Source of the DNA: Alphaproteobacteria bacterium | GTDB taxonomy: Bacteria; Pseudomonadota; Alphaproteobacteria; UBA7887 | Direction: 5' to 3' | Length of the DNA: 64,000 bases | Assembly: GCA_965242575.1 (NCBI GenBank) | Contig: OZ251461.1 | Span: 1,505,430-1,569,429 of the forward strand | Part shown: positions 1-64,000 of the stretch, piece by piece | How the letters are laid out: every line of letters starts with the position of its first letter | Numbering within the stretch: the first letter of the stretch is position 1 | The notes under the pieces: generated by a model | Seen by the model: only the letters and a program-made list of their open reading frames with translations | What the model was told of the DNA's origin: nothing | Database searches by the model: none | Program-made: the position numbers and the translations under genes

Positions 1-2109
1 CGCGGCTGGCGGTGTGGATCCACACCTTCGCGCCGGGCCTGCCGCTGTCGTTCCTGGACCGCAACCTCGTCCGCGGCAACGCGCTGGTGGGGGTCGGCGG
101 GCTGGACGAGATCCGCCGGAAGTTCGACGCAGCGGCGGGCACGTTTTTCGCGGCGGACGCGGAGACCCTGCTGGGCGCGGCGAAGAAGCCGCTGCGGCGG
201 CTGGCCAACATCGCCGACCGGACGGTGGCGGACATCGCCGCCGCGCGCGCGGCGGAGCGGGAGGCGCGGGCGGCGCTCGCCGACACCGAGGCGCTGTGCG
301 ACCTGGTCGCGGCGCAGCCGCTTTGCGACGACGAGCGGGTGGCCGGCTTCGCGTTCGAGGACTGGGCGCGCCGCGCCGGGTCCGCGGAGACGCGGGCGGC
401 CGCCGAGATCGCGAAGCGGGCGCTTGCGGGGCTGCACGCGCTGCACTTTCCGATCGCGTTCCCGGAAGTGTTCCTGCGCGAACGGCCGGGCTTCGATGTC
501 ATCGTCGGCAATCCGCCGTGGCAGGAGGCGACGGTCGAGGAGCATGCCTTTTGGGCGCGGCATTTCCCCGGACTGCGCGGTCAGACACAGCGCGCGCAGG
601 AGTCCGAGAAAGCCCGGTTGCGCGAAGGGCGCCCCGATCTGGTCGCCGCATGGCGGGCGGAGCGGGAAGAGATGGAACGGGTGAGAAAGGCGCTGATCGG
701 CGGCGCGTATCCCAGCATGGGAACGGGCGATCCCGATCTCTACAAGGCCTTTTGCTGGCGGTTTTGGCGTTTGAGCGCGGCGGAGGGCGGGCGCATCGGC
801 GTGGTGCTGCCGCGCAGTGCCCTCGCCGCCAAGGGATCGGCCGAATTCCGCCGGACGATTTTCGAATGCGCGGCGCAAGTCGACGTCACAGTCCTCAGAA
901 ATCGCAAGGGATGGGTTTTTGACGATGTGACGCCGCTGTACACCGTCGGCCTCGTCTGCGTCGCACGCGGCGAGGCGTCCGCGCGTTCGATCCGTTTGCG
1001 CGGACCCTACGCTTCGGAAGCGGCGTTTCGCGAGGGCGCGAACGCGCCGGCGGCGGCCTTCGACCGCGCCGATGTGCTAAAATGGAACGACACCGCCTCG
1101 CTGCCTTTACTGCCCAACGCGGATTCGATCGGGGTTTTCGCGCAGCTCCGCAAGGCGCCCCGCCTTGATGAGAACATAAAATCGCGGGGGGGGGGGGGGC
1201 GAAACAAGAACATTGGCGTGCGCGCCCCGACCGCGAGATGGACGCCACGTTACAGAAAGCGTTCATGGTTTTCGATCCATCGGAAACCGGTGGCGCACCC
1301 GGCCGGACACGGAACTCCACGCCACGGCGCAGAAACCACTCATGACGTTCGCGGGCAAAGACCGCGCCGACGGATACTGGCCCATTTACAAGGGCGAATC
1401 CTTCGACATATGGAACCCCGACACGGGAATCTATTACGCATGGGCCGATCCAGAACCGGTTCTCGACTGGCTTCAGCGCAAACGTCTGAAATCTGGCCAG
1501 AGCCGCCGCGACAGCCCGCATCGGGAGTTTCCCTTGAAATATTTGCGTAACCGCAACACGTTGCCATGCTTTGCGCCGCGAATCGCCTTTCGGGATATTA
1601 CTAACCGAACTAATCAGCGCACGGTCATTGCTTGTCTTGTGCCGCCGAAAGTGTTTATCGCAAATCAGGCTCCTTACCTGCTCTGGCCACGTGGTGACGC
1701 AAAAGATCAGGCATTTCTACTCGGAATCTTGTGTTCGATTCCGCTCGATTGGTATGCGAGGCGTTTCGTCGAAACGCACGTCAACTATTTCGTCTTCAAC
1801 CCGTTCCCGATCCCGCGCCCCGACCGCGAGGACGCGCGGTGGCGGCGCGTCGTGGAGCTCGCCGGGCGGCTGGCTTGCCCGGACGACCGCTTCGCGGGTT
1901 GGGCCGAGGCCGCCGGCGTCGGGTGCGGGCCATTGGCGGCGGGCGAGAAGGACGACATGATACACGAACTCGACGCCGTCGCCGCCCGCCTCTACGGTCT
2001 CGACGAACGGCAGCTCGTCCACATATTCGAGACTTTTCACGAAGGCTGGGATTTCGCCGCGCGGCTGGACGGCGTGCGCCGGCACTTCCGGCGTTGGGGG
2101 TCGCGATGA
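1..2109 (+). pseudogene. N6-adenine DNA methyltransferase, Eco57I/type IIG-like; 5'-partial at window edge; frame broken at a G14 tract (frameshifted or phase-variable)
   Basis: The frame of ORF 12..1550 is open back to nt 3 and carries ...LHFPIAFPEVF...GFDVIVGNPPWQ (motif IV NPPW). Sensible sequence ends at the G run 1186-1199. The conserved C-terminal part (WRTRPDTELHAT...WPIYKGESFDIWNPD...FNPFPIP) continues in the next frame as ORF 1213..2109. Confidence 0.8.
1186..1199. repeat. Homopolymeric G14 tract inside the methyltransferase coding region
   Basis: Counted directly: atcgc + 14 g + cgaaac. The upstream and downstream halves of the gene are in different frames across it. Confidence 0.95.
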
Positions 2110-3266
2110 GCGTTCGGGTCGACGTCAAACCGGAGTTGCTGCGCTGGGCGCGCGAGCGCGCGGGCGCGGACGTCGACGCGCTGGTCCGCAAATTCCCCAG
2201 ATACCGCGAATGGGAGGACGGCGAGGTTCGGCCGACCTACAGGCAGCTGGAGAATTTCGCCAAAACCGTTCACGCGGGGGTGGGGTACTTGTTCCTGTCG
2301 GAGCCGCCCGACGAGCCGTTCCCCATCCCGGACTTCCGCACCATGGGCGGCGGGCCCGTCGGGCGCCCGAGTCTGAACCTGCGGCATACGATCTATCTCT
2401 GCCAGGGGCGCCAGGACTGGTACCGGGAATATGCGCAAGCGGAGGACGAAGGCCCTCTCCCGTTCGTCGGTTCGGCGCGCCTGTCGGACGATGTCGAGGC
2501 GGCCGCCGCGCAGATGCGCCGCGCGCTTAAATTCGACCCGGACGAACGCCGCGAGATGCGGACGTGGGAGGAGGCGCTGCGCCGGTTCGTCGAGTCGGCG
2601 GAGGAGGCTGGCGTGCTGGCGATGGTGTCGGGCGTCGTCGGCAACAACACCCGCCGCAAGCTCGATCCGGAGGAATTCCGAGGTTTCGCGCTGGTCGACG
2701 ACTTCGCCCCCCTGGTGTTCGTCAACGGCGCCGACACCAAGGCCGCACAGATGTTCACGCTGGCGCACGAACTCGCGCATCTGTGGCTCGGCGAGACCGG
2801 CCTGTCCGACAGCAGCCTGGATGCGCTGCCCCGTCGGAAGGTCGAAAACTGGTGTAGTCGGGTCGCGGCGGAGCTACTCGCGCCGATCGAGATCGTGCGG
2901 GCGGAGTATCGGCCGGGCGAGGACTTGTCCGCCGAGTCGAGTCGGTTGGCGCGACGATTCAAGGTGAGCACCTTGGTAATCCTGCGCCGGATTTACGATA
3001 TCGAAGGCCTGCCGTATGATCGGTTCCGGCGGGCTTACGACGACGAGCTCGAACGTCTGCGCGCAATCCCGGGACGCGGCGGCGGGAATTTTTACGCGAC
3101 CCAGACCGCGCGCGTGGGCAAGCGGTTCGCGCATGCCGTGATCGCCGACACGCTTGGAGGGGGGACGACGTTTCGCGAGGCGTTCCAGCTGTTCGGGTTC
3201 TCCAAGACGGAGACTTTCAAGAAGTTGGCCGATAATTTGGGAGTAAGGCATGGCTTACCTGATTGA
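2106..3266 (+). CDS. ImmA/IrrE-family Zn metallopeptidase with N-terminal HTH-like region (COG2856 type)
   Basis: ATG 2106 overlaps the upstream stop (ATGA). HEXXH motif is HELAHLWLGE. The start was trimmed from ORF 1731..3266 to MSVRVDVKPELLRWARERAG. Confidence 0.85.
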   Translation: MSVRVDVKPELLRWARERAGADVDALVRKFPRYREWEDGEVRPTYRQLENFAKTVHAGVGYLFLSEPPDEPFPIPDFRTMGGGPVGRPSLNLRHTIYLCQGRQDWYREYAQAEDEGPLPFVGSARLSDDVEAAAAQMRRALKFDPDERREMRTWEEALRRFVESAEEAGVLAMVSGVVGNNTRRKLDPEEFRGFALVDDFAPLVFVNGADTKAAQMFTLAHELAHLWLGETGLSDSSLDALPRRKVENWCSRVAAELLAPIEIVRAEYRPGEDLSAESSRLARRFKVSTLVILRRIYDIEGLPYDRFRRAYDDELERLRAIPGRGGGNFYATQTARVGKRFAHAVIADTLGGGTTFREAFQLFGFSKTETFKKLADNLGVRHGLPD

Positions 3267-3756
3267 CGCGAACGTATTCATAGACGCGAAGAATCGATAC
3301 TATGGGTTCGATTTCTGCTCGGCGTTCTGGGATTGGGCGATCGCAGCCAACCGACGGGGGCTACTGCTCAGCATCGCCGAGGTTGGCGGGGAACTCCGGG
3401 CCGGTAACGACTCGCTCGCGGCATGGGCGGCGGCGCGGGACGCCGGTTTCTTCGCCGAGTCGTTAACCGAACGGAGCGCCTCCGCGGTTAAGGTCAGCAA
3501 CCAGGCGAACGCAATGAATTACAACGTCGTCGCCATAGAGGAATTCATGAAATCCGCCGATTTTCATCTGATTGCCTACGCGGACAAATACAGACACACG
3601 ATCGTCACCCTCGAAGCCGCTTCGCCCACGGGGGCGCGCGCGAAAAGGCGTGTCCTGATACCCGACATGTGCGCCGTGCTCGGTATCGCGTGCGTAACCC
3701 CCTTCGAAATGCTGCGCCGCGAGAACGCGCGTTTCGTGCTCGGCGCCGCGCCGTGA
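3250..3756 (+). CDS. DUF4411-family PIN-like protein (putative nuclease partner of ImmA)
   Basis: N-terminus MAYLIDANVFIDAKNRYYGFDFCSAFWDW is typical of DUF4411. It overlaps the ImmA gene by 17 nt. Confidence 0.75.
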   Translation: MAYLIDANVFIDAKNRYYGFDFCSAFWDWAIAANRRGLLLSIAEVGGELRAGNDSLAAWAAARDAGFFAESLTERSASAVKVSNQANAMNYNVVAIEEFMKSADFHLIAYADKYRHTIVTLEAASPTGARAKRRVLIPDMCAVLGIACVTPFEMLRRENARFVLGAAP

Positions 3757-6700
3757 CCGCCCGCCCGGACTTCATCGACAACCGCGGCGGCAACACGCTG
3801 GCGCGGGCGCTCGACGCGGCGCTCGGCGGCGCGGACGGGGGCGCGGCGGAAGGGGGCGGACCGGACGCGGTGCGCATCGCCACCGCGTTCTTCAACCCCG
3901 CCGGCTTCGCCCGGATCGCCGACCGGCTGGCCGGCGCGCGCGAGGTGCGGTTGCTGCTCGGCGCCGACCCGGCGCTCGCGGCGGCGGACGCGCGGCGGCG
4001 GCTGGACGAAACGCCGGAGGCGTTCGAACGGCGGCGCATGGCGGCGGGCCTGCGCCGCATGGAGGCGGCGCTGCGCCGCGAACGCGACGGCCTGCCGTTC
4101 GACCGGGCGAGCGGCGCCGCGCTGCGCAAGCTGGCCGCGGCCTTGCGCGCCGGCAATATGGAGGCGCGCCGCTACGAAAAGGCGTTCATGCACGCCAAGG
4201 CCTATGTCGTGACAGCGGAGGGCGGGACCTACGGCCGGCCCGAGGGCGTGATCGCCGGGTCGTCCAACCTGACCGACTCGGGGCTGACCCGCAACCTGGA
4301 GCTCAATCTGGGCCGCTACGACCGCCCGGTGGCGGAGCGGGCGCGGCGCTGGTTCGACGAACTCTGGGACGAGGCCGAACCTTGCGACCTCGCCGCGCTG
4401 TTCGAGGATTCGCTGCGGCTTTACACCCCGTGGGAGATTTTCCTTCGCGTGCTCTGGCGGCTCTACGGGGACGAGGCCGCGGCGGACGCGGCGGAGGACG
4501 ACGACCTGCCGCTGACCAGCTTCCAGAAGCACGGCGCGGCGCGGGCGCTGCGGCTGATCCGCGACACGGGCGGCGCGGTGGTCGCCGACGAAGTGGGGCT
4601 CGGCAAGACCTTCATCGCCGGCGAGATCATCCGGCTTTACCGCGAGCGGCGGCAGCGCGCGCTGCTGATCTGCCCGGCGGCGCTGCGCGACACCGTCTGG
4701 CGGCAATTCATCGCCCGGTTCCAGCTGTTCGTAGAATGCCTGTCGTTCGAGGAACTGGCGAACGACCCCCGGCTGGGCGGCGCGGGCGGGGAGAAGCTCG
4801 CGCGGCCGCTCGACGAATACCAGCTCGTCGTGGTGGACGAGGCCCACAACTACCGCAACCCCGGCGCGCCGACCCGCGCGGGGGCGCTGCGGCGGCTCCT
4901 GCGCGGGCCGCGGCGCGATCTTCTTCTTCTCACCGCCACGCCGGTCAACAACTCGCTGTGGGACCTTTACCACCTGCTGCGGTTCTTCCTCCGCCAGGAC
5001 GCGCATTTCGCCGACCGGGGCATACTCTCGATCCGCGGGCTGTTCGAAAGGGCGGCGCGGGAGGATCCCGCAAGCCTCGGTCCCGACACGCTGTTTCCGA
5101 TCGTCGACGCGACGACGGTGAAGCGGACGCGGCAGTTCGTGAAGAAGCATTACGCCGGCGACACGATCCCCGGCCCCGACGGCGCGCCGCTGCCCATCGA
5201 GTTCCCCCGGCCGCAAGCGATCGGCCTGCGTTACAATCTGGACGACCGCCTGCCGGGCTTTTTCGACCGGCTGGAGCGGGCGCTCGACCCCGACGGCGGC
5301 GAGGCCGCCGCCTTCGCGCGCTACACTCCGGAGGTTTGGCGCCGCGGCGGCGCCGACGAGGAGGAGGAGGCGCGCGCCCGGGCGACGGCGGGGCTGCTGC
5401 GCTCCGGCCTCCTCAAGCGCTTCGAGTCGTCGGCTTTCGCCTTCCGCCGGACGGCGGAAAAGATGACGCGCGAGCACGACGCGTTTCTCGCCGCGCTCGA
5501 CGCCGGCCACGTGGTCTCCACCGCGTTCATGAGGGAGCTGTCCGCCGACGACGAGGGGGCGTTCGAGGACGTCCTCGGCGCCACGGAGCACAAGGCGGAT
5601 GCGGCGCTCTACGACGTCGCGGGGCTGCGCGCGGCGGTCGCGCGCGACCGCGGGATTCTCGCCGCGCTCGCGGAGGAGGCCGGGAAGATCGCGCCGGACC
5701 GGGACCCGAAGCTCGAGGCGCTCGCCGGCGCGCTGGCCGGGATCGCGGAGCAGGCCGAACACGAGGCCGCGGACCCGGTCGACGAGGCGCAGAAGCGCAA
5801 GGTCCTGGTGTTCTCGTTCTTCGAGGACACGATAGCGTGGATCCGCGACTATCTCGCCGGGGCGCTGGAGACGCGGCCGGAGCTCGCCGCATATCGCGGC
5901 CGCATGGCGGCGGTCAGCGGTTCGGGCGAGCTCGACGACGTCTCGCGGCAAAAGGCGCTGTGCGGGTTCGCGCCCATGTCGATGGCGGAGCGGACCGAGC
6001 GCGCCGCCGGCGATTACGACATTCTGCTGTCGACGGACGTTCTGGCGGAAGGGGTGAACCTTCAGGATTGCCGGCACATCGTCAATTTCGACATGCCGTG
6101 GAACCCGATGCGGCTGGTGCAGCGGCACGGGCGGATCGACCGCATCGGCGGCCCGCACCGCCGCGTGTTCCTGCGGACGATCTTCCCCGCCGACCGGCTC
6201 GACCGCCTGCTCGATCTCGAACGGCGGATTCTCGACAAGTTGGCGCTGGCGGCGGCGAGCGTCGGCGTGGCGCCGCCGATCCCCGGCGCGGCGCGCGGCG
6301 GGCAGGTGTTCGCCGAAACCCGCGCCGAGATCGAGAAACTGATCGCGGAGGACTCCGCGCTCTTCGAACGCGGCGGCGCGGCCGGCGCCGCGCAGACCGG
6401 CGAGGAATACCGCCAGACGCTGCGCAAGGCGCTCGCCGACGGCGGCGGGCGCATCGCCAACCTGCCGTGGAAGATCGGTTCGGGAATGGTCCGGGGCGCA
6501 CGGCGCGGCGTGTTCTTCTGCGCCGCGGTGGGGCGGGACAGCGACCTGGAGCGCAACTACCTCCGCTTCGTCGACGCCGGCGACGACTGGCGCCCCGCGG
6601 CCGGCGACGGCGCGGTCGAGCGCGAGCGCGGCGCCTGCCTGCGCCTGATCGAATGCGCGGAGGACACTCCGACCCGACTCCCGGACATATTGCGGGATCG

Positions 6701-7109
6701 GGCGTACGACTTCTGGGAGGCGGCGCGCGACGACATATTGGCGGAATGGATGCGCGAGACCGACCCGGCGAACCTGCAACCCCGGGTCCGGCCGCTCAAC
6801 CATCGCGCGGCGGAGTTCGTTCGCGCGCATCCGCCGGCCGGCCTGCCGGACGAACGGGTGAACCGGGCGCTGGACGTTCTGGAGTCGCCGTGGCCGCGCC
6901 GCGAGGAAGTCCTGCTGCGCGGCTGGTTCGACGACGCGGCGCGCGGCGGCGGCGACCGATCGCGAATCCTCGTCGAGCGGATTCTCGAAACCGGCCTGGA
7001 GCCGGCGGAGCCGCCGCCGCCGCTGCCGCCGATCTCGCGCGGGGACATCGAACTCGTGTGCTGGATGGGGATCGAGGCGGAAGCCGCCGCGCCGCCCTAC
7101 ATGGCGTAA
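3753..7109 (+). CDS. PLD-family nuclease domain fused to SNF2/SF2 helicase
   Basis: GTG 3753 overlaps the DUF4411 stop (GTGA). There is a single HKD-like motif, FMHAKAYVV...IAGSSNLT. SNF2 motifs are DEVGLGKT, VVVDEAHNYRN, LLLTATPVNNSLWDL and QRHGRIDRIG. Confidence 0.85.
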   Translation: MTARPDFIDNRGGNTLARALDAALGGADGGAAEGGGPDAVRIATAFFNPAGFARIADRLAGAREVRLLLGADPALAAADARRRLDETPEAFERRRMAAGLRRMEAALRRERDGLPFDRASGAALRKLAAALRAGNMEARRYEKAFMHAKAYVVTAEGGTYGRPEGVIAGSSNLTDSGLTRNLELNLGRYDRPVAERARRWFDELWDEAEPCDLAALFEDSLRLYTPWEIFLRVLWRLYGDEAAADAAEDDDLPLTSFQKHGAARALRLIRDTGGAVVADEVGLGKTFIAGEIIRLYRERRQRALLICPAALRDTVWRQFIARFQLFVECLSFEELANDPRLGGAGGEKLARPLDEYQLVVVDEAHNYRNPGAPTRAGALRRLLRGPRRDLLLLTATPVNNSLWDLYHLLRFFLRQDAHFADRGILSIRGLFERAAREDPASLGPDTLFPIVDATTVKRTRQFVKKHYAGDTIPGPDGAPLPIEFPRPQAIGLRYNLDDRLPGFFDRLERALDPDGGEAAAFARYTPEVWRRGGADEEEEARARATAGLLRSGLLKRFESSAFAFRRTAEKMTREHDAFLAALDAGHVVSTAFMRELSADDEGAFEDVLGATEHKADAALYDVAGLRAAVARDRGILAALAEEAGKIAPDRDPKLEALAGALAGIAEQAEHEAADPVDEAQKRKVLVFSFFEDTIAWIRDYLAGALETRPELAAYRGRMAAVSGSGELDDVSRQKALCGFAPMSMAERTERAAGDYDILLSTDVLAEGVNLQDCRHIVNFDMPWNPMRLVQRHGRIDRIGGPHRRVFLRTIFPADRLDRLLDLERRILDKLALAAASVGVAPPIPGAARGGQVFAETRAEIEKLIAEDSALFERGGAAGAAQTGEEYRQTLRKALADGGGRIANLPWKIGSGMVRGARRGVFFCAAVGRDSDLERNYLRFVDAGDDWRPAAGDGAVERERGACLRLIECAEDTPTRLPDILRDRAYDFWEAARDDILAEWMRETDPANLQPRVRPLNHRAAEFVRAHPPAGLPDERVNRALDVLESPWPRREEVLLRGWFDDAARGGGDRSRILVERILETGLEPAEPPPPLPPISRGDIELVCWMGIEAEAAAPPYMA

Positions 7110-7139
7110 CGCGCGACCGCCGCCTCGTCCCATTCCAGG

Positions 7140-7208
7140 CCCGCGCCGGACGACGCGGCGATCACAGCGCCGGTTCTTCGCCGATTTGAGCGATTTCAGG
7201 ACTTTCAT
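7140..7208 (-). pseudogene. rpmJ: 5' stub of a type-B ribosomal protein L36 (rpmJ/ykgO-like) gene
   Basis: MKVLKSLKSAKNRRCDRRVVRRG matches the L36 N-terminus, with GGAGAG 7 nt upstream of the ATG. After about 23 codons the similarity is lost in all three frames. Confidence 0.5.
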
Positions 7209-7273
7209 GGCGCCTCTCCGAACGGCCCTGCCCGCCGCGCGGGGCGGCGCGCGTCAAGCGCCGGCGCCGGGCG

Positions 7274-8011
7274 TCAGTCCCCGTCGACCTCGGCGAGCAG
7301 GGCGCGGGCGCGGGCGCGGACGAGTTCGCCGTAGGCGTCCGCCGGCGGCAGCGCCAGCGCCTCGGCCAGCAGCTCGCGCGCGCGGCCTTCGTACTCGTCG
7401 TCGAGCGCCAGCAGGTTCTCCGCGTAGTCGAAGCGGACGACGACGGAGCCGGGCGCCAGCGCCAGGGCGCGCTCGTAATGCTCCAGCGCCGCCGATTCCG
7501 TCGCGCCGTAGAGCGTGCGCGCCATGAAGCCGCCGGCGGCGTCGACGATCCCCGCATGCCAGCCGGCCAGCGCCAGATGCGCGCGGGCGTGGTCCGGGTC
7601 CAGCGCCAGCGCCGTGTCCAGCGCCGCCTCGATTCTTTCGGCGAAACCCTCGGCGAACGCCGCCATCGAGCCGATGGCCTGCGCGTAGCGGCCCATCGCG
7701 TGCGCCGATTGCATGTGCGCCTCGGCGTTGTCGGCGTCGCGGCGGATCGCCTCCTCGGCCGCCGCCATCGCGCGCGCGAAAAGCTCGCGCCGCTCGTCCT
7801 CCGCCGCCAGGTGGAAGCCGTAGATGGCGAGGACGTCGGCGGCGAGCGCGTAGCCGTCGGAGCCGCCCGCCGCGGCGCCGATTTCGGCGGCCTCGAGGAA
7901 CCGCCCCCCGGCCGCGGCGGCGCGCGCCTCGTCCAGCGTCTGGCTCCAGGCGGGCGCGCCCGCCCACACCGGCGCCGCGGCGAACGCCGCGGCCGCCAAC
8001 AGCCGTTTCAC
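7274..8011 (-). CDS. Secreted TPR-like helical repeat protein
   Basis: GTG 8011 gives VKRLLAAAAFAAAPVWAGAPAWSQ (signal peptide). The rest is alanine-rich helical repeats. The upstream part of ORF 7274..8332 was rejected as R/G-rich filler. Confidence 0.6.
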   Translation of the reverse strand: MKRLLAAAAFAAAPVWAGAPAWSQTLDEARAAAAGGRFLEAAEIGAAAGGSDGYALAADVLAIYGFHLAAEDERRELFARAMAAAEEAIRRDADNAEAHMQSAHAMGRYAQAIGSMAAFAEGFAERIEAALDTALALDPDHARAHLALAGWHAGIVDAAGGFMARTLYGATESAALEHYERALALAPGSVVVRFDYAENLLALDDEYEGRARELLAEALALPPADAYGELVRARARALLAEVDGD

Positions 8012-8022
8012 GCCGGCGCCCC

Positions 8023-8418
8023 CTACTCCGCGCCGCCGCCGACCACGGCCTCGGCCTCGATCTCCACCTTCAGCTCCGGCAGCACGAGCGCGCTCACCTC
8101 GACCAGGGTCGAGGCGGGACGGCGGTCGCCGAAATACGCGATTCGCAACGGGTCGATCCGCGCCCGGTCGGAGATGTCGGTGAGGAAGACGGAGACCTTC
8201 ACGACATCGCCCGGCGCGCCGCCGGCGGCGCGCAGCACGGAGTCGAGATTGTCCAGCGCGACGCGGAACTGGTCCACCGCGTCGGCGGGGACGGCGCCGT
8301 CCGCGGTCATGCCGACCGTGCCCGAAATCCACACGCGGTCGCCGGCGCGGGTCGCGTGGCAGTAATGGCTGACCGGCTCCGGCTGCCCCGGGACCATGAA
8401 TCGGCGGATCGGCTGCAT
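8023..8418 (-). CDS. ridA: RidA/YjgF family reactive-intermediate deaminase
   Basis: 131 aa containing ...HYCHATRAGDRVWISGTVG...VKVSVFLTD...PASTLVEVSAL...VEIEA, typical of the RidA fold. Confidence 0.8.
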   Translation of the reverse strand: MQPIRRFMVPGQPEPVSHYCHATRAGDRVWISGTVGMTADGAVPADAVDQFRVALDNLDSVLRAAGGAPGDVVKVSVFLTDISDRARIDPLRIAYFGDRRPASTLVEVSALVLPELKVEIEAEAVVGGGAE

Positions 8419-8449
8419 GCGCGCCCCCTCGACATCGACCGGCGGAACC

Positions 8450-10012
8450 CTACCCCGCCGGCGGCGGCGGAGTCGACGCGCCCGTCTCGCCGCGCCTTCT
8501 CCGGTAAACGCGGACGCCGCCCTCGTCGTGAAACGGAGCGTAGTCGGCGGCGATCGCGCCGCGAAGGCGGGCTGCGTCCTCGCCCTCGAGGTACCACGGA
8601 ACGGGATTCGCCGCGTCCGTCACCAGATACGCCGGACGGGACGCCAGCGTTCCCCGCAGCAGGTTGCGGTCGATATACCCCGCGGCGGCCAGCGGCGCGA
8701 CCGTTTCCGGCTTCGCCCAATTGCTCGGATGAACCAGTTTCGAGGGCGGGTCCGTGTCCAGGTACCAATAGACCAGATGATGCGTGAGCGCCCAGACCGC
8801 ATCGCCGGGCCGGCGATCCTCGGCGATGGCCCGGGCGGCGCGGCGGACGAAATGCCCGTCGAACGCGCCGGCCGGATCCAGCGCCAGCCGCGCGGCCGGC
8901 GGCCCCGTCTTCCACGCAGCCTCCGCGAGGCACGCCGCAACGAGGACATGCGCGAACGGCCGCCACCGGGCCCGCGCCCGGGCCCAGGCGAGCGCGCGGG
9001 CGCCGAGAACGGCGAGGATCGGAAAGAGCTGCAACCAGTAATGCCGATGGCCGGCGTCGTCGCCGATCAGGACGGAGGCGGCGACCGCTCCGCACACGAG
9101 AAGCAGAAGCGCCGCCTCCCGCCGTTCGCCGGGCGCGCCGCGCCGCGCGCTCCGGAACGCCGCCCAGAGCCCCGCGGCGCCGGCGAGCGCGAAGGGGCCG
9201 GCGAGATGGGGTTTCCAGAGAATCGTGTCGAACCACCGGACGGCGAACACGCCGAGCGCGCGTGCGGGATCGCTCGAGGCTTCGGCGAAGGCGAGGGGAG
9301 CGACGACGACCGCGAGCCACAGTTCGGCGAGCGCGCCGGCGCGCCAGTACACCAGGACCGTGAGCGCCGGCGGGACGGCGCCGGCAAGCGCGAAAACGGC
9401 GGCGGCCCGGAAGCTCGCCCGCCCCCAGGGGGCGGCCGCCGCCAGCCAGACGGCGAACGCCGCCGCGACGGGGAACAGGTTGGCGCGGGTGAGCACGGCG
9501 ACGGAGACCAGCGCGCCCGCCGCCGCCGCGGCCCAGAGCCGATCGCCGCGCGCAAGGCAAAGCCACAGCGCGGCCATGAACGCCGCCGCGGCCGGCAGTT
9601 CCGTGTACGTCGGCTGGCCGAGGCGGGTGGAGAAGACGGCCACGCATGCGAGCGCCGCGAGGCCGGCCGAAACCGGATCGGTCCGCCGCCGCGCGATCGC
9701 GAAGACGGCGACGCAGGAAACCGCGACGCAGGCGGCGCCGAGCAGCCGCACCGAGACCAGCGACTCGCCGAACGCCGCCATCGCGCCGGCGAGCAGGAAG
9801 AAGATCATCGGCGGCTTGATGTCGAAGAGCGCGACGTAGGGCAGGCGGCCGTCGAGCACGCTCGCCGCGACCAGGACGAAGGTGCTCTCGTCCCAGTCGA
9901 TTACCTCCTGCTCGAGACTCCCGACTCGCGTCGCGCCCACCGCGAGGACGATCGCGGCGGCCCAGAACGCGCCGGAGGCCGCCGCGCCCGATCTTGGCGA
10001 ATTCGTCCCCAC
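8450..10012 (-). CDS. Polytopic membrane glycosyltransferase, ArnT/PMT-like
   Basis: Many hydrophobic helices. The N-terminal loop WDESTFVLVAASVLDGRLPYVALFDIKPP resembles GT39/GT83 enzymes. The GTG 10012 start is chosen and uncertain. Confidence 0.6.
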   Translation of the reverse strand: MGTNSPRSGAAASGAFWAAAIVLAVGATRVGSLEQEVIDWDESTFVLVAASVLDGRLPYVALFDIKPPMIFFLLAGAMAAFGESLVSVRLLGAACVAVSCVAVFAIARRRTDPVSAGLAALACVAVFSTRLGQPTYTELPAAAAFMAALWLCLARGDRLWAAAAAGALVSVAVLTRANLFPVAAAFAVWLAAAAPWGRASFRAAAVFALAGAVPPALTVLVYWRAGALAELWLAVVVAPLAFAEASSDPARALGVFAVRWFDTILWKPHLAGPFALAGAAGLWAAFRSARRGAPGERREAALLLLVCGAVAASVLIGDDAGHRHYWLQLFPILAVLGARALAWARARARWRPFAHVLVAACLAEAAWKTGPPAARLALDPAGAFDGHFVRRAARAIAEDRRPGDAVWALTHHLVYWYLDTDPPSKLVHPSNWAKPETVAPLAAAGYIDRNLLRGTLASRPAYLVTDAANPVPWYLEGEDAARLRGAIAADYAPFHDEGGVRVYRRRRGETGASTPPPPAG

Positions 10013-10081
10013 CGCGTAGCCTCGCCGGAAGAGCGGAACACGGACTCCGCGGCGTCTTACCCTCGAAACGGGAGCCGGTCC

Positions 10082-11452
10082 ATGACGGCGAGCGCGGCCC
10101 CGGCCTGGCATCGGATGAGCGCGGTCGCGCAAGGCGACGCCATCGCCCGCGGCGAGATCGACCCGCGCGCCCTGTGCGCGCACTACCTCGACCGCATCGC
10201 CGCCGCGGAGGGCGCGGAGGCGATCTACCTCCGGACTACGCGGGCGCGCGCCGAGGCGGAGGCGGAGGCCGCCGCCGGGCGCGCGGCGGACGGGCTACGC
10301 GCCAGCCGGCTCGACGGCGTCCCCATCTCGTGGAAGGACATCTTCGACACCGCCGGAACGGCGACGGAAATGGGGACCCCGCTGTTCGCCGGGCGCGTCC
10401 CCGCGCGCGACGCCGAGGCCGTGCGCCGCGCCGCGCGCGCCGGGCTGGTCTGCCTCGGCAAGACCAACACGGTGCAGTTCGCGCTCGGCGGGATCGGCTC
10501 CAACCCGGCGACGGGAACGCCGCCCAACGCGGCGGCGACCGACACGCCGCGCGCGCCCGGCGGGTCGTCCAGCGGCGCGGCGGTGTCTGTCGCGCGGCGC
10601 CTCGCCGCGGCCGCCATCGGCTCCGACACCGGCGGCTCGGTGCGCATCCCCGCCGCGTGGAACCGCCTCGTCGGCCTCAAGACCTCGGTCGGCGCGATCC
10701 CCACCGGGGGCGTCATGCCGCTGGCTCCGACGCTGGACACGGTCGGCCCGCTTTGCGTCGACGCGGCCGACGCGGCGGCGCTGTTCGCCGTGCTCGCGGC
10801 GCGCCCGCCCGTCGATCTGGCGGGCGCGGACGCAGAGGGCCTCCGCCTGCTCGTCGCCGAGGACGTCGTCTGGGACGGCGCGGAGCCCGGAATCGCCGCC
10901 GCGGTGGAGGGCGCCGTCGAGTCCCTCGCCGCCGCCGGCGCCGCGGTCGAACGCGGCCCGGTCCCCGAATTCGCCGAGATCGACGCCTGCCTCGACCGGC
11001 ATGGCGGCCTCGTGACCGCCGAGGGCTACGTCCAGTGGCGGGAGTTCATCGACCGCCGGCCCGACGCCATCGACCCCAACGTGCTGGCGCGCTTCCACCA
11101 GGGCCGCGGCATGAGCGCGCCCGACGTGGAGACGGTGCGCGCCGCGGCGCGGCGCCTCGCCCCCGCGCTCTACCGCCGCATGGCCCGCCACGACGCCGTG
11201 CTCGCCCCGACCGCGCCCATCGCGCCGCCGCCGCTCGCCGACGCGCTCGCCGACGGCGCCGCCTACGCCCACGCGAACCTGCTCGCGCTGCGCAACACGC
11301 GCATCGGCAACGTGCTGCCGTGCTGCGCCCTCACCCTGCCCTGCGGCGCGGCGGACCGCCCCGCCGGCCTGATGGCGATGGCGCCGGCGGGGGAGGACTC
11401 GCGCCTGCTGCGTGTCGGCGCCGCCATCGAGGCGGTCCTGACCCCGCCTTAG
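10082..11452 (+). CDS. Amidase (amidase-signature family, GatA-like)
   Basis: MTASAAPAWHRMSA... with the GGSSSGAAVSVA and GSDTGGSVRIPAAWN signature. Confidence 0.85.
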   Translation: MTASAAPAWHRMSAVAQGDAIARGEIDPRALCAHYLDRIAAAEGAEAIYLRTTRARAEAEAEAAAGRAADGLRASRLDGVPISWKDIFDTAGTATEMGTPLFAGRVPARDAEAVRRAARAGLVCLGKTNTVQFALGGIGSNPATGTPPNAAATDTPRAPGGSSSGAAVSVARRLAAAAIGSDTGGSVRIPAAWNRLVGLKTSVGAIPTGGVMPLAPTLDTVGPLCVDAADAAALFAVLAARPPVDLAGADAEGLRLLVAEDVVWDGAEPGIAAAVEGAVESLAAAGAAVERGPVPEFAEIDACLDRHGGLVTAEGYVQWREFIDRRPDAIDPNVLARFHQGRGMSAPDVETVRAAARRLAPALYRRMARHDAVLAPTAPIAPPPLADALADGAAYAHANLLALRNTRIGNVLPCCALTLPCGAADRPAGLMAMAPAGEDSRLLRVGAAIEAVLTPP

Positions 11453-11621
11453 GATGGTCAAAATATGCCCTGACCGGCCCCGCCTGCTGAAAATTTGGTC
11501 ATATCCCGCTCCTCCCGCGCCGCGAACGCGCCCGCCGCCGAGTTGGCGCGTTTCTTGAAGGCGGTTCGGGTACGCCGGCCGTTCGCGCGGCCGGCGCCCG
11601 AAACGATCCAGGAGGACGGCA

Positions 11622-12959
11622 ATGACCCTGCGCGTCAAAACCCCGATGCTCGCCGGCGGCGCGCTGGCGGTCTCGGCGCTGGCCTGCGCCGGCGTCGCGC
11701 TGGCGCAGGATGCGCCCGCGAACGCCGCCGATGCGGCGGAGACGGCGTATATTTTCAACACCTTCTCGTTCCTGTTCAACGGCGCGCTGGTCATGTGGAT
11801 GGCGGCCGGGTTCTGCATGCTCGAATCGGGGCTGGTGCGATCCAAGAGCGCCGCCGCGATCTGCGCCAAGAACATCGGCCTGTACTCCATCGCCGGGCTG
11901 ATGTACTTCTTCGTCGGCTACAACCTGATGTACGACGGCGTCGACGGCGGAGTCATCGGCAGCCTGGGCTGGTTCAATTCCACCGCCCCCGCCTACGCCG
12001 AGGGCGGCGATTACGCCGCGCCGTCCGACTGGTTCTTCCAGATGGCGTTCGTCGCCACCGCCGCGTCCATCGTCTCGGGAACCCTCGCCGAGCGCGTCAA
12101 GCTCTGGCCGTTCCTGATCTTCGTCGCCGTGCTGACCGGCGTCGTCTATCCGATCCAGGGCGCCTGGCAGTGGGGTTCGGGCTGGCTGTCGGAGATGGGC
12201 TTCAGCGACTTCGCCGGCTCCACCATCGTCCACTCGACCGGGGGCTGGGCGGCGCTCGTCGGTGCCGTCCTGCTCGGCGCGCGCAAGGGCAAGTTCGGCC
12301 CCGACGGCGCGGCGCGGGCCATGCCGGGGTCGTCGCTGCCGCTGGCCACCCTGGGCGTGTTCATTCTGTGGCTCGGCTGGTTCGGCTTCAACGGCGGCTC
12401 GCAGCTGGCGCTCGGAAGCGGCGACGACGCGGCGGCGATGGCGCAGATCTTCGCCAACACCAACCTCGCGGCCGCCGGCGGCGTGGTCGTCGCCATGCTC
12501 GGCAGCCAGCTCGTCTATGGCAAGGTCGACCTGACGATGGCGCTCAACGGCGCGCTCGGCGGCCTGGTGAGCATCACCGCCGAACCGCTTGCGCCGAGCT
12601 TCTTCTCGGCCGTGCTGATCGGCGGCGTCGGCGGCGCGCTGGTCGTCCTCGCCGTCCCGCTGCTCGACAAACTGCGCATCGACGACGTCGTCGGCGCCAT
12701 CCCGGCGCATCTGGTGTGCGGCGTCTGGGGCACGCTCGCGGTCCCGCTGACCAACAGCGATGCGAGTTTCGGGACCCAGCTCGTGGGCGTCGCCGCCATC
12801 GGCGCGTTCGTCGCCGCCGCCAGCCTGGTCGTCTGGTCGGTCCTCAAGGCGACGATGGGCATCCGCCTCGACGACGACGCGGAGGCGCTCGGCGCCGACC
12901 GGTCCGAACTCGGCCTGGAGGCGTGGCCCGAGTTCGGCGCGGGGTCGCAAAGGGTGTAG
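11622..12959 (+). CDS. amtB: Ammonium transporter
   Basis: Signal peptide followed by FNTFSFLFNGALVMWMAAGFCMLESGLVRSKS, AGSTIVHSTGGWAAL and GAIPAHLVCGVWGTL. Confidence 0.9.
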   Translation: MTLRVKTPMLAGGALAVSALACAGVALAQDAPANAADAAETAYIFNTFSFLFNGALVMWMAAGFCMLESGLVRSKSAAAICAKNIGLYSIAGLMYFFVGYNLMYDGVDGGVIGSLGWFNSTAPAYAEGGDYAAPSDWFFQMAFVATAASIVSGTLAERVKLWPFLIFVAVLTGVVYPIQGAWQWGSGWLSEMGFSDFAGSTIVHSTGGWAALVGAVLLGARKGKFGPDGAARAMPGSSLPLATLGVFILWLGWFGFNGGSQLALGSGDDAAAMAQIFANTNLAAAGGVVVAMLGSQLVYGKVDLTMALNGALGGLVSITAEPLAPSFFSAVLIGGVGGALVVLAVPLLDKLRIDDVVGAIPAHLVCGVWGTLAVPLTNSDASFGTQLVGVAAIGAFVAAASLVVWSVLKATMGIRLDDDAEALGADRSELGLEAWPEFGAGSQRV

Positions 12960-13052
12960 CGGGCCTCCCCGGCGGCGCCGCGCGAGCCTTGCGCGGCGCC
13001 GCTTCCCCCGCCTAGGCTCGCGGCGCGCCTTTCGCCGCGAGCCGCCCGCTCC

Positions 13053-14246
13053 ATGATCAACGACCGCCTCGCCGAGCTCCGCGACTATCCGTTCCGGCGC
13101 CTCGCCGATTTGCTGGACGGCGTGGCCCCGCCGCCCGGAGTCGCGCCCGCGGTCATGTCGATCGGCGAGCCGCGCCATCCCGTTCCCCGCCTCGCCATCG
13201 ACGCGCTCGCCGGCGCGGCGGCGGGGTGGGGCCGCTACCCGCCCACCGTCGGGACCGCCGACCTGCGCACGGCCTGCGCCGAATGGCTCGCCCGGCGCTA
13301 CGCCCTGCCGGCCGGCGCGATCGACCCGGACCTGAACGTCCTGCCGTCCAACGGCTCCCGCGAGGCGCTGTTCACCGCCGCGCTGCTGGCCGCGCCCTCT
13401 TCGGTCGGCGGCGCGCGCCCGGCGGCGCTGATCCCCAACCCGTTCTACCAGGTTTACGCCGGCGCGGCGGTCCTCGCCGGGGCGGAGCCCGTGTTCCTCC
13501 CCGCCGCGGCCGAAACGGGCTTCCTGCCGGATTTCGCCGCCCTGCCCGAGGGCCTGCTGCGGCGCACGGCGCTCGCCTACCTCTGCACGCCGTCGAACCC
13601 GCAGGGCGCGGTGGCGGACCTGGACTACCTGCGCGGCGCCGTCGCCCTCGCGCGGCGCCACGATTTCATCCTCGCGGTGGACTCCTGCTACAGCGAGATC
13701 TACCGCGCGGCGCCGCCGCCGGGCGTGCTGGAGGCGTGCCGGGACGGCGAAGACCTCGAGTGCGTGCTCGACTTCCACTCGCTGTCGAAGCGCTCCGGCG
13801 TCCCCGGTCTGCGCTCCGGCTTCATCGCCGGCGGCGCGCGCCTTATGGCGGAATACGCGCGGCTGCGCAGCTACGCCGGCGGCGCCAGCCCGCTTCCGGT
13901 CATGGCCGCCGCCGCGGCGCTGTGGCGCGACGAGGCGCATGTCGAGGAAGGCCGCGTGCTCTACCGCCGCAAATTCGCCATCGCCGAACGCCTCCTCGGC
14001 GGGCGCGGCGGGTTCCGCCGCCCCGAGGGCGGCTTCTACCTGTGGCTGGAGGCGGGCGACGGCGAGGCCGCCGCGCGGCGGCTGTGGGCGGAGGCGGGAG
14101 TCAAGGCGATGCCCGGCGCGTATCTCGCCCGCGACGATTCGCGCGGGGCGGGACGGAACCCGGGCGCGCCCTATATTCGTATGGCGCTGGTGCACGATCC
14201 GGAGGCCACCGAGGCGGCGTTGTCGCGGGCGGCCCGGGTCCTTTGA
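13053..14246 (+). CDS. dapC: Class I/II aminotransferase, succinyldiaminopimelate transaminase-like
   Basis: N-terminus [13 protein letters not shown]...[10 protein letters not shown]...[11 protein letters not shown], plus [16 protein letters not shown] (PLP lysine). Confidence 0.65.
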
Positions 14247-14256
14247 GGAGAACGAC

Positions 14257-16578
14257 GTGGCGACACGGTCCGCGAGCGCGCGCAAGGTGCCCCTCCTGCC
14301 CGCCGGAGTCGGCGAGGCCATCCGCCGGTTCGCCATCGAGAGCACCGGGATCGCCGTCGGCGCGCTGGCGCTGCTGGCGCTGGCGGCGCTCGCCTCCTAC
14401 GCCCCGTCGGACCCGTCGTGGAACACCGCCGCCGACGGCGCCGCGCTGAATTGGGCCGGGCGCGCGGGCGCCTGGGGGGCCGATCTGGGCCTGCAATCGT
14501 TCGGCCTCGCCGCCGCCCTGCTCCCCGCCCTCGCCTTCGTGTGGGGCTGGCGCCTGTGGCGCGACCGCCGCTTCCCCCGCCCCGTCCTGCGCGCCGGCGC
14601 GGCGCTGGCGGCGCTCGCCGCCCTGCCCGCCGCGCTGGAGCTGTGCCTGCCCGGCGCGCGCTGGCCCGCCGGCGGCGGCCCCGGCGGCGCGGCCGGCGAG
14701 GTCCTCGGCGCGGCGCTGGCCGCGGTCGCCGGCGGCGCCGGGCTGTCCGCGCCGGTCCTGGCGCCGCCGGCGGTCCTGCTCGCCGCCGCCGCGGCGGCCT
14801 TTGCGGCCGGGCTGTCGCGCGGCGAATGGCGCGCCCTCGCCGCCGCCCTGGCCGCTCCGCCGCTATGGGCCGCCGCGCGCCTCCGCCGCTTCCGCCGGTC
14901 CGCCCGCCCGGCGCCGCGCGGCCGGCGCGCCGCCGCCGTCGTCCGCGCCGCCGCGCCGCCGCCCGTCGAGGGTCCGGCGGCCCCTCCCGCTCCTTCCGCC
15001 GCCGCGGAGCCCGCCCAGGAGCCTGCCCCGGAGGTCGGCGAGAATCTCGCTCCGGAGGCCGACTCCCCCGGCGCCGAATTTCGCCTGCCGCCCCTCGATC
15101 TGCTCGCCCCGGGCGAGGAGGCCGGCGGCGGCGCGCCCGGCGAGGAGGCGCTGGCGGAGAACGCCGCCGCCCTCGAGGGCGTGCTGGGGGATTTCGGCGT
15201 GCGCGGCGAGGTCGCGCGGGCGAGCTACGGCCCGGTGGTGACGCGCTACGAGCTGGAGCCCGCGCCCGGCACGCGCGCCGCGCGCGTCGTCGCGCTGGCC
15301 GACGACATCGCGCGCTCGATGAGCGCCGTCTCGGCGCGGGTGGCGGTCGTCCCCGGCCGCAACGCCATCGGCGTCGAACTGCCCAACGAACGCCGCGAGA
15401 TCGTCTATCTCCGCGGCCTCCTCGCCGCGCCGGAATACGCCGAGGGGCGGCAGGCGCTCCCCATCGTCCTCGGCAAGGACATTTCCGGCGCGCCCGTCGT
15501 CGCCGATCTCGGCCGCATGCCGCACCTGCTGATCGCCGGCACCACCGGGTCGGGCAAGTCGGTGGCGGTCAACAGCATGATCCTGTCGCTGCTCTACCGG
15601 CTCCGGCCGGAGGAGTGCCGCATGATCATGATCGACCCGAAGATGCTGGAACTGTCGGTTTACGACGACATTCCGCACCTGCTGCACCCGGTGGTGACGG
15701 ATCCGGGCAAGGCGGTGGTGGCGCTCAAATGGGCGGTGAAGGAGATGAACGCGCGCTACCGCATGATGTCGCAGCTCAACGTGCGCAACATCGCCGGCTA
15801 CAACAAGCGCGTCCGCGACGCCAACGCCCGGGGCGAGGCGCTGGAGCGCACGGTGCAGACCGGGTTCGACCCGGAATCGGGCCGCCCGACCTATGAGACC
15901 CAGCCGCTCGACACGACGCCGCTGCCTTTCGTCGTCGTGGTGGTCGACGAGGTCGCCGACCTGATGCTGGTGGCCGGCAAGGACATCGAGGTGGCGATCC
16001 AGAGCCTGGCGCAGAAGGCGCGCGCCGCCGGCATCCACCTGATCGTCGCTACGCAGCGGCCCTCGGTCGACGTCATCACCGGCACCATCAAGGCCAACCT
16101 GCCGACGCGCATCAGCTTCCAGGTGACGTCGAAGATCGACAGCCGGACCATCCTCGGCGAACAGGGCGCGGAGCAGCTCCTGGGCATGGGCGACATGCTC
16201 TACATGGCCGGCGGCGGCAAGGCGTCGCGCGTCCACGGCCCGTTCGTCGCCGACGAGGAGGTGGAGCGGGCCGCCAATTTCCTGCGCGAACAGGGCGCGC
16301 CGGACTACCTCGAATCGATCACCGCGGATTCGGGCGGCGAGGCCGGCGCGGAGGACGGCGGCGGGGGGGATTCCGGCGACGACCTGTTCGACCGCGCCGT
16401 GGCGCTGGTGGCTCGCGAGCGCAAGGCGTCCACCAGTTTCGTCCAGCGCCACCTGTCGATCGGCTACAACCGGGCGGCCAAGATCATCGAGCGCATGGAG
16501 GCCGAGGGGATGGTCGGCAAGGCCAACCACGTCGGCAAGCGCGAGGTGCTGCTCCCCGATTCCGGCGACGGGGAGTAG
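14257..16578 (+). CDS. ftsK: DNA translocase FtsK
   Basis: GTG 14257. N-terminal TM helices, a proline/alanine linker, Walker [20 protein letters not shown], and a C-terminal gamma domain [22 protein letters not shown]. Confidence 0.9.
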
Positions 16579-16593
16579 CGCGGCCGGAGCCGC

Positions 16594-17358
16594 CTACGCC
16601 GCGTCGCGGCGGGCGCGGGGCCTGGGCCGGGGCTTGGGCGCGGTCGCCTCGGCCACGGCCTCGCCTATGGCCTTGGGCAGTCCGTCGAGCCGTCCGTGCA
16701 GCCGCGTCACGCCGCCGCGCAACTCGCCCTGCTCGGTATCGATCCGGTCGAGGCGGTCGCGCAACGCGTTCTGGCCCGCCTCCAGCGCCGCGAGGCGTTC
16801 GCGCAACTTGCCCTGCCCCGACTCGATCCGGTCCATGCGGCCGTTCAACTCCCCGCGTAGTCCGGTCATTTCTCCGCGCAGCCCGTCGATGCGCCCGTTC
16901 ACATCCGCGCGCAACTCGCCCTGCCCCGCCTCGATCCGGTCCATGCGCCCGTTCAACTCCCCGCGCATTCCGGTCATCTCCCCGCGCAACCCGTCGATGC
17001 GCCCGTTCATGTCCGCGCGCAACTCGCCCTGCCCCGTCTCGATCCGGTCCATGCGCCCGTTCATGTCGGCGCGCAGCCCGTCGATGCGCCCATCCGTGTC
17101 CGCGCGCGATCCGTCGATGCGCCCAATCATGTCGGCGCGCAGCCCGTCGATGCGTCCGATCGTGTCGGCGCGCAGTTCGTCGATACGCCCGTTCATGTCG
17201 GCGCGCAGTTCGTCGATGCGTCCGGTCATTTCTCCGCGCAGCCCATCGATGCGCCCGTTCACGTCCGCACGGAGCGCGTTCATGTCCGCGCGGAGCCATA
17301 CGAACAGCGCCACCGTCAGCGCCGCCAGTCCGGCGAAGCCGCCCCATTGCTCGATCAT
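16594..17358 (-). CDS. N-terminally membrane-anchored coiled-coil protein built from 7/11-residue LRADxNGRIDG repeats
   Basis: ATG 17358 is preceded by GGAGGGAGG. A TM helix GFAGLAALTVALFVWL is followed by about 23 consecutive units. Confidence 0.7.
   Translation of the reverse strand: MIEQWGGFAGLAALTVALFVWLRADMNALRADVNGRIDGLRGEMTGRIDELRADMNGRIDELRADTIGRIDGLRADMIGRIDGSRADTDGRIDGLRADMNGRMDRIETGQGELRADMNGRIDGLRGEMTGMRGELNGRMDRIEAGQGELRADVNGRIDGLRGEMTGLRGELNGRMDRIESGQGKLRERLAALEAGQNALRDRLDRIDTEQGELRGGVTRLHGRLDGLPKAIGEAVAEATAPKPRPRPRARRDAA
16681..17295. repeat. Degenerate in-frame tandem repeats (21- and 33-nt periodicity) encoding the coiled-coil units
   Basis: Recurrent gcgcagcccgtcgatgcgcccgttca-type units are visible in the DNA. 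In protein they read LRADMNGRIDG / LRGEMTG / IEAGQGE. Confidence 0.8.
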
Positions 17359-17457
17359 TCCTCGCCTCCCTCCGGCGCCGCCGCCATCGTGCGCCTTTCG
17401 GCGCGGCGCCGCAACCGCCCCTTGCGCCGGGCGGCGGAACGGGCCAGATAGCCCGCC

Positions 17458-18105
17458 ATGAGGACGACGATTCTCGCCGCCGCGCTGTGCGCCGCCGCCA
17501 TCCTTCGCGCCGCCCCGGCGCCGGCCCAGGAGGATGCGGCGTGGACCCCGCCCGACGGCGAGATCGTCGCCGCCGTCGAGGCCTATCTCAACGGCCTGCC
17601 GACGGTGCGCGCGCGGTTCGCGCAGACCGACGCCGACGGCGGCGTCGACCGCGGCGTGCTGTGGCTCTGGCGCCCCGGCCTCGCGCGGGTGGAGTACTCC
17701 CCGCCGACCGACCGGCTCCTCGTCGCCGACGGGACCTGGCTCGTCTATTTCGACGCCGAACTCGACCAGGTGAGCCACATCCCCCTCGACATCGGGCCGT
17801 TCCGCTTCCTCCTCGCCGACCGGGTGAGCCTTGAGGGCGACGTCCGCGTGACCGGCGTGGGGCGCGGCGGCGGGTTGCTGCGCCTCGCCATCGAGGACCC
17901 GGAGGCGCCGGGCGACGGCTCCGTGACCCTGGTGTTCGACGAGGACCCGCTCGCGCTGCGCCAGTGGGAGGTGGTCGACCCGCAGGGGTATCTCACCGTC
18001 GTCACCCTGTTCGACGCGGTGCTGGGCGAGCGCTTCGACCGCGACTGGTTCTACTTCCCCGAAAGCGCGCGCAAGCGCGACTTCCGCATCGGCGACCACG
18101 ATTGA
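17458..18105 (+). CDS. lolA: LolA-like outer-membrane lipoprotein carrier protein
   Basis: Signal peptide MRTTILAAALCAAAILRAAPAPA, then F.Q......G.L.L.RPG..R.EY pattern, and the conserved position downstream of ftsK. Confidence 0.7.
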   Translation: MRTTILAAALCAAAILRAAPAPAQEDAAWTPPDGEIVAAVEAYLNGLPTVRARFAQTDADGGVDRGVLWLWRPGLARVEYSPPTDRLLVADGTWLVYFDAELDQVSHIPLDIGPFRFLLADRVSLEGDVRVTGVGRGGGLLRLAIEDPEAPGDGSVTLVFDEDPLALRQWEVVDPQGYLTVVTLFDAVLGERFDRDWFYFPESARKRDFRIGDHD

Positions 18106-18111
18106 GGGGCG

Positions 18112-18591
18112 TCAGGCCGCCTTCGCGCGCCGCCAGGCGTCGAGAGTCTCGCGCGCCTCCCGCTCCGTTCCGGCATCGGCGTCCGCGCCGGGGCGCCTGG
18201 CGCACAGTTCGATGACGTAGCCGTTCGGGTCGCGGAGATAGATCGACTCGATGGCGCCGTGGTCGGTCGGCCCGCGGACCTCGACTCCCTCCGCCCGCGC
18301 CTTGCCCGGCATGGCGCGCAGATCCGCCGCCGAAACCTCCAGCGCGATGTGGAGATCGAAGTCGCGCTGCCGTTTGAAGTCGAACGGCTCGTCCGGCGCC
18401 TCGAAGAACGCCATGAACGACCCGTCGCCGAGCCGGTAGAAGGTGTGCAGCACTCGCGCCCGGCGGCCCGTCCGCGTCTCGCCGATGGCCAGCGCGTCGG
18501 CCAGCGGCAGGCCGAGGAAGTCCTCGTAGAACGCCCGCGTCTCCTCCGAATCGCGGCAGCGATAGGCGTTGTGGTGGAGCTTCTCGATCAT
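18112..18591 (-). CDS. VOC/glyoxalase-family protein
   Basis: MIEKLHHNAYRCRDSEETRAFYEDFLGLPL...DLHIALEV...SIYLRDPNGYVIEL. Confidence 0.8.
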   Translation of the reverse strand: MIEKLHHNAYRCRDSEETRAFYEDFLGLPLADALAIGETRTGRRARVLHTFYRLGDGSFMAFFEAPDEPFDFKRQRDFDLHIALEVSAADLRAMPGKARAEGVEVRGPTDHGAIESIYLRDPNGYVIELCARRPGADADAGTEREARETLDAWRRAKAA

Positions 18592-18605
18592 TGCGTCGTC
18601 CTCCG

Positions 18606-19196
18606 TCAGTCCAGGTCGGCGGCGAGGGACCGGCGCGCGGCCGCGCCGATCGCCGCCCGGTGCGCGTAGCGCGGATGCGCGATCTTCACCGCCGCCGCTT
18701 GCGCCGGGTCGCGGAACGCGGCGACCTGCTCCGGCGCGAGCGGGAAGCGCAGGAAGTGCACCGCCGACGCCTTGCCGGCGGCGGAGGTGCGCTCCACGTC
18801 GCGCTCCGGCTCCGCCGGCGCGGTCGAATCGCCGATGCGCAGCGCCGCCGTCCGCTCGATCCCGCCGACCGCGCCCAGGAACCGCGCGCGGCGGGCCGGG
18901 TCGTCGATCTCGAACATCAGCGTCGCCACCAGTTCGGCGCCGCGCGGGACCAGCGGGTTGTAGGCGGCGAGTTCGTCGGCGATCTGCGCCTCGCCTCCGC
19001 GCTCCACGTAAAGCATTTCGTGGATCTGCATCCACACCGTCTCGCGGTTCTCGAAACTCAGCGAGGCGTGCGGGCCGACCTCGACGCGGCGGAGCCGGCG
19101 CAGCTCGGTCAACGCGCGGCGCTTCTCGCCGCGGACTTTGGCGTAGTCCTCCATCGCCATCACGTCGGCGCGCGCGAGCGTCCCGGCGGTCATCAT
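18606..19196 (-). CDS. DUF3501-family protein
   Basis: MMTAGTLARADVMAMEDYAKVRGEKRR...VWMQIHEMLYVE...ATLMFEIDD. The start overlaps the upstream stop (ATGA-type, 19193-19196). Confidence 0.65.
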   Translation of the reverse strand: MMTAGTLARADVMAMEDYAKVRGEKRRALTELRRLRRVEVGPHASLSFENRETVWMQIHEMLYVERGGEAQIADELAAYNPLVPRGAELVATLMFEIDDPARRARFLGAVGGIERTAALRIGDSTAPAEPERDVERTSAAGKASAVHFLRFPLAPEQVAAFRDPAQAAAVKIAHPRYAHRAAIGAAARRSLAADLD

Positions 19197-20539
19197 GGTT
19201 CTCCTTCCCCATAGGCGAGCGCCACCAGTTCGATGGGGTGATGGGCGCGCGCGACGGCGAGCGGCGCGTCGGAGAGCCGCTCCATCCCCTGCCGCAAATG
19301 CTCGCCGGCCAGCGGGCATTCCGACACCAGGAACGCCTTGCCGGCGGCCAGCGCCTTGCGCGCCGCCGGACGCCCGACCTTGAGCGCGGTTTCGAAATAG
19401 CGCGTCTTGACCCCCCACGATCCGCCATGGCCCGAACAGCGCTCGACGACCTCCAGGTCGCAATCGGGGATCAGGCGCAGCATCTCCACCGCCTTGGGGC
19501 CGATGTTCTGCGCCCGCGCGTGGCATGCAAGATGGACCGCGACGCCGCCCTCCAGCGGCCGCATGCCCTCCGCCAGCCCCTCGTTGCGGGCGATGTCGAC
19601 GACGTATTCGGACAAGTCGCGGGTATGAGCGGCGAGCCGCGCGATGGCGTCGTCGCCGGGCGCGAGCAGCGGCCATTCCTTCTTCATCATCAGCGCGCAG
19701 CTCGGCGTGAGCGCCACGACGTCGCGCCCCGCGTCGATATGCAGGGCCAGGGCGGCGGCAGTCCGCCGCGCGCGGGCGGCGACGCCGTCCAGGTCGCCGT
19801 GCTCCATCTGCGGCATCCCGCAGCAGCCGGGGTAGGCGGCCTCGGCGTCGACGCCGTTGCGCCGCAGCACCGCCAGTGCCGCCGCGCCGATGTCCGGGTT
19901 GTTGTAGTTGACGAAGCAGGTCGCGTGCAGGACCGCCTTGCGTTCGCGCGCCGGCGCCTCCGCGTCGCGCGCCGGCGCCCGCCGGGCGCGCGCGGCGAAG
20001 GTGCGGAAATGGAACTTCGGCAGCGACGCCTCGGGGTGGACTCCGGCGAACCTGTCCAGCAGCGGGCGGGTCAGGCGGTTGCCCGCAGCGCTCGCCCAAT
20101 TCGCCAACGGCGCGACGGCGCCGGCGAGCCGCCCGTTGCGGTCGGTGCTGGCGAGCTGGCGGTCGGCGAACCCGGTCTTCCCGGCCGCATGCGCCGCCGC
20201 GCGGGCGCGCAGCACCAGATGCGGGAAGTCGATGTCGAACTCGTGCGGCGGCACGTAGGGGCAGCTCACCATGAAGCACATGTCGCACAGCGTGCAGGCG
20301 TCGACGACCGGCCCGAACGCGGCGCTCTCCACCGAGTCGAGCTCGCCCGTCTCCGACTCGTCGATGAGGTCGAACAAGCGCGGGAAACTGTCGCACAGGT
20401 TGAAGCACCGGCGGCAGCCGTGGCACACGTCGAACACGCGGCGCAGCTCGGCGTCGATCTTCTCCGGGTCGCCGTAATCCGGGTCCGCGCGGTCCACCGG
20501 GCGGCGCTCCGGGGCGCGCAATCCGCCTTCGCCGGGCAT
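19193..20539 (-). CDS. (Fe-S)-binding protein, heterodisulfide reductase D/GlpC-like
   Basis: Two CxxCxxC-type clusters (CHGCRRCFNLCDSFP, CTLCDMCFMVSCPY) and a C-terminal CCG domain (CCGMPQ). Confidence 0.8.
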   Translation of the reverse strand: MPGEGGLRAPERRPVDRADPDYGDPEKIDAELRRVFDVCHGCRRCFNLCDSFPRLFDLIDESETGELDSVESAAFGPVVDACTLCDMCFMVSCPYVPPHEFDIDFPHLVLRARAAAHAAGKTGFADRQLASTDRNGRLAGAVAPLANWASAAGNRLTRPLLDRFAGVHPEASLPKFHFRTFAARARRAPARDAEAPARERKAVLHATCFVNYNNPDIGAAALAVLRRNGVDAEAAYPGCCGMPQMEHGDLDGVAARARRTAAALALHIDAGRDVVALTPSCALMMKKEWPLLAPGDDAIARLAAHTRDLSEYVVDIARNEGLAEGMRPLEGGVAVHLACHARAQNIGPKAVEMLRLIPDCDLEVVERCSGHGGSWGVKTRYFETALKVGRPAARKALAAGKAFLVSECPLAGEHLRQGMERLSDAPLAVARAHHPIELVALAYGEGEP

Positions 20540-20573
20540 GGCTCGAATCCTTCTGCGCCGGGGGTGGAGGGGG

Positions 20574-20602
20574 GCCGCGGGGCCGGCGCGCGGCCCCGCG
20601 GC
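20574..20602 (-). terminator. Perfect 12-bp GC hairpin between the rubrerythrin gene and the Fe-S gene (no U-tract)
   Basis: gccgcggggccg-gcgcg-cggccccgcggc. Confidence 0.35.
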
Positions 20603-20611
20603 GGGACGGGC

Positions 20612-21028
20612 CTAGTCGAGCGTGTCGAGCGCCCGCTGGAAGCGCCCGGCATGCGACTTCTCGGCCTTCGCCAGGGTCTCGAACCAATCGGCGATCTCGT
20701 CGAAGCCCTCGTCGCGCGCGGTCCGCGCCATGCCCGGATACATATCGGTGTATTCGTGCGTTTCGCCGGCGATGGCGGCCTTGAGGTTCAGCCGCGTGCC
20801 GCCGATGGGCTCGCCCGTCGCCGGGTCCCCGGTCTCCTTGAGGTAGTCGAGGTGGCCGTGCGCGTGCCCGGTCTCGCCCTCCGCGGTGGAGCGGAAGACG
20901 GTCGCTACGTCGTTGTAGCCCTCCACGTCCGCCTTCTGGGCGAAGTAGAGGTAGCGCCGGTTGGCTTGCGATTCGCCGGCGAAGGCGGCCTTCAGGTTGT
21001 CCTCGGTCTTGGTTCCGCTAAGCGCCAT
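20612..21028 (-). CDS. Rubrerythrin-family (ferritin-like diiron) protein
   Basis: [30 protein letters not shown]...[10 protein letters not shown]...[13 protein letters not shown]...[17 protein letters not shown] lies upstream of ATG 21028. Confidence 0.85.
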
Positions 21029-21088
21029 GGGGTCCTCCTGTGGAACGGTCCGCCTCATATGGCCCCGCCGGCCGCCGCCGTCAACAGA

Positions 21089-21103
21089 TTAGAATCGTTA
21101 TAA
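21089..21103. promoter_or_regulatory. Candidate Irr-binding iron control element (ICE-like inverted repeat)
   Basis: TTAGAA-tcg-TTATAA compared with the published ICE consensus TTTAGAA-N3-TTCTAAA. It lies in the 69-bp irr-rubrerythrin spacer and overlaps the irr stop codon. Confidence 0.4.
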
Positions 21104-21526
21104 TTCGAATTTTCGCAGCCGGACGACCGCGTCGACGCGCTCCACCTCCCGCCCCGCCGGCGGCTCGGGCAGCGTCGCGAGCGCCACCGCCTCGGCGGGG
21201 ATGTCGGTCAGTTCGCCGGTTTCGGTGTCGTAGAAGTGGTGGTGGTGGGCGGTGTTGGTGTCGAAATACGTCCGCCCCGGCGCCGCCGCGAGTTCGCGCA
21301 GCAGCCCCGCCCGGACGAAGCGGTGCAGCGTGTTGTAGACCGTGGCGACCGAGACGCGGACTCCCGCGCCGCGCGCTTCGGCATGCAGCCGCTCCGCCGT
21401 CAGGTGCCGATCGCCGCCCTCCGCGACGAGCCGCGCCAGCGCCACCCGCTGGCGCGTGGGGCGCAGTCCGGCGCGCCGCAGCAGGGCGGCGGCTTCGGCT
21501 TCGGCGGTCGGCGCGTTCGCTGTCAT
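21098..21526 (-). CDS. irr: Fur-family iron response regulator Irr
   Basis: Fur-like winged helix (PTRQRVALARLV...VATVYNTLHRF) and the HHHH run (TNTAHHHHFYD) typical of alphaproteobacterial Irr. Confidence 0.75.
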   Translation of the reverse strand: MTANAPTAEAEAAALLRRAGLRPTRQRVALARLVAEGGDRHLTAERLHAEARGAGVRVSVATVYNTLHRFVRAGLLRELAAAPGRTYFDTNTAHHHHFYDTETGELTDIPAEAVALATLPEPPAGREVERVDAVVRLRKFEL

Positions 21527-21902
21527 GGCTTGCCTTGCGAATTCGTATCATTCCAATGTAGTCTCCGCGCCGCCGCCGCGCAACGGGCCGGGCGCGGCGG
21601 TTTCCGCTACGAGCCCCATCCGGCGCGCGCGTGCGATGTCCCCGCGCGCGGTCGGCGGTCCGGTCCGTTTCGTTCTCGCCGGTTCGGGGCGTGTCGCCGA
21701 TGGCCCACCCGGAGACCCGGATGCGTAGGCGCCGCGCGAGCGCTTCCGGCGGCGGGAACGGGACGAGCGGCGGGCCGCGCATACCGGCGGACTCAGCCCC
21801 GGCGCGCGCTCCCGGCGCATAGGTGCGCGGCGGAGCGCGACGTCCGGGATCGGAAAACGACGGGCAAAACCGCGCACGGGCAGCATCGGAACGGGGCCGG
21901 CC

Positions 21903-22493
21903 TTACTCGCTCCGGTCCAGCGCGTCTATTCGCGCCTGCATCTTGGCGAGCTGGGCGCGGAGTTCGTCGATCTCGCGCGCCTCCGGTTCGGGCGCGGGGT
22001 CCGGCGCGGCGCGGGCGCCGCCGGGCCGGGCCGCCGCGAAGGGGTCGAACATCGCCGCCGCCTGGCGGAACATGGCCATGTTCTTCTCGCTCGCGTCGCG
22101 CATCGCGCGGGCGGGGAAGAACTCGCCGAACGCGGCCTCCATGTCGCGCCGCATCCGGTCCTGGTTGTCGGCGAAACCGTTCATCGCCGCCTCGAGGTAG
22201 GAGGGGACGAGGGCGCGCAGATTGTCGTCGTAACAGCCGATCAACTGGCGCAGGAAGCCGATGGGAAGAAGGTTCTCTCCCTTCGCCTCGCGCTCCAGGA
22301 TGATCTGCGCGAGGACGGATCGGGTGATGTCCTCGCCGGATTTGGCGTCGTGGACGACGAAATCCACGCCCGCCTTCACCATCGCGCACAGGTCGTCGAG
22401 GGTGACGTAGCGTGACGACGCGGTGTCGTAAAGCCGCCGGTTCGCGTATTTCCTGACGACGACCGGGGCCGGGTCGTTCTCGTTCTTGGCCAT
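21903..22493 (-). CDS. phaR: Polyhydroxyalkanoate synthesis repressor PhaR
   Basis: VVRKYANRRLYDTASSRYVTLDDLCAMVKAG.DF.V.DAKSGEDITRSVLAQII.E.E. Confidence 0.85.
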   Translation of the reverse strand: MAKNENDPAPVVVRKYANRRLYDTASSRYVTLDDLCAMVKAGVDFVVHDAKSGEDITRSVLAQIILEREAKGENLLPIGFLRQLIGCYDDNLRALVPSYLEAAMNGFADNQDRMRRDMEAAFGEFFPARAMRDASEKNMAMFRQAAAMFDPFAAARPGGARAAPDPAPEPEAREIDELRAQLAKMQARIDALDRSE

Positions 22494-22544
22494 GCCGCCT
22501 CCCCGCCCGGCTCCGCGCGGCCCGGCGGCGGGGAGTATAGCGCG

Positions 22545-23075
22545 TCACGCCGCCGCGCGCTTCCCCGGCCCGGCCTTCCGCGCCTTGCCGAGCTTGCGCA
22601 GGATCATCGACCGGCGGACGCGCGAGATGCGGTCGACGAACAACACCCCGTCCAGATGGTCGATTTCGTGCTGGACGCAGGTCGCCGGCAGGCCCTCCAG
22701 CTCGACCTCGCGCGCCGCGCCGGCGCGGTCCAGATAGGCGATGCGCGCGCGCGCCGGGCGCGCCACCTCCGCGTAATGGCCGGGCAGCGACAGGCAACCC
22801 TCCTCGAAGACGGCGGTCTCGCGGGAGGCGGAGACGACGCGCGGGTCGACCAGGGCCAGCGGCTCCGGCGCGCCGCCGTCCGCCGCCGTATCGACGACGA
22901 CGACGCGGCGGAGCGCGCCCACCTGCGGCGCGGCGAGGCCGATGCCGCCGGCGTCGTACATGGTCTCGAACATGTCGTCGACGAGGCGGCGGACCGCGCC
23001 GTCGACCGCCCCGGCGGGGGCGCAGCGGCGGCGCAGCCGCGGGTCGGGCGCGACGATGACGGGGAGCAGGGCCAC
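22545..23075 (-). CDS. def: Peptide deformylase
   Basis: GTG 23075. Motifs GIGLAAPQVG, EGCLSLPG and QHEIDHLDG. Confidence 0.9.
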   Translation of the reverse strand: MALLPVIVAPDPRLRRRCAPAGAVDGAVRRLVDDMFETMYDAGGIGLAAPQVGALRRVVVVDTAADGGAPEPLALVDPRVVSASRETAVFEEGCLSLPGHYAEVARPARARIAYLDRAGAAREVELEGLPATCVQHEIDHLDGVLFVDRISRVRRSMILRKLGKARKAGPGKRAAA

Positions 23076-23088
23076 GGCCGGCGCGCGC

Positions 23089-23562
23089 CTAGGGCGAGTC
23101 GGGAACGCCGTCGAGGCGCCAGCGGCGGACCATCGCGCGGAGCTCGGCCTGCCGCTCCGGCGCGATCCAGCGGCCGGCGAAATCGCGCGCGGCGGCGGCC
23201 TTGTCGTGGCCCGCGCCGACGGCGAAGTGATACCAAGCGTAGGCGAGTTCGGGGTCGCGCGCCACGCCGCGGCCCTCGAGATAGGCGCTGGCGAGCAGGA
23301 CCTGCGACTCGACGTGGCCGCGCGCGGCGGCGGCGCGGTACCAGCGCGCCGCCTCCTCGTGGCGGCCGCGGATCGCGGCGACGTGGCCCAGGCCCGCCAT
23401 CGCCCAGCGGTCGCCGCGCTCGGCGAGCGGCGTCCACGCGGCGGCGGCGGCGGCGAAGTCGCCGTTCTCGAAATGCGCGCGGCCGTCATCGGCCGCCGGC
23501 GCCGGACCCGCCAGGGCGGCGGCCAGAAGAAGGACTGCGATGCGCGGCATGACGACGTCCAT
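23089..23562 (-). CDS. Secreted Sel1/TPR-repeat protein
   Basis: Signal peptide followed by Sel1-like units (AARWYRAAAARGHVESQVLLASAYLEGRGV.RD...A..WY). Confidence 0.65.
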   Translation of the reverse strand: MDVVMPRIAVLLLAAALAGPAPAADDGRAHFENGDFAAAAAAWTPLAERGDRWAMAGLGHVAAIRGRHEEAARWYRAAAARGHVESQVLLASAYLEGRGVARDPELAYAWYHFAVGAGHDKAAAARDFAGRWIAPERQAELRAMVRRWRLDGVPDSP

Positions 23563-23604
23563 ATAGCGCGGCGGGGCGCGCGGTTCCAGTGTCCGGGCGC
23601 GCGG

Positions 23605-23964
23605 TCACGCCTGCGGCTCGAGCGCCTCCAGGAACGCCAAGTCGATGGGGAGCGGGGGGCCGAGCCACAGCGCGAAGCGGGAATGGTCGGCGACCTCGTC
23701 GCCGGTCCGGGGATGCACCAGGACCGACAGATCGCCCCGGTTGAGCATCAGCCAGGGGACGAAACTCGGGAACAGCGGCGGGTCGAACGCCACCTGGTAC
23801 ATCGGTTCGGGGTGCGGCCCCACGGGTGCGTCGCGCCAGCGCCCCAGCCGCGCCGCGAAGCGGGCGGCGATGGCGGCCCGCAACTCCCCGGCGCGGCGGC
23901 GCGCGGCGGCGTCCGGGTAATAGACGTGGGCGTGGTAGCCGGCGATGGCTCCGCCGTCGCGCAC
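23605..23964 (-). CDS. DOPA 4,5-dioxygenase-like small protein
   Basis: GYHAHVYYPD...LGRWRDAPVGPHPEPMYQVAF...FVPWLMLNRGDLSVLVHP. The GTG 23964 start is chosen and uncertain. Confidence 0.55.
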   Translation of the reverse strand: MRDGGAIAGYHAHVYYPDAAARRRAGELRAAIAARFAARLGRWRDAPVGPHPEPMYQVAFDPPLFPSFVPWLMLNRGDLSVLVHPRTGDEVADHSRFALWLGPPLPIDLAFLEALEPQA

Positions 23965-23966
23965 GG

Positions 23967-24782
23967 TCAGGCGGCGCGGCGGGCGGCGAGGTGGCGGCGC
24001 ATGGCGGCGATGCGGTTCGCGTCCAGCGGGTGGGTGCTCATGAATTCCAGCCGCCGCCGGCCGCCGGAGCGCCGCGCCATCGCTTGCCAGAAGCGGAGCG
24101 CCTCCGGCGCCGCGTAGCCGCCGCCGATCATGAAGTCGACGCCCAGCCGGTCCGCTTCGTATTCGTGCTGGCGCGAATAGGGCAGGAGGACGCCGAACGT
24201 CACCCCGGCGCCGAGCACCGCGGCGATCTCGTTTCCGTAACGCGCGTCCGATTGCGACAGCGCCGCCGCCGCGGCCGTCGTGGCGACCTGGGCGAGGAGG
24301 CTCTGGCTGTAGCGCTCGGCGGCGTGGCGGCCCACCACGTGGCCCACTTCGTGGCCCATCACCGCGGCGACCTGGTGGTCGTTCTCCATCAGGTCGAGGA
24401 TGCCGGTGTAGAAGCCCACCTTGCCGCCGGGCAGGACCCAGGCGTTGACCTGGTCGTCCTCGAACGCGGCGAACTCCCACCCGCGGCGGGCGAGGCCGCG
24501 GTCGGGATATTGCCGCGCCGCCGCCTGGACGATGCGCCGCCCCACCCGTTGCAGCCGCGCGTCGCGGCGGCGCGGAGTCCGGCGCAGGGTCTCGCGCCAG
24601 ACGCCGGCGGCGAGCGCCGCGAGCTGCCCGTCGGAGACGAGGAGCAATTGGCGGCGGCCCAGCGCGGCGTTCGCCGCGCAGCCGGCGAGGCCGGCGCCGG
24701 AGAAGGCGACGACCGCGCCCGAGGCGAGGCCGGACACCAGCTCGCGCCGCGACAGTTCGACGGTCGCCGACGCCTCGGTCAT
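23967..24782 (-). CDS. M48-family Zn metallopeptidase, probable lipoprotein
   Basis: HEVGHVVGRH motif. The N-terminus RRELVSGLASGAVVAFSGAGLAGC resembles Tat and lipobox signals. Confidence 0.8.
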   Translation of the reverse strand: MTEASATVELSRRELVSGLASGAVVAFSGAGLAGCAANAALGRRQLLLVSDGQLAALAAGVWRETLRRTPRRRDARLQRVGRRIVQAAARQYPDRGLARRGWEFAAFEDDQVNAWVLPGGKVGFYTGILDLMENDHQVAAVMGHEVGHVVGRHAAERYSQSLLAQVATTAAAAALSQSDARYGNEIAAVLGAGVTFGVLLPYSRQHEYEADRLGVDFMIGGGYAAPEALRFWQAMARRSGGRRRLEFMSTHPLDANRIAAMRRHLAARRAA

Positions 24783-25009
24783 GGGATCCGCCCCTCCGTT
24801 CCCGGCTCCGGGGGATCGGAGCCTACCCGGCCGCGCGCGTCAACCCGCCCGTCGCCGACACGCGATCCGTCCGGATAACGCCTTTTTCGTTCTGCGGGAC
24901 GCAGCGGACGGCGCCCCCGCGCGCGGCGAGTCAACCGCGCTTGCGCGGCGTTGCGCCGGGCGCCCGGCGCGGGCATTATTTGCGCCCTTCGCCGAAGGGA
25001 GGGCGCGGC

Positions 25010-26911
25010 ATGGCCGTCTCCGCGGAATGGCGCGAATACGACGTTATCGTCGCCGGCTCCGGCGGGGCCGGAAGCGCGGCGGCGCAGGCGGCGGCCGAGG
25101 CCGGCGCGCGCGTTCTCGTCGTCGCCAAGGACCCGGTCGCCTGCTCCGACACCAAGATCGCCGAGGGCATCGTCACCGTGCGCGGGAGCGGCGACGCCGA
25201 CGATTCCGAGACCGCGCTGGCGGAGAACCTGCGCATCGCCGGCGCCGACCTGCCGGACCCGCGCATCGCCGCCGCCTTCGCCCAGGACAGCCGCGACGCA
25301 TACGACTGGATGCGCCGCCACGGCGTCCGCCCCGACATGGAGTCCGGCGCCGATGGCGGGCCGGACCGGCCCCGGGCCCTCGCCCTGCCGCTCGGCGGCC
25401 ACACGCGGCGGCGCTCGGTCGGCCACCGCAACGGCGGCCTCGCCGTGGGGCACGCGGCGTGGAGCGCGGTGGCGCAGAACCCCCGCGTCGACTACCTGGA
25501 GGACGCGTGGCTCCTCGACATCGCCGTCGGCGGCGGCGAGGTCGCGGGCGGGCTGGTCTATCACGCGGCGGAGGGGGCGTTCGCCGCGGTCCGCGCGCCG
25601 TCGGTCGTCATCGCCGCCGGCGGGCTGGGCACGCTCTACTTCCCGAAGACCGACACGATGCGCGGCAACACCGGCGATTCCTACGCGCTGGCGCTGCGCG
25701 CCGGAGCGGCGCTGGTCGACATGGAGCAGGTGCAGTTCCTGCCTTTCTGCATGACTCATCCGCCGGCCTACGAAGGCCTGTGCGCCGGCGAGCCGGCGAC
25801 GGCGGGGTATCTCGGCGTCCTGCGCGACCGCGACGGCCGGGTCATCCTCGACGGGGTGATGCTGCGCACCCGCGCCGAATGCTCCGCCGCCATCGTCCGC
25901 GCGGTCGCGCAGGGCCGGGGCACCGAGCGCGGCGGCTGCTGGCTCGACCTGACCGGCAACGCCCGGCTGCCGCGCGCCGGGCGCTATTACGACGCCTTCC
26001 TGCACACTTCGCTGACCGGCGTGATGGCGACGGTCCGCCAGGCCTGGGGCCGCGAGGCGGCGCGCTGCCGGACGATGTGGGAGGTCCGCCCCGGCGCGCA
26101 TTACGCCATGGGCGGCGCGCTGGCGGACGCCGACGGCGCGGCGGCGGACGGCGCGCCGCGCGGCCTCTTCGCCGCCGGGCAGGCGATGGGCGGCGTGTTC
26201 GGCGCCAACCGGCTCGGCTCGACCTCGCTGACCGAAGGCCCGGTGTTCGGCGCCCGCGCCGGGCGCGCGGCGGCGGCGCGGGCGCGGACGCGCGCCGCGG
26301 CGCCGGACCGGGCGCCGCTCGAAGCGCTCCTCGCGGCGCGGCGCGCGCGATTCGGCCGCGGCGCCGGCGCGGCGCCGGCGGCGCTGATCGAACGCTTGCA
26401 GGGAGCCTGCTGGGAGGGGATCGGCCCCGCCCGCACCGGAGCCGGCCTGGCGCGGTTCCGGGCCGAGCTGCGGGCGCTGCGCGCCGCGGCGGCCGATGCG
26501 CGCGTCTCCGGCGAGGCGGTGTGGAACCAGTCGTTCATCGACGCGGCGGAGCTCGACAACATGCTCGACGCGGCGGAGGCGGTGGCGCTGGCGGCGGCGG
26601 CGCGCGAACGCGGCCTGGGCGCGCATGTCCGCCTCGACGGCCCGCGCGGCGGCGCCCTCGCCGCGTTCGCCCGGCCGTATTCGACCGTCATCCGCCGGGG
26701 CGCCGGCGGCGCGCTCGCGGTCGACCGCCTGGCGCGCCCGCGCACCCCGCTGCGGCGCCTGCTCCCCTACCTCGCGCAATCGGCGCGGCGGAAGCTGTGG
26801 CTCAAGGCGCTGCGCCTGCTGCCGCCGCGCGCCCAGGACCGCATCATCGAGAAGCGCTACCGCGCGGTCATGGGCGAGATCGCGGCGCCGGAGGCGGCCG
26901 CCGGCGCATGA
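25010..26911 (+). CDS. FAD-dependent oxidoreductase, succinate dehydrogenase/fumarate reductase flavoprotein-like
   Basis: YDVIVAGSGGAGSAAAQAAAEAG (dinucleotide fold) and LFAAGQAMGGVFGANRLGSTSL. The RBS GAAGGGAGGG precedes ATG 25010. Confidence 0.8.
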   Translation: MAVSAEWREYDVIVAGSGGAGSAAAQAAAEAGARVLVVAKDPVACSDTKIAEGIVTVRGSGDADDSETALAENLRIAGADLPDPRIAAAFAQDSRDAYDWMRRHGVRPDMESGADGGPDRPRALALPLGGHTRRRSVGHRNGGLAVGHAAWSAVAQNPRVDYLEDAWLLDIAVGGGEVAGGLVYHAAEGAFAAVRAPSVVIAAGGLGTLYFPKTDTMRGNTGDSYALALRAGAALVDMEQVQFLPFCMTHPPAYEGLCAGEPATAGYLGVLRDRDGRVILDGVMLRTRAECSAAIVRAVAQGRGTERGGCWLDLTGNARLPRAGRYYDAFLHTSLTGVMATVRQAWGREAARCRTMWEVRPGAHYAMGGALADADGAAADGAPRGLFAAGQAMGGVFGANRLGSTSLTEGPVFGARAGRAAAARARTRAAAPDRAPLEALLAARRARFGRGAGAAPAALIERLQGACWEGIGPARTGAGLARFRAELRALRAAAADARVSGEAVWNQSFIDAAELDNMLDAAEAVALAAAARERGLGAHVRLDGPRGGALAAFARPYSTVIRRGAGGALAVDRLARPRTPLRRLLPYLAQSARRKLWLKALRLLPPRAQDRIIEKRYRAVMGEIAAPEAAAGA

Positions 26912-27618
26912 AGGTGACGTTGATGACCGCGCGCGGCGGGGCGGCGGAGCCCGTCGTCTTCGACTACGCGCCGCGCGAGGAGGGCGAGCGGCCGATGGCG
27001 CTCGACGTGCTGTTGCAGGCCCGGGCCGGGCCGCTGCCCGACCTCGCGTTCCGCTACGGCTGCCGCAACCGGACCTGCGGAGTGTGCACGGTGGACGTCA
27101 ACGGGCGCCCGCGCATCGCCTGCCGGGCGCGGGTGCGCGAGGGCGACGTCATCGCCGCGCCGGGGACGCTGCCGGCGCTGCGCGACCTGGTCCCGCGCCG
27201 CGACGGGGTGGCGCGGCAGTTGCGCGGGCGCGCCCCCGGCGCGGCGCGCGGCAACGACCTCGACGTCGCGGCGCCGGACGACTACCACGCGCTGACGGCG
27301 TGCATCGAATGCTACGCCTGCCTGCACGGCTGCCCCATGCATGCGCGCAACTTCGCCGGCGGCGCGGAGTCGCGCGCCCCCGACGGCGCCTATCGCTGGG
27401 GCAACCCGTTCTCGCTGTTGAAGCTGCGGCGCATCCAGCTGGACCCGGCGGCGGCGGCGGACGACAAGGCGCGCGCGGCGGAGGCCGCCTCCGACCTCGG
27501 CCTCGACGCCTGCCGCGACTGCCCCGGCTGCAAGTGCGGCGTGGGCATAGACCTCAAGCGCAAGGTGGTCCGCCCGCTGCTGGAGGCGGCGGACTCCGGC
27601 CCTACCAGTCGTTCCTGA
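26908..27618 (+). CDS. Fe-S subunit (2Fe-2S plus 4Fe-4S ferredoxin-like) partner of the flavoprotein
   Basis: ATGA overlap with the upstream gene. Cysteine clusters CRNRTCGVCTV, CIECYACLHGCP and CRDCPGCKCG. Confidence 0.75.
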   Translation: MKVTLMTARGGAAEPVVFDYAPREEGERPMALDVLLQARAGPLPDLAFRYGCRNRTCGVCTVDVNGRPRIACRARVREGDVIAAPGTLPALRDLVPRRDGVARQLRGRAPGAARGNDLDVAAPDDYHALTACIECYACLHGCPMHARNFAGGAESRAPDGAYRWGNPFSLLKLRRIQLDPAAAADDKARAAEAASDLGLDACRDCPGCKCGVGIDLKRKVVRPLLEAADSGPTSRS

Positions 27619-28393
27619 GCGCGCGGAGCTTGAGGAAGACCTCGCGCGGGGCGGGGTCGTCGGGCAGGTCGGGGAAAGTCTGGCGCAGGCGGGCCACGAC
27701 GCCGGGGCTGTGCAGGCGGAAGAAGGCGTTGACCTCCTTCTCCAGCGCCAGGGTGGTGACCTTGGCGGCGTGCGGGTCCTGGCCCTCGATCTCGCCGCGG
27801 AGCGCCCGCGCGCGGGCGTTGCCGGGTTCGCGGTCGAGGGTGAAGTCCAGGTTGTTGGCGATGTAGTCGTGCCCCGGATAGACCAGCGTCCCGCCGGGCA
27901 GGCGGGCGAGCTGGGCGGCGAAGGTCTCGTAGAGCTCCTCCGGATGGCCGCCGTTGTGGCAGTTGCCGGCGCCGGCGTTGAACAGCGTGTCGCCGCAGAA
28001 CAGCGCCGGCGCGTCGGTCCGCGACAGCAGGCAGACGTGGCTCATGGTGTGGCCGGGGGTGTCGAGCGCCTCGAGCTCCACCGTCCGCCCGACCTTCACC
28101 ACGTCGCCGGCGGCGAGGCCCACGTCGATCCCGGGAATGCGCCCCTTCGCGCCGGCGTGGGCGAGGAGCTTCGCGCCGGTGGCGGCGATGGTGGCTTCGT
28201 TGCCGCCGGTGTGGTCGCCGTGCTCATGGGTGTTGAGGACCTGGGTTATGTCCCATCCCTCGGCCCGGGCGGCGGCGAGGCAGCGGCGGTGGTCGAGCGG
28301 GTCGACCGCCAGCGCCTCCCCGGTCTCCGGGCAAGCGATGAGGTAGTTGAAGTTGCGGTAGGCGTTCTCGGTGTAGAGCTGCTTGACGATCAT
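27602..28393 (-). CDS. gloB: Hydroxyacylglutathione hydrolase (MBL fold)
   Basis: MIVKQLYTENAYRNFNYLIACPETGEALAVDP...THEHGDHTGGN...TPGHTMSHVC. Confidence 0.85.
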   Translation of the reverse strand: MIVKQLYTENAYRNFNYLIACPETGEALAVDPLDHRRCLAAARAEGWDITQVLNTHEHGDHTGGNEATIAATGAKLLAHAGAKGRIPGIDVGLAAGDVVKVGRTVELEALDTPGHTMSHVCLLSRTDAPALFCGDTLFNAGAGNCHNGGHPEELYETFAAQLARLPGGTLVYPGHDYIANNLDFTLDREPGNARARALRGEIEGQDPHAAKVTTLALEKEVNAFFRLHSPGVVARLRQTFPDLPDDPAPREVFLKLRALRNDW

Positions 28394-28989
28394 CGCCGAT
28401 CCTCTTGTGGTGTCGGGTCTGGTTCCGTTTGGGCGCACTTTTGCAAAAATTCCTTCAGCGCGTCCAGATCGGGCGCCTCCAGATTCCAATGTCGGCGGTC
28501 ACTGTAATTCCTGTCCTTCTCTTTTGGGCCATTACCTACCGCTTCGCAATAAGAGAAAATCCGCGCCTTGGAATCCGGCATATTGTAATTTTGACAAATA
28601 TTCCGCAAGCACTTCTGATACTCAGTAAAACAATCATGTATGCGCCTATGTCGTTCCGTGGCTATTTTCTCCAAAAGAGTTTCCAAATTTCCAGAACGCT
28701 TGTTATCCGGAAAAAGAAACCAGTAATTGACAGGGAGATTGAGTCGCGCCTTCTCCACTTCGATTTCATCTAGCCGACCGGAGATATCCGCATCCGCGTC
28801 TAATATGATCGCTATGCGCTTTCCAGCATCATAGCTCCTCTGGATCCGGCGTTGCGCCGCCGACAATTTCGATATCCCGCCCCCGATGACTTCCGACTGG
28901 AAGATCGACAAGCCGATACGATCCAGAAAGGCGTCGAGAAACAATTTATCGTTATCTCCTTCGACGAATATGACACAGGTCACAGTCAT
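28390..28989 (-). CDS. Small TOPRIM-like protein (DUF4276/DUF3226/DUF4435-type fold), AT-rich cassette gene 2
   Basis: VIFVEGDNDKLFL (TOPRIM Glu) and AIILDADAD (DxD). 199 aa. The stop lies inside the ATGA that starts gloB. The start overlaps the ATPase stop by 1 nt. Confidence 0.7.
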   Translation of the reverse strand: MTVTCVIFVEGDNDKLFLDAFLDRIGLSIFQSEVIGGGISKLSAAQRRIQRSYDAGKRIAIILDADADISGRLDEIEVEKARLNLPVNYWFLFPDNKRSGNLETLLEKIATERHRRIHDCFTEYQKCLRNICQNYNMPDSKARIFSYCEAVGNGPKEKDRNYSDRRHWNLEAPDLDALKEFLQKCAQTEPDPTPQEDRR

Positions 28990-30167
28990 TATCGAATCTC
29001 TATATCGTGTTCGATGTTATGAGCGAATTGCTCGTAATCGTACCGGTAAGAACGCACATTTCCTTCCTGATCTCGCGCAAGAACGAAACACTTCGTTGCA
29101 GATCGAATGGCTGCGAACTCCTCCCCTTTCAAAATGTTCCTCAAGCACTCAAGAGCATCCATGCTATGCGTAGTAACAAAAATTTGCACTCCTCTCGCGA
29201 CAGACAGGGTCAGAATTGCCTCCAAAAGCGTTCGCATTCCCGTGTAATGAATTCCGTCCTCGATTTGGTCAATCAAAACCATTCTAGATTTATCCAGAAT
29301 GCATTGTGACACGATGCTGGCCGCGCGAATTATGCCGCTCCCGAATAGGTTGATGGGCAACATCTTCTTCAGCCCGATATCCAGGAATATCTTATCTCCC
29401 GGCGCGGCTATATCTTGGACTTGCCCATCTATGTTCTTAAGAATCTCGACCAGATCGTATCTCTTTTTATTGACTATCAATTCCGAGAGAGAATCGACAT
29501 CATAGTCAAATCCAGACACAAAAAACCGGGACAGGATGAGGTTTCGCTGTGCGAATTCAGACAAAGCCTGCGGAGAGGGATGCGCAACGTATCCCACACT
29601 CCTATCTTCGTGTGGGAAAAAATGACACGTAACCGACGAAGGATCTTTCGCCGACTCGCTTTTCAATTCGGCGTCGTACCGAAAAACACGGGGCCGATTA
29701 ACTTCCGACGATGACAAGGAAGTGTCAGGCATAGCCCCTTTGTTGTCAGTGGTTTTGCGATTCAGATCCTGTTGGTTCATAATTTCGGACAAGTCCTCCG
29801 TCGACGCGCTAATGGACAACTTCCGCCGCTCCCCCCGGGCAGGAACGGTAGCCGCCAACTCGCTGCGTTCGTCGATGTTCAGATTGTGAAGCATGTTGAA
29901 CAAGTCGTCCTGTGTAAGAACGATGTAACGCCTCATATTCTGGGTTCTGATAACCAGTTCTTGGTTTCCTATGCCGGCGAGGAGGTGGATCGCCTCCATA
30001 ACCGTCGTCTTTCCGGTATCGTTGGCGCCCAAAATAACGTTGAATGCCCCAAGCCCATCCAGTTCGATGCTCCGAAGCCCACGGAAATGGCGGATGGAAA
30101 CCGCTTCGAAGTGATGATCATTTGGCACGGACGGCATCTCGTCGCGCGTTTCCGGCGATGCGATCAT
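28989..30167 (-). CDS. ABC/SMC-like AAA_21-type ATPase, AT-rich cassette gene 1
   Basis: Walker A ILGANDTGKTT, signature-like LFGSGIIRA, Walker B MVLIDQIEDGIH, H-loop VTTHS. ATG 30167 sits in an ATGA with the caiB stop. An alternative internal start is MPSVPN at 30137. Confidence 0.8.
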   Translation of the reverse strand: MIASPETRDEMPSVPNDHHFEAVSIRHFRGLRSIELDGLGAFNVILGANDTGKTTVMEAIHLLAGIGNQELVIRTQNMRRYIVLTQDDLFNMLHNLNIDERSELAATVPARGERRKLSISASTEDLSEIMNQQDLNRKTTDNKGAMPDTSLSSSEVNRPRVFRYDAELKSESAKDPSSVTCHFFPHEDRSVGYVAHPSPQALSEFAQRNLILSRFFVSGFDYDVDSLSELIVNKKRYDLVEILKNIDGQVQDIAAPGDKIFLDIGLKKMLPINLFGSGIIRAASIVSQCILDKSRMVLIDQIEDGIHYTGMRTLLEAILTLSVARGVQIFVTTHSMDALECLRNILKGEEFAAIRSATKCFVLARDQEGNVRSYRYDYEQFAHNIEHDIEIR

Positions 30168-31354
30168 GATCCGGTCCCCAGTGTGCCGCGCGCCTCGAAC
30201 CCGGCGATATCGTCGCCACCGTAGCCCAGTTCGCGGAGGATGTCAAAATTATCCGCGCCGAGGAAGGGGGCCATGGCGCGGACCTCGGCGGGGGTGCGGT
30301 CGAAGCGCGCGGCCGGGCGCGGTTGGCGCACCGGGCCCAGCGCCGGGTCGTCGTGGATCTCGAGGGTCCCGTTCGCCGCGACCTGCGCGTCGTCGAGCAG
30401 TTCGCGGCGCGTGAGCACGGGGGCGGAGGGAACCTGCTCGGCGTCGAGGCGGGCGAGGATCTCCGCCGCCGGCCATTTGGCGATCTCCTCGCCCGTTATG
30501 GCGCGGCGGGCGGCGACGTTGGCGAAGCGCAGCGCCGGGGTCGCGAAGCGCGGGTCGTCCAGCAGGTCCTCGCGCCGGAGCGCCCGGCACATGCCGGCCC
30601 ATTCGGCGTCGGTGACCGCGCCGGCGGTGATGTGGCCGTCCTTCGCCCGGAAGACCAGGTCCAGCCCCATCTGCCCGCGCGCCGGGTCCGCCTCCCGCCC
30701 CACCCAGGAGAGCGCCGACATGCCTTCGGGCCACAGATAGGCGATCGTCGCGTCCAGCATCGACAGGCGCACGTGCTGGCCTTCGCCGGTGCGCTCGCGC
30801 GCCAGCAGCGCGGCGACGATCGCCTGCGCCGCCGCGAGCGCCGTCGTTTTGTCGGGGACGATGGTGCGGACCATGCGCGGCTCGCCGGTGGCGCGGTCGG
30901 ACTGGATGTCGGCGAGGCCCGACAGCGCCTGGATCACCGGGTCGTACACCCGCTTGTGGGCGTAGGGGCCGGTCTCGCCGAAGCCGCTGATCGAGACGAA
31001 CACGATGTCGGGGCGGACGGCGCGCACCGCCTCCTCGCCCAGGCCCATGCGGTCGATGGCGCCGGGGCGGTAGTTCTGCACCAGCACGTCGGCCGTGGCG
31101 GCGAGCTTGCGGACGACGGCGACTCCCTCCGCCGATTTGAGGTCGACGGCGAGCGACCGCTTGCCCCGGTTGCAGCACAGGAACGACGAGGTCATGCCGC
31201 GGTTCTCGACGCCGACGCGGCGCATGAGCTCGCCGCCGGGCGGCTCGATCTTGATCACGTCCGCGCCCTGGTCGGCGAGCATCATCGCGGCGACCGGCCC
31301 CGACACCATCGTCGTCAGGTCGAGGACGCGGAAGCCGTCCAGCGGGCCGGGCAT
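30164..31354 (-). CDS. CaiB/BaiF family III CoA-transferase
   Basis: MPGPLDGFRVLDLTTMVSGPVAAMMLADQGADVIKIEPPGG...RGKRS...VLVQNYRPG. Confidence 0.85.
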   Translation of the reverse strand: MPGPLDGFRVLDLTTMVSGPVAAMMLADQGADVIKIEPPGGELMRRVGVENRGMTSSFLCCNRGKRSLAVDLKSAEGVAVVRKLAATADVLVQNYRPGAIDRMGLGEEAVRAVRPDIVFVSISGFGETGPYAHKRVYDPVIQALSGLADIQSDRATGEPRMVRTIVPDKTTALAAAQAIVAALLARERTGEGQHVRLSMLDATIAYLWPEGMSALSWVGREADPARGQMGLDLVFRAKDGHITAGAVTDAEWAGMCRALRREDLLDDPRFATPALRFANVAARRAITGEEIAKWPAAEILARLDAEQVPSAPVLTRRELLDDAQVAANGTLEIHDDPALGPVRQPRPAARFDRTPAEVRAMAPFLGADNFDILRELGYGGDDIAGFEARGTLGTGS

Positions 31355-32013
31355 CACGCCCCTCCGACATGCGGGAATTCGCGGCCGGGGTAGTTGAAGC
31401 GCATGGCTTCGCGGTAGGCGGGACGTTCGGCGATGCGGGCGCGCCAGGAGTCCGTCTCCGGCGGCAGGGGGATGCCGTACATGTCCGCCCAGTCGAGGCA
31501 GGTGGCGAGGAGGATGTCGGCGGGGCCGAACGCGCCCATCAGCCACGGCGCGGCGCGGGCCACGCGCGGCGCCATGGCGCGCGCCTGCTGGAGGAAGTAT
31601 TCCCGGGCCGACTCCACCGCGCCCGGCGCCGCGCCGTAGATGTGCTTGAGGCCGTCGTGGCGGCGGATGAGGTAGAGGCTGTGGGCGTCGAGTTCGGTCA
31701 TGACGAACCAGCACCATTCCGCGAGCCGGGCGCGCTCGCCGGCGTCGGCGGGGCGGAGGAAGCCGTCGGGAAGCGGGAAGCGCTCCGCCAGGTAGAACAC
31801 GATGGCCGCGCTTTCGGTGAGGACGAGTTCGCCGTGGCGCAGCGTCGGGATTTTGCCGCGCGGGTTGAGCGCGAGATACTCCGCCGTCTGCGTCTCGCCG
31901 GTGCGCGAGCCGATGGGGTGCGTGGTGTATGCGAGGCCGAGTTCGCGCAGCATCCAGTGCACGCGCATGGTGCGCGTGCTGGAGATTCCCCAGACCTCGA
32001 CCGGCTCCGGCAT
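31354..32013 (-). CDS. Glutathione S-transferase
   Basis: YLALNPRGKIPTLRHGELVLTESAAIVFYLAE (GST N-terminal domain). Confidence 0.85.
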   Translation of the reverse strand: MPEPVEVWGISSTRTMRVHWMLRELGLAYTTHPIGSRTGETQTAEYLALNPRGKIPTLRHGELVLTESAAIVFYLAERFPLPDGFLRPADAGERARLAEWCWFVMTELDAHSLYLIRRHDGLKHIYGAAPGAVESAREYFLQQARAMAPRVARAAPWLMGAFGPADILLATCLDWADMYGIPLPPETDSWRARIAERPAYREAMRFNYPGREFPHVGGA

Positions 32014-32061
32014 GGCGCGCAGTGTAACGCCGCCGGGCGGGCCGGCGCAAGCGGCGTCAAG

Positions 32062-33747
32062 TCACCGGCCCGCGGCGATCAGCTCCTCGCTGAGCGGGTT
32101 CGCCCGCCGCGCCACCAGCAGCTCGAGATGCACCGTGGCGCGGGTCATGCCGCAATAGAGCCGTCTTCGCCAATCCTCCATCCGTCCGGGATCGGGGTCG
32201 ACGTCGCACAGGATCACCGCCGGCGCCTGCTGTCCCTTGAAACGGTGGATGCTGTCGAAGAGTATCTGTCCATTCGACATCTTCTGGTTGCCGGATCGAT
32301 CGTAACCTTGGAATCGGCTGAGGGTGTAGCCGCCAAGAGGCCGCGACGAACCGCCGACGGCCGAGCGTCCGACACCGCGCATCGTGAGCAGGGTTATGTC
32401 CTCGGGGCGGAATCCAAGCCTTCGCAACTCGGTGACGCGCGCCGCCGCCAGTTTCACCTGGTCCGCGGGATCGTCGTAAGGCCAGACTTTCACGTCGAAG
32501 CCGGCGACGGGGCTGGCGCACTCGAACTCGAACGACGGAAGTACCGTTCTTATGAAGCGCGCAATGGCCTCCGGCGAGCGATAGTTGCGCCGCGCGCGCA
32601 AGCCGACGACACCGGCCCTGTCGCGCGGCTCGGTTTGTCGGATGTTCTGATCGGAATCTTCCAACCAAAGAAAATCATGGTCGTCTTTTAGGAAAAGATC
32701 GAGCACCTCAAACCATTCTGGCTTGAAATCCTGCGCTTCATCTATGATCAATCTATCGAACCTCCAGCTTTCGGGCACTCCGTCCTCGATCGCCCGCTCC
32801 TTCACGCGATCCTCCACTTCCGACCAGAACGTATCCTGATTCTGGAGATGATCGCGCACCCGGTCGAAATCCAGAGTGTCGCCGCGATCCTCCAGGAAGC
32901 TGACGCAGAACCCGTACCAGGTCTGAACCAGACCGTCGTCGGGGACTCTTTCATTCAAATTCTCGCGTAACGACCGGTTAAAGCAGAGCATAAGCGAACG
33001 CTTGCCGGACTCCGCCGCGCGCGTATAAAAGTGGGTTGCGATCTCGGTTTTACCGCAACCGGCAACACCCTTCACACGCAACCGCAGGGGCGACATCTCG
33101 ATGTCGCCGATTCTATCGACGAGCTCCGCGCTCAACCTGGCGAAAGATCGATCCTGCTCGTCCTTACAGGCATGCACGTCGGGAACGACTTCGAATGTCT
33201 GGCGGAAGAAGCGGTGCACGGCCTCGGCGAAGTCGTCGTCCGCTCCGGTTCCCGCTCCCCATGTGTCGGCGACGATACGGGCGAGATCGCGGCGGCGCGT
33301 TTTGTCGACTATCCGTTCCGCGTCGAGGCCGGCCGCGTTCAGTCTGGCTATGCGGTAATCCGGACAGTAAAGCAGATAATCGACAGACAGTCCGCGTCGT
33401 CCAGCGGCGGCCTGCCGGAATTTCCCGCGGATGGAGTCCAGGTTGCGATGAATTTGGGTCGAAACGGATTTCACCTTGTCTGGATAATTTTTCTTGAGAC
33501 CGTCCGCCGTTTCGACGAGGGGTCCGTTTTTCTGCTCAATGACGACGATTCGTCCATCGCGGTTGACCACAACGAAATCGATTTCCCCGAACGTCGTGCG
33601 ATCCGCTTTCGCGCGGGTCCAGTGAACGCCGTGATAGATCGTGAATTCGGGACCCAGACCGGCCTCGAGATGCTCCAGCGTGGCCATTTCGCCGCCATGT
33701 GCGCTGGAACGCGCGAACCTGATCACTCCAGGAATTGCGTAGGCCAT
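32062..33747 (-). CDS. NERD nuclease-related domain fused to SF1 (UvrD/AAA_30-like) helicase
   Basis: NERD core is GEIDFVVVNRDGRIVVIEQKNG. Walker A GVAGCGKT, Walker B LIIDEAQDF, C-terminal IHRFKGQQAPAVIL...MTRA. Visibly lower GC than the neighbouring genes. Confidence 0.8.
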   Translation of the reverse strand: MAYAIPGVIRFARSSAHGGEMATLEHLEAGLGPEFTIYHGVHWTRAKADRTTFGEIDFVVVNRDGRIVVIEQKNGPLVETADGLKKNYPDKVKSVSTQIHRNLDSIRGKFRQAAAGRRGLSVDYLLYCPDYRIARLNAAGLDAERIVDKTRRRDLARIVADTWGAGTGADDDFAEAVHRFFRQTFEVVPDVHACKDEQDRSFARLSAELVDRIGDIEMSPLRLRVKGVAGCGKTEIATHFYTRAAESGKRSLMLCFNRSLRENLNERVPDDGLVQTWYGFCVSFLEDRGDTLDFDRVRDHLQNQDTFWSEVEDRVKERAIEDGVPESWRFDRLIIDEAQDFKPEWFEVLDLFLKDDHDFLWLEDSDQNIRQTEPRDRAGVVGLRARRNYRSPEAIARFIRTVLPSFEFECASPVAGFDVKVWPYDDPADQVKLAAARVTELRRLGFRPEDITLLTMRGVGRSAVGGSSRPLGGYTLSRFQGYDRSGNQKMSNGQILFDSIHRFKGQQAPAVILCDVDPDPGRMEDWRRRLYCGMTRATVHLELLVARRANPLSEELIAAGR

Positions 33748-33816
33748 CGTTCACCGTCCCTCTGCGAAGCTCCGACTCCGTTTTAGCAGCCCGCCCGCCA
33801 GCAGTCCATATATCCG

Positions 33817-35004
33817 TCAGAACCGCCACAACGCCGCGCCGACCAGCGCGGCGAAGGCGGCGAAGGCCGTGAACGCCAGGCCCCAGCCGCCGGCGGCGAC
33901 GAGGGCGCTGAAGGCGGCGGGGCCGGCGACGACGCCCAGAAAGCTGAACCCGACCGCGCCGCCCGTCGCCACGCCCACCCGGTCCGCCGGAACCGCGCGC
34001 AGTATCTCGGCGAGATAGACACCCGGCCAGCCGGCGACGACGAAGCCCGCCAGCGCCATGAAACCGGCGATCTCCGCGAACCGCCAGGACGAATCGAGGC
34101 CCGCGGCCGCGAGCAGGACCAGCGCCATGCCGACGGCGACGAGCCGCAGCACAAGGCGGGCGCCGCCCGCGCGGTCGCTCAGCCAGCCGAGGGCGACGCG
34201 GGCGATGGCGCCGGCGGCCTGCATGACGGCGAAGGCCAGACCGGCGCGCGCCAGTCCCAGGCCGCCGGCCTCGACGAGCCAGGCGGCCGACACGGCGAAG
34301 ACGGAGGACTGGATCGCCGCGAACGAAAACGCGGCGGCGGTCAGCGGCCGCAGCCGCTCGTGGCCGAGCGCGAAGGCGACGGCGCGGAGCGGCGTGCGCG
34401 CAGACAGCGGGAAGTCCGGCGCGCGGTCGTCGTCGAGCCGCGCCCGCAGCGGCGCGATGCACGCCGCCGCCGCCAGCAGCGCGCCGGCGGTGCAGGCCAG
34501 GGCGCCGCGCCAGCCGAACGCCGCCGCGGCCGCCGGCGCCGCGAGGCCGGCCAGCAGCCCGCCGAGCGGCACGGCGCTCTGCTTCAGCGACAGCACGATC
34601 CCGCGGCGGTGGGCGGGGGTGACGCGGGCGAGGATGTGGCTCGCCGCCGGAGTGGCGAGGCCGTAGCCCATGCCGGTCGCCACCGCGAGCAGGGCCATGC
34701 CGATGAGGGGGGCGGGCGCGCTGGCGGCGAGCGCCGCCGCGGCGGCGGCGAGGGCGAGCTGGCTGCACCGGATCGCGCCCAGGCGGCGGACCAGCGCGCC
34801 GCCCATGAGCGCGCAGACGATGGCGCCGGCGAACACCAGCGACGAATAGAAGCCGACCGCGCTGGCGCGCACCCCGTAGGCCGCCGCCGGCATCGGGGCG
34901 AGGACGGGGATCGCGCTCACCGCCATCGCGACCATCGCTTGCGTGAGCATGGTCGCGGCGAGGGCGCGCGCCACGCCCGGCGCGGCCCCGGTTCGCGCCG
35001 TCAT
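33817..35004 (-). CDS. MFS transporter
   Basis: 395 aa with about 12 hydrophobic helices and an alanine/leucine-rich composition. Confidence 0.75.
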   Translation of the reverse strand: MTARTGAAPGVARALAATMLTQAMVAMAVSAIPVLAPMPAAAYGVRASAVGFYSSLVFAGAIVCALMGGALVRRLGAIRCSQLALAAAAAALAASAPAPLIGMALLAVATGMGYGLATPAASHILARVTPAHRRGIVLSLKQSAVPLGGLLAGLAAPAAAAAFGWRGALACTAGALLAAAACIAPLRARLDDDRAPDFPLSARTPLRAVAFALGHERLRPLTAAAFSFAAIQSSVFAVSAAWLVEAGGLGLARAGLAFAVMQAAGAIARVALGWLSDRAGGARLVLRLVAVGMALVLLAAAGLDSSWRFAEIAGFMALAGFVVAGWPGVYLAEILRAVPADRVGVATGGAVGFSFLGVVAGPAAFSALVAAGGWGLAFTAFAAFAALVGAALWRF

Positions 35005-35013
35005 CGCGCCGGG

Positions 35014-35490
35014 CTACGGCAGCGCCGGGACGATGGCGGAGCGCGGAACGGCGTAGAGGCCGCCGGCGGCGATGGCGGCGGCGTAGGGAACCGCGCGCGC
35101 GCGGCGCGCCGCCGCGCACAACAGGGCGACCGCGCCGCCGGCGAGGGCGGCGGCGAGCAGGAAGCCGGCGAGGCCGCTCCAGCCGGCCCACAGCCCGGCG
35201 GCGGCGAGGAGTTTGGCGTCGCCGGCGCCCAGCGCGCCCGCCGCGAACAGGCCGAAGCCGGCGGCGAGGCACGCCGCGCCGGCCGCCAGCCCGGCCGCGG
35301 CGGCGGCGAGGGGCGCGCCGGCGGCGAGGGCGGCGGCGGCCCAGGCGGCGGCGAGCGCGAGCGCGCAGGAGTCGGGAATCCGCCGACGCGCCACGTCGAA
35401 AGCGGCGGCGCAGGCGAGCGCGCCGAACGCCGCCGCCTGCGCCAGGACGCCCAGCGCGTCGGCCGCCGATGGAAGCATGGCGCCCATCAT
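35014..35490 (-). CDS. cpaA: A24-family prepilin peptidase, CpaA-like
   Basis: Polytopic protein with FDVARRRIPD and GALGAGDAKLLAA motifs. The start is one of three ATGs (35478, 35487, 35490). Confidence 0.65.
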   Translation of the reverse strand: MMGAMLPSAADALGVLAQAAAFGALACAAAFDVARRRIPDSCALALAAAWAAAALAAGAPLAAAAAGLAAGAACLAAGFGLFAAGALGAGDAKLLAAAGLWAGWSGLAGFLLAAALAGGAVALLCAAARRARAVPYAAAIAAGGLYAVPRSAIVPALP

Positions 35491-36092
35491 GGCGGGCGCG
35501 CAGCGCGGCGTCGACCGGGCGGCGGCGCGGCCTCCCGTCCGGCGAGGCCGAAAAACACCTCGCCGTCGCTCCACAGGCGGATGGGCAGGCCGTCGACCGC
35601 CGCCTCGGTCCCGGCGAGGCCGGCAAGTCGGGGGGTCAGCGGCGCCGCGTAGAGCGTATGCGCCGCCCCCGTCTCGCGGTGGCGGAGTTTCAGCTGCGCC
35701 GCGAGCGCGCCCTGGATCGAGCAATAGCGCCCGCCGACCGGAACGAACACGTCGCCGAGGCCGGGCGGCGGACGAACGACGAAATCAAGGCGGTCCAGCG
35801 CCGCGACGACGGCGGCGAAATCCTCCGCCGCCACCTCGACGTCGAGCTGCTTGCGGTGGTTCATCGCGATCTCGGCGAGCACCCGCTCGGCCGCGTCGCG
35901 GTCCCGCATCCAGACGTGGAAAAGGCCGAAGCAGAGCAGCATGCCGGCGGCGACGGCGGCCATGCGCAGGCGCCAGACCTTCGGGTCGGCGGCGCGGCGC
36001 GGCCGCGCGCGCGCCAAGATGGCTTCGACGCGGCGCGGCGGCAGCGATTGGGCCGCGTAATGCCGCCGGATCAATTCGTCGAGGCCGGGCAT
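35487..36092 (-). CDS. Putative anti-sigma factor (single TM)
   Basis: MPGLDELIRRHY... followed by a TM helix MAAVAAGMLLCFGLF. It overlaps the 3' end of the ECF sigma gene by 22 nt. Confidence 0.55.
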   Translation of the reverse strand: MPGLDELIRRHYAAQSLPPRRVEAILARARPRRAADPKVWRLRMAAVAAGMLLCFGLFHVWMRDRDAAERVLAEIAMNHRKQLDVEVAAEDFAAVVAALDRLDFVVRPPPGLGDVFVPVGGRYCSIQGALAAQLKLRHRETGAAHTLYAAPLTPRLAGLAGTEAAVDGLPIRLWSDGEVFFGLAGREAAPPPGRRRAARPP

Positions 36093-36571
36093 CGGTCCAT
36101 GTCCTCGTCGTCCGCCGGGCCGCTGGCGAGGGCGCGGCGCAGTTTCTTTTTGGCGCGGTGCGCCAGACTCAACACCGTGCCGCGCGGGCGCCCGGTGAGT
36201 TCGGCGGCCTCGCGCGCCGTCCAGCCCTCGACGACGAGAAGGAACAGCGCCTCGCGCTCTTCGGCGCGCAGCGCGGCCAGCGGCGCCTCGAGGTCGCGCG
36301 CGGCGAGGACGCCGGCCCCGGCGTCCGCGCCCTCGTCGACCGCCTCGGAGGCGGCCTCCAGGGGCGCGAACTCCACCAGGCGCCCGCGGCGGTAGCGGTC
36401 GATGAACAGGTTGCGGATCGCGGCGAAGAAGAGGGACTTGCCCGCCCCGGCCGCCCGGCCGGCTTCGTGCAGGCGGCGCCAGGCGTCCTGCACGAGGTCC
36501 TCGGCGTCGGCCGGGGCGGCGCGCAGCGACAGGGCGTAGCGGTAGCCCGCCTGGAGCAAGTCCCTCTCCAT
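36071..36571 (-). CDS. ECF (sigma-70 family) RNA polymerase sigma factor
   Basis: Region 2 is DAEDLVQDAWRRL...AAIRNLFIDRYRR. Region 4 is EREALFLLVVEGWTAREAAELTGRPRGTVLSLAHRAKKKLR. Confidence 0.85.
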   Translation of the reverse strand: MERDLLQAGYRYALSLRAAPADAEDLVQDAWRRLHEAGRAAGAGKSLFFAAIRNLFIDRYRRGRLVEFAPLEAASEAVDEGADAGAGVLAARDLEAPLAALRAEEREALFLLVVEGWTAREAAELTGRPRGTVLSLAHRAKKKLRRALASGPADDEDMDRCPASTN

Positions 36572-36592
36572 TTCGGCGCGCGGCGCCGGGCG

Positions 36593-36988
36593 CTAGTTCT
36601 CGACGTGGTAGCGCCGCTTCTCGTCGCCCTTCCTGTGCACGATGGACTGAAGCACGCGGAGCCCGTCTCCGGTGTCCGCGACCAGCATGTCGAGGTCGTA
36701 GTAGGTCCCGTCGGCGGCGTTGAAATCGGCGCAGGCGACGTAGAAATCGCCCTTGCGGACGATCCCCTCGTGCAAGCTGTCGAATTCGAGGCGCAGCAGT
36801 TCGCCGTCGACCGCGTCGTAGAGGATGTAGTCGCCGTCGACGGTGTGCGCCGCGACGTGTTCGAGCATGGCGCGCTGGATGTCGCTTCTGAGCTCCCCCT
36901 GGATCGTGGGGTCGTCGGCCGCGAGCGCCGGGCCCGCCGCGAGGACGGCAAGGACCGCTAGGCTCAGGACCCATAAAATATATTGCAT
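36593..36988 (-). CDS. Small secreted hypothetical protein
   Basis: MQYILWVLSLAVLAVLAAGPALAADDP signal peptide. No family recognised. Confidence 0.5.
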   Translation of the reverse strand: MQYILWVLSLAVLAVLAAGPALAADDPTIQGELRSDIQRAMLEHVAAHTVDGDYILYDAVDGELLRLEFDSLHEGIVRKGDFYVACADFNAADGTYYDLDMLVADTGDGLRVLQSIVHRKGDEKRRYHVEN

Positions 36989-37036
36989 TGTGTGGCGATC
37001 CGTGGTTGGTAGGCGCCACATGTAGGGGAGGCTGGC

Positions 37037-37797
37037 ATGTCCGACCGCAACTTCTGGCTGTCCGAGGCCCAGTTCGCGCGGCTCCGTCCGCTGTTGCCCA
37101 ACAAGGTGCGCGGCGTGCCGCGTGTCGATGATCGCCGTGTCATCTCGGGCATCGTCCACGTCCTTCGCAACGGCCTTATGTGGCGCGACGCGCCATCCGC
37201 ATACGGCCCGCACAAGACCCTCTACAACCGCTTCGTGCGCTGGAGCGCGGCGGGCGTCTTCAATCGTATTTTCGAGGCTCTGGCCGCCGAGAGCCGGGAG
37301 ACGGGGACGGTGATGATCGACGCAACCCACCTGAAGGCGCACCGGACCGCAGCCAGTCTGCTAAAAAAGGGGCTCTTTCGCGCTGTATCGGACGCACCCG
37401 AGGCGGCCTCAACTCCAAATTGCACGCGGTCTGCGACGGCGCCGGCAAGCCGCTGGTCATGCTGCTGACCGAGGGACAGGTCAGCGACTATCGCGGCGCG
37501 GCGACGGTGCTCGACGCACTGCCGGACGCGGATGTCCTGATCGCCGACCGGGGTTACGACAGCGACCGCTTCCGCGAAGCTTTGACCGCGCGGGGTATCG
37601 CGCCCTGCATTCCGGGCCGCGCAAACCGCAAGACGCCGGTCGTTTACGACAAGGCGCTCTACAAACGGCGCAACCTCGTCGAACGCATGTTCGGCAGACT
37701 CAAGGATTGGCGCCGCATCGCCACACGCTACGACCGATGCGCCCATACCTTCTTCAGCGCCATCTGCATCGCCGCAACCTTAATTTTCTGGTTATGA
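37037..37797 (+). CDS. IS5-family transposase produced by programmed -1 frameshift (orfA 37037-37369 joined to orfB up to 37797)
   Basis: orfA is MSDRNFWLSEAQFARLRPLLPNKVRGVPRVDDRRVISGIVHVLRNGLMWRD. orfB is ...LNSKLHAVCDGAGKPL...IADRGYDSD...YKRRNLVERMFGRLKDWRRIATRYD. Confidence 0.85.
37363..37369 (+). promoter_or_regulatory. A_AAA_AAG -1 ribosomal frameshift heptamer
   Basis: cta aaa aag in the orfA frame. Slipping by -1 yields KKGALSRCIGRTRGG, which is the orfB reading. Confidence 0.75.
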
Positions 37798-37809
37798 GTC
37801 CTGAGCCTA

Positions 37810-38454
37810 GTGGATAAGGGCGGCCACACGATTCTTGAAGTTGACGCGCGTTGGGCGGCGAACGCCATGCCGACACTTGTCGCGGAGGTGGACGCCGTAA
37901 TCACCTCGCCGCCCTACGCTACCGCGCTTCCCTACATAGATACCGACCGGTTGAGTCTCATATATCTCGGATTGCTGGCGCGCGGAGATCACCGGGCGCG
38001 CGATATGCTGATGATCGGCAACCGCGAGATTACGAATCGGATGCGGTTAAATTACTGGGAATTCTACAAAGAAAATAAGTCCGTGCTTCCTGAGAAGACA
38101 TGCGCCATGATCGATCTTATAGATTCGCTCAACAAGGCGAGCTCGGTAGGGTTTCGGCGTCGGAACATGTCGGCACTTTTGTCGAAGTATTTCTTTGATA
38201 TGCGAAAGGTCATGACGCAGGTGGCGATCTTCTTGAAGCCCGGAGGATCGATGTTTCTCGTCGTCGGGAACAACCGGACGGAGGCTGGAGGTCAGCCGAT
38301 CGAAATCAGGACGGCGGAGCATCTTATGGAAATTGCCGAGAGTCTCGGTTTTCGGGCGGTGGACGATATGGCGATGGATATGCTGAGCTCTCGTGATATC
38401 TTCAGGAAAAATGCCGTTCCCTCGGAGCGGATCATACAGGTGGAGAAGATCTAA
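37810..38454 (+). pseudogene. Incomplete N4/N6 DNA methyltransferase (motif IV SPPY present, no AdoMet motif I)
   Basis: VDAVITSPPYATALPY and FLKPGGSMFLVVGN are present. No FxGxG or DPFxGSG motif occurs anywhere in the 214 aa. The open frame runs back into the IS5 terminus. The region is AT-rich. Confidence 0.6.
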
Positions 38455-39074
38455 TAGTACCCAAATTTCTTCTCGGAGTTGCGGACGGAATTGATGCATA
38501 TGGCAAGATATACCGGGTGTTGACTCGTCCCTTGCGGAATCACCTCCGCATAGTATTCGTAACCGGCCCCCGGAATCGCCTTCTCCATGCGAAGAATATC
38601 TCCGATATTTCCCGCGCTTCGTAATGTCTCACTCCGCAATCGGAAATCGTGTTTGTCAGGCCAGGTCATCATGTTTATGTGAACGATCTCTCCGCCTAGT
38701 CGCATAGGGATGCCGCGCCGGTCGTATTTTCCGGGTTTCCGGGGATCGAGTACGAACCTCTCGGGCCAGCCCCAGAAACTCGGGTTGGCGTCGCGAGCGG
38801 CGAGGGGTATGAAGATTTCGGGTGATCGGCGCGATGTTCCGGACGTTGTTTGGCCGACACCGACATCGGTGCGTTGAAGCGTCATCGCGAATCCGACGCC
38901 GCCGGAGGCTGCGGACGATACGGCAGCGGATGTCGACACCGAAAGCGCGCCGTCGCGCCCGGGTAGGGCAGGCGCTCGGGGCGGTTGCGTGGCTGAAAAT
39001 AGAGGATCGGTAAGCGCTGGGCGATCTTCTTCACGGCCGCTATCCGCTTTCTGAACTCCGGGAGAGATAAGCAC
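38451..39074 (-). CDS. Possible restriction-endonuclease remnant with a B3/EcoRII-N/BfiI-C-like DNA-binding domain
   Basis: The C-terminal 130 aa or so (EIFIPLAARDANPSFWGWPERF...VHINMMTWPDKHDFRLRSE...) resemble the pseudobarrel DNA-binding domain. The N-terminal 70 aa are low complexity and no catalytic domain was seen. It converges on the MTase with a 4-nt overlap. Confidence 0.35.
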   Translation of the reverse strand: MLISPGVQKADSGREEDRPALTDPLFSATQPPRAPALPGRDGALSVSTSAAVSSAASGGVGFAMTLQRTDVGVGQTTSGTSRRSPEIFIPLAARDANPSFWGWPERFVLDPRKPGKYDRRGIPMRLGGEIVHINMMTWPDKHDFRLRSETLRSAGNIGDILRMEKAIPGAGYEYYAEVIPQGTSQHPVYLAICINSVRNSEKKFGYY

Positions 39075-39284
39075 CTCCGGCGGGACAAGGCCCGTCGCCG
39101 TTAAGAGGCCGTTTTAGAATATACTATTGAAATTATTCGATTTCTGATCGGTATGGCTGCATGCTTCACACACATGCCAATGGACTCCCGCAATCTTGGG
39201 AGTTACGATCCGTTTGCCGACGCGGATACCGTGCAGACAGGATGCGGGGACAATACACTGAAAGTAATCGATTCATTCTGAAAC

Positions 39285-39916
39285 GGCCTCGTAGAGGCTC
39301 CGGGCGTCGTGCGCGCTGGCGGCGAGCGAGGCGATGACGAAGCGCGGGTTGGCCTTGCCGTGGGGCCATTCCGCCTTGCCGACGACGCGGCGCTCGCGGC
39401 TCCGACTGTCGCGCGTGGACCGCACGAAGTCCGCGAAGCGCCGCGCCGGCGCGGCGCTTCGCGCGCTGTCCGCTTGGCCTCCGCCAACACATCCGCAATC
39501 GCCGACCCGTCATGGACGATCTTGCCGTCCCCGGACGGAGACGAACCGCCCAACTCCAACCGGCTCGGCGTCGACTTCCCCGCAACCGGGGCGCAGTTCC
39601 GGCGCTTCGCGCGCAACTTCCCCGCCAACACCGCCATCACCGGACCGCCGCGCAACACGTCGTGGTTGATCGAATCCTCGTAGCCCAGCGCAATCCCCAA
39701 CACACGCCGACCCACAAGCGTCCGAACCGAGTGCTCCACGAACCGGCCATCGCGATGATCCGCGAAGCAAGCCGCAAGCCCAACCGCCGCGTCCGCCTGT
39801 CCGAGCAGCAGAGCGCCGGCGTCCGAAGTCATCGACCCGCCGTCGAAATCCGCCACAACCGCCCGCCCCGAAACCGCTTGAAAGTCACCAGGCGCCGCGC
39901 TACACTCCATTCGCAT
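39285..39916 (-). pseudogene. IS1380-family transposase remnant (frameshifted, internally deleted, 3'-truncated)
   Basis: The N-terminus ...VVADFDGGSMTSDAGALLLGQ...GRFVEHSVRTLVGRRVLGIALGYEDSINHD is IS1380-like. A later segment FADFVRSTRDSRSRERRVVGKAEWPHGKANPRFVIASL...SLYEAV sits in another frame, and similarity ends near 39290. Confidence 0.7.
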
Positions 39917-40010
39917 CGGGGAACCCCCTGCCCTGATATAAGTCCTTGTCCAAGAACACTATATCACAGGCAGGACCCCGGTGCACTCAAAACTATGAGA
40001 AATTCGAGCT

Positions 40011-41189
40011 AGTGTCCTGCGTCTGAAGTTAGTATCATAACGGGCAGTGATCGCCGATTCGGGGAGGGTAAGCGATGGGGCGTTGTGTCGGTCGGCCCGT
40101 GGCGGCCGTGGTGTTGAGCGCCGCAGAGCGGTCGTTCCTTGAGCGTCAGGTTCGCCGTCGCCGGGTGGCGCGGGGGATGTCGGATCGCTGCCGCATCGTC
40201 CTGCGCTGCGCCGATGGCTTGACGAGCAAGGCGGTGGCGGCGGAACTCGGCGTGCACGAACACACCGTCGGCAAGTGGCGTCGTCGTTTTCTGCAGGATC
40301 GTGTCGAGGGCCTGTCGGACGCGCCGCGTTCGGGGCGCCCGCGGAGCATAGAAGATGCGCGGGTGGCCGAGGTCGTCAAGCGGACGCTCGAGACGTCGCC
40401 CCCCGACGCGACGCATTGGTCGATCCGCTCGATGGCCCGGGAGGCGGGGCTTTCGCACACGACGGTGCGGCGGATCTGGAAGGCGTTCGGGCTGCAACCG
40501 CACCGGTCGGAGGCGTTCAAGCTTTCCAGCGATCCGCTGTTCGTGGATAAGGTGCGGGACATCGTGGGGCTCTATCTGTCGCCGCCGGACCGCGCGCTGG
40601 TGCTCTGCGTCGATGAGAAGAGCCAGGGACAAGCCCTTGACCGCGAGCAGCCGGTCTTGCCGACGATGCCGGGCATGCCCGAACGGCGGACGCACAACTA
40701 TGTCCGGCACGGGACGACGTCGCTGTTCGCCGCGCTCGACGCCGCAACGGGCTTCGTCATCGGCAAGTGCTATAGACGCCACCGGGCGCGGGAGTTCCTC
40801 GATTTCCTCAAGGAGATCGACGCTCGTGTTCCCGAAGACCTGGACGTTCATATCGTCATGGACAACTACACGACCCACAAGACCGCTTCGGTCAAGGCAT
40901 GGCTGGCGCGACGGCCACGCTATCACGCTCACTTCACGCCGACCTCGGCCTCGTGGATCAATCAGGTGGAGCGCTGGTTCGCCGAACTGACGCGCAAGCA
41001 GCTTCAACGGGGCGTGCACACCTCCACGAAACAGCTCGAGGCGGATATCCGCGCCTTCATCGACCGGCACAACCAGAATCCCAAGCCCTTCAAATGGACC
41101 AAAACCGCCGACGATATCCTCGCACCCGTCAAACGCTTCTGTCACCGCGTCGACCGCACATTATGCAGCGAACTTTAGACTCAGGACAC
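40011..41189 (+). mobile_element. IS630-family insertion sequence, apparently intact
   Basis: 20-bp terminal inverted repeats (40011-40030 GTGTCCTGCGTCTGAAGTTA versus the reverse complement of 41170-41189) agree at 18 of the first 19 positions; position 20 also differs. TA dinucleotides flank both ends (40009-40010 and 41190-41191). Confidence 0.9.
40075..41178 (+). CDS. IS630-family DDE transposase
   Basis: HTH region ...[23 protein letters not shown]... and DDE region LCVDEKSQ...[11 protein letters not shown]...[19 protein letters not shown]. Confidence 0.9.
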
Positions 41190-41639
41190 TAGCCCATCGC
41201 CGGAGGAATCGGCGCGGCGCCAAGCGCGGCCCTGCAATCGCCATGATCCAGGCCCCGATAAACCCCCGACCCGTGACGGCGGCGCCGGGCGTGGCGCCGC
41301 CATCCGCGAGGCGCGCCATGACCGCCGCGCGGCCGCTCAAGGCCGCCCGCGCCGGCGACGAAGCCGAAATTGAGGCGCCGATCGCCCGCGGCGTGAAAGG
41401 CGCCCGAAAGCAGCTTATGGAAGCCGCATGCCGGTCGACGGGCGCGGTCTGGCCGAGACGCCGATCATCGTCGGACACAGGCGCCCGGACGATGGCGGCC
41501 GCCGCGCGCGTCGAACCGGCGGCGCGGCGGATCGGATCGCCGGCTTCGTCGGCTACGACGAACGCCGGGCGAGTCGCATCCATACGCGGGTCGAGGGCTG
41601 GATCGACCGCCGTCGATCCGGGCCGTCGGCGACCGCAGC

Positions 41640-41827
41640 GCGCGGCGACCCGCTGTTCGCGCTGTATGCGCCCGAGATCGCCGTCGCCGGCAGCGAGCGG
41701 CGAATACAAGGCGCTGAGCGGCGACCGGGCCGGGCAATATGGAGGATGGGCGAATGCGCAATGGCGAATTGGCTTCCGGCGGGAAAACGACAGAGCGTAC
41801 GATGTCGAGATCGTGGACTACCGCTGA
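41640..41827 (+). pseudogene. higB: Decayed higB (RelE/ParE-superfamily killer) remnant
   Basis: C-terminal YKALSGDRAGQY...QWRIGFRRENDRAYDVEIVDYR is HigB-like. Upstream similarity is recoverable only in another frame (LFALYAPEIAVAGSE). Confidence 0.45.
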
Positions 41828-41858
41828 AGAACCCGGAGCGGCGGGCGCGGCGAACGGC

Positions 41859-42146
41859 ATGAAGCCGGTGCATCCCGGCGAGATTCTGCGCGACGAACTC
41901 GACGAACTCGGTCTCTCCCCCCGCGATTTCGCGAAAGCCCTGGATCTGGCCGCGGATACGGTCGCCGAGATACTGGATGGGCGGCGGAGCGTCACGGCCG
42001 ACACCGCCCTGCGGCTGGCGCGGTATTTTGGCGCGACGCCCCGGGTCTGGCTGAACCTAGCAAGCGGCCTACGACCTGCGCCGCGCCGAGATGGCGGCCG
42101 GGCGCCGGATAGCCGAGCGCTCCACCCCGCGCGAAGCGGCGGCGTG
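41859..42146 (+). pseudogene. higA: higA antitoxin (XRE HTH) with a frameshift near its 3' end
   Basis: MKPVHPGEILRDELDELGLSPRDFAKALDLAADTVAEILDGRRSVTADTALRLARYFGATPRVWLNL. The expected tail AYDLRRAEMAAGRRIAERSTPREAAA* is in the +1 frame from about 42064. Confidence 0.7.
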
Positions 42147-42239
42147 AAGACGCGAAACGCGGCGTCCCGTCGCGGCGGCCTCGGGGTTACGCGCGCGCGG
42201 TTCCGATATAGGCTGGCGCGACCGATAGGGAGTCCGTCC

Positions 42240-43364
42240 ATGCCGCCGCTCGCCGATCTGCGCGTGCTCGATTTCACCACCCTGCTGCCGGGGCCGTTCG
42301 CCACCCTGATCCTCGCCGAGGCGGGGGCGGAGGTGGTCAAGATCGAACGCCCGGGCGGCGAGGACATGCGCGCCGGCCGCCCGCGCGCCGGCGACCAGGG
42401 GCTGCTCTTCGCCATGCTCAACCGCGGCAAGAAGAGCATCGAGATCGACCTCAAGGCCCCCGGCGCCGCCGCCCGGCTGGCGCCGCTGATCGAAAGCGCC
42501 GACGTCCTCGTCGAGCAGTTCCGCCCCGGCGTCATGGCCCGGCTCGGCCTCGACTGGGCGCGGGTCCGCCGCGTCAACCCCCGCCTCGTCTATTGCTCGA
42601 TCACCGGCTACGGCCAGGACGGGCCGATGGCCGCCGTCGCCGGCCACGACCTCAATTACTGCGCCGACACCGGATTCCTCTCGCTCACCAGGGGCGCCGA
42701 CGGAAGCCCCAACGTCCCGCAGACGCAGATCGCCGACATCGGCGCCGGCAGCTACCCCGCGGTCATGAACGTCATGTTCGCCCTGTGGGCCGCGCGGCGG
42801 ACCGGCCGGGGCGCGCATCTCGACATCGCCATGTCCGACAACATGTTCCCGTTCATGTGGGCGCCGATGGCGCTCGGCCGCGCCTCCGGGCGCTGGACCG
42901 AGGGGAGCGACATGTACCTCACCGGCGGCTCCGCCCGATACCAGCTCTACCGCGCGCGCGACGGGCGCTACATCGCCTGCGGCGCGCTGGAGCAGAAGTT
43001 CTGGGACGAATTCTGCGACTGCATCGGCCTCGACGCGGCGCTGCGCGACGACGCCCGGGACCCGCAAGCGGCGCTGGCCGGCGTGGCGGAGCGCATCGCC
43101 CTGCGCGATTCGGACGACTGGCGCCGGCGCTTCGCCGGACGCGACGTCTGCGCCGGAGTCGTCCGCGGCCTCGAGGAGGCGCTGGCCGACCCGCAATTCG
43201 CCGGGCGCGGCCTGTTCGCCCACCGCCTCGACGACGGCGCCGCATCGCCGCCGGCGCTGTCGGTTCCGGTCGCGGCGGCGCTGCGCGGCCCGCCCGCCGC
43301 CGTCGCCGCGCCGGCGCTCGGCGGCGCCAATGCGCTGCTCGCCCCGCCCCTCGCCGCGGAGTGA
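42240..43364 (+). CDS. CaiB/BaiF family III CoA-transferase / alpha-methylacyl-CoA racemase-like
   Basis: LADLRVLDFTTLLPGPFATLILAEAGAEVVKIERPGG...NRGKKS...VLVEQFRPG...GHDLNY. Confidence 0.85.
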   Translation: MPPLADLRVLDFTTLLPGPFATLILAEAGAEVVKIERPGGEDMRAGRPRAGDQGLLFAMLNRGKKSIEIDLKAPGAAARLAPLIESADVLVEQFRPGVMARLGLDWARVRRVNPRLVYCSITGYGQDGPMAAVAGHDLNYCADTGFLSLTRGADGSPNVPQTQIADIGAGSYPAVMNVMFALWAARRTGRGAHLDIAMSDNMFPFMWAPMALGRASGRWTEGSDMYLTGGSARYQLYRARDGRYIACGALEQKFWDEFCDCIGLDAALRDDARDPQAALAGVAERIALRDSDDWRRRFAGRDVCAGVVRGLEEALADPQFAGRGLFAHRLDDGAASPPALSVPVAAALRGPPAAVAAPALGGANALLAPPLAAE

Positions 43365-43369
43365 CGTCC

Positions 43370-43831
43370 GTGCCGCGAATTCTCCTCATCCAGGGCGCCA
43401 ACATGGCGCGGCTCGGCCGCCGCCAGCCCGAGATCTACGGGACCGAGACCGCCGCCGAACTCGACTCCCGCCTCATGGACCGCGCCGCCCGGCTCGGCCT
43501 GGAGCTGGAAATTTTCTACACCCATGTCGAGGGAGAGGCGATCGGCAGGCTCTACCGCGCCGTCGAGGAGGGGCTGGACGGGCTGGCGATGAACCCCGCC
43601 GGCTTCAGCCGCGCCGGCTACGCGCTGCGCGACGCCGTCGCCGGCTGCGCCGGGCTGCCCTACGTCGAGGTCCACGTCTCCAACATCGAGAAGCGCGGCA
43701 TCCGCTCCGTCCTCGCCGAGGCGGCGGTCGGCGTCATCGCCGGGTTCGGCCTCGCCGGCTACGAACTCGCGCTCGAGGCGCTGGCCGGACTCCTCGCCGC
43801 GCAGACCGCCGGAAAGGCCGCCGCGCCGTGA
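43370..43831 (+). CDS. aroQ: Type II 3-dehydroquinate dehydratase
   Basis: ILLIQGANMARLGRRQPEIYG...INPAGFSRAGYALRDA...PYVEVHVSNI..R. Confidence 0.85.
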   Translation: MPRILLIQGANMARLGRRQPEIYGTETAAELDSRLMDRAARLGLELEIFYTHVEGEAIGRLYRAVEEGLDGLAMNPAGFSRAGYALRDAVAGCAGLPYVEVHVSNIEKRGIRSVLAEAAVGVIAGFGLAGYELALEALAGLLAAQTAGKAAAP

Positions 43832-44925
43832 CCGCGAGTCCGCTCCGCCCCCGGCCCGGCGTCCTCGACATCGCCGCCTACGTTCCGGGGGAGGCCCGCG
43901 CGCGCGGCGACCGGCCGCCCGTCCTCCTCGCCTCCAACGAAACCCCGCTCGGCACCAGCCCGCGCGCGGTCGAGGCGTTCCGCGGCTGCGCCGGCCGGCT
44001 GCACCGCTACCCCGACGGCGCCGCGACGGAGCTGCGCGCGGCGATCGGCGCCCGCCACGGCCTCGACCCCGCGCGCATCGTCTGCGGCGCCGGCTCCGAC
44101 GACCTGCTGAGCCTCGTCGCCACCGCCTGGTCCGGCCCCGGCGACGAGGCGATGTTCGGCGCGCACGGCTTCGCCATGTTCCCCATCGCCGCGCGCATCG
44201 CCGGCGCGGCCCCGGTCGCCGTCCCCGAACGCGGCCTGACGGTGGACGTCGACGCCATGATCGCCCGCGCCGGGCCGGACACGCGAATCTGCTTCGTCGC
44301 CAACCCCAACAACCCGACGGGGACCTACCTGCCCGCCGTCGAGCTCGCCCGCCTGCGCGCCGGCCTGCCGGACAATTGCCTGCTCGTCGTCGACTCGGCC
44401 TACGCCGAATACATGGCGCCGCGCGCCGATTACGCCGACGGCCGGGCGCTGGTCGACGCCCATGACAACGTCGTCATGACCCGCACCTTCTCGAAGATCT
44501 ACGGCCTGTCGGCGCTGCGCCTGGGCTGGCTCTACGGGCCGCCTTTCGTCGTCGACGTCCTCCACCGCGTCCGTCTGCCGTTCAACGTCGGCGCGCCGGC
44601 GCAGGCGGCGGGCGCCGCGGCGCTGGAGGATGCGGAATTCGTCGCCCGCGCGGTCGCCCACAACGAACGCTGGCGCCCCTGGCTCGAGGCCGAGGCCCGG
44701 ACGCTCGGCCTCGGCGCCCGTCCCGGCGCGGCGAATTTCGTGCTGCTGGAGTTCCCCGCCGGGCCGGAGCGCGGCGCCGCGGCGGCCTACGATTTCCTGC
44801 TCGACCGCGGGATCGTGGGCCGCCGGGTGGCGAATTACGGCCTGCCGAATTGCCTCCGGTTCTCGGTCGGGCTGGAGGAGGAGAACCGCCGCCTGGTGGA
44901 GGAATTGGCCGCGTTCCTCGCCTGA
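43828..44925 (+). CDS. hisC: Histidinol-phosphate aminotransferase
   Basis: GTGA overlap with aroQ. Motifs LASNETPLG, YPD, NPNNPTG and TRTFSKIYGLSALRLGW. Confidence 0.85.
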   Translation: MTASPLRPRPGVLDIAAYVPGEARARGDRPPVLLASNETPLGTSPRAVEAFRGCAGRLHRYPDGAATELRAAIGARHGLDPARIVCGAGSDDLLSLVATAWSGPGDEAMFGAHGFAMFPIAARIAGAAPVAVPERGLTVDVDAMIARAGPDTRICFVANPNNPTGTYLPAVELARLRAGLPDNCLLVVDSAYAEYMAPRADYADGRALVDAHDNVVMTRTFSKIYGLSALRLGWLYGPPFVVDVLHRVRLPFNVGAPAQAAGAAALEDAEFVARAVAHNERWRPWLEAEARTLGLGARPGAANFVLLEFPAGPERGAAAAYDFLLDRGIVGRRVANYGLPNCLRFSVGLEEENRRLVEELAAFLA

Positions 44926-45192
44926 ATCCGGGGGCCGGCGAATTTTTCGCGCATCGGGCGCGAATAGGCGTTGCGTCCCGGCGCCGGGCGCGCCATAGTG
45001 GCGCAAGCGCCGACTTCCGACGGCTGGCGCGGCGGGCCTTCGGGCTCGCCCGTCCGGGCCTCTCCCGCTCCGGAGCGGCCCGGCGCCACGCCACCGGCGG
45101 CGGGCGGGGACCGGCGCGCGCGCCATGCGCGACCGGCCCCCGAAGGCCCCTGGGGAGGAACCGCGGGCGCGACATGCGGAGGGAGCGAACGT

Positions 45193-45645
45193 ATGATCGA
45201 ACTCAGCGTAAACGGGGTGCGGCGCCACTTCGCCGGCGATCCGAACATGCCCCTGCTCTGGTACGTCCGGGACGAACTCGGACTGACCGGGAGCAAATTC
45301 GGCTGCGGCGCCGGCCTGTGCGGCAGCTGCACCATGCACGTCGACGGCGCCGCGGTGCGCGGCTGCATCACGCCGGTGGCCGACGCCGCCGGCGGCGAGG
45401 TCACCACCATCGAGGGGCTCGACCTCAACGGCGCCCACCCCGTGCAGCGGGCGTGGCGGGCGCACAACGTGCCCCAATGCGGCTACTGCCAGTCCGGCCA
45501 GATCATGAACGCGGCCGCGTTCCTGGCCGAGAACTCCGATCCGACGGACCAGGAGATTCTCGACGCCATGGACGGCAACATCTGCCGCTGCGGCACCTAC
45601 CAGCGGATCGCGGCCGCGATTCGCACCGCCGCGAAGGAGGTCTAG
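45193..45645 (+). CDS. (2Fe-2S)-binding small subunit of a molybdopterin oxidoreductase (IorA-like)
   Basis: [16 protein letters not shown] and [11 protein letters not shown]...NICRCGTY. Confidence 0.85.
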
Positions 45646-45647
45646 CC

Positions 45648-47966
45648 ATGTCGGTCATCCAGAACCTCAGCCGGCGCGACGTCCTCAAGGGGAGCGCCGC
45701 GACCGCCGGGCTGGTGCTCGGCGCCCGGATGCTGCCCGACGGAATGCTGGCCGGGAAGGCCAGGGCCGCCACCATGGCCCAGCCCAACCTGTTCTGCGCC
45801 ATCGACTCCGACGGGACCGTCACCATCACCTGCAGCCGCAGCGAGATGGGCCAGGGCGTGCGGACGGGCATCCCCATGATGCTCGCCGACGAACTCGAGG
45901 CGGACTGGAACCGCGTCAAGATCTGGCAGGCGCCGGGCGACGCGGAGAAGTACGACCCCGCCGGCCAGGACGCGCAGAACACCGACGGCTCGCGCAGCAC
46001 CCGCCACCACCTGGACGTCATGCGCGAGCTCGGCGCCCAGGCCCGCGACGTGCTCGAACGCGCCGCGGCCGAGATGTGGGGCGTCGACGCCGCCGAGGTC
46101 TATGCGCGCGACCACCGCCTCCACCACACCGGCTCCGGCCGGTCGGTCGACTTCGGCGAGGTCGTCGAGGCGGCGGCGAACATCGAGCCGAAGGACTCGG
46201 TCCCGCTCAAGGACCCGTCGCAGTGGCGCTACATCGGCAAGGACATGCCGGTGGTCGACAACTACGACCTGAGCACCGGCGGCGGCGTCTATGGCGCCGA
46301 CGTGTCGATCCCCGGCATGAAGATCGCCGTGGCGGCGCGCTGTCCGGTCTATCGCGGGCGCGTCAAGTCCTTCAACGCCGACAAGGCGCTGGCGGTGGAG
46401 GGCGTCGAGCAGGTCGTCGAGATCCCGGCCCTCGACATGGACAAGCCGGCGGAGTTCCGCGCCCTCGGCGGCGTGGCCGTCATCGGGACCAACACCTGGT
46501 CGGTGCTCGAGGGCCGCAGGCTGCTCGAGATCGAGTGGGACTACGGGCCCAACACCGCCCACTCGTCCGGTCCCTACAACGAGGCGCTCCGCGCGGCGGC
46601 CCGCGAGGGTACGTCGAACGGCAAGGGCGTGGTCGTCCGCAACCGCGGCGACGTCGACGCGGCGTTCGCGGCGGCGGACCGGACCTTCGAGTCCGAGTAC
46701 TTCGTGCCCTACTTCATCCACACGACGATGGAGCCGATGTGCGCCCTGGTGGACGCCAATTCGAGCCCCGTCCGCGTGTGGGGGTCGGTGCAGTCGCCGA
46801 ACGACACCCGGCGCTACGTCGCCGATGCGCTCGGCATGACCGACGCCGAGGGCGCGCCGGACCCGTCGAACGTCACCTGCGAGGTCACGCTGCTCGGCGG
46901 CGGGTTCGGGCGCAAGTCGCAGTCCGACTTCGTGTGCGAGGCGGCGATCCTCTCCAAGATGATCGGCGCTCCGGTGCGGATGCAGTGGACCCGCGAGGAC
47001 GACATCCAGATCGGCTACTACCACACCGCGAGCGCGCACGCGCTCAAGGCGGCGGTGGACTCCGGCGGCAAGGTCACGGCGTGGAAGCACTCCGGCGCCT
47101 GGCCGTCGATCCTGGCCCTCTGGGTGCCGGACCAGAAGGTCGGCTTCGGCATCGAATACGGCCTCGGCCTGGTCGACACCCCCTATAACGAGGTGCCGAA
47201 CATCCGGATCGAGAACGGCGAGGCGGATCCGATGATCCGCATCGGCTGGTACCGCTCGGTGAACAACATCCAGCACTCGTTCGCGATGAACAGCTTCGCG
47301 CACGAGATCGCCACCGAGACCGGACAGGACCCGGTCGAGTTCCTCGCCCGCCTGATCGGCGAGTCCGACAACATGGACCTCGCCGCCGACGGCGTCGAGG
47401 AGTACTGGAACTACGGCGATCCGGTCGACAAGTGGCCGATCATGCCGAACCGCCTGACCAACGCGCTCCGCATCGCGGCCGCGAAGGCGGGCTACGGCAA
47501 GCCGCTGCCTCCGGGCCACGGCATCGGCGTCGCGGCGCATCGCTCGTTCCACGCCTACGTCGCGACCGCCGTCCACGTCGCCGTTCGCGACGACGGAACG
47601 CTCCACGTCGTCCAGGTCGACACGGCCTACGACGCCGGGCGCTACGTCAACCCGGAGGGCATCAGGAAGCAGGTCGAGGGCGCGGCCATCTACGGCCACA
47701 CCATCGCCCTGCACGGCCAGATCACGACCACCGACGGCGCGGTCGACCAGAGCAACTTCCACGACTACCCCATCACGCGCATCGGCGACGCGCCGTTGAA
47801 CGTGAAGGTCCACATCGTGGAGGACTTCGTGCACACGCCGCCGAACGGCGTGGGCGAACCGGGCGTTCCGCCCTATGCGCCGGCGCTCGCCAACGCGATC
47901 TTCGCGGCCACCGGCAAGCGCATCCGCAACCTCCCGATCCGTCCCGAGGACGTGGCGGGGGCCTGA
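45648..47966 (+). CDS. Molybdopterin-binding large subunit, aldehyde/isoquinoline oxidoreductase beta-like (IorB-like), Tat-exported
   Basis: [19 protein letters not shown] is a Tat-type signal. Also [18 protein letters not shown] and [19 protein letters not shown]. Confidence 0.8.
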
Positions 47967-47989
47967 CGGCGCGGCGTTTTCCGACTACC

Positions 47990-48018
47990 GGCGGCTGCCT
48001 TCGGGCAGCCGCCTTTTT
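47990..48018 (+). terminator. Rho-independent terminator
   Basis: ggcggctgcc-ttcg-ggcagccgcc followed by ttttt. Confidence 0.85.
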
Positions 48019-48036
48019 CTTTCCCCGGAGGACGGC

Positions 48037-48440
<404 letters not shown>

Positions 48441-48444
<4 letters not shown>

Positions 48445-49607
48445 CCGTCCCGCTGACGCCCGAGCGCGAGCGCATCGTCGCCGCGGTCTCCCGCGTTTGC
48501 GCCGGGTTCGACGCCGCCTACTGGCGCGGCCGCGACCGGACCGGCGCCTTCCCCGGCGACTTCCACGCCGCGATGGCGGACGGCGGCTGGCTCGGCATCG
48601 CCATGCCGGAGGAGGCCGGCGGCGCCGGCCTCGGCGTCTTCGAGGCGGCGCTGATGATGCGGACCGTGGCCCGGTCCGGCGCCGCGATGAGCGGCTGTTC
48701 GGCGATCCACATGAACGTCTTCGGCCCGCTCCCCATCGCCGCCTTCGGCACGGCCGAGCAGCGCCGCCGCTTCCTCCCGCCCCTCGTCGCGGGCCGCGAG
48801 AAGGCGTGCTTCGCCGTCACCGAACCCGACGCCGGCCTCGACACCGCGCGCGTGCGCACGAGCGCGCGCCTGCGCGGCGCCGGCTACGTCATCGACGGGC
48901 GCAAGGTGTGGACCTCGACCGCCCAGGTCGCCGACAAGATCATGATCCTCGCCCGCACGACCCCCATCGAGGAGTGCGCGAAGCCCATCGACGGCCTCAG
49001 CCTGTTCTACACCGACCTCGACCGCGGCGCCGTCGACGTCCGCGAGATCCGCAAGATGGGCCGCCGCGCGGTCGACAGCAACGAACTGTTCATCGACGGC
49101 CTCGCCGTCCCGGCGGAGGACCGCATCGGCGAGGAGGGCAAGGGGTTCCGCTACCTGCTCCACGGCCTCAACCCCGAGCGTATCCTGGTCGGCGCGGAGG
49201 GCGTCGGCATCGGCCGCGCCGCCCTCGACCGCGCCGCGCGCTACGCCCGCGAGCGCGTCGTGTTCCAGCGCCCCATCGGCCGCAACCAGGGCGTCCAGCA
49301 TCCCCTCGCCGAGAGCTGGGCCGAGCTCGCCGCCGCCGACCTGATGGTGTTCGAGGCTGCGCGGCGCCACGATTCCGGCGAGTCCTGCGGGGTCGAGGCG
49401 AACGCCGCCAAACTCCTCGGCTCACGCGCCGGCTACCGCGCCTGCGAGCGCGCGGTGTTCACGCATGGCGGCTTCGGCTACGCCGCCGAATTCGACGTCG
49501 AGCGCTTCATGCGCGAGGTCTGGATAACCCGCCTCGCCCCGGTTTCCGAGCAGCTGGTCCTGAGCCACATCGCCGAGCGCGCCCTCGACCTGCCCCGATC
49601 CTATTAG
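48441..49607 (+). CDS. Acyl-CoA dehydrogenase family protein
   Basis: GTGA overlap with msrB. Motifs [19 protein letters not shown] and [20 protein letters not shown]. Confidence 0.85.
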
Positions 49608-49683
49608 CCCGCGCCGCCCGGGAATCCACCGCCGAACCGGCCGCGTTTGACGCGGCCGCCGCGGGCGCGGTAGCGTCGCCGGC

Positions 49684-49929
49684 ATGGAAACCGTGTTCGA
49701 CACCCTGGCCTGCACGCGCCGCCTCGAGGATGCGGGTATCGCCGAGGAGTACGCCGAAGCCCATGCGGCAGCCTTGCGCGCGGCGTCCGGCGGAGGCGTG
49801 GCGACCAAAGCGGACATCGTCCGTCTCGAAACGTGCCTGGACGCCAATATGCGCGCCATGCAATGGGTCCTGGGACTCGTCGTCGCATTGCTCGCCGCGA
49901 TGGCGGCGCGCCTGTTCGGCGCGATCTGA
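49684..49929 (+). CDS. Small coiled-coil protein with C-terminal TM anchor (DUF1640-like)
   Basis: 81 aa. FDTLACTRRLEDAGI.EEYAEAHA is followed by the TM helix WVLGLVVALLAAMAARLF. Confidence 0.55.
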   Translation: METVFDTLACTRRLEDAGIAEEYAEAHAAALRAASGGGVATKADIVRLETCLDANMRAMQWVLGLVVALLAAMAARLFGAI

Positions 49930-49950
49930 CCGGCGCGGGAGCGCGAACCG

Positions 49951-50523
49951 ATGACCGCGCCGCGCATCCTCGCCTTCGCCGGCAGCGCGCGGCGCGGGTC
50001 GTTCAACCGGACCCTGCTGCGCGCCGCCGCCGCGGCCGCCGAAGCGCGGGGCGCGAACGCGACCGTGCTCGAACTCGCCGAACTGGGCCTGCCGATCTAC
50101 GACGGAGACCTGGAGCGCGAAAGCGGGCTGCCCGCAGGCGCGCGGCGCATGAAGGACATGCTGCGCGGCCACGACGCGCTCATCGTCGCGGTCCCGGAAT
50201 ACAACGGCGGCTACGCCCCGCTGCTCAAGAACGCGCTCGACTGGGCGTCGCGCGCCGAGGACGGCGAGGCGCCCTGCGCCGCCTACGCCGGGCTCGCCGC
50301 CGCGCTGGTCGGCGCGTCGCCGGGGCGCGGCGGCGCGGCGCGCGCGCTCGCCGCCATGCGGGTCATCCTCGGCAATCTCGGCGTCGACGTCGTTCCCAAC
50401 CAGTTCGGCGTCGCGGCGGCGGGCAAGGCGTTCGACGCCGGCGGCGCGCTCCGCGAGCCCGCCCACCGCGCGGCGCTGGAGGGCGCGGTCGCCGCCCTGG
50501 TCCGCAAGGTCGAGGACCGATAG
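49951..50523 (+). CDS. NAD(P)H-dependent FMN reductase family protein
   Basis: RILAFAGSARRGSFNRTLL...ALIVAVPEYNGGYAPLLKNALDW. Confidence 0.8.
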   Translation: MTAPRILAFAGSARRGSFNRTLLRAAAAAAEARGANATVLELAELGLPIYDGDLERESGLPAGARRMKDMLRGHDALIVAVPEYNGGYAPLLKNALDWASRAEDGEAPCAAYAGLAAALVGASPGRGGAARALAAMRVILGNLGVDVVPNQFGVAAAGKAFDAGGALREPAHRAALEGAVAALVRKVEDR

Positions 50524-50544
50524 CCGGCGCTCCCCGGAGTCCGC

Positions 50545-51843
50545 TCAGCCGAAGGGGATGAACAGCGCGAGTTCGTCGAACGCCATGACGGCGGCGACCG
50601 TGAGCAGGATCAGCGCGACGAACGGCGCCGCGCCGCGCACCACCTCGCCGACGCTGGCCGCGGGCGCGCCCTTCGGCAGCGCCTCGGCGGCGACGGCGCG
50701 GATGACGAACAGGTTGAGGCCCACCGGCGGCGTGATCAGCGCGCATTCGATCATCAGCGTGAACACCACCCCGAACCAGATCGGGTCGATGCCGAAGCCG
50801 TCGAGCGCGGGGTCGATGACCGGCAGCATCAGCAGCATCATCGACAGCGTCTCCAGCACGCAGCCCATGAGCAGCAGCAGGCCGCACACGGCGGCGACGA
50901 ACCCCTCCGGCGACGCGATCGCCGCGAGCGCCGCCCGCGTCGCCTCCTGCGGGACCTCGCGCAGGGCGAGGGCGTGGCCGAACAGTTTGGCGCCGGCGAT
51001 GATGAACAGCACCGTCGCCGTCGTCCGCATCGACTCCAGCGCGATGGGCGGCAGGTCGCGAAGGCGCAGGCTGCGGTGGACCCCGAGCGTCACGGCGAGC
51101 GCCAGGACGAAGCCCACTCCGGCCGCCTCGGTGGGGGTGAACGCGCCGGCGTAGATTCCGGCGACGACCAGCGCGGCGAGGGCGAGGGTGGGCGCCGCCG
51201 CCAGCGTGGCGCGCCGGCGCTCCGCCGCCGACGCGCGCGGCGCCCCGCGCCCGACCCCGGCGAGCCGCGCATGGACGGCGGCGTAGCCCGCGAACAGCGC
51301 GGTAAGCAGAAGCCCCGGCCCGATCCCGGCCAGGAACAGGTCGACGACGGACTCCTCGGTGAGGAACCCATAGACGATCATGGGGATCGACGGCGGGATC
51401 AGCACGCCGAGCGTGCCGCCGGCCGCCAGCAGGCCGAACACGAACCGCCGCCGGTAGCCGCGCGCGGTCAGTTCCGGGATGGCGACCGCGCCGACGGTCG
51501 CCGCCGTCGCCACCGACGAGCCGGAGATCGCCGCGAAGACGGCGCAGGACAGCACCGTCGCCACCGCCAGCCCGCCGGGCCAGTGGCCAACCCAGCTCTG
51601 CGCCGCCGCGAACAGCCGCGCCCCCGCCCCGCCGCGCAGCAACACGTTCGACATGAGGATGAACAGGGGGACCGCGAGCAGGATGAAATTGTCCATGCTT
51701 GACATCAGCGCCTGCGGGATTTGCAGGCCCGACGAGCCGTCGGCCAGCAGCAGGACCATGCCCAGCCCGGCGAGGACGAAGGCGATGTCGACCCCCGCCA
51801 GAAGCAGCGCGAGGAGCGCCAGCAGGACGAGCGCGGTCGTCAC
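50545..51843 (-). CDS. TRAP transporter large permease (DctM family)
   Basis: GTG 51843 lies in a GTGA overlap with the small permease gene. Polytopic protein with MDNFILLAVPLFILMSNVL and AISGSSVATAATVG. Confidence 0.85.
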   Translation of the reverse strand: MTTALVLLALLALLLAGVDIAFVLAGLGMVLLLADGSSGLQIPQALMSSMDNFILLAVPLFILMSNVLLRGGAGARLFAAAQSWVGHWPGGLAVATVLSCAVFAAISGSSVATAATVGAVAIPELTARGYRRRFVFGLLAAGGTLGVLIPPSIPMIVYGFLTEESVVDLFLAGIGPGLLLTALFAGYAAVHARLAGVGRGAPRASAAERRRATLAAAPTLALAALVVAGIYAGAFTPTEAAGVGFVLALAVTLGVHRSLRLRDLPPIALESMRTTATVLFIIAGAKLFGHALALREVPQEATRAALAAIASPEGFVAAVCGLLLLMGCVLETLSMMLLMLPVIDPALDGFGIDPIWFGVVFTLMIECALITPPVGLNLFVIRAVAAEALPKGAPAASVGEVVRGAAPFVALILLTVAAVMAFDELALFIPFG

Positions 51844-52349
51844 CGCCCGCCCCGGCCGGCGAAACTCTCGACCAGGCTGGCCGCGGCCTGGAGGGCGGCG
51901 AGGGCGAGGCCGCCCGCGACCGGCGCATGCAGCGCCCACAGCGGCAGCGCCAGCGTCGAGTCGGTGTATTGCCCGGTGTCGACGGCGAACCGCATCATCT
52001 CGGCGGCGTAGCGGACTCCGGCCAGCGACACCGCGGCGGCGGCGGCCAGCGCCAGGCGGTCGGCCCAGCGCCGCGCCGCCGGCGGCAGCGCGCCCGTGAG
52101 CAGCGAGACGCGGATATGCGCGCGCGCCGCCACCAGCGGCGCGCAAGCGAGGAAGACCGCGTAGATCTGCAACAGCCGCGCCACTTCCTCCACCCACCGC
52201 GTCGGCGCGAGGAAGACGTAGCGCATGACGACTTCGTAGCAGACGATGAGGCCGATGGCGGCGAACGCCGCCGCCGCGGCCCAGCCGGCGGCGCGGCTCG
52301 CGGCCCCGACCGCGCGCGCGGCGGCCAGCGCGGCGGCGCGCGCCGGCAT
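51840..52349 (-). CDS. TRAP transporter small permease (DctQ family)
   Basis: 169 aa with 4 TM helices, containing CYEVVMRYVF..PTRWVEE. Confidence 0.75.
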   Translation of the reverse strand: MPARAAALAAARAVGAASRAAGWAAAAAFAAIGLIVCYEVVMRYVFLAPTRWVEEVARLLQIYAVFLACAPLVAARAHIRVSLLTGALPPAARRWADRLALAAAAAVSLAGVRYAAEMMRFAVDTGQYTDSTLALPLWALHAPVAGGLALAALQAAASLVESFAGRGGR

Positions 52350-52350
52350 G

Positions 52351-53355
52351 CTACTCCGCCGCGCCGGATAGCCCTTCGGCGGCGGCGAGGAGTTCGCGGC
52401 CCAATTCCCCGGCGGAGTCCAGATAGACCTGCCGGAGCGGCGCCGAAGCGGCGCGCCACGCCGCGCGCTCCCCGGCGGTCGGGCGATAGACGGTCATGCC
52501 GTTGGCCGCCGCCTCCTCCAGCGCCGCGCGGGCGAGGGCGGGGAACGACTCCCGCAATTCGGCCTCCGCCGCGCGCGCCGCCGCCGTCAGCAGCGCGCGC
52601 TCTTCGCCGGATAGGCTCCGCCACAGGCGCTCGTTGATCAGCACCACGAATTCGACGGCGCTGTGGTCGGTCAGGGTCGCCGATTCGAGCACCTGGTAGA
52701 GTTTGCGGTCCTTGATGGTCAGCGGCCCGGTCATGCCCCCGTCCACCGTCCCGCGTTCGTAGGCGAGGAACTGGCGCGAGCCGGAAATGTTGGTCGCGCC
52801 GCCGCCGAGCGCGTCGACGAACGCCTCCAGCGCCTTGCCGAAGGTGCGGATCTTCTTGCCCGCAATGTCCTCCGGCCCGCGCGCGACGCCGCGCCGCATC
52901 ATCACCAGCGAGAAGCCGTAGGGCTGCCACCACAGCGGCCGCGCGCCCTTTTCGGCCATCGCCGCGTCGAGCGGCGCGCGCACCGGCGAACCCGGCGCGG
53001 TGGCGGCGCGCACCAGCGCCTCGGTGTCGAACACGAAGGGGACCGTGAAGATGTCCACCGCCGGGACGGTCCCGGCGAAGCGCATGAGCGAGGAGACCCC
53101 CATCTCGATCTGGCCGGAGGCGACCGCCGCCGGGACCTCGCGGTCGGTGTAGAGCTGCGCGCCGGGGTAGATGCGCACCTGGATATCGCCGCCGCTCGCC
53201 GCCTCCACCCGCTCCTCGAACGCCAGCAGGTTCTGGCCCAGCGGCGAACTCAGCGGCAATTGCAGCGTGATCCGAAGCGTCCGCTCGGCATGCGCCGCCC
53301 CCGCCGCGAGGGCGGGCGCGAGCAGGCAGGCGAGGAGGGCGGCGCGGCGCGTCAC
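52351..53355 (-). CDS. TRAP transporter substrate-binding protein (DctP family)
   Basis: GTG 53355. Signal peptide, then LRITLQLPLSSPLGQNLLAFEERVEAASGGDIQVRIYPGAQLY. Confidence 0.8.
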   Translation of the reverse strand: MTRRAALLACLLAPALAAGAAHAERTLRITLQLPLSSPLGQNLLAFEERVEAASGGDIQVRIYPGAQLYTDREVPAAVASGQIEMGVSSLMRFAGTVPAVDIFTVPFVFDTEALVRAATAPGSPVRAPLDAAMAEKGARPLWWQPYGFSLVMMRRGVARGPEDIAGKKIRTFGKALEAFVDALGGGATNISGSRQFLAYERGTVDGGMTGPLTIKDRKLYQVLESATLTDHSAVEFVVLINERLWRSLSGEERALLTAAARAAEAELRESFPALARAALEEAAANGMTVYRPTAGERAAWRAASAPLRQVYLDSAGELGRELLAAAEGLSGAAE

Positions 53356-54047
53356 CGGACCGCCTCCGATTCCGCGTCGGCGTGGAAGTCCGCGCGCCCG
53401 GCGGCGAAACCGGACTCCACCGCGGCGCGCGGATAGGTCTCCGCCCACGCCGCCATGATCTCGTCGTAGGGCAGGTCGGCGAAGGCGCCGCGGTGGCGCA
53501 CATATTCCATGTGCCGGCGCCCGGCGCGGTCGCAGGGATGGAAGAGCGAATCCGTCCGCCCGTCGAACTCCAGCGGCTTCACCCCGAAGCGGTCGCACAA
53601 TTCGCGGTTGAAGGCCGGGGTCGCCTTCACCCACGCGCCGTCGACGAGCAGCTCGGCGTAGCCGTGGAAGACGAACAGGTCGGTCCCCATCGCGGCGCGC
53701 AATTTGGCGGTCGCCAGATGGTTGCGGACGTCGCCGAAGCCGAGCCGGGCGGGGAGTCCCATGGCCCGCGCGCAGGCGGCGAGCAGCGCCGCCTTGGTTA
53801 TGCAGAAGCCGCGCCGCCGCGCCAGACAGGCGCTGGCGCGGAACCCCTCGCGCGTCGTGTCGATTCCGTAGGGGTCGTAGCGGACGTCGTCGCGCACCGC
53901 GTAATAGAGCGCCCGGGCGCGTTCGGCGTCGCCGGCGGCGCCCGCCGCCGCGGCCTGCGCGTAATCGGCGACGCGCCCGTCGCCGCTGTCGAGGAACGGG
54001 GTCGGCGCCAGGAGGCCCGCGTCGACCGCCGCGTCGGCCGCGTTCAT
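53352..54047 (-). CDS. Transglutaminase-like cysteine-protease-fold protein
   Basis: ARRRGFCITKAALLAACARAMGLPARLGFGDVRNH...FVFHGYAELLVDGAWVKATPAF (Cys-His-Asp core pattern). Confidence 0.7.
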   Translation of the reverse strand: MNAADAAVDAGLLAPTPFLDSGDGRVADYAQAAAAGAAGDAERARALYYAVRDDVRYDPYGIDTTREGFRASACLARRRGFCITKAALLAACARAMGLPARLGFGDVRNHLATAKLRAAMGTDLFVFHGYAELLVDGAWVKATPAFNRELCDRFGVKPLEFDGRTDSLFHPCDRAGRRHMEYVRHRGAFADLPYDEIMAAWAETYPRAAVESGFAAGRADFHADAESEAVR

Positions 54048-55120
54048 GCGCGGAACGCCGCGCGCCCGGCCAGGTAGCCGAGGCCGGCATAGGGCTGGAG
54101 CATCGCCATGCGGTCGCGGAACGCCGACCAATTGGCGTGGATCCGGCGCGAAATGTCGTCGGCCGCCGCCGCCTCGGCGACCACTTCCGTCGAACGCTCC
54201 AGCATCGCGCGGAGCACCGGGTCGGGGAAGTGGCGCAGATCGACGCCGTGTTCGCCCACCAGCGCCTCCAGCGCCAGCGCGTTGCCGTTCATCGTCTCGG
54301 CGTACATGCGCATGTTCTCCTCCCCGGCGGCCTTGCGGACGATGGCCCGCAGGTCGGAGGGGAGCGCCTCCCACGCGGCGCGGCCCACGGTGAGCGAGAG
54401 CGCCGGGCCGGGTTCGTGGACCCCGGGGCCGTAATAGAACGGCGCCACCTTGTAGAACCCCATCGCCAGGTCGTTGTAGGGCCCGGCCCATTCGGTGGCG
54501 TCGATGGCGCCGGTCTGCAACGCCGGCAGGACCTCGCCCCCCGGCAGGTTGACGGCGATGGCGCCGAGCCGGTTCAGCACCTCGGCGCCGAGGCCCGGAA
54601 TCCGCATCTTGAGGCCCGCCAGGTCCGCCGCCGAGGAGATCTCCTTGCGGAACCAGCCGCCCATGTTGGGGCCGCCGGTCCCGGCGAGGAACCCGCGCAG
54701 GCCGAATTCGGCGTAGAGCTCGTCCCATAGCGCCTGGCCGCCGCCGTAGAGTATCCAGGCGTTGTGTTCGGGCGGGGTCAGCCCGCCGGGGACCGAGCAG
54801 AAGAACGGCATCGCGCCGTGCTTGGCGATCCAGTAATAGGGCGCGTCGTGGCAGCATTCGGCGACGCCGTCGCGCACCGCGTCGAACGCCTCGAACGCCG
54901 GCACCAGTTCGCCGGCGGAATAGAGTTTGATCGTCAGCCGCCCGTCGGACATGTCGCCCACGGCGTCGGCGATGCGCTGCGCGCCGACGCCGATCGCCGG
55001 CAGGTTGCGCGGCCAGCACGTGACCATGCGCCATTCGACGCGGCCTTGCGCGATGGCCGGCGCGGCCAGCGCCGCCGCCCCGGCGCCCGCCGCCGCCGTG
55101 AGGAACTCTCTGCGTTTCAT
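54044..55120 (-). CDS. TRAP-type solute-binding protein with Tat signal
   Basis: MKRREFLTAAAGAGAAALAAPAIAQG followed by WRMVTCWPRNLP...GGWFRKEI... Confidence 0.8.
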   Translation of the reverse strand: MKRREFLTAAAGAGAAALAAPAIAQGRVEWRMVTCWPRNLPAIGVGAQRIADAVGDMSDGRLTIKLYSAGELVPAFEAFDAVRDGVAECCHDAPYYWIAKHGAMPFFCSVPGGLTPPEHNAWILYGGGQALWDELYAEFGLRGFLAGTGGPNMGGWFRKEISSAADLAGLKMRIPGLGAEVLNRLGAIAVNLPGGEVLPALQTGAIDATEWAGPYNDLAMGFYKVAPFYYGPGVHEPGPALSLTVGRAAWEALPSDLRAIVRKAAGEENMRMYAETMNGNALALEALVGEHGVDLRHFPDPVLRAMLERSTEVVAEAAAADDISRRIHANWSAFRDRMAMLQPYAGLGYLAGRAAFRA

Positions 55121-55262
55121 CGCCCGCCGCCTCCCGAAGCTCCGGTTCCGCCCGCGCGCAGCCTAGCCGATTCCGCCGCCTCTGGCGCGCGCTGGCCGGC
55201 GGCGCGGCGATGGGGCACACTGGCCGCGCCGGTCGATAGGGGACGACAGGGGAGGGACGGCG

Positions 55263-56453
55263 ATGACGACGACGCGCGAAGCGGGGCGGCCCGACCGCCG
55301 CCGCGTCCTGGCGGGGATGGCCGCCGCCTCCGCCGCCGGGCTGCTTCCGGCGCCGGCGCTGGCGCGGGGCGGCGGGCTCCGCATCGGCGCGCTGCTGCCG
55401 CTCACCGGCGGGCTCGACGCCCATGCGGCGCAGATGCGCCTCGGCCTGGAGTCCGCCGTCGACGCGCTCAACGGCGCCGGCGGCGTCCTGGGCCGCCCGG
55501 TCGAGGTCGTTTACGCCGACAGCGCCGGGACTCCCATGGGCCTGGCGGAGACCTGCGACCGCCTCGTTCGCGAGGACGGGGTGGCGGCCGCGGTGGGGCC
55601 GTTCATCTCCGCCGGGCGCAAGACCGCCGCCCGCGCCCTTGCGGCGCACGGCGTCCCGCTGGTCACGGCGGCGAACACCGAGGGGATGTTCCGCGCCGCC
55701 AACTACTTCTCGGTCGGGCCGACCCCGAACCAGGACATTTTCGCGCTGGTCCGCCGCCTCGACGGCGGCGAGGGGCGCTCCTACTTCCTCGTCGGCTCCT
55801 ACACGAGCTGGCAGGTGTCCAGCTTCCGCCAGGCGATCCTCAAGGTCATCTACCGCTTCGAGGGGTCGGTGGAGGGCCAGGCGCTGACCCCGGTGGGCGA
55901 GGAGTCGTTCCAGGCGGTGGCGCGCTGGATCGCCGACACCGGCGCCGACACGGTGGTGTTCTGCGCGCCGCGGCTCCACGGCGCGCATTTCGTCCGCCAG
56001 GCGCGCGCCATCGGCCTGCTCGCCCGCATCCGCCTGGGCTGGGTGGGGTTCAACGAACTCCACGCCGGCGCGCTGCCGCCCGGCGAGGCGGCGCAGGTGT
56101 CCACCGTCTCGCCCTTCGTCGCCTCCGACCGCCGGGGCGGCGTCCCCGACCTGGTCGCGCGCATGGAGCGCATCGGCGGAGCCGCCGTTCCGCCCACCTA
56201 TTACGCCTACACGCACCACAACGCGCTGCTGGCGGTGGCCGCCGCCGCCGAGGCGTCCGGCGAGGCCTCCGCCCCGGCCGTTCTCGCCAGCCTTCCCGGC
56301 CTGGAGTTCGCGGGCGCCACCGGCCCGGTGGCGATCGACGCCGAGAACGGCCATGCGCGTTTCGCCGTCATGGCCGCGCGCGGCCGCGCCGGCGGCCTGG
56401 AGGTGGAGGAGCGCCTGGGCCTCATCGACCCGGAGCCGGGCGGGGCGGGGTGA
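55263..56453 (+). CDS. ABC-transporter periplasmic binding protein, LivK/AmiC (Peripla_BP_6)-like
   Basis: Tat-like signal RRRVLAGMAAASAAGLL, then LRIGALLPLTGGLDAHAAQMRLGLESAVDALNGAGGVLGRPVEVVYADS. Confidence 0.8.
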   Translation: MTTTREAGRPDRRRVLAGMAAASAAGLLPAPALARGGGLRIGALLPLTGGLDAHAAQMRLGLESAVDALNGAGGVLGRPVEVVYADSAGTPMGLAETCDRLVREDGVAAAVGPFISAGRKTAARALAAHGVPLVTAANTEGMFRAANYFSVGPTPNQDIFALVRRLDGGEGRSYFLVGSYTSWQVSSFRQAILKVIYRFEGSVEGQALTPVGEESFQAVARWIADTGADTVVFCAPRLHGAHFVRQARAIGLLARIRLGWVGFNELHAGALPPGEAAQVSTVSPFVASDRRGGVPDLVARMERIGGAAVPPTYYAYTHHNALLAVAAAAEASGEASAPAVLASLPGLEFAGATGPVAIDAENGHARFAVMAARGRAGGLEVEERLGLIDPEPGGAG

Positions 56454-56754
56454 CGGGTATCGGCCGTCGGTTCCGAGGGCCGCGCCCGCGGCTCCGGCGA
56501 TTCTCGTTACCGACGGAGCGCGGCCCGGTCCGCCTTCGCCCGGGACCGCCGGCGTCTCGCCGACGATTTCCGCTTCGGATGTCGCTTGCGCGGGCCGGCG
56601 AGACGCCGGCGGCCCCGGGGATGCGAGCCGCTGTGGAGCGGCGAGGTTCCCCCTGATGGGAATCGCGGCCGTCCGGGGCGGCGCGTTGCCGCCGGCGCCG
56701 GGCCGCGCTATCGTTGCGCGCCGTGGCGTGGACGAATCGTGGAAGGGGGGAGCG

Positions 56755-58338
56755 ATGGCGGGGATGCGCGTTGTGGCGGCGGCGTGCGCCGTTCTGGCGG
56801 CGGCGCCGGCGGCGGGGCAGGGGGACTGCGGCGATCTCGGAGACTGCCTCCGCCCCCTCGCGGATAAGGTGGCGAATCTTCTGAGCCGCGAGGCGCAGGA
56901 TCGCGGCGAGCGGCTGGAGGTGAGTTTCCGCCCCGCGCGGACCGAGCCTTCGGGGGTGGACATTTATTGCCGGGCGTTGTCGCTGGGCCTGCGCAACGCG
57001 CTGCACGAGGGCGTGCAGGAGGAGCGCCGCGACGCCGGCATGAATTTCGAGCTGCTGACCCCCGATTTCATGCGGGTGGAGCCGCCGGAAGTGCTGATGG
57101 TCTGGACTCCGGACCGGACGGGCGGCGGGGTCGAGATACTCGACGTCGAGGTCACCGTCGTGTTGGCGGACCGCGGGGAGCGTGCTCACTCGGGCAAGGT
57201 TCCCATGTCGGCGCTGAGCCGGGCGGAGCGCGGGTGCCTGTTTTCGTTCCGGTCGCAAGCGGCCCGGATCGCGGCCCCGGAGGCGGGGGAACTGTACTCC
57301 GAGCCGAGCTACCGCGCCGACGCCTTTGAGGCGGATTACGAGAAGGGCGACACGCTGCGCATGCTGGGCTGCGCGACGGCCGCCGGCGGCGTCTGGCCGG
57401 TGGTGAGGTGGCGGAACCCGGACACCCGCGAACGCCGCGACCTGTTCGCCCCGGATTTGGTGGACAAGTGCGGGCCGGTCGTCATCGTCGACGACGAAGA
57501 CGACAGGGCGTTCGAGTCGGCGCGTCGCGCGAACACGGTCGCGGCGTTCGACGGGTATTTGTCGTCGTTTCCGTCGGGCCGCCACGTGGCGGAGGCGCAG
57601 CGTTTGCGCGACGAACTGAAGGATCCGCCCCCGCCGCCCGGGACCGTCATCCACGACTGCGATCATTGCCCGGAGATGGTGGTGGTCCCGGCGGGGCGTT
57701 TCGAGATGGGGTCTCCCCCGTCGGAGTCGGGACGCGACGGCGACGAGGGTCCGCAGCATGAGGTGGCGTTCGATTCTCCGTTCGCGGTGGGCGTGTACGA
57801 GGTTACGTTCGACGAGTGGGATGCGTGCGTTTCGAACGGGGGGTGCGGCGGCTACCGCCCGGCCGACCAGGGCTGGGGCCGTGGCGGGCGGCCGGTCATC
57901 AACGTGAGTTGGGACGATGCGCAAGCCTATGCGTCGTGGCTGTCCCGTGAGACGGGGGAGGAGTACCGCCTGTTGAGCGAGGCGGAGTGGGAGTACGTGG
58001 CCCGTGCGGGGACGGTGACGCGCTATTGGTGGGGCGACGGCATCGGCGCGAACCGCGCGAACTGCTCCGGCGATGGTTGCGGGGAGGGCTATGCGAACAC
58101 GGCCCCTGTGGGCAGTTTCGGCGCGAACCCGTTCGGTTTGCACGACGTCCACGGCAACGTTTGGGAATGGGTGGAGGACTGCTGGCACGAGAACTACGCG
58201 CGCGCTCCGTCGAACGGCGATGCGTGGCTCGGCGGTCAGGGCGGCGATTGTTCCCGTCGCGTTCTCCGCGGCGGGTCCTGGTACAACCCTCCCAAGAACC
58301 TCCGCACGGCGCTCCGCGACAGGTACGACACCGGCTAG
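56755..58338 (+). CDS. DGR target protein: secreted protein with C-terminal FGE-sulfatase/C-type-lectin-fold domain carrying the variable region; currently ends at an in-VR TAG
   Basis: Signal peptide MAGMRVVAAACAVLAAAPAAG. FGE domain CPEMVVVPAGRFEMGS...NVSWDDAQAY..WLS...YRLLSEAEWEY..R...HGNVWEWVEDCW...RVLRGGSW. The 3' end is the VR. Confidence 0.9.
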   Translation: MAGMRVVAAACAVLAAAPAAGQGDCGDLGDCLRPLADKVANLLSREAQDRGERLEVSFRPARTEPSGVDIYCRALSLGLRNALHEGVQEERRDAGMNFELLTPDFMRVEPPEVLMVWTPDRTGGGVEILDVEVTVVLADRGERAHSGKVPMSALSRAERGCLFSFRSQAARIAAPEAGELYSEPSYRADAFEADYEKGDTLRMLGCATAAGGVWPVVRWRNPDTRERRDLFAPDLVDKCGPVVIVDDEDDRAFESARRANTVAAFDGYLSSFPSGRHVAEAQRLRDELKDPPPPPGTVIHDCDHCPEMVVVPAGRFEMGSPPSESGRDGDEGPQHEVAFDSPFAVGVYEVTFDEWDACVSNGGCGGYRPADQGWGRGGRPVINVSWDDAQAYASWLSRETGEEYRLLSEAEWEYVARAGTVTRYWWGDGIGANRANCSGDGCGEGYANTAPVGSFGANPFGLHDVHGNVWEWVEDCWHENYARAPSNGDAWLGGQGGDCSRRVLRGGSWYNPPKNLRTALRDRYDTG

Positions 58339-58386
58339 CGGGACCTCGACTTCGGCTTTCGTTTGCTCCGTTCGGTCCGGACGTTC
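58254..58386 (+). repeat. DGR variable region (VR) plus IMH-like 3' segment
   Basis: Colinear with TR 59947-60079 at a constant offset of 1693. There are 16 mismatches and every one is at a TR adenine. The segment 58354-58379 is identical in both copies and contains no adenine. Confidence 0.95.
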
Positions 58387-58427
58387 ACCCCTTAAATCTT
58401 TACCTCCTTACCTCTTCACAGGGGGGT

Positions 58428-58460
58428 CCGGGGGGCTTGCCCCCCGGCCGGAATTTTTTT
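58428..58460 (+). terminator. GC hairpin with 4-nt loop plus T7 run downstream of VR (terminator and/or DGR target-recognition hairpin)
   Basis: ccgggggg-cttg-ccccccgg, then ccggaa and ttttttt. Confidence 0.75.
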
Positions 58461-58481
58461 CGGGGCTCCGCATGACCGGGC

Positions 58482-58871
58482 ATGGGTGACGGGCGCGCCG
58501 GGGCCGGCGGGCAGGCGGGGGCGAGGGAGACGGGGCCGGCGCTGGAGGCGCATTACCGCTTCCTGCTCTGGCTCGTCCCGGCCGTGGACGGCTTCCCGCG
58601 CCGCCAGAAGTTCCTGCTCGGCGACCGCATCCAGACCACCGCCCTCGACGTGCTCGAATCGCTCGTCGAGGCGACCTACACCCGCCAGCGCGGCGCGCAT
58701 CTCGGCCGCGCCAACCTGGGGGTGGAAAAATTGCGCCTCCTCTTCCGCCTCGCCCACGACCTGCGCTATCTCGACTCGCGGCGCTACGAGCACGCGGCGC
58801 GCAGCCTCGACGACACCGGACGGCGCATCGGCGCCTGGAGAAAGGCGCACCATGCCCGCGAAGGCGCATGA
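58482..58871 (+). CDS. avd: DGR accessory variability determinant (Avd, four-helix-bundle / S23-IVS family)
   Basis: LEAHYRFLLWLVPAVDGFPRRQKFLLGDRIQTTALDVLESLVEATY...LRLLFRLAHDLRYL. It lies immediately upstream of, and overlaps, the RT gene. Confidence 0.85.
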   Translation: MGDGRAGAGGQAGARETGPALEAHYRFLLWLVPAVDGFPRRQKFLLGDRIQTTALDVLESLVEATYTRQRGAHLGRANLGVEKLRLLFRLAHDLRYLDSRRYEHAARSLDDTGRRIGAWRKAHHAREGA

Positions 58872-60126
58872 CCTGTTCGGCGCCATCGCGTCGTTTCCCG
58901 CCCTGCGCGCCGCCGCCTTGCGCGCCGCGGCGGGCAAGCGCGCGAAGCCGGGGCCGGCGGCCTTCCTCGCCGGCCTCGAGACCGAGGTCCTGCGCCTGGA
59001 GCGCGAACTGGCGAGCGGGCGCTACCGGCCGGGGTGCTACGCGACCATCGAGGTCTTCGACCCGAAGCACCGCGTCGTCTCCGCCGCGCCGTTCCGCGAC
59101 CGCGTCGTCCACCATGCGCTGTGCGCCGTCGTCGAGCCGATCTTCGAGCGCGGATTCATCCACGACAGCTACGCCAACCGCGCGGGCAAGGGGACGCACC
59201 GCGCCATCGCGCGCTACGAACGCTTCCGCGACCGCTTCCGCCATGTCCTGCGGTGCGACGTATGGCGGTATTTTCCCGCCATCGACCACGAGATCCTCAA
59301 GCGCGGCCTGCGCCGGCGCATCGCCTGCCCGCGCACGCTGGCGCTCGCCGACCGCATCGTCGACGGCTCCAACCGGCAGGAGCCGGTCCTGCTGCATTAT
59401 CCGGGCGACGACCTGTTCACGCCGCAGCGCCGCCGGCGCGGGCTGCCGATCGGCAACCTCACCAGCCAGTTCTTTTCCAACCTGTATCTCGACGGCCTCG
59501 ACCACTTCTGCAAGGAGGTCCTGCGCGCGAAGGGCTACCTGCGCTACGTGGACGACTTCGCGCTGTTCGACGACGACCCGGCGCGGCTGGAGGACTGGCG
59601 GCGGCGGATCGGCCGCTTCCTCGAAGGCCGCCGCCTGCGCCTGCATCCGCGCAAGACCGGCATCGCCGAGACCCGCGCGCCGGCGGAATTCCTCGGCTTC
59701 GTGCTGGCGCCCGGCGGGCGGCGGCGCCTGCCGGAGGCGAACGTCCGCCGCTTCCGCGGCCGGCTGCGCGGCCTGCGCGACCGCTGGCGCGCCGGAACCG
59801 CGGACCGCGGCGAGATCGAACGCCGGGTGGGCGCATGGATCGCCCATGCCGAGCATGCCGACACCTGGCGCCTGCGCCAGGCGATCTTCCGGGGCGGGTG
59901 GTTCGACCCGTCGAACCCCCGGCCCGGGGGCCTGCCCGTCCCCCTGCCGTCGCGTTCTCCGCGGCGGGTCCTGGAACAACCAACCCAAGAACCTCCGCAC
60001 GGCGAACCGCAACAGGAACGACACCGGAAAACGGAACAACAACAACGGCTTTCGTTTGCTCCGTTCGGTCCGCACGCTCCGCTGCCGGAACCGCCGGCCT
60101 CAAGGGGCCGGCGGGCGCGCCGGTGA
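58852..60126 (+). CDS. DGR reverse transcriptase (3' end of the ORF reads through the TR)
   Basis: RT motifs SAAPFRDRVVHHAL, SYANRAGKGTH, LRCDVWRYFPAIDH, GLPIGNLTSQFFSNLYL (the DGR-typical xxxSQ) and YLRYVDDFALF. Confidence 0.9.
   Translation: MPAKAHDLFGAIASFPALRAAALRAAAGKRAKPGPAAFLAGLETEVLRLERELASGRYRPGCYATIEVFDPKHRVVSAAPFRDRVVHHALCAVVEPIFERGFIHDSYANRAGKGTHRAIARYERFRDRFRHVLRCDVWRYFPAIDHEILKRGLRRRIACPRTLALADRIVDGSNRQEPVLLHYPGDDLFTPQRRRRGLPIGNLTSQFFSNLYLDGLDHFCKEVLRAKGYLRYVDDFALFDDDPARLEDWRRRIGRFLEGRRLRLHPRKTGIAETRAPAEFLGFVLAPGGRRRLPEANVRRFRGRLRGLRDRWRAGTADRGEIERRVGAWIAHAEHADTWRLRQAIFRGGWFDPSNPRPGGLPVPLPSRSPRRVLEQPTQEPPHGEPQQERHRKTEQQQRLSFAPFGPHAPLPEPPASRGRRARR
59947..60079 (+). repeat. DGR template region (TR) plus IMH*-like 3' segment
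   Basis: It contains 32 adenines, mostly in AAC codons when read in the VR frame (translation VLRGGSWNNQPKNLRTANRNRNDTGKRNNNNGFRLLRSVRT). Confidence 0.95.
60091..60114 (+). other. Perfect 9-bp hairpin just 3' of the TR (candidate DGR RNA structural element)
   Basis: ccgccggcc-tcaagg-ggccggcgg. Confidence 0.5.
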
Positions 60127-60235
60127 GCGTCCAGGGACGGTCATGACGAGCGAAGGCCCGGCGCCCCGCTTGCCCCGCCGCCGCGCGGGGGCGGGGCGCC
60201 GGGCGATTCGCGGCGGCGCCCGAACGCCGCGCCGC

Positions 60236-61012
60236 CTACATCGCGGTGATGCCGCCGTCGACGACGAACTCGGCGCCGGTCATGTATCTCGACTCGTTCG
60301 AGGCGAGATAGACGACGGCCCAGGCGATGTCGTCGGGCGCGCCGAGGCGGCCCAGGGGCACCTGCCGCTCCAGCTTCGCCTTCACGGCGGCGGGGTTCGG
60401 CGCGTGGTCGATCATCGCGCGCACCATCGGCGTGTCGATGAAGGTCGGATGCACCGAATTGCAACGGATGTCGTAGCCCTTGCGGGCGCAATGCAGCGCC
60501 ACCGATTTGGTGAGCAGGCGCACCGCCCCCTTGCTGGCGTTGTAGGCGGCGAGGTTGTGGCCGCCGATGATCCCCGACACCGACGAGAGGTTGACGATCG
60601 AACCGCCCGCGCCGTCCTCGCGCGAGGTCCGCTTGATCGCCTCCACCCCGTATTTGCACCCCAGGAACACGCCGTCGGCGTTCACCGCCATAACCCGCCG
60701 CCAGTCCTCGAGCGAGGTCTCCTCGACCGTCCCCATCGTTCCGACCCCGGCCGAATTGACCACGACGTCGAGGCGCCCGAAGCGCTCCAGCGTCCGGGCG
60801 GTCGCGCGCTTCCACGCCGCCTCGTCGGTCACGTCGTGTTCGACGAAGACGACGCCGCCGCCGATCGCCGCCGCCGCGGCCCGGCCGCCCTCGGCGTTCA
60901 CGTCGGTTATCGCCACCCGCGCGCCTTCCCCGGCCATGCGCTCGGCGGAGCGCCGGCCGATGCCCGAGGCGCCGCCGGTGACCAGCGCGACCTTGCCCTT
61001 CAGCCGATCCAT
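60236..61012 (-). CDS. SDR-family oxidoreductase
   Basis: KVALVTGGASGIGR, NSAG and YNASKGAV (catalytic YxxxK). Confidence 0.9.
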   Translation of the reverse strand: MDRLKGKVALVTGGASGIGRRSAERMAGEGARVAITDVNAEGGRAAAAAIGGGVVFVEHDVTDEAAWKRATARTLERFGRLDVVVNSAGVGTMGTVEETSLEDWRRVMAVNADGVFLGCKYGVEAIKRTSREDGAGGSIVNLSSVSGIIGGHNLAAYNASKGAVRLLTKSVALHCARKGYDIRCNSVHPTFIDTPMVRAMIDHAPNPAAVKAKLERQVPLGRLGAPDDIAWAVVYLASNESRYMTGAEFVVDGGITAM

Positions 61013-61100
61013 CGCCAGACTCCCCCGCCCCGCGCCCGATGCGCGCGAACGATAGGCCGCGCGCCGGGCGCGTCAACCGGCGCGCGGCGAGGACGCCGCC

Positions 61101-61979
61101 ATGCCCGAAGTCTCCGCCGCCGACCCGCACCCGCGCAAGCGGATAGCCGCCGCCGATTCCGAGATCGCCTACGTCGACGCCGGCGCGGCGAGCGGGCGGC
61201 CGATCGTGTTCCTGCACGGCAACCCGACCTCGTCCTACCTGTGGCGCAACGTCATCCCGCACGCCGCCGGCCGCGGGCGCTGCCTGGCGCCGGACCTGGC
61301 CGGCATGGGCGAGTCGGGGCCGTCATCGACCGGCTACCGCTTCGCGGACCATGCGCGCTACCTGGACGCCTGGTTCGACGCGCTGGAGATCGACGGCGCG
61401 GTGCTCGTCGTCCACGACTGGGGCTCGGCGCTCGGCTTCCACTGGGCGCGGCGCAACCCCGGCCGCGTCGCCGGTATCGCCTATATGGAGGCGCTGGTCC
61501 GCCCGCTCACGTGGGACGAATGGCCGGCGCCGGCGCGCAAGTTCTTCCGGGCGCTGCGCTCCCCGGACGGCGAGAAGATGGTGCTGGAGCGCAACCTGTT
61601 CGTCGAGCGCCTGCTGCCGGCCTCGGTGATCCGCGGCCTCGGCGAGGCGGAGATGGCGGCCTATCGGCGGCCGTTCGCGGAGCCGGGAGAATCGCGCCGC
61701 CCGACGCTGACCTGGCCCCGGCAGATCCCCATCGGCGGCGAGCCGCCGGACGTCGTGGCGGCCGCCCGCGCCTGGGCCGCATGGTTGGCGGAGAGCGACG
61801 TCCCCAAACTGTTCGTCGACGCCGACCCCGGCACGATCCTGGTCGGCGCGCAGCGCGAGTTCTGCCGGGGCTGGCCCAACCAGACCGAGGTCAAGGTCGC
61901 CGGAACCCACTTCGTCCAGGAGGATTCGCCGGACGAGATCGGCGCGGCGCTGACGGCGTTCCTCGACCGGATCGGCTGA
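61101..61979 (+). CDS. Haloalkane dehalogenase-family alpha/beta hydrolase
   Basis: [33 protein letters not shown] and [14 protein letters not shown]. Confidence 0.85.
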
Positions 61980-62075
61980 CCGCGCCCGTCGCGCCGCGGG
62001 CGGTTCGGGGCGCCTTGATGGACGGAGCGGTTCGGCGCTAAGGGTGGCGGCGACCGGCGGCGGAGGGGGCGGACG

Positions 62076-63827
62076 ATGCACGATCTGGCGATACGCGGCG
62101 GGACGGTGGTCGACGGGACGGGCGCGCCGCCGAGGCGCGCCGACGTGGCCGTCGACGGCGGGACGATCGCCGCCGTGGCGCCGAAACTCGGGCCGGCGCG
62201 GCGCGACGTCCCGGCCGAGGGGATGCTGGTCGCGCCGGGCTGGGTCGACATCCATACCCATTACGATGGGCAGGCGCTCTGGGACCCGGAGATGACGCCC
62301 TCGTCGTGGCACGGGGTGACGACGGCGGTGTTCGGCAATTGCGGCGTCGGCTTCGCGCCGGTGCGCCCCGGCAGCGAGACCTACTTGATAAACCTGATGG
62401 AGGGGGTGGAGGACATCCCCGAGGCGGTGCTCGCCGAGGGCCTCGAATTCCGCTGGGAGTCGTTCCCCGAATATCTCGACGCGCTCGCCGCGACGGCGCG
62501 GACGATGGACGTGGGCGCGCAGGTCCCGCACGGGCCGCTGCGCTTCTACGCCATGGGCGACCGCGGCGCCGACCACGCCGCGCGCCCGGACGCGGACGAA
62601 ATCGAACGCATGGGCGGGCTGCTGGAGGAGGCGCTCCGCGCCGGCGCGCTCGGCTTCACCACTTCGCGGACGTCGAAGCACCGGGCGGCGGACGGGCGGA
62701 TGACGCCCAGCCTCTCCGCCGACGAACCCGAGCTCGCCGGCCTCGCGCGCGCCATGCGGCGGGCGGGCCGCGGCGTGATCGAGGTCAATTCGGATTTCGG
62801 CCCCGGCGAGTTCGCGCTCATGCGCCAGATGGCGGAGGCGGCGGGCCGCCCGCTATCGGCGCTGCTGGTGCAGGTCGAGGGCGCGCCGGACCGGTGGGAG
62901 GAGACCCTCGCCGGAGTCGACCGCGCGGCCGCCGACGGCCTCGCCTGCACCGCGCAGGTCGGCTCGCGCGCGGTCGGCGTGCTGTTCGGCCTCCAGGCCT
63001 CCATGCATCCGTTCATGGGGCATCCGGCGTGGCGGAGCCTCGAGCGCCTGGACCATGCGGAGCGGGTTGCGCGGCTGCGGGCCGACCCCGACCTGCGCCG
63101 CCGCCTGGCCGCGCCGCCGCCCGGCGGCGCCGAAAGCGGCCACATGCTCGGCGGGCGCGACATGGCCGAGCTGATGACCCGGACCTGGGAGCTCGGCGAC
63201 CCGCCCTGCTACGAACCGGACCCGGCGGACAGCATCGCCGCGCGCGCCGCCGCCCGGGACCGCCATCCCTTCGCCCTGGCGCTCGACCTGCTGCTCGAGG
63301 ACGACGGGCGGAACATGCTGTATTACCCCGTCGAGAGTTACGTCCCGGGCGATCTCGGCGTCGTCCGCCGCATGCTGACGAACCCCAATTCGGTGTGCGG
63401 GGTGGCCGATGGCGGCGCGCATGTCGGGCTGATCTGCGACGCCAGTTCGCCGACCAGCCTGCTGACCCATTGGGGCCGCGACCGGACCCGCGGCCCGCGT
63501 CTGCCGCTGGAGCTCCTCGTCCACAAGCAGACCCTCGCCACCGCGCGGACCTACGGGCTCGGCGACCGCGGCGCGCTCGCGCCCGGCCTGCGCGCCGACG
63601 TCAACGTGATCGACCTCGAGAACCTGCGGCTGCGCCCGCCGCGAGTCGCCTTCGACTTGCCGGCGGGCGGCAAGCGGATCCTCCAGCGCGCCGACGGCTA
63701 CCGCCACACCTTCGTCGCCGGGGTGGAGACGATGCGCGGCGGCGAGGCGACCGGCGCGCGCCCCGGACGCCTTCTGCGCGGCGCGCGGCCGGCGCCGGCG
63801 AACCGCATGGAGGCCCGGGCGGCGTGA
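62076..63827 (+). CDS. N-acyl-D-amino-acid deacylase-family amidohydrolase
   Basis: IRGGTVVDGTG...APGWVDIHTHYDGQ...HGVTTAVFGNCGVGFAP. Confidence 0.8.
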   Translation: MHDLAIRGGTVVDGTGAPPRRADVAVDGGTIAAVAPKLGPARRDVPAEGMLVAPGWVDIHTHYDGQALWDPEMTPSSWHGVTTAVFGNCGVGFAPVRPGSETYLINLMEGVEDIPEAVLAEGLEFRWESFPEYLDALAATARTMDVGAQVPHGPLRFYAMGDRGADHAARPDADEIERMGGLLEEALRAGALGFTTSRTSKHRAADGRMTPSLSADEPELAGLARAMRRAGRGVIEVNSDFGPGEFALMRQMAEAAGRPLSALLVQVEGAPDRWEETLAGVDRAAADGLACTAQVGSRAVGVLFGLQASMHPFMGHPAWRSLERLDHAERVARLRADPDLRRRLAAPPPGGAESGHMLGGRDMAELMTRTWELGDPPCYEPDPADSIAARAAARDRHPFALALDLLLEDDGRNMLYYPVESYVPGDLGVVRRMLTNPNSVCGVADGGAHVGLICDASSPTSLLTHWGRDRTRGPRLPLELLVHKQTLATARTYGLGDRGALAPGLRADVNVIDLENLRLRPPRVAFDLPAGGKRILQRADGYRHTFVAGVETMRGGEATGARPGRLLRGARPAPANRMEARAA

Positions 63828-63866
63828 GGCGGGAGCGCGGCCCCCTGACTCATTCGACGGCGGCGC

Positions 63867-64000
63867 TCACTCGGACATGATCTGGCGCTTCGCCTCCGGC
63901 AGCAGGCGGTCCATCTCGGCGCGGATGGCGCGCGCGTCGACGGCGACTCCCTTGGCCTCGAAGTCCTTCTGGACCTTCTCCAGGACATCGTCGTCGCCGG
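63867..64000 (-). CDS. 3' end of an unidentified gene running off the window
   Basis: The reverse strand reads ...GDDDVLEKVQKDFEAKGVAVDARAIRAEMDRLLPEAKRQIMSE* with a stop at 63867-63869. No family recognised. Confidence 0.4.
   Translation of the reverse strand, partial: GDDDVLEKVQKDFEAKGVAVDARAIRAEMDRLLPEAKRQIMSE

Follow-up and report, generated by a model that had tools for sequence, protein, structure and literature searches.

Does the row of four genes that opens this 64,000-nt stretch of DNA (the window, G+C about 72%) encode one defence system, or does it combine a smaller unit with additional genes? The original prediction described a coupled operon of an Eco57I-like methyltransferase, an HTH-Zn-peptidase (ImmA), a DUF4411 protein and a PLD-SNF2 protein, restriction-like and without an existing system name, and treated the four genes as one system.

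The gene overlaps on which that prediction was built are all present. The stop of gene 1 (TGA) and the start of gene 2 (ATG) share the ATGA at 2106–2109, the DUF4411 ATG at 3250 lies ahead of the ImmA stop at 3264–3266 to give a 17-nt overlap (3250–3266), and GTG 3753 of the SNF2 gene overlaps the DUF4411 stop (GTGA, 3753–3756). The −4 overlap occurs at the methyltransferase/ImmA junction in 16 of 26 related loci and at the DUF4411/SNF2 junction in about 22 of 27. Because these overlaps recur among relatives, the arrangement reflects more than chance. The domain calls also hold (Table 1), with Pfam matches to Eco57I (PF07669, 1.8e-10), Peptidase_M78/IrrE (8.6e-15) and, over the full length, DUF4411 (4.7e-41). 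The 1118-aa protein carries PLDc_2, SNF2-rel_dom and Helicase_C in one polypeptide, as had been claimed.

Table 1. Features of the locus, in window coordinates.
Feature	Position	Strand	Remarks
Eco57I/type-IIG-family N6-adenine methyltransferase, residues ~678–1072 of ~1344 aa	1..1185	+	frame 3; 5′ part beyond window
Poly-G tract, G14	1186..1199	+	candidate hypermutable/slippage site
Duplicated element copy 1, WRARPDREMDATLQKAFM, 'REMD' class	1214..1267	+	frame 2; TGA 1343–1345 ends frame
Duplicated element copy 2, WRTRPDTELHATAQKPLM, 'xELH' class	1291..1344	+	frame 1
Methyltransferase C-terminal domain, stand-alone 255-aa ORF	1342..2109	+	L003 homology, PADLOC
HTH-ImmA/IrrE (M78) zinc metallopeptidase, 386 aa	2106..3266	+	HEXXH 2766–2780; predicted regulator/antitoxin of DUF4411
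DUF4411 PIN-like nuclease, 168 aa	3250..3756	+	predicted toxin/effector
HKD(PLD) nuclease–SNF2 translocase, 1118 aa	3753..7109	+	Pfam, PADLOC, motifs
Block 97.8% nucleotide-identical to metagenome contigs L001 and L002	3703..7149	+	blastn

The distribution of the genes was surveyed in 80 genomes sampled out of 537 with an HKD-SNF2 helicase. A complete core pair, with a full-length methyltransferase gene upstream on the same strand, is present at 66 of the 80 loci; at about 9 others a contig end truncates the methyltransferase gene, and it is missing from just 4. Haloarchaeal and mycobacterial plasmids are among these genomes, which belong to many phyla; on one plasmid each from Halorubrum and Mycobacterium, the pair is annotated only as 'hypothetical protein' and 'helicase-related protein'. 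The two core genes are directly adjacent in 39 loci and separated by an insert in 38. ImmA occupies this slot in 30 loci, and ImmA together with DUF4411 in 25, so that the four-gene order is conserved as predicted. Other occupants are Avs1b-like (1.6e-42), Ppl (8e-125), HNH, SDH protease and Schlafen/AlbA_2 proteins. Outside the slot, neighbour clustering found no further gene common to more than 7 loci, and the genes flanking the core in L003 and L004 had no PADLOC match. In relatives whose upstream DNA is complete, the rest of the methyltransferase is all that is conserved on that side. As judged from gene content, the conserved unit is two genes, methyltransferase and HKD-SNF2, a widespread, unnamed and putatively restriction-like pair.

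The ImmA-DUF4411 pair has the marks of an independent module. The peptidase assignment is firm, with HEXXH at least 90% conserved in the ImmA proteins of 27 loci and matches of about 1e-10 to the PADLOC CapP and RmrA models. Its predicted HTH is weak in Pfam (HTH_31, E=0.016) and is backed by a full-length match of residues 8–346 to PDB 9vzy_A ('HTH cro/C1-type domain-containing protein', 1e-32). The DUF4411 protein conserves D6, E48, D104 and E122, matches no PADLOC model, RmrT models included, and matches a further chain of that PDB entry, 9vzy_D ('DUF4411 family protein'); homologues of the two proteins were thus solved as a co-crystallised complex. HTH-DUF955 (ImmA) and DUF4411 operons are a predicted toxin-antitoxin module, free-standing and widespread in bacteria (Matelska 2017, PMC5499597). 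That module (HTH-DUF955/DUF4411.1) and RosmerTA (RmrA) share with our locus the two families, their order, the HEXXH and the four acidic PIN residues; here, however, the pair sits within an RM-like operon, to which it is translationally coupled. Defence genes embedded in RM-like hosts have been described as 'guilt-by-embedding' (Payne 2024, bioRxiv 10.1101/2024.01.29.577857). A latent RNase-type effector, PrrC, likewise lies between the modification/specificity and motor-nuclease genes of the type I RM operon EcoprrI, in the same orientation, although that effector is an ABC-ATPase anticodon nuclease in another host system, whereas here a PIN-like protein would be kept by an HTH-ImmA protease. 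By the locus counts the pair is optional cargo, apparently separate from the core genes, and we infer a self-contained toxin/antitoxin-like pair that would serve as a second-line abortive-infection module.

A sequence break supports the same division. The near-identity to L001 and L002 gives out inside the 3′ end of DUF4411 on one side and 40 nt past the SNF2 stop on the other. Within the lineage of the window itself, the DUF4411 protein of L001 is only 47% identical to that of the window, against 97.8% for the adjoining HKD-SNF2 gene, and the genes downstream of the block differ. The ends of the block mark recombination or mobility boundaries.

An integrated system in which all four proteins act together is the strongest alternative, and we regard it as unlikely. 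For example, the ImmA protease could sense ssDNA or damage arising from HKD-SNF2, or phage inhibition of HKD-SNF2, and then free DUF4411. The recurrent order with its conserved −4 overlaps agrees with this, as does the fact that ImmA/IrrE-type proteases such as CapP (PADLOC match 1.1e-10) sense damage or ssDNA elsewhere. Nevertheless, the 39 loci with adjacent core genes have a full core and no ImmA-DUF4411, the slot accepts unrelated known systems, and in L051 the partner of ImmA is a 2005-aa Avs1b-like protein in place of DUF4411. The break between DUF4411 and SNF2, the complex that the ImmA and DUF4411 homologues form on their own (PDB 9VZY) and their widespread independent operons also argue against it. 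The four genes are therefore not one obligate system as first proposed.

The core itself begins with an enzyme larger than the window shows. Gene 1 is 67% identical to a 1344-aa homologue in L003 (tblastn, query residues 678–1069), and the C-terminal ORF is 64% identical to residues 1068–1344 of that protein, so that the window holds only the last ~667 aa (residues ~678–1344). The two parts correspond to positions 697–1094 and 1100–1360 of the PADLOC profile PDLC03620 'REase_MTase_IIG', which the full-length family matches with 1018 bits. Motif IV, NPPW, lies at nt 510–521. The C-terminal ORF starts at ATG 1342, which overlaps the copy-1-frame stop (ATGA), or at TTG 1213 in an alternative 298-aa form, and among the 120 database proteins most closely related to this domain the majority stand alone, at about 250–260 aa. 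The Eco57I family assignment thus stands, and by homology the gene encodes the C-terminal part of a very large type-IIG-family protein, interrupted at the G tract, and not a plain methylase. Because PADLOC places the family under 'REase_MTase_IIG', the protein may hold its own nuclease.

The second core protein is invariant in 23 homologues at HxK...GSSN (4191–4268), Walker A GLGKT (4596–4610), DEAH (4836–4847) and QRHGRIDRIG; Helicase_C extends to about 6150, and the C-terminal ~300 aa lie beyond the assigned domains. Its best PADLOC match is C3a139 'HKD+Snf2' (7.5e-51), and its PLD region matches PDB chain 7clg_A, deposited as 'Putative helicase', which we take to be SauUSI. That match and the full-length type IIG profile are what one would expect if the methyltransferase were a self-sufficient type IIG enzyme with an N-terminal nuclease, and HKD-SNF2 an independent or auxiliary, possibly SauUSI-like modification-dependent enzyme. 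We hold this to be slightly more doubtful still than the integrated system. Almost all loci pair the two genes, whose stop and start codons often overlap, and a methylation-dependent nuclease joined to a methylase would be self-destructive. In addition, the N-terminal 520 aa gave no match in Pfam or PDB searches and no detectable nuclease family, and the first ~380 residues contain no invariant Lys.

Among known loci the closest by description are the Cj0031-like type II RM genes, which adjoin a PLD+SNF CDS (Milman 2023, PMC9881135, Table 3): a large Eco57I-family RM/methyltransferase is paired with a single PLD-SNF2 protein, and the methyltransferase gene is a target of programmed variation, as here. 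Variation there occurs by DNA inversion, whereas here it involves a poly-G and a frame-offset duplication; that study neither names these loci nor assigns them a function or embedded genes. Type-2 BREX-related (DUF499-centred) systems and Hma also combine an N6-methyltransferase with an N-terminal HKD, Swi2/Snf2 (RapA-like) helicase, with a proposed RM-like logic and genes often embedded between core genes (Rakesh & Krishnan 2026, PMC12839542). However, a DUF499 AAA+ ATPase and DUF3780 are essential to those systems and are both absent from the flanks here, and the HmaA model reaches only 8.9e-24 on the window helicase against 7.5e-51 for C3a139. The Type-1 BR helicase-nuclease has a C-terminal PD-(D/E)xK in contrast to the N-terminal HKD here (Rakesh & Krishnan 2026, PMC12839542). 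We take Gao_RL/MANTIS to belong to Type-1 BR, and it is set apart from our locus by description; it needs the AAA+ MtsA and co-regulator MtsB (bioRxiv 10.64898/2026.09.23.753747).

Class 1 DISARM (DrmA, DrmB, DrmC, DrmD, DrmMI) shares the Eco57I-like methyltransferase, SNF2 helicase and PLD nuclease, and PADLOC gives 3.6e-28 for DrmMI and 6.2e-40 for DrmD; the PLD domain also has a weak DrmC match. A reduced or degenerate DISARM that has lost DrmA and DrmB is nevertheless very improbable. NCBIfam scores fall far under cut-off (DrmD 168.8 against 610 bits, DrmC 21 against 133), PLD and SNF2 are fused here, and REase_MTase_IIG and C3a139 fit better. DrmA, DrmB and DUF1998 are absent near all loci examined, including relatives with complete upstream DNA, in agreement with the original prediction. 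Assignment of the locus to DISARM, BREX, DUF499 "BR" or type III was rejected, and the view that it falls outside named systems was borne out.

The G14 tract, the sole homopolymer of at least 8 in the 64-kb window, puts the gene as assembled into the 'third' frame; a tract of G13 or G16 would give fusion to copy 2, and copy 1 would be read with G12 or G15. The copies are frame-offset duplicates of the methyltransferase's most conserved motif, downstream of the tract. The spacing from copy 1 to copy 2 is 77 or 74 nt in 19/19 loci; in the window copy 2 starts 77 nt after copy 1 and is therefore never in frame with it. About 20 related loci from at least three phyla, in independent assemblies, have a poly-G of 8–30 at this codon; these lengths come from MAG consensus sequences and may be mis-called, especially G22–G30. 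L004 and L005 have flanks about 98% identical and tracts of G16 and G30. All three frame states occur among the tract loci, in a near-even 7:4:8 split that is also expected from random length error. Not all loci share the NTG start behind the tract; in several Longimicrobiales it is CTG. Both copies are under purifying selection, each in its own frame: synonymous changes make up 70% of the differing codons in the frame of copy 1 against 6–10% in the others (18 loci), and 59% in that of copy 2 against 4–14%. Thus the poly-G is evidently a conserved feature, not random damage, and together with the duplicate it looks like a built-in frame switch.

Poly-G is a known two-colour Illumina artefact, long homopolymers are error-prone and the window copy is out of frame, yet that the tract is an artefact or disabling mutation in a pseudogenised remnant, a defect for repair as first supposed, is scarcely credible given its recurrence before the same offset duplication, the selection on both copies, the 22-fold enrichment of G/C runs in the gene over its flanks and the three states shown by short, reliable G8–G10 tracts. 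Campylobacter and Helicobacter type IIG enzymes (e.g. cj0031/32) carry an intragenic poly-G and are phase-variable, with fused or truncated products. Their tracts act as plain ON/OFF switches, in pathogens with AT-rich genomes, whereas the tract here is coupled to a conserved motif duplicate, mostly in GC-rich uncultured bacteria of several phyla.

We therefore favour, as the probable reading, a composite and horizontally mobile defence operon made of an RM-like two-gene core, optional cargo and a contingency locus. To judge from its domains, the core would methylate and cleave DNA and protect against phage by a restriction-like mechanism. The large gamma-class N6-adenine methyltransferase would mark host DNA and most likely supply sequence recognition too, and HKD-SNF2 would use ATP to translocate along dsDNA. 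With its single HKD half-site it can cut only as a dimer; therefore unmodified DNA would be cleaved upon dimerisation or collision of the motors, a logic like that of type III, type ISP and MANTIS enzymes. The ImmA-DUF4411 cargo would be co-expressed with the core through the stop/start overlaps, in parallel with PrrC within a type I system. Tract length or polymerase slippage would select the methyltransferase product: the fused enzyme in the copy 2 state, a split enzyme (an ORF1 product that ends with copy 1, and the 255-aa C-domain) in the copy 1 state, and an enzyme truncated at the tract in the third. Such a frame switch in the methyltransferase would be tolerable only if restriction requires the methyltransferase protein.

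The four reading units of the operon (window 1-7109) all lie on the plus strand. The original prediction gave their junctions as an ATGA at 2106-2109, a 17-nt overlap at 3250-3266 and a GTGA at 3753-3756, and inspection of the sequence finds each of them exact. The four domain families that it named also hold up in profile searches (see the table). An alignment of 23 homologues shows the HKD-SNF2 motifs H147-x-K149...G169-S-S-N172, GLGKT, DEAH, TATP and QRHGRIDRIG to be invariant. The first gene requires correction in two respects. The window covers just the C-terminal ~667 residues of a methyltransferase (MTase) of ~1344 residues, and the gene is broken at a run of 14 G (G14, nt 1186-1199).

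Features of the operon (window coordinates) and occupants of the slot between the MTase and HKD-SNF2 genes in related loci
Feature	Position or arrangement	Strand	Frame	Match or sequence
MTase, copy 1	1214-1267	+	2	WRARPDREMDATLQKAFM
MTase, copy 2	1291-1344	+	1	WRTRPDTELHATAQKPLM
Eco57I-type N6-adenine MTase	NPPW, nt 510-521	+		profile searches
Peptidase_M78/IrrE (ImmA)	HEXXH, nt 2766-2780	+		profile searches
DUF4411	full-length match	+		profile searches, 4.7e-41
HKD-SNF2, 1118 aa	single PLD/HKD (PLDc_2), residues 40-205, then complete SNF2 motor and Helicase_C	+		profile searches
Slot: 2005-aa STAND protein with N-terminal endonuclease domain	after ImmA in L051			Avs1b, 1.6e-42
Slot: full-length Ppl	followed by a Schlafen/AlbA_2 protein			8e-125
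Slot: HNH protein				
Slot: SDH-type ClpP-like proteases				
Slot: three tandem ImmA paralogues and a single DUF4411 (both Rhodothermales)	L055 5618-9505; L058 6062-9513			

The HKD-SNF2 family is large and tightly conserved, and over 120 of its clusters share 65% identity or more along the entire protein. A scan of about 185,000 species-level genomes, one per species, found a relative encoded in 537 of them, and 80 loci sampled among these 537 were used for the neighbourhood counts. In 66 of the 80 loci, HKD-SNF2 is preceded on its own strand by a full-length MTase homologue of ~1344 residues. The MTase is absent in only four, and about nine more are interrupted by contig ends. The four-gene order had been taken as a single system. 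The order is indeed conserved, as ImmA and DUF4411 occur together in 25 of the 80 loci, but in 39 the core genes stand next to each other without them. All-against-all ORF clustering of the ±10-kb flanks of the 80 loci showed that, outside the two slot families, none recurs in more than 7 loci, and the flanking genes of L003, whose MTase homologue is complete, and of the related locus L004 were without any PADLOC match. The conserved unit is thus two genes, MTase and HKD-SNF2.

By record, the hosts comprise Alpha- and Gammaproteobacteria, Acidobacteriota, Gemmatimonadota, Rhodothermales, Latescibacterota, Spirochaetia, Bdellovibrionales and a Prochlorococcus. The pair is also carried by the Halorubrum lacusprofundi plasmid pHLAC01 (MTase homologue 45% identical) and the Mycobacterium gallinarum plasmid pJCM6399 (41% identical), where RefSeq labels the two products 'hypothetical protein' and 'helicase-related protein'. 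IMG/VR holds only three full-length relatives; therefore the core system is not typically phage-borne. Judging from the titles of the loci L006-L085, many host MAGs belong to lineages that we regard as characteristic of the microbiomes of marine sponges (Arenicellales, Rhodothermales, Longimicrobiales, Latescibacterota, Bryobacterales and 'Candidatus Tethybacter'). By their names, many of these lineages look like sponge symbionts.

An insert separates the core genes in 38 of the 80 loci, and 30 of the inserts contain an ImmA homologue. The HEXXH motif and four acidic residues of DUF4411 are conserved in 27 loci, and the -4 stop/start overlaps are conserved at both ends of the cargo. HTH-DUF955 with DUF4411.1 was predicted as a toxin-antitoxin-type module (Matelska et al. 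2017, PMC5499597), and the window has this arrangement, an M78 HEXXH peptidase with an HTH (weak in Pfam, E=0.016) lying directly upstream of DUF4411. The window ImmA protein matches chain 9vzy_A over residues 8-346 (1e-32) and the window DUF4411 matches 9vzy_D, annotated 'DUF4411 family protein'. Since homologues of both stand in the one PDB entry 9VZY, the two families form a physical complex. A structure of such a complex, pairing an HTH-ImmA-type with a DUF4411 protein, has been solved (9VZY / 9VZZ); a literature search found no paper on 9VZY. In a check against RosmerTA, the RmrA models match the peptidase region at 1.6e-10, and DUF4411 matches no PADLOC model. ImmA-DUF4411 is cargo, an independent module rather than an obligate part of the core. 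It is marked as such by the 9VZY complex and the predicted toxin-antitoxin pairing, and also by the break in identity to L001 and L002 and the unequal GC3 of the modules described below. PrrC is the classic case of an embedded defence gene (Payne et al. 2024, bioRxiv 10.1101/2024.01.29.577857). In two related loci (L051 2135-9835, also L042 3806-9823) an Avs1b-like STAND NTPase of ~2010 residues follows the ImmA homologue in the place of DUF4411, which suggests that the ImmA protein can partner different effectors.

The window HKD-SNF2 gene is 97.8% nucleotide-identical to the metagenome contigs L001 and L002, over window 3703-7149 only. The DUF4411 beside the near-identical gene in these contigs is just 47% protein-identical to that of the window, and the downstream genes differ. 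The identity ends sharply, inside the 3' end of DUF4411 (3703) and 40 nt past the SNF2 stop (7149); both positions are likely recombination or mobility boundaries. In L001 (4907-8455, minus strand) a DprA-like/LDcluster4 gene and a DEAD/ResIII helicase gene follow the module, and the corresponding position in the window is occupied by TPR, PMT_2 glycosyltransferase and amidase genes.

The G14 run is the sole homopolymer of at least 8 in the 64-kb window. Downstream of it in the MTase gene stand two copies of one 18-codon element. The frame of copy 1 ends at a TGA that overlaps the ATG at 1342, where the rest of the C-terminal domain (255 aa) begins. Among the 120 closest database relatives of this C-terminal part, most stand alone and are about 250-260 aa long. 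GC3 across the modules (window 3-7106) is 0.85 for the MTase N-part, 0.71 for the C-domain, 0.83 for ImmA, 0.76 for DUF4411 and 0.92 for HKD-SNF2. The drop from the N-part to the C-domain coincides exactly with the poly-G/duplication junction and suggests a recombination joint there. Elsewhere in the window, low-GC patches at 28001-30000 (0.53), 32001-34000 (0.63) and 38001-40000 (0.59) stand out from a background of ~0.72-0.75 and may be further islands. AT skew is strong (+0.26 to +0.36) in the 2-kb bins 8001-10000, 34001-36000 and 50001-52000, and Rfam gave no match anywhere in the whole window.

The G tract had been regarded as something to repair. It is instead a conserved device, as another 18 loci (Alpha- and Gammaproteobacteria, Longimicrobiales and Bryobacterales) share this design of tract and duplication, all with a run of 8-30 at the identical codon (poly-G, poly-C in one). 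The spacing of copy 1 to copy 2 is always 77 or 74 nt, and the copies therefore never share a frame. The class of the element goes with its position, 'REMD' in every copy 1 and 'xELH' in every copy 2. Over the 18 loci, synonymous changes account for 70% of the differing codons of copy 1 when it is read in its own frame and for 6-10% when it is read in the others; copy 2 gives 59% and 4-14%. Because no single frame covers the two copies, each product must have been made and been under selection.

Runs of G or C of at least 9 number 25 in 272 kb of MTase genes and 5 in 1.21 Mb of flanks, a 22-fold higher density, and 16 of the 25 sit at the single conserved site. The related loci L004 and L005, with flanks ~98% identical, carry G16 and G30, and the 19 assemblies show three frame states (four fused via copy 2, seven reading copy 1 and then a stop, and eight, the window included, in the third frame), tract lengths being those of the MAG consensus, in which long homopolymers are unreliable. 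All three frame relations are also found among short tracts of G8-G10. The site thus presents the sequence features of a putative simple-sequence contingency (phase-variable) locus, namely an in-ORF homopolymer, a length that varies between close relatives, and changes of frame. The proposal that ORF2 (298 aa) always starts at an NTG right behind the tract is weakened by the CTG that several loci have in this place. Among JGI metagenomes, the window's own tract as a DNA pattern had no match, and a degenerate pattern of poly-G plus copy 1 had one, L086 with G11.

Further G/C tracts, mostly out of frame, occur at other MTase positions in other loci. These runs of 9-14 G or C lie at about residues 155, 188, 398, 514, 640, 817 and 1240, with sites in the related loci L021 (~7501-7510), L039 (6127-6135), L059 (7702-7715), L035 (6223-6235), L069 (1833-1842), L081 (6407-6417), L036/L037 (9689-9697) and L033 (6691-6703). 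The assembled reading frame changes at most of them. Overall, the MTase gene seems prone to homopolymer tracts.

The placeable loci bearing the duplication fall within one clade of the C-domain tree, which suggests a single origin of the cassette followed by horizontal spread. As a tentative reading, which we hold to be possible and somewhat short of probable, the poly-G with its offset duplicate would be a conserved, horizontally spread recoding cassette of three states, going beyond a simple ON/OFF switch. By slippage of DNA or of RNA polymerase it would select one of three products. In the first, a fused MTase, the most conserved C-terminal motif has its 'xELH' form; in the second, a split enzyme, the large subunit terminates with the 'REMD' form and the C-domain is translated on its own via the ATGA overlap; the third is a truncated MTase. 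Each motif class is found as the sole copy in unsplit relatives; therefore the switch could toggle properties of the enzyme, either its specificity or its coupling to the HKD-SNF2 nuclease.

Among known systems, the Type-2 BREX-related (DUF499)/Hma systems share part of the architecture. Like them, the locus has an N-terminal HKD on a Swi2/Snf2 (RapA-like) core helicase together with an N6-MTase, and RapA is the best match among PDB sequences. These systems have an HKD-Swi2/Snf2 effector but require DUF499 and DUF3780 (Rakesh & Krishnan 2026, PMC12839542), both of which are absent from the annotated flanks of L003/L004 and from the recurrent neighbour clusters. The MTase might be a type IIG enzyme, in which a single self-sufficient polypeptide unites nuclease, MTase and TRD. 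The PADLOC model REase_MTase_IIG matches it over its full length with 1018 bits, residues 1-520 show no detectable nuclease domain, and it pairs with HKD-SNF2 in nearly every locus. DISARM class 1 shares the parts list, but its DrmC is a separate protein, whereas the PLD is here fused to SNF2. The original prediction saw no DrmA/DrmB, and the annotated flanks of L003, L004 and the relative L005 bear this out, their Pfam lists containing neither DrmA (DUF1998-associated helicase) nor DrmB (DUF1998). The NCBIfam scores also fall below the cut-offs (DrmD 168.8 bits vs 610, DrmD_b 102 vs 950, DrmC 21.3 vs 133), and on HKD-SNF2 the DrmD, DrmC and DpdE models are far below theirs. For BREX, PglX models match the MTase weakly (2e-07), and PglZ and BrxC are absent from the annotated flanks of L003/L004 and the neighbour clusters of the 80 loci. 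Type III RM is ruled out by an MTase of the Eco57I family with gamma-class order, as against a beta-class Mod with internal TRD, and by a nuclease that is an N-terminal HKD on SNF2, as against the C-terminal PD-(D/E)xK of Res. The locus is accordingly placed in none of DISARM class 1, BREX, the DUF499 systems and type III RM.

Among PADLOC models, the helicase is matched best by C3a139 ('HKD+Snf2'), which stands for a cluster from the vicinity of type III CRISPR loci. PADLOC assigns the pair to no system, in agreement with the view that the arrangement has no name, and the MTase alone would be labelled type IIG. Cj0031-like RM genes beside a PLD+SNF CDS were listed as inversion targets (Milman et al. 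2023, PMC9881135); the pairing has thus been seen already, though unnamed and unstudied. The reading as restriction-like, unnamed and conserved in order is kept, and that of four genes as one obligate system is given up. The locus is best described as a minimal variant of the MTase plus motor-nuclease defence family. It hosts an already-predicted TA module, and its frame-switch cassette is apparently undescribed so far.

In the mechanism we propose, the MTase would mark self DNA and supply recognition. Its motif I, DIAMGSGHF, precedes motif IV, NPPW, which we read as gamma-class order. MTase residues 1-520 gave no Pfam match (E up to 10), no PDB match and no detectable nuclease domain, and the first ~380 residues contain no invariant lysine. 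The full MTase profile found trivial matches only among PDB sequences, and a homologue search returned only fragments of at most 685 aa. The AF2 model of the C-terminal domain (pLDDT 68, first 57 residues disordered) had no Foldseek match at E<1. For HKD-SNF2, modelled from a shallow alignment (pLDDT 55.6), Foldseek gave generic SF2 and PLD folds only. Neither model enters the argument as evidence. The HKD-SNF2 protein would translocate along DNA. One HKD is half an active site, as established for Nuc and BfiI-type PLD nucleases, and cutting would therefore follow dimerisation. Since a hypermutable tract in the MTase would be lethal if the nuclease acted without it, restriction probably requires the MTase protein, by analogy with type I, type III and MANTIS systems. 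ImmA-DUF4411 is probably an independent second line of defence.

The core pair is unnamed and unannotated. Out of about 185,000 species-level genomes, at least 537 contain it, archaeal and actinobacterial plasmids included. If it restricts DNA, it would be a minimal MTase plus HKD-SNF2 relative of the DISARM, BREX-related and MANTIS systems, and the mechanism could be dissected with just two proteins. The slot gathers known defence systems (Avs1b-like, Ppl), thereby lending 'guilt-by-embedding' support to ImmA-DUF4411 as a defence module, and the core pair is a new host system in which to look for embedded cargo. The poly-G/duplication cassette, if true, would be a new route to frame-dependent protein variants and evidence of contingency loci at work among bacteria that are uncultured, mostly GC-rich and spread over at least three phyla.

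Follow-up and report, generated by a model that had tools for sequence, protein, structure and literature searches.

A two-gene cassette sits inside a housekeeping operon of the alphaproteobacterial DNA analysed here (a stretch of 64,000 nucleotides, hereafter the window), and its most striking feature is that this one slot is filled by very divergent versions of the pair in nearly identical genomes. The pair couples an ABC-type ATPase to a separate, small TOPRIM-like protein (DUF3226) and belongs to the AbiL/PDC-M38 branch of the OLD/Gabija/PARIS superfamily; by analogy with known systems we propose, with moderate confidence, that it would act as an abortive-infection or toxin-antitoxin-like module. 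The type of system is an ordinary one, a large and already catalogued family of probable anti-phage modules. New here are the fixed slot with its divergent alleles, a natural Glu-to-Gln change in the Walker B motif of the ATPase, and the overlap of the pair with both of its neighbours, with no promoter of its own found.

Both genes lie on the minus strand, and ORF calls place the ATPase gene (392 aa) at 28989..30167 and the DUF3226 gene (199 aa) at 28390..28989, the same two overlapping reading frames described in the first-pass annotation of this DNA. Base 28989 is common to the TAA stop of the ATPase gene and the ATG of the second gene, an overlap of 1 nt; an alternative start for the ATPase is Met11, at 30137. 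The pair also overlaps its neighbours on either side. Upstream, the stop codon of a family III CoA-transferase gene (30164..31354, minus strand; Pfam CoA_transf_3 in syntenic loci) shares an ATGA with the ATPase start, and downstream the ATG of a hydroxyacylglutathione hydrolase (gloB-like) gene (27602..28393, minus strand; Pfam Lactamase_B and HAGH_C in syntenic loci) shares another ATGA with the DUF3226 stop. The last eight codons of the DUF3226 gene arise by read-through and run into the start codon of gloB; in the nearest allele (L001) the protein ends at 191 aa, 19 nt short of gloB. A search upstream found no promoter-like site belonging to the pair, which appears to be co-transcribed and translationally coupled with the CoA-transferase and gloB genes rather than a free-standing island. 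Because the overlaps involve the stop and start codons of essential-looking neighbours, clean loss of the pair would be difficult.

The foreign composition reported earlier is borne out: the GC content of the pair is 0.46-0.52 (about 0.49) against 0.68-0.82 in the surrounding DNA (0.71-0.76 in the flanks), and GC3 reaches 0.55-0.58, compared with 0.92-0.96 for the genes on either side. The accompanying remark that the pair sits alone is true only in part, given its overlaps with the CoA-transferase and gloB genes. Further away, at about 2 kb, there is a gene for a NERD+UvrD-like helicase, and IS elements and a methylase fragment are found at 8-11 kb. No mobility genes, integrase, tRNA, terminal repeats or target-site duplication were found at the locus itself, and no GajB-like gene adjoins the pair, the next genes being those for the CoA-transferase and gloB.

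Membership of the larger protein in the ABC/SMC-type fold family, with a Rad50/SMC-like head, is not in doubt as judged from profiles and the predicted structure. It matches Pfam AAA_21 at 70.3 bits (cutoff 27; 3.7e-19) and AAA_15 at 56.3 bits (cutoff 32.1; 5.6e-15), so that two of the HMM searches proposed at the outset returned scores above cutoff. Among the PADLOC models, AbiLi PDLC02336 is matched at 1.5e-55 (residues 22-392, profile positions 4-340 of 340) and PDC-M38A at 5.2e-43 (profile positions 3-365 of 367); a second AbiLi model, PDLC02335, gives a partial match at 2.5e-12, and the HEC-01A and mad3 models match at about 1e-11 to 1e-13. Full-length matches of this kind mean that defence-annotation tools already cover the sequence space of the pair. 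The AF2 model has a pLDDT of 86.5, with residues 1-12 disordered, and a Foldseek search of the PDB returned 197 matches at E<=1e-3. The leading ones, with E values from 1e-11 to 1e-9, are PtuA, the retron Eco8 and type I-A ATPases, SMC/Rad50 heads, Thermus OLD and GajA. The model contains a beta-rich insert (strands at 102-122 and 161-196), and it shows no long pair of helices there, the position of the AriA coiled-coil.

All of the sequence motifs quoted in the first-pass annotation are present, four of them in the ATPase: Walker A, or P-loop, GANDTGKT (residues 47-54; 30006..30029, minus strand); the ABC signature-like LFGSGIIRA (residues 274-282; 29322..29348, minus strand), in which G276 is invariant and G278 nearly so; the Walker B/D-loop segment VLIDQIEDGIH (residues 297-307; 29247..29279, minus strand); and the H-loop TTHS (residues 332-335; 29163..29174, minus strand). 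G47, G52, T54, D300, G305, H307 and H334 are invariant in 108 ATPase homologues, K53 is conserved in at least 90% of these, and the pattern GxxxxGK[ST] occurs in 114 of 116. Such conservation, here and in the DUF3226 protein, indicates that the motifs are not chance occurrences. The statement that every ABC/SMC-type motif is in place holds for the motifs themselves, but the catalytic glutamate is replaced by glutamine (Gln301), a point taken up below.

The small protein belongs to Pfam DUF3226 (PF11536), which it matches at 60.1 bits (cutoff 27; 3.3e-16) over residues 6-185 and profile positions 3-206 of 208; the same profile is matched by 93 of 93 aligned relatives. The first-pass annotation had recognized a TOPRIM signature in VIFVEGDND (residues 6-14) and ILDADAD (residues 62-68), and had allowed that HMMs might instead place the protein in a non-nuclease family lacking TOPRIM residues. 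The signature is upheld by the 93 homologues, among which E10, G11, D64 and E103 are invariant and D66 is present in at least 90%. Glu10 (28960..28962, minus strand) is the motif-1 glutamate directly after beta-1, and Asp64-Ala65-Asp66 (28792..28800, minus strand) is the DxD at the end of beta-3. Glu103 (28681..28683, minus strand), in GNLETLL at the start of helix 4, is the third invariant acidic position and may take part in metal binding. In the AF2 model (pLDDT 95) beta-1 spans residues 5-9 and beta-3 residues 58-64, and the order of elements, b-a-b-a-b-a-b, forms a four-stranded parallel sheet. Taken together, sequence and model identify a TOPRIM-type protein of the DUF3226 family with predicted nuclease activity.

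The OLD-like_TOPRIM profile scores 18.6 bits with the window protein (E 2.7e-3, under the Pfam cutoff of 23.2) and is matched by 38 of the 93 family members at E<=0.01 (best 5.9e-7); nearly all other repeated secondary matches of these relatives are to DUF4435, Toprim, OLD-like_TOPRIM_1 or DUF4276. Structure searches with the small protein gave no match at E<=1e-3, and OLD and AriB lay outside the top 50. In the PDB search topoisomerase II TOPRIM domains appear at ranks 12-26 (E about 0.04-0.06), and in the BFVD search the DnaG TOPRIM domain stands at rank 2 (probability 1.00, 103 columns at an rmsd of 3.4 A), and further matches listed there include twinkle, RloB-like and Toprim-like entries. 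The best PADLOC match is PDC-M38B, weak and split into two stretches (1.7e-7 and 6.9e-7, two models that jointly cover residues 4-183). It is followed by AbiLii PDLC02338 (6.4e-6, 24.6 bits; residues 48-184, profile positions 20-122 of 125), mad4 (2e-4) and the AriB model (1.2e-3, residues 6-71 only). Two homologues carry the JGI label "ribonuclease M5".

The family is a large one. At E<=1e-3, DUF3226 comprises 2704 clusters (50% identity), almost all of about 185-200 aa, and the ATPase homologues are mostly 355-395 aa. The suggestion that the window holds a minimal or novel member is contradicted by these sizes, which make both proteins typical of their family, and by the AbiLi and PDC-M38 models that already match them. 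The two genes overlap by 1-4 nt in each of the 11 independent loci compared, which come from several lineages of bacteria; together with the joint divergence of the two genes described below, this argues that they act as a unit. The surroundings vary widely. On ColRNAI plasmids of about 4.2 kb the pair makes up the only annotated genes besides rop and one for an HTH protein (139 of the 150 matching plasmid records are from Klebsiella), and at two other loci (L090 and L091) it adjoins a Y2 transposase and type I restriction-modification genes. The pair is 7-20 GC points lower than its surroundings in every context checked. No relatives were found in the phage collection or PHROGs. A literature search found no paper mentioning DUF3226, PF11536 or PDC-M38, and no report of anti-phage activity for a DUF3226-type pair.

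In the clade of the window the pair has a fixed address, with the gene order GST, CoA-transferase, pair, gloB in syntenic loci. The slot is occupied in at least six of these, at flank dS up to about 0.8, and translational coupling with the operon is kept in six of six. Lineages with flank dS of 0.5-0.8 also carry the pair at this position, which contradicts a simple recent foreign insertion. At the other extreme, genomes with 95-98% identical flanks (dS 0.03-0.08) hold alleles of the pair that are only 50-56% identical. Comparison of the window with one such genome (L088), along with junction alignments, delimits a variable cassette (28400..30230, no strand assigned) between otherwise near-identical genomes: nucleotide identity is 93-100% on both sides and falls to 50-77% from about 30234 to about 28458. 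The divergence of the ATPase and DUF3226 genes goes together, and within the ATPase the insert is 20-39% identical between alleles against 50-70% in the core. Synonymous divergence between these alleles is saturated, and a dN/dS of 0.16-0.2 indicates that the genes of the pair are functional. The pair thus exists in the slot as a series of ancient, widely diverged alleles, each exchanged as one piece. The association with the CoA-transferase and gloB genes is limited to one clade, with unrelated contexts elsewhere, including plasmids and restriction-modification/transposase neighbourhoods, and none of 160 loci with a gloB gene at 70-81% identity carries the pair.

The window's own group of alleles departs from the family at the ATPase active site. 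Gln301 (CAA, 29265-29267) occupies the usual position of the catalytic glutamate after the Walker B aspartate; the residue following D300 is Glu in 106 of 111 homologues and Gln in 5 of 111, these five being the window's ATPase and its four nearest clusters. In AriA the same Glu-to-Gln change abolishes ATP hydrolysis, the response to the trigger Ocr and PARIS defence (published PARIS work), and this precedent makes a strictly PARIS-like, hydrolysis-driven release unlikely here. The hydrolytic competence of the window's ATPase is thus in doubt, judging from this residue. The Gln-bearing alleles are 55-60% identical to each other, with all other catalytic residues intact, and both genes are under purifying selection (dN/dS 0.16-0.23). 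In the Gabija system the nuclease is regulated by the binding of nucleotide to the ATPase domain of GajA and not by its hydrolysis, so that not every system needs hydrolysis.

By analogy with the characterized members of the superfamily, the ATPase would dimerise or oligomerise on ATP and hold or gate the small TOPRIM nuclease, and its variable beta-rich insert (about residues 99-245) might recognise an infection cue. Once triggered, the putative Mg-dependent TOPRIM center (Glu10/Asp64/Asp66/Glu103) would cut nucleic acid, either tRNA or DNA, and so stop the growth of the cell or the phage in the manner of abortive infection or of a toxin-antitoxin system. Complex formation, trigger, nuclease substrate and defence phenotype are all features that we infer from these relatives. 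The plasmid cargo, the restriction-modification and transposase neighbours, the low GC and the divergent alleles count for a defence-like or mobile character; the location in a housekeeping operon, the failure to find a promoter of its own or mobility genes at this locus, and the lack of relatives in the phage collection and PHROGs count against a defence module, as do the Walker B glutamine, the weak profile and structure matches of the small protein to OLD-type TOPRIM domains, and the negative phage test of HEC-01, another split ATPase and TOPRIM candidate. A bolder proposal, which we regard as doubtful, is that the window's allele group is a naturally hydrolysis-deficient yet working system and the locus a case of long-term balancing selection on an immune module. 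If this were true, ATP binding alone, or the loss of ATP, would gate the nuclease, mechanistically unlike PARIS. Ancient alleles would persist and be traded as whole cassettes at a single fixed site in a housekeeping operon and, by escaping recombination, would stay AT-rich although the genome has about 72% GC.

Several other accounts of the pair compete with a defence module. A selfish addiction cassette, made of a TOPRIM toxin and an ATPase antitoxin whose loss kills the cell with no net anti-phage benefit, is unlikely, even though post-segregational killing would pay on the small, non-mobilizable Klebsiella plasmids where the pair is the sole cargo, the wedging of the pair between essential-looking genes makes clean loss hard, and PARIS itself acts as a type II toxin-antitoxin pair. 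Deep allelic diversification of the ATPase insert at a single locus fits changing external targets better, and addiction would be compatible with defence, since most of the toxin-antitoxin-like ATPase/TOPRIM systems that have been studied are defence systems too. The Walker B change could also mean that the ATPase is locked and the pair a disabled or repurposed relic, either a harmless inhibited complex or a module with some other role. The confinement of Gln301 to one allele group and the inactivity of the engineered AriA equivalent would fit this idea, but a dead module would be expected to decay, whereas the glutamine is common to deeply diverged alleles that remain under purifying selection with their other catalytic residues intact; with the Gabija case also showing that hydrolysis can be dispensable, we consider a relic quite unlikely.

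Embedding in the operon, with translational coupling throughout the syntenic loci, is what one would expect of a housekeeping factor for nucleic-acid processing or repair working with the GST, CoA-transferase and glyoxalase II genes, for example an RNase M5-like maturation nuclease, as the JGI label on two homologues would have it. This is very improbable: the link to these flanking genes is restricted to one clade and gives way elsewhere to plasmids and restriction-modification/transposase contexts, the 160 loci with gloB at 70-81% identity lack the pair, and divergence of 50% beside 97% identical flanks, at 20 GC points off the genome, is unlike a housekeeping gene. The reading from which the analysis set out, a PARIS/AbiL-class system that is compact, novel and of recent arrival and stands alone as a foreign insertion, is likewise highly improbable. 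Low GC is in its favor, as is the fact that both proteins are smaller than AriA and AriB, but the slot is shared by at least six loci that span flank dS up to about 0.8, the locus shows no target-site duplication, terminal repeats, integrase or tRNA, and the sizes are those of a family with thousands of members that PADLOC already models. An abortive-infection or toxin-antitoxin-like module of the AbiL/PDC-M38 branch is accordingly the account that we prefer.

Among known systems, OLD of phage P2, GajA and the retron Eco8 effector have the ABC ATPase fold and the type of TOPRIM motif in common with the pair, and the window's ATPase matches retron Eco8, Thermus OLD and GajA at Foldseek E values of 1e-11 to 6e-10. 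In those proteins both domains lie on one polypeptide, which in some cases has a helicase or reverse transcriptase as its partner; a class 1 or class 2 OLD nuclease (P2 Old, GajA) was ruled out, the window having two separate ORFs. HEC-01 and the mad3/mad4 components of MADS are split into ATPase and TOPRIM like the pair, but their matches are much weaker than those of AbiLi and PDC-M38. MADS is built from several genes and is associated with methylation, and no such system adjoins the pair; HEC-01 failed to protect E. coli from the phages used in the published test (bioRxiv 10.1101/2024.01.29.577857).

An ATPase with a separate TOPRIM protein is, as first proposed, the architecture of both PARIS and AbiL. 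In PARIS, AriA serves as sensor and antitoxin: it sequesters the AriB TOPRIM nuclease and releases it on binding the trigger (PMC10802264, PMC11464382), and the two behave as a type II toxin-antitoxin pair (published PARIS work). The window pair differs in several respects. AriB is a DUF4435 protein of about 35 kDa, whereas the small protein here is DUF3226 and about 22 kDa; the AriA chain has 464 aa and a coiled-coil that builds the hexamer, in place of which the window ATPase model has its beta-rich insert; and AriA requires the Walker B glutamate where the window has glutamine. The pair is indeed smaller than the PARIS components, as had been noted, but its sizes are normal for its own family. 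Similarity of the ATPase to AriA chains is weak (phmmer 6e-5, residues 32-162 only). Identification of the pair as PARIS was rejected, with DUF4435, another of the profiles proposed initially, scoring 13.9 bits where the cutoff is 27, and with the AriB model covering the first 66 residues only; so was identity with AriA, the best PADLOC AriA match being a generic model that spans the same residues and profile length as AAA_21.

The closest likenesses are to PDC-M38 and AbiL. PDC-M38 is a two-gene (A and B) phage-defence candidate in PADLOC, defined computationally only, and both of its components are matched by the pair, the B component weakly. The same PDC-M38A/B pattern is seen in the pair of a Klebsiella pneumoniae ColRNAI plasmid (NZ_CP024435.1), annotated "ATP-binding protein" and "DUF3226 domain-containing protein", whose proteins of 371 and 210 aa are encoded with a 1-nt overlap as in the window and whose ATPase matches AbiLi at 1.9e-58. 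The plasmid ATPase is about 25% identical to that of the window and is plasmid-borne, not fixed in a chromosomal operon, and its DUF3226 partner has extra insertions and lacks two cysteines that are invariant in the 93-sequence alignment. AbiL itself, which combines an ABC ATPase with a TOPRIM protein, has been validated as an abortive-infection system of lactococci (PMC13064643). In a published superposition, 212 of 453 aa align between PARIS-i and AbiLi (PMC13064643), which suggests that lactococcal AbiLi is larger than 392 aa, and a tblastn search with the window ATPase recovered no Lactococcus plasmid at E<=1e-5 among 72,556 plasmids. The likeness comes through the PADLOC models, AbiLi end to end at 1.5e-55 and, far more weakly, AbiLii at 6.4e-6, and through gene arrangement: on its Lactococcus lactis plasmid AbiL has, like the pair in the window, a gene for an ABC (Rad50/SMC-like) ATPase and directly after it one for a small TOPRIM/OLD-type protein (PMC13064643).

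The two genes lie head to tail on the minus strand, the first (30167..28989) encoding an ABC-type ATPase of 392 aa and the second (28989..28390) a DUF3226 TOPRIM-like protein of 199 aa, with base 28989 common to the TAA of the one and the ATG of the other. Both ORFs, this 1-nt overlap and all of the motifs quoted in the first-pass annotation were found in their places. The pair is embedded in an operon-like row of GST, CoA-transferase, ATPase, DUF3226 and gloB genes. The GST gene (31354-32013) overlaps the CoA-transferase gene (30164-31354) by 1 nt, the stop codon of the latter overlaps the ATG of the ATPase gene directly downstream (ATGA), and a second ATGA joins the DUF3226 stop to the ATG of gloB (27602-28393), which follows directly. 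This last overlap is found in the window allele only. When window positions 28390-28416 were compared with 2900-2945 of L001, a syntenic locus from the same clade, the DUF3226 stop codon of the other alleles proved absent from the window, where 8 extra codons precede the TGA. The stop codon of the other alleles comes some 8 codons sooner and leaves about 20 nt that hold the gloB ribosome-binding site; in the window this usual spacer, binding site included, is now coding.

No promoter-like site was detected ahead of the pair in its own orientation, nor any terminator between the genes or after the pair; the only promoter- and terminator-like sites lie inside the ATPase gene. As for mobile-element signatures, no tRNA was found at the pair, and no terminal repeat, inverted or direct, was convincing. 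The motif ATGATCG, present at both junctions, was considered as a repeat signature and rejected, being not conserved in three syntenic loci (L088, L005 and L004). Exact-protein look-ups returned no record for the window DUF3226 protein or for its neighboring gloB product. Met11 (30137) is a possible alternative start of the ATPase, since residues 1-12 are predicted to be disordered and most homologues have some 8 residues ahead of the first strand. That said, 6/6 syntenic alleles retain an ATG that overlaps or directly adjoins the stop codon of the preceding gene, an argument for translational coupling with Met1 as the start.

The ATPase is readily placed by both profile and fold. Pfam AAA_21 matches it at 3.7e-19 (70 bits, cutoff 27) and AAA_15 also matches, while the top PADLOC match is AbiLi (PDLC02336, 1.5e-55, entire profile covered), followed by PDC-M38A (5.2e-43) and, far more weakly, by AriA, GajA, HEC-01/02A, NsnB and mad3. 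Foldseek searches with the AlphaFold model (pLDDT 86.5) retrieved PtuA, retron Eco8 and type I-A ATPases, SMC/Rad50 heads, Thermus OLD and GajA at E values of 1e-11 to 1e-9, and the model carries a beta-rich insert, with a disordered loop at residues 137-156, at the position of the coiled coil in Rad50, SMC and AriA. An alignment of 108 homologues shows no variation at the Gly and Thr of Walker A, the Gly of the signature, the Asp of Walker B, the His of the H-loop or Arg392, and at least 90% of the sequences keep Glu390 and the Lys of Walker A. The C-terminus, ...IEIR-COOH (window 28989-29003), is nearly invariant family-wide; it might be a partner-docking tail, or might be constrained by the next gene, whose start overlaps it.

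The small protein matches DUF3226 over residues 6-185 (60 bits, cutoff 27). OLD-like_TOPRIM (2.7e-3, whole 67-position profile) falls below the Pfam threshold, as does DUF4435. PADLOC models give PDC-M38B (1.7e-7), AbiLii (6.4e-6), mad4 (2e-4) and AriB (1.2e-3). In 93 aligned relatives E10, G11, D64, F91, P94, G100, E103, C120 and C127 are invariant, and D14, D66 and K141 nearly so. The AlphaFold model (pLDDT 95) alternates strands and helices, with Glu10 immediately behind strand 1 and the Asp64-x-Asp66 motif where strand 3 ends, a placement that agrees with the TOPRIM arrangement reportedly defined by Aravind, Leipe and Koonin (1998). Scanned singly, 38 of the 93 relatives match OLD-like_TOPRIM (best 5.9e-7), and there are further matches to DUF4435 (6), Toprim (5), OLD-like_TOPRIM_1 (3) and DUF4276 (1). 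A structure search with the small protein gave nothing at E<=1e-3, and OLD and AriB were absent from the top 50; the specific fold matches that recurred, all weak, were to topoisomerase II TOPRIM in the PDB and to DnaG/twinkle primase TOPRIM and an RloB-like protein in BFVD. Motifs, topology and profile matches across the family therefore give good support to TOPRIM membership; the fold search does not.

Sequence searches of the PDB, with the single protein or the 93-sequence profile, gave only 2p62 (PH0156), at a non-significant E of 0.86 and through the first strand motif. This entry has also been reported as the best HHpred match of a lactococcal AriB (PMC11381338), a coincidence that is compatible with distant kinship and is by itself no evidence for it. 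A match to NAD_binding_8 (23.9 bits, just over cutoff) was set aside, as it falls on a GGG-containing loop and is found in only 2 of the 93 relatives. The two invariant cysteines, Cys120 and Cys127 (window 28609-28632), are spaced by seven residues along the long helix 112-131; their equivalents are missing from the Klebsiella plasmid version of DUF3226.

A DUF3226 profile search of 1.84 billion cluster representatives found 2704 clusters at E<=1e-3, of which 267 reach E<=1e-30. Among the best 150 matches most are 185-200 aa long, so 199 aa is the family norm and there has been no miniaturisation. The earlier suggestion of a minimal or novel member of this defence class is thus not supported, the AbiLi and PDC-M38A models also already matching; the pair is a real, intact member of a catalogued, uncharacterised family, and its classification is ordinary.

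The pairing is obligate, in that the DUF3226 gene follows the ATPase gene with a 1-4 nt overlap at every locus examined. These include six in the window clade (the window, L001, L004, L005, L088 and L096) and others beyond it, among them L007, whose ATPase has 504 aa, L098 and L099. L097 was entertained as a partnerless ATPase and dismissed, the DUF3226 gene being intact there and merely uncalled. Elsewhere the pair behaves as an accessory or mobile unit. At two loci (L090 and L091) it adjoins a Y2 transposase and type I R-M genes, and tblastn against plasmids returned 150 records, 139 of them from Klebsiella. The record examined (NZ_CP024435.1, 4167 bp) is a non-mobilizable ColRNAI plasmid with genes for rop, an HTH protein, an "ATP-binding protein" (371 aa) and a "DUF3226 domain-containing protein" (210 aa); the pair (1984-3731) is its only cargo, has a 1-nt overlap and shows a PADLOC pattern equal to that of the window pair. 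At L093 the genes near the pair bear PSD-family domains (Pfam PSD2-PSD5, PSCyt3). A phage origin was also considered and rejected: tblastn of the small protein against 50,697 phage records gave no match and PHROGs no family, and the ATPase had only partial, generic P-loop matches.

Within the window clade, the same CoA-transferase/gloB slot is filled in six loci by alleles that differ far more than their surroundings. The window and L088 share flanking proteins at 95-98% identity (dS 0.03-0.08), whereas their ATPases are 56% and their DUF3226 proteins 50% identical, with a pair dS of about 2 (saturated). For L005 and L096 the corresponding values are 93-95.5% for the flanks, 73% and 61%, and for the window and L001 they are 98% (dS 0.04-0.11), 87.5% and 91% (pair dS 0.28-0.30). 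At the nucleotide level, the window and L088 are 93-100% identical to either side, and identity drops to 50-77% only from about 30234 to about 28458. One cassette junction falls within the final ~30 nt of the CoA-transferase gene, the other ~20 nt ahead of the gloB ATG. A pair dN/dS of 0.16-0.23 indicates purifying selection on both genes, and divergence is focused on ATPase residues 99-245 (20-39% identity vs 50-70% in the core). In a sliding-window comparison of the two closest alleles dN/dS exceeded 1 nowhere, and its peak of 0.88 involves very few substitutions. Because synonymous sites are saturated, fast in-situ evolution is excluded: the alleles are old, and have been kept or exchanged as a cassette. 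An empty slot was sought in a gloB-protein scan of GTDB representative genomes and JGI metagenome contigs. Among the matches listed, neither the pair nor an orthologous CoA-transferase stood beside gloB, gloB identity was 70-81% in all 160 loci, and no ancestral junction could be reconstructed.

The foreign composition described in the first-pass annotation is plain, with a GC content of 0.46-0.52 against 0.68-0.82 elsewhere in the region and GC3 of 0.55-0.58 against 0.92-0.96 in the flanking genes. Indeed, pair GC lies 7-20 points under its surroundings in every context, including the Klebsiella plasmid (0.31-0.32 vs 0.48 for the rest). All slot alleles (window 28400-30230 and its five counterparts) have GC3 of 0.55-0.64 in host genomes of 0.87-0.97, and show no sign of amelioration despite saturated synonymous divergence. 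One idea is that this persistent AT-richness reflects escape from GC-biased gene conversion, since diverged alleles would be unable to recombine internally.

The window ATPase departs from most of its family at one catalytic position. Gln301 (window 29265-29267) follows the Walker-B Asp (LIDQIEDGIH), where 106 of 111 homologues with a locatable motif have Glu. The five Gln carriers are the window ATPase and its four nearest clusters; they come from different samples with mutual identity as low as 55-60%, so the substitution is real and old. It is accompanied by Asn-to-Asp three residues on. In PARIS, the engineered AriA E393Q change eliminated ATP hydrolysis, and the mutant ignored the Ocr trigger, did not release AriB and had lost defence (PMC10802264). 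By analogy, Gln301 would argue against PARIS-like, hydrolysis-driven release, and a nucleotide-binding switch in place of hydrolysis is conceivable for this allele. In Gabija, the GajA nuclease is regulated by nucleotide binding in that way. Gln- and Glu-type alleles in the same genomic slot offer a natural experiment on the need for hydrolysis.

A second variable segment starts just past GST, above 32034, and differs among the window, L088 and L005; it is probably another variable defence slot. In the window it holds a minus-strand NERD + UvrD-like helicase gene (32062-33747, 561 aa, GC ~0.60), matched by the PADLOC models "NERD+UvrD" C3a187 (4.7e-19) and RTasNERD-Hel (1.6e-19). In L005 (630-6191, upstream of GST) the position of the NERD helicase is taken by a 1123-aa SNF2-family helicase with NOV_C and a 490-aa AAA_15/AAA_21 + DUF3696 ATPase, further defence-like genes; in L088 the genes have no Pfam matches. 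Farther along the window are IS transposase genes or fragments (37180-41178; DDE_Tnp_1, DDE_Tnp_1_4 and DDE_3 with HTH; GC down to 0.55-0.66), which enclose a type II DNA methyltransferase fragment (37810-38454; C-terminal ~190 residues, PADLOC MTase_II 1.1e-31).

By analogy with AbiL and PARIS, the ATPase would probably act as sensor and keeper of the small TOPRIM nuclease, and activation would lead to nucleic-acid cleavage and growth arrest; complex formation, trigger, substrate and phenotype we infer on the same grounds. The pair might instead be a pure addiction module, a locked relic, a housekeeping nuclease or a recent novel insertion. Each of these fits less well, and none matches the allele pattern together with the conservation as well as does a sensor ATPase restraining a nuclease.

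Three features are of moderate note: the series of alleles in a fixed slot inside an operon, their persistent AT-richness, and the natural replacement of the Walker-B Glu by Gln. Deeply divergent alleles in near-identical genomes provide material for mapping the specificity-determining part of the ATPase. The ATPase + DUF3226 family is large, with ~2700 clusters at 50% identity; it is present on clinical Klebsiella plasmids as well as in several bacterial lineages, and defence-annotation tools flag it by similarity only, as AbiL or PDC-M38. A demonstrated role would assign function to a common DUF and bring a smaller partner nuclease into the PARIS/AbiL/OLD picture.

In a tree of AAA_15/21 defence ATPases the partner domains are TOPRIM-Old, DUF4435, RloB and DUF4276, and DUF3226 is absent (PMC11464382); our literature search found no paper naming DUF3226, PF11536 or PDC-M38. 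The pair is not a PARIS system, having neither a DUF4435 effector nor an AriA-type coiled-coil ATPase, nor does it belong with fused OLD or Gabija, its ATPase and TOPRIM being separate genes. The architecture read from the sequence at the outset, an ATPase with a separate TOPRIM protein, is the split layout that the window pair has in common with AbiL, PARIS, RloAB, HEC-01 and MADS3-4. The likeness to AbiL and PDC-M38 is seen at the level of PADLOC models: the ATPase is matched by AbiLi and PDC-M38A, and its partner, a Pfam DUF3226 protein, is matched weakly by AbiLii and PDC-M38B.

Follow-up and report, generated by a model that had tools for sequence, protein, structure and literature searches.

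The window, by which we mean the whole 64-kb stretch of DNA that was analyzed, carries a target gene, avd, an RT gene and a TR belonging to a diversity-generating retroelement (DGR). The order target-avd-RT-TR on one strand, as given in the original prediction, was confirmed by the ORF list and the repeat positions. It matches architecture B2, in which avd is followed by RT and then by TR on one strand, an arrangement described as a subtype of Avd-dependent DGRs (Wu et al. 2018, PMC5758913). The locus is a genuine DGR of a common, already described type. A gene for a periplasmic binding protein precedes the cassette and one for an SDR follows it; the ORF list contained no other ORF inside it and no HRDC, MSL or CH1 accessory gene. 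The genes, repeats and associated features are as follows.

56755-58338 (+): target gene as currently read, 527 aa, cut off by a premature TAG (ORF list; Pfam FGE-sulfatase)
56755-57654 (+): target N-terminus, a hydrophobic leader and a rare ~240-aa domain without known function, outside the shared DGR module
57667-58395 (+): FGE-sulfatase/C-type-lectin-fold domain carrying the VR, running to the original stop (Pfam, aa 305-522; PDB sequence matches)
58254-58386 (+): VR, with diversified part 58254-58379 and an IMH-like, A-free 3' part at ~58353-58386 (direct repeat comparison)
58336-58338 (+): premature stop TAG, A>T plus A>G opposite TR codon AAA (60029-60031)
58393-58395 (+): original target stop TAA (translation; stop position kept in relatives)
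58398-58460 (+): conserved region 3' of the VR, consisting of a pyrimidine repeat, a GC hairpin and a T run
58482-58871 (+): avd, 129 aa, with a 20-nt overlap with the RT start (Pfam bAvd)
58852-60126 (+): RT ORF, 424 aa, conserved core ending near 59920, last ~70 codons reading incidentally through the TR and RNA elements (Pfam RVT_1; 8ub7)
59947-60079 (+): TR, AAC-rich in the target frame, with AAG and AAA stop-capable codons and a lineage-specific 9-nt insertion

The same layout was found in ~49 related loci, with the TR 20 to 40 nt past the RT core. The B2 DGRs of Wu et al. 2018, including cyanobacterial ones, share the order, FGE-family targets, avd and a TR ~20 nt after RT, and the DGR on plasmid pn2 of Nostoc sp. 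UHCC 0926 has the same layout and an RT 52% identical to that of the window. Among plasmids of cultured organisms, cyanobacterial RTs were the closest (50 to 53% identity). The window clade is nevertheless distinct from the Nostoc and B2 DGRs, being very large, GC-rich and known from metagenomes only; it includes 2233 proteins at an E value of <1e-100, with 65 to 88% identity across MAGs from many phyla. Viral contigs and phage genomes yielded no close relatives, identities staying below 42%.

The protein assignments of the original prediction agreed with the database searches. The target matched Pfam FGE-sulfatase (8e-51, profile positions 2 to 238 of 255 only) and, in the PDB, PvdO (5hha, 2e-55) and the Treponema variable protein TvpA (2y3c, 1.5e-12). 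In TvpA of Treponema denticola and other FGE-fold DGR variable proteins, the variable residues likewise lie in the C-terminal part of an FGE-like C-lectin fold; the difference from TvpA is in the N-terminal part, where the window has its rare domain without a confident structural match. The leader is plausibly a signal peptide. The N-terminal domain had only 9 homologs among 5.8e9 proteins, partnered by an FGE domain, PG_binding_1 or nothing, and no DNA similarity to the relatives' loci was detected upstream of ~57650. For its AF2 model (pLDDT 72.6), no full-length PDB fold match was found, the sole structural match being an SH3b-like subdomain of ~70 aa with weak E values. Avd was confirmed by Pfam (bAvd, 7e-16); a PDB sequence search gave no match, so this identification is by Pfam only. 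Its 20-nt overlap with RT is also present in one of the related loci (L081). The RT matched Pfam RVT_1 (2e-14) and has the catalytic motifs YVDDF and IGNLTSQ, which aligned with YMDDI and IGSLTSQ, respectively, in its best PDB match, the BPP-1 bRT (8ub7, 9e-39, residues 7 to 341, aligned end to end).

Direct comparison of VR 58254-58379 with TR 59947-60072 upheld their predicted colinearity over 126 nt at an offset of 1693. Over this length the TR comprises 32 A, 45 C, 32 G and 17 T, and, as originally reported, all 16 mismatches (8 A>T, 4 A>C, 4 A>G) fall within the 32 adenines, with none at the 94 non-A positions. The repeat itself reaches 58386/60079 (133 nt in total). Past an identical A-free stretch at ~58353-58379, the repeats differ at two non-A positions at the far end, 58380 and 58384, and 58386 is the last position of homology; judged from the sequence, this is the pattern of IMH versus IMH* at the 3' ends of the VR and TR. 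Both strands of the 64 kb were free of further TR copies. Ordinary copies of an FGE C-terminus, related by paralogy or gene conversion and A-biased by coincidence, might be imagined since FGE-sulfatase genes are often multicopy in such genomes, but they are already refuted by these mismatch counts and have practically no chance of being the explanation, given a P value of 8.4e-12 for all 16 mismatches hitting adenines by chance, a TR copy outside any FGE gene, and the recurrence of the A-restricted pattern in at least 60 VR/TR pairs of relatives (1003 of 1803 TR adenines changed).

The window VR shares the 9-nt insertion of the window TR, which is missing from 43/43 aligned relatives and from the 97%-identical sister strain (L080). 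Homing was therefore recent, and the shared insertion together with the lack of non-A drift is indirect evidence of present-day DGR activity. If the window is a consensus assembly, as it may be, a heterogeneous VR would be displayed as one haplotype or as a mixture.

The original prediction also placed the TR within a 3' extension of the RT ORF. The ORF indeed continues to 60126 and spans the TR in a different frame; what did not stand is that the extension is functional or unusual. The RT ORF covers the TR in 43/49 relatives, many of which end at a conserved TCATGA (tail ...SVQGRS*), and database RT lengths cluster at 416 to 428 aa, as would be expected if the TR were truly coding, either because, together with the downstream RNA region, it encodes a functional C-terminal extension of the RT or because its translation regulates the template RNA. 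However, the phase of the RT tail is not conserved: three reading phases over the TR occur among the relatives, in three loci the ORF ends at the TR start or ahead of it, and a 1-nt indel relative to the 97%-identical strain alters the entire tail. In the stretch from TR to P1 (see below), the three frames are open in 39, 30 and 27 of 44 loci, all frames usually being open because T makes up only 11%. In the Nostoc DGR the RT ORF stops before the TR, which is annotated there as a separate hypothetical protein, and bRT has nothing corresponding to the window RT tail. The conserved downstream sequence, moreover, covaries as RNA. A coding role is thus very improbable, and on these comparisons the TR lies inside the RT ORF as a by-product of composition.

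Nor does the element end at 60126, as had been predicted, since its conserved structured RNA extends to 60202; DNA similarity to the relatives stops at ~60203. The RNA elements around the TR are as follows.

59886-59930 (+): P0, a covarying RNA hairpin within the last RT codons (RNAalifold and pair counts)
59933-59942 (+): P1 5' strand, 5 to 14 nt upstream of the TR, pairing with 60134-60143
60091-60114 (+): P2, a tetraloop stem-loop of 9 to 10 bp, 12 nt past the TR
60125-60130 (+): P3 3' strand GAGCGU, part of the conserved motif GAGCGTCCAGGG; its partner is the TR 3' end at 60074-60079
60134-60143 (+): P1 3' strand, within the conserved motif CAGGGNCGGTCATGA
60158-60202 (+): P4, a long two-part hairpin marking where the conserved module ends on its 3' side

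RNAalifold independently recovered helices P0 to P4. In the MAFFT alignment, 93.3% of cells pair and 42/55 pairs show compensatory changes; the covariation score was 0.377, compared with 0.163 in shuffles (0/500 of which reached 0.377) and 0.07 to 0.10 in slid registers. The 10-bp P1 duplex has 97.5% of cells paired and compensatory changes in 6 pairs; such changes occur in 9/10 pairs of P2, and covariation in P4 extends to 12/12 outer and 5/6 inner pairs. In the 6-bp P3, 98% of cells are paired, with compensatory changes in 2 to 3 of the 6 pairs and two pairs that never vary. All of these helices are intact in the window.

By analogy with BPP-1, functions may be suggested for three of the helices. 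P1 resembles the BPP-1 cPRT Stop duplex and may stop cDNA synthesis. P2 resembles the Avd-binding stem-loop and may bind Avd; 9-bp tetraloop stem-loops just downstream of the TR were described by Handa et al. P3 would be a TR:Sp-like primer duplex for cis-priming, its 3' strand lying 46 to 51 nt past the TR end (47 to 56 for the BPP-1 Sp); the paired Sp-like nucleotide adjoining the template is U, whereas in BPP-1 it is A. The duplex bracketing the TR, the tetraloop stem-loop after it and the downstream pairing of the TR 3' end are at positions matching those of the prototype, BPP-1 (mtd-avd-TR-brt), which also shares the adenine-specific TR-to-VR transfer, the Avd/RT pair, a C-lectin-fold target whose gene carries the VR at its 3' end, repeat ends that differ in the manner of the IMH, and a GC hairpin downstream of the VR. 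In BPP-1, however, the TR lies between avd and RT, and since it follows RT in the window, the upstream RNA elements are located in the 3' coding end of RT, not in avd. BPP-1 is also phage borne, in contrast to the chromosomal window DGR, and its target is Mtd instead of an FGE-sulfatase-type scaffold.

Downstream of the VR, a pyrimidine repeat (CTTTACCTC CTTACCTC, 58398-58414) precedes a GC hairpin at 58428-58447, folded as an 8-bp stem with a 4-nt loop (CTTG, which is not GRNA), and a run of seven T at 58454-58460. The same layout follows the VR in most of the 35 relatives shown, with covariation in the stem (CCGGGGGG / CCAGGGGG / CCAAGGGG). According to Guo et al. 2011, post-VR stems are 7 to 10 bp with 4-nt loops and lie 4 to 34 bp after the VR. 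The window hairpin is ~41 nt from the homology end, outside that range, compared with 4 nt after the VR in BPP-1. It is a candidate target-recognition hairpin/cruciform, terminator or both. Because of the T run and the distance it may be only a terminator; a terminator scan did not call it. Any role in homing is suggested by analogy.

A point overlooked in the original prediction is that the stop codon of the target ORF, TAG at 58336-58338, sits within the VR. The VR makes up the last 47 codons of the original target frame, which without this TAG would extend to TAA at 58393-58395, and the gene as it stands is short of its final 18 codons (...GFRLLRSVRTFTP). Homologs that share its N-terminal domain terminate in ...GFRVARTFTP, as does the window frame if read through the TAG. 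On the pattern of its substitutions, the TAG is a nonsense allele made by the DGR's own adenine mutagenesis. The missing residues include the conserved GFR strand, and the truncated protein is therefore probably nonfunctional. The DGR is accordingly "complete," as originally described, with respect to its components but not with respect to an intact target. This self-made stop codon in the target VR is the sole unusual feature of the DGR. Since the TR, IMH, avd and RT are intact, another round of homing can restore the target protein.

L080 and most of the 43 aligned relatives carry AAC at the TR codon in question, AAA being found elsewhere only in three loci (L015, L022 and L047), which indicates that the AAA of the window is a derived C>A change. 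This bears on whether the AAA and AAG codons act as an adaptive on/off switch, with the DGR doubling as a phase-variation device and the window showing the OFF state. Such a state would be reversible in principle; at family-wide rates, ~1 in 5 homing events from the window TR would yield a nonsense allele, and 28/58 related TRs hold at least one stop-capable codon. Against this, and in addition to the derived origin of the AAA, no stop was found at 37 instances of stop-capable codons in the relatives, where ~4 were expected (P = 0.013), indicating that nonsense alleles are selected against. We therefore consider a switch improbable.

It could also be that the nonsense allele is fixed and the target is heading towards a pseudogene. 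A decaying or recently inactivated DGR, with its target pseudogenized by the in-VR stop and the cassette out of use, would account for the truncated target and for the frameshift of the RT tail relative to L080. That frameshift is confined to the nonconserved tail, however, and the avd and RT ORFs are intact, catalytic motifs included. The absence of non-A differences between VR and TR, the copying of the TR-specific insertion into the VR and the integrity of every RNA helix likewise speak against decay, which we regard as unlikely.

The preferred reading, to which we assign a probability of roughly 0.88, is that of a chromosomal B2 DGR with BPP-1-like RNA folding and homing, whose last homing event(s) made the TAG and whose target is restorable. 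It builds on the components, the A-specific pattern, the RNA covariation and the signs of recent homing observed in this analysis. In this model, the operon target-avd-RT-TR would be transcribed, and the RNA from the last RT codons to ~60202 would fold into its elements: the duplex 59933-59942:60134-60143 would bracket the TR, the tetraloop stem-loop 60091-60114 would form just past it, and the TR 3' end (60074-60079) would pair with GAGCGU (60125-60130). By analogy with BPP-1, an RT-Avd complex would bind the folded RNA and prime cDNA in cis near the TR 3' end, copying the TR with misincorporation opposite adenines until synthesis halts at the bracketing duplex. The cDNA would then replace VR 58254-58379 in the gene for a secreted FGE/C-lectin-fold protein, aided by the IMH and possibly the downstream GC hairpin. 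In the last such event(s), TR codon AAA would have become TAG in the VR, producing the present allele without the last 18 residues.

More tentatively, the ~2.55-kb unit from 57650, inside the target ORF, to 60202, at the P4 hairpin, might form a portable module, transferred among at least eight bacterial phyla and grafted in frame onto unrelated N-terminal domains, in the window onto the rare secreted domain with its nine known homologs, although we find this rather doubtful. The unit comprises the FGE domain with the VR, avd, RT, the TR and the structured RNA. Many of its carriers bear sponge-symbiont lineage names, and no mobility gene was found within it.

The window DGR leaves the understanding of DGR function unchanged. 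It is one more well-documented member of a clade of cellular DGRs that is very large and uncultured, and it provides a covariation-supported RNA model, covered by no Rfam family, for DGRs in which the TR follows RT. For annotation, the lessons are that RT gene calls in GC-rich genomes take in both the TR and the RNA downstream of it and that a target seeming to end early may merely hold a nonsense VR allele. The locus is also a natural case of the known hazard of adenine mutagenesis, in which one C>A change in the TR (AAC to AAA) lets a DGR silence its own target.

The DNA at 56755-60126 had originally been predicted to hold a complete diversity-generating retroelement (DGR) with its template repeat (TR) embedded in the open reading frame of the reverse transcriptase (RT). 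The genes and repeats concerned are as follows.

56755-58338, plus strand, target gene
58254-58379, variable repeat (VR)
58482-58871, plus strand, avd
58852-60126, plus strand, RT gene
59947-60072, TR

Base-by-base comparison showed that the VR and TR are colinear over 126 nt at an offset of 1693, confirming every predicted number. The TR comprises 32 A, 45 C, 32 G and 17 T, and the VR differs from it at 16 positions, all of them TR adenines (8 to T, 4 to C and 4 to G), a distribution with a probability of 8.4e-12 by chance. The adenine-only substitution of the original prediction (16/32 A) was thereby upheld, and substitution at a comparable rate was not seen at the other positions (0/94). 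The repeat finder gave a longer pair of 133 nt (58254-58386 and 59947-60079), the last 7 nt of which contain two non-adenine differences, at 58380 and 58384, as would be expected of an IMH at the 3' end of the VR and an IMH* at the 3' end of the TR. No further TR matches or additional VRs were found on either strand within the 64 kb.

Pfam agreed with the predicted identity of the three proteins, assigning FGE-sulfatase to residues 305-522 of the target (8e-51), bAvd to the 129-aa protein (7e-16) and RVT_1 to the RT (2e-14). The top RT match among PDB sequences was bRT, the RT of the prototype Bordetella phage DGR BPP-1 (8ub7, 9e-39), with residues 7-341 aligned to 7-315 of the 328-residue bRT; the predicted YVDDF and IGNLTSQ motifs were both present, opposite YMDDI and IGSLTSQ, respectively. 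The FGE domain was closest to PvdO among PDB sequences (2e-55) and matched the Treponema DGR variable protein TvpA at 1.5e-12, and Avd had no match among PDB sequences. Searches for identical sequences returned no record of either the window RT or its Avd. The end of avd overlaps the start of the RT gene by 20 nt, as in the relatives.

The flanking genes are ordinary chromosomal ones, encoding a periplasmic binding protein, DctP, an SDR, an alpha/beta hydrolase and an amidohydrolase; no phage genes adjoin the DGR, and a tRNA scan returned zero tRNA genes. The upstream binding-protein gene is separated from the target by a stretch with a 24-nt inverted repeat (56539-56619, 96% complementary, 33-nt spacer), possibly a terminator or REP-like element. 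Elsewhere in the window, an IS630-type transposase gene (DDE_3 and HTH domains; 40075-41178, plus strand) adjoins a DDE_Tnp_1_4 transposase fragment (39203-39916, minus strand), and IS630-like DNA also lies a few kilobases from the DGRs of two related loci, L007 and L034.

A scan for relatives of the RT (58852-59920), with one genome per species, yielded 79 loci (L001-L079; 65-88% RT identity) from MAGs of at least 8 phyla, each of which was searched for adenine-restricted repeats. In about 49 loci the TR begins 20-40 nt past the conserved end of the RT (…IFRGGWFDP) and the VR lies about 1.65 kb upstream. This clade therefore has the predicted order target-avd-RT-TR as its norm, which Wu et al. 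(PMC5758913) list in their survey as architecture B2. The RT ORF does cover the TR, to 60126, as predicted, and the ORFs of 43 of the 49 relatives do likewise, but this could not be sustained as a special trait. Most loci read the tail in the phase PGTTNRGTS…SVQGRS*, five in the target phase (VLRGGSWNN) and three, including the window, in the phase LEQPTQE; in three loci the RT stops before or at the TR start. The stretch from the TR to RNA helix P1 contains only 11% T, and of 44 loci, 39 are open in one frame, 30 in another and 27 in the third. Since the phases differ, T is scarce and the frames are mostly open, the ORF overlap is a by-product of composition; it is incidental, and coding across the TR is not conserved. 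A conserved protein-coding RT tail was rejected on the same variable phase and often open frames and on the sister strain (L080), where a 1-nt linker indel alters the entire tail. The DGR on plasmid pn2 of Nostoc sp. UHCC 0926 (RT 52% identical) has the same gene order but, unlike the window, its RT ends before the TR. RefSeq labels the TR and downstream RNA region of that DGR (4913-5191 of the plasmid locus, L082) a "hypothetical protein", which parallels the RT read-through in the window as an artefact of annotation.

The alignment of the window with 43 relatives showed strong sequence conservation 3' of the TR, including GAGCGTCCAGGG and TCATGA. Unguided RNAalifold predicted five helices.

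Predicted RNA helices around the TR (RNAalifold; all plus strand)
P0, 59886-59930, hairpin within the last RT codons
P1, 59933-59942 with 60134-60143, 10-bp duplex, its 5' strand just upstream of the TR
P3, 60074-60079 with 60125-60130, 6-bp duplex involving the TR 3' end
P2, 60091-60114, 9-10 bp stem with a tetraloop
P4, 60158-60202, long two-part hairpin

In the MAFFT alignment, 93.3% of cells were paired and 42 of 55 pairs in these helices had compensatory changes, giving a covariation score of 0.377 versus 0.163 for shuffles (0 of 500 shuffles reached 0.377). When the registers were slid by 1-3 columns, 45-49% of cells paired and the score was 0.07-0.10. RNAalifold helices internal to the TR had zero compensatory changes and were set aside. 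The element was thus found not to end at 60126, as originally proposed, but to continue as conserved structured RNA to 60202. In BPP-1, Handa et al. described a cPRT Stop duplex of sequences up- and downstream of the TR, an Avd-binding 9-bp tetraloop stem-loop right after the TR, and a template:primer duplex (TR117-129:Sp47-56). In kind and position, P1 and P2 are counterparts of the first two and P3 is a candidate counterpart of the third, with an Sp-like strand 46-51 nt past the TR end compared with Sp47-56 in BPP-1, and by analogy we infer similar functional roles for them. Of the two non-adenine VR/TR differences, one (TR position 60077) falls within P3 and the other (60073) at the neighbouring base, which would fit cDNA synthesis beginning just 5' of the duplex. 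Rfam gave no match for the region at E <= 1 or for the whole window at gathering thresholds, so no curated family includes these RNA elements.

At the DNA level, the relatives' loci resemble the window from about 57650 to about 60203, i.e., from the start of the FGE domain, inside the target ORF, to the end of P4. The N-terminal 300 target residues are not common to these loci, and the shared stretch is thus a module of about 2.55 kb, with lineage-specific N-terminal domains fused to it. Pfam found nothing in the target besides FGE-sulfatase. Only nine homologs of its N-terminal domain were found in 5.8e9 proteins, either standing alone or joined to an FGE domain or PG_binding_1. The AlphaFold model of this domain (pLDDT 72.6) had no full-length Foldseek match in the PDB; a roughly 70-residue sub-domain resembled SH3b cell-wall-binding domains with weak E-values, and this predicted likeness is treated as a lead.

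The window DGR is a member of a large uncultured clade, with 2,233 RT proteins at E < 1e-100. RTs 70-88% identical occur in MAGs of Alpha- and Gammaproteobacteria, Gemmatimonadota, Acidobacteriota, Chloroflexota, Nitrospirota, Latescibacterota, Binatia and Thermodesulfobacteriota, and many carriers bear sponge-symbiont lineage names (Palauibacter, Poriferihabitans, Multivorans, Binatia, Latescibacteria); a search of the literature library found no paper on DGRs in sponge symbionts. This cross-phylum distribution points to horizontal spread of the DGR cassette, already a stated property of DGRs (Wu et al., PMC5758913). A phage origin was rejected, as no relative was found in viral contigs and phage genomes contained only RTs below 42% identity. 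Some genomes carry 2-3 DGR copies (L001/L002; L007/L010/L011; L031/L032; L042/L043). Seven loci (L005, L008, L027, L032, L044, L048 and L066) have two or three VRs in separate FGE-domain genes less than 6 kb from the RT, with three each in L005, L008 and L044, compared with the single VR within the 64-kb window. On the P0011 contig (L081, RT 87% identical), the target combines Peptidase_C14 (caspase-like), PG_binding_1 and FGE-sulfatase, and the cassette is flanked by a second such target gene and two Transposase_31 genes.

In most of the 35 relatives shown, the sequence downstream of the VR has a common layout of stop codon, pyrimidine repeat and GC hairpin, and the hairpin stems covary. In the window, CTTTACCTC occurs twice (58398-58414) and the hairpin (58428-58447) has an 8-bp stem, the loop CTTG and then seven T. 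In BPP-1, homing requires a similar hairpin/cruciform; its stem has 7-10 bp, its loop 4 nt, and its distance from the VR is 4-34 bp (Guo et al. 2011), compared with about 41 nt here. The window hairpin could also be read as a terminator; a promoter/terminator scan of 56300-60400 called none, the hairpin failing the tool's requirement on T-run spacing.

The window TR carries a 9-nt insertion (60050-60068; GFRLLRSVRT versus GFRVART in relatives, three residues added) that is missing from all 43 aligned relatives and from L080, and the VR has the same insertion (58357-58375). L080 is 97% identical to the window at the nucleotide level with the same downstream flank, and this nearest contig is 1,644 nt long, without the VR. 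Because transfer is from TR to VR, homing must have taken place at least once after the TR gained the insertion. The shared insertion, the lack of non-adenine drift, and the fact that avd, the RT and the RNA helices are all intact count against a dead element; the locus is a genuine DGR with recent activity, and its architecture and target class are known ones.

Although all components of the predicted complete DGR were present, the target is not intact: its ORF ends at a TAG (58336-58338) that lies within the VR, opposite the TR sense codon AAA (60029-60031), and had been overlooked. Beyond the TAG the target frame continues with RDLDFGFRLLRSVRTFTP to a TAA at 58393-58395. This TAG is premature, because ...GFRVARTFTP is the C-terminus of three of the four homologs in which this rare N-terminal domain is joined to an FGE domain, and because the Pfam match ends at profile position 238 of 255. 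It deletes the conserved GFR strand, and the target has been truncated by the DGR's own mutagenesis. The TR codon is AAC in L080 and most of the 43 aligned relatives, and AAA only in L015, L022 and L047; therefore, a C>A change in the TR made the codon stop-capable. Among the relatives, 1,003 of 1,803 TR adenines were changed (T 487, G 418, C 98), and at these rates about 4 stops were expected at the 37 instances of stop-capable TR codons (AAA, AAG or AGA); 0 were seen (P = 0.013). The window is the sole case in the clade of a mutagenesis-made VR stop, which together with this deficit indicates that nonsense alleles arise and are then purged. The only other VR with such a stop, also in frame and opposite a TR AAA codon, belongs to a distant DGR with a different target type (L077, 652-747).

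The window VR is thus a rare, probably non-functional allele, which another homing event could reverse. Two points of this locus are noteworthy: the covariation-supported RNA elements of a DGR in which the TR follows the RT, and a nonsense VR allele that goes back to one mutation in the TR.

Follow-up and report, generated by a model that had tools for sequence, protein, structure and literature searches.

We believe it likely that a recent round of mutagenic retrohoming wrote a TAG stop at an AAA codon in a diversity-generating retroelement (DGR) lying within the window, the whole 64,000-nucleotide stretch of alphaproteobacterial DNA analysed here. In the last such event, the 3' end of the target gene, predicted to encode an exported FGE/C-type-lectin-fold protein, would have received a copy of the template region (TR) with random substitutions at adenines. 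Where the diversified stretch of the TR carries AAA (Lys) and not the usual AAC, replacement of the first A by T and of the third by G would have produced TAG. Translation would then stop 18 codons early, with loss of the conserved GFR...R C-terminal strand, which in the CLec core is expected to pair with its N-terminal counterpart. The allele looks recent, because the variable region (VR) has accumulated no non-adenine drift over 126 nt and because avd and the reverse transcriptase (RT) gene are intact.

A repeat finder returned a single strong direct repeat in this region, in which 58254–58386 (the VR, + strand) matches 59947–60079 (the TR, + strand) over 133 nt with 86% identity and an offset of 1693. 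Base-by-base comparison of the two copies gave 18 mismatches, 16 of them positions at which a TR adenine is replaced by another base in the VR, so that 16 of the 33 TR adenines have changed. All 16 mismatches in the core of the repeat thus fall on TR adenines, the pattern expected of DGR near-repeats; as adenine makes up 25% of the TR, the probability of this arising by chance is ∼0.25^16, or roughly 2e-10. The 126 nt that precede the IMH end contain no non-adenine mismatch. The remaining two differences (58380, G/C; 58384, T/C; VR/TR) sit at the 3' end, directly ahead of the point at which homology stops, where an IMH/IMH* pair would be expected, and the putative IMH-like end of the VR occupies ∼58354–58386. 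The same two VR-specific bases are present in the VRs of two related loci, L081 and L082. Downstream, a GC hairpin (CCGGGGGG-cttg-CCCCCCGG; 58428–58447, + strand), with an 8-bp stem and a 4-nt loop in the DNA fold centroid, starts 32 nt past the TAA that closes the read-through frame and is followed by a T-run. We presume this to be the cruciform/hairpin element of the DGR, and it may double as a terminator; a nearly identical counterpart lies 3' of the L081 VR. With both putative elements present here and kept in L081 and L082, the original prediction that VR, IMH and hairpin are intact is borne out. A search for further TR-like copies, extra VRs or extra targets found none within the window. 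Elsewhere in the family, four loci (L009, L038, L030 and L065) have two to four VR-bearing targets less than 9 kb from one TR, and one of them carries a second, almost unmutated TR-like copy (L030:2244).

The genes that accompany this repeat pair are those of a DGR. An intact ORF of 129 aa (58482–58871, + strand) matches Pfam bAvd (PF22296, E = 7e-16) and supplies avd, the accessory variability determinant. The RT ORF (58852–60126, + strand) matches Pfam RVT_1 and contains both YVDD (59545–59556) and IGNLTSQFFSN (59449–59481), which holds the SQ dipeptide in [I/L/V]GxxxSQ that serves as a criterion for DGR-clade RTs (PMC3521204). RT homology stops near 59950, relatives matching residues 1–354 of 366, and the TR begins where this homology ends, inside the 3' end of the RT ORF, giving the gene order target, avd, RT, TR. 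The RT ORF has no stop before the TR and crosses it (59947–60126) in another frame to a stop at 60126; the RT homologues P0121–P0125 (∼424–428 aa) also run into the TR, in differing frames. Neighbouring genes encode a periplasmic binding protein, an SDR and an alpha/beta hydrolase, and these housekeeping-type flanks indicate that the cassette is chromosomal. By every defining feature that can be tested in sequence, the locus is a complete DGR, and its intact ORFs and the lack of non-adenine drift are indirect signs that it may be active.

We collected 80 loci with related RTs (L001–L080; 70–87% amino-acid identity). They come from MAGs of Alphaproteobacteria, Binatia, Dehalococcoidia, Palauibacter, Acidobacteriota, Latescibacterota, Nitrospira, Gammaproteobacteria, Thermodesulfobacteriota and Candidatus Poriferihabitans; nearly all share the target-avd-RT-TR layout, and their TRs are near-identical. 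The pattern looks like that of one DGR cassette that has spread horizontally across phyla recently. Names such as Candidatus Poriferihabitans lead us to guess that the hosts share a sponge-type habitat.

The target ORF (56353–58338, + strand) is the sole long plus-strand ORF over the VR and stops at TAG 58336–58338. Translation likely starts at 56755 with MAGMRVV, a start common to the homologues P0003, P0004 and P0006 and with GGAG upstream, in which case the gene in its current state spans 56755–58338 (+ strand). In the target frame the TR reads GGA AAA CGG and the VR GGC TAG CGG, placing the stop on an adenine-containing TR codon from which it differs at adenines only: an A-to-T change and an A-to-G change, at the first and third positions of AAA 60029–60031, are all that is needed. 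The codon table therefore gives the same derivation as had been proposed from the letters of the window. Reading through the TAG yields RDLDFGFRLLRSVRTFTP and then TAA at 58393–58395, in agreement with the further claim that this TAA is the natural stop and that 18 codons are lost; the cut-off codons and the putative ancestral stop together occupy 58339–58395 (+ strand). AAA had also been described as the exception among the variable TR codons. It is indeed stop-prone, but it is not alone in this, because AAG at 59987–59989 lies in the same frame and can also become TAG; that codon is unchanged in the VR (58294–58296).

What would be lost with these 18 codons can be judged from the domain to which they belong. 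A signal-peptide-like N-terminus is followed in the target by a domain without a Pfam match and then by a C-terminal FGE-sulfatase/CLec domain, identified by Pfam and PDB matches and carrying the VR at its 3' end as in DGR targets of this type. When the read-through protein was compared with FGE-sulfatase (PF03781), positions 2–255 of the 255-position profile were covered (E = 2e-54), in a match that spans the VR; for the truncated product, P0001, coverage falls to 2–238 of 255. Alignments to PvdO (5hha) and TvpA (2y3c) both extend through the lost tail. Alignment A1 shows residues G516, F517 and R518 to be conserved at 90% or more, the rows without them necessarily including the truncated P0001 itself, and the tail thus holds the conserved GFR...R closing strand, as predicted. 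In the published description of the CLec core (PMC6328139), N- and C-terminal strands run antiparallel to each other. Since the lost segment is a core element, loss of function is a reasonable expectation, and the truncated target is most likely misfolded or inactive. We judged the position of the tail from the Pfam and PDB alignments together with the published CLec topology and not from an AlphaFold2 model of the full-length homologue P0003 (19-sequence alignment), in which pLDDT for the FGE domain is below 50. In the same model the N-terminal domain appears as a helix followed by a beta-rich domain with pLDDT 80–90. This domain (56840–57480, residues ∼30–240 of the window's target), to which Pfam gives no match, is kept in many homologues that have the MAGMRV signal-like start.

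Comparison with relatives places the end of the protein beyond the TAG. We defined a TR/VR pair as clean when at least 80% of its mismatches lie at TR adenines, giving 48 pairs including that of the window. The other 47 VRs all reach their stop 41–46 codons from the start of the repeat, the window alone stopping at codon 27, and all 47 have tails of the form ...GFRxxRTxTP followed directly by the stop, with GFRVARTLTP in many. At the protein level, 89 of the 120 best homologues pass through GFR and end ∼10 residues beyond it; the rest show a deviating motif, a different domain order, a frameshift or an upstream truncation, and the only one of the 120 with a stop inside the VR is the window's own P0001. 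The C-terminus of P0003 reads ...TGIRVSNIGFRLLRSVRTFTP, and its tail, GFRLLRSVRTFTP, is identical to the read-through tail of the window. The L081 VR, which encodes this C-terminus, is also compatible with the window's TR: adenines account for 18 of the 21 mismatches, and the AAA site reads ATT. Homologues that normally end at the TAG position would have spoken against a nonsense allele; among the 47 VRs and the 120 best homologues this was not the case. Judged against these relatives, the TAG of the window is a premature stop.

Some members of the family depart from this simple arrangement. The P0003 target (L081:5446–5578) has no avd or RT nearby and has secA downstream, and a sister cassette at another site in the same genome probably acts on it in trans, as a remote target; if so, the genome from which the window comes may likewise hold additional targets that we have not seen. 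In P0105, a homologous target, the VR is frameshifted and the C-terminus is encoded in the +1 frame, running through the hairpin. P0013 has an Avd-like N-terminus fused to the target gene in one ORF, which suggests rearranged or tandem cassettes.

The original prediction had proposed a survey of homologous TRs for AAA at the site of the stop. In the 79 family repeats surveyed the homologous position is AAC in 65, AAT in 3 and AAA in 4, namely the window, L017, L022 and L048. Among metagenome TRs, three have AAA at the site, and the VR codon is ATT in one of these. The closest cassette, L082 (92% nucleotide identity over FGE, avd, RT and TR), has AAA in its TR and AGA in its VR. Next to P0121, an RT 96% identical to that of the window, the site is AAC and AAA lies two codons further on. 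From these sequences, the site flips between AAA and AAC among close relatives. We also considered an AAC-to-AAA change in the TR that postdates the last homing event, and rejected it: the third base of the VR codon is G, not C, and L082 also has AAA.

Stop-prone codons are common in the family as a whole, with one or more in the TR of 28 of the 48 clean pairs, nearly always AAA and in a few cases AAG. Among all codons, only AAA can be turned by adenine mutagenesis into codons for every one of the 20 amino acids, at the price of 3 stop codons among its 64 outcomes. The 37 VR codons that derive from TR AAA codons in the family encode 16 amino acids, including Glu and Lys, which are out of reach from AAC. 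Two of the 37 are TAG, that of the window and one at a different site in L015, where TR AAC AAC AAA has become VR AGC AAA TAG (VR 3380–3512, TR 5082–5214). The L015 target is truncated 11 codons into the repeat, and its VR, which has several non-adenine mismatches, may be decaying.

How often such stops should arise can be estimated from the substitutions at family adenines, which are kept as A in 43% of cases and become T in 27%, G in 24% and C in 6%. With this spectrum, the chance of a stop per homing event for the window is ∼0.21, as compared with ∼0.11 under uniform substitution; with either value, nonsense alleles should arise often. When whole VRs were scored, none of the other 47 clean pairs had a stop, against ∼3.5 expected (P ∼0.02). 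Per AAA codon, however, TAG occurs at 1/36 when the window is left out, which is not significantly below the expected 4.7–10.7%. With the whole-VR count low and the per-codon count not significantly so, the evidence for purifying selection is weak.

We infer that the assembled TAG allele is a real haplotype. It is nevertheless conceivable that the TAG is an artefact of assembly or of consensus calling, or marks a minority haplotype in a population most of whose cells carry a sense codon, and of the competing explanations, all of which we consider unlikely, this one deserves the most attention. Active DGRs give mixed VRs, and the adenine-only differences make this locus look recently active. 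TAG is called only if T is chosen in column 58336 and, independently, G in column 58338, and the consensus of a mixed VR could join two sense haplotypes, for example TAC and AAG. The collections searched gave no second copy of the gene for comparison: exact-protein look-ups of the target, of Avd and of the neighbouring SDR returned no record, an exact 36-nt pattern from the 3' part of the VR had no match in metagenome contigs, and a protein search found nothing above 68% identity to the target except the window's own product. Against an artefact, the VR outside the TAG stays in frame and derives coherently from the TR through changes at adenines alone, and the TAG does not lie in a homopolymer. 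The AAA-to-TAG change in the independent genome L015, at another TR AAA codon, indicates that real nonsense alleles do occur. Furthermore, a longest contig of 3.39 Mb, listed in the protein index for the window's own product, suggests a long-read assembly, in which paths would usually track real reads.

It is more doubtful that the cassette is dead or dying, with the target a fixed pseudogene and a DGR that no longer homes. Defective elements are certainly common, since more than half of the candidate DGRs in a large survey were discarded for premature stops, truncations or poor TR–VR matches (PMC5758913), and the TAG-bearing VR of L015, with its non-adenine mismatches, fits decay. Decay of the window's cassette is difficult to reconcile with a stretch of 126 nt ahead of the IMH end in which every mismatch lies at an adenine, with ORFs for Avd and RT that are intact and retain the catalytic motifs, and with an IMH distinction and a hairpin that are kept in L081 and L082.

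If, as we favour, the TAG was written by a recent homing event, it should also be open to removal by another. Retrohoming would use the RT, Avd, the TR RNA and, in cis, the IMH and hairpin at the VR 3' end, and would not call on the target protein. With no need for the target protein, and with the IMH and hairpin kept, the TAG could be overwritten in a later homing event, a step that we draw from the BPP-1 model, and the allele would be reversible in principle. A stronger version of this idea, that AAA is kept in the TR as a trade-off and that its stops are a reversible OFF state, the DGR doubling as a phase-variation switch, we regard as highly improbable; were it true, the window would represent a cell line caught in the OFF phase of a surface or periplasmic target.

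TAG is used for termination elsewhere in the window. It closes 6 of the 20 coding-like frames, defined as long frames with high GC3 and low GC2 in a window of 72% GC. One of these, the SDR gene at 60236–61012, ends in TAG with Pfam coverage of 3–236 of 236 that stops two residues before it. The window holds no tRNA gene and therefore encodes no suppressor tRNA. On these grounds TAG is an ordinary stop in this organism. The TAG of the target is followed by C, a context considered to terminate less efficiently in E. coli. That general background apart, it is scarcely credible that the short protein is a normal, functional product or that the TAG is read through or recoded, given that the other clean VRs and the full-length homologues all go on through GFR, that G516, F517 and R518 are conserved, that TAG ends other genes of the window at full Pfam coverage, and that the window encodes no suppressor.

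The prototype of mutagenic retrohoming is the DGR of Bordetella phage BPP-1 (mtd-avd-TR-brt). The window's element shares with it an RT and Avd, TR/VR differences confined to adenines, and a CLec-fold target whose gene carries the VR at its 3' end; in both, IMH and IMH* are distinguished at the 3' end and the VR is followed by a GC hairpin. It differs in being chromosomal, with housekeeping-type neighbours, and in the position of the TR, which in BPP-1 lies between avd and the RT gene whereas here it follows the RT, inside the 3' end of its ORF. Its target, unlike that of BPP-1, has an FGE-subtype domain on a signal-peptide protein, and its TR has AAA and AAG in the diversified stretch.

The target shares its domain family with the FGE-subtype CLec variable proteins of cellular DGRs, TvpA of Treponema denticola (2y3c) and TaqVP of Thermus, which likewise have a C-terminal VR followed by a short conserved strand; the TvpA match (E = 7e-15) aligns to within 4 residues of the TvpA C-terminus. 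In T. denticola TRs, lysine codons are also diversified (PMC4891356). In contrast to TvpA and TaqVP, the window's target has an extra N-terminal domain of ∼210 residues without a Pfam match, and its present allele is without the C-terminal strand. The closest solved structure by sequence is that of PvdO (5hha; E = 8e-57), an FGE-like periplasmic protein, with residues 1–245 of the query aligned to 30–285 of the 286-residue chain and a domain that runs through ...IGFRVARE. PvdO is not diversified by a DGR and serves here only as a ruler for the end of the domain.

That AAY codons avoid stops while AAA and AAG do not is the standard view (PMC6328139; PMC10907252; PMC4891356). Work on a reconstituted BPP-1 DGR has put figures to it: for AAA and AAG, stop frequencies of 6.4% and 7.1% were calculated under uniform misincorporation and ∼1% was observed (PMC12875486, PLoS Genet 2026). 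In that system, as in the window, adenine mutagenesis of AAA or AAG leads to TAA, TAG or TGA; it relied on engineered templates in E. coli and on cDNA or amplicon reads, whereas the window provides an assembled allele of a natural genome. A further difference from BPP-1 is that AAA stops in the window's family, at 1/36 without the window, do not fall clearly below what neutrality predicts.

In conclusion, the locus is a well-supported but ordinary natural case of a side effect that a known mechanism predicts; it represents neither a new kind of system nor a new mechanism. It offers a clean natural counter-example to the emphasis of reviews on AAY codons that never make stops, in a cassette that is otherwise intact. 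What it adds is modest, namely that stop-prone Lys codons are frequent in a cross-phylum RT family and that such codons gave rise to two natural TAG alleles. It nevertheless makes the cost of targeted hypermutation accessible in a small but concrete way, and is a candidate locus at which the rates of purging or overwriting of nonsense alleles could be followed at the level of individual reads.
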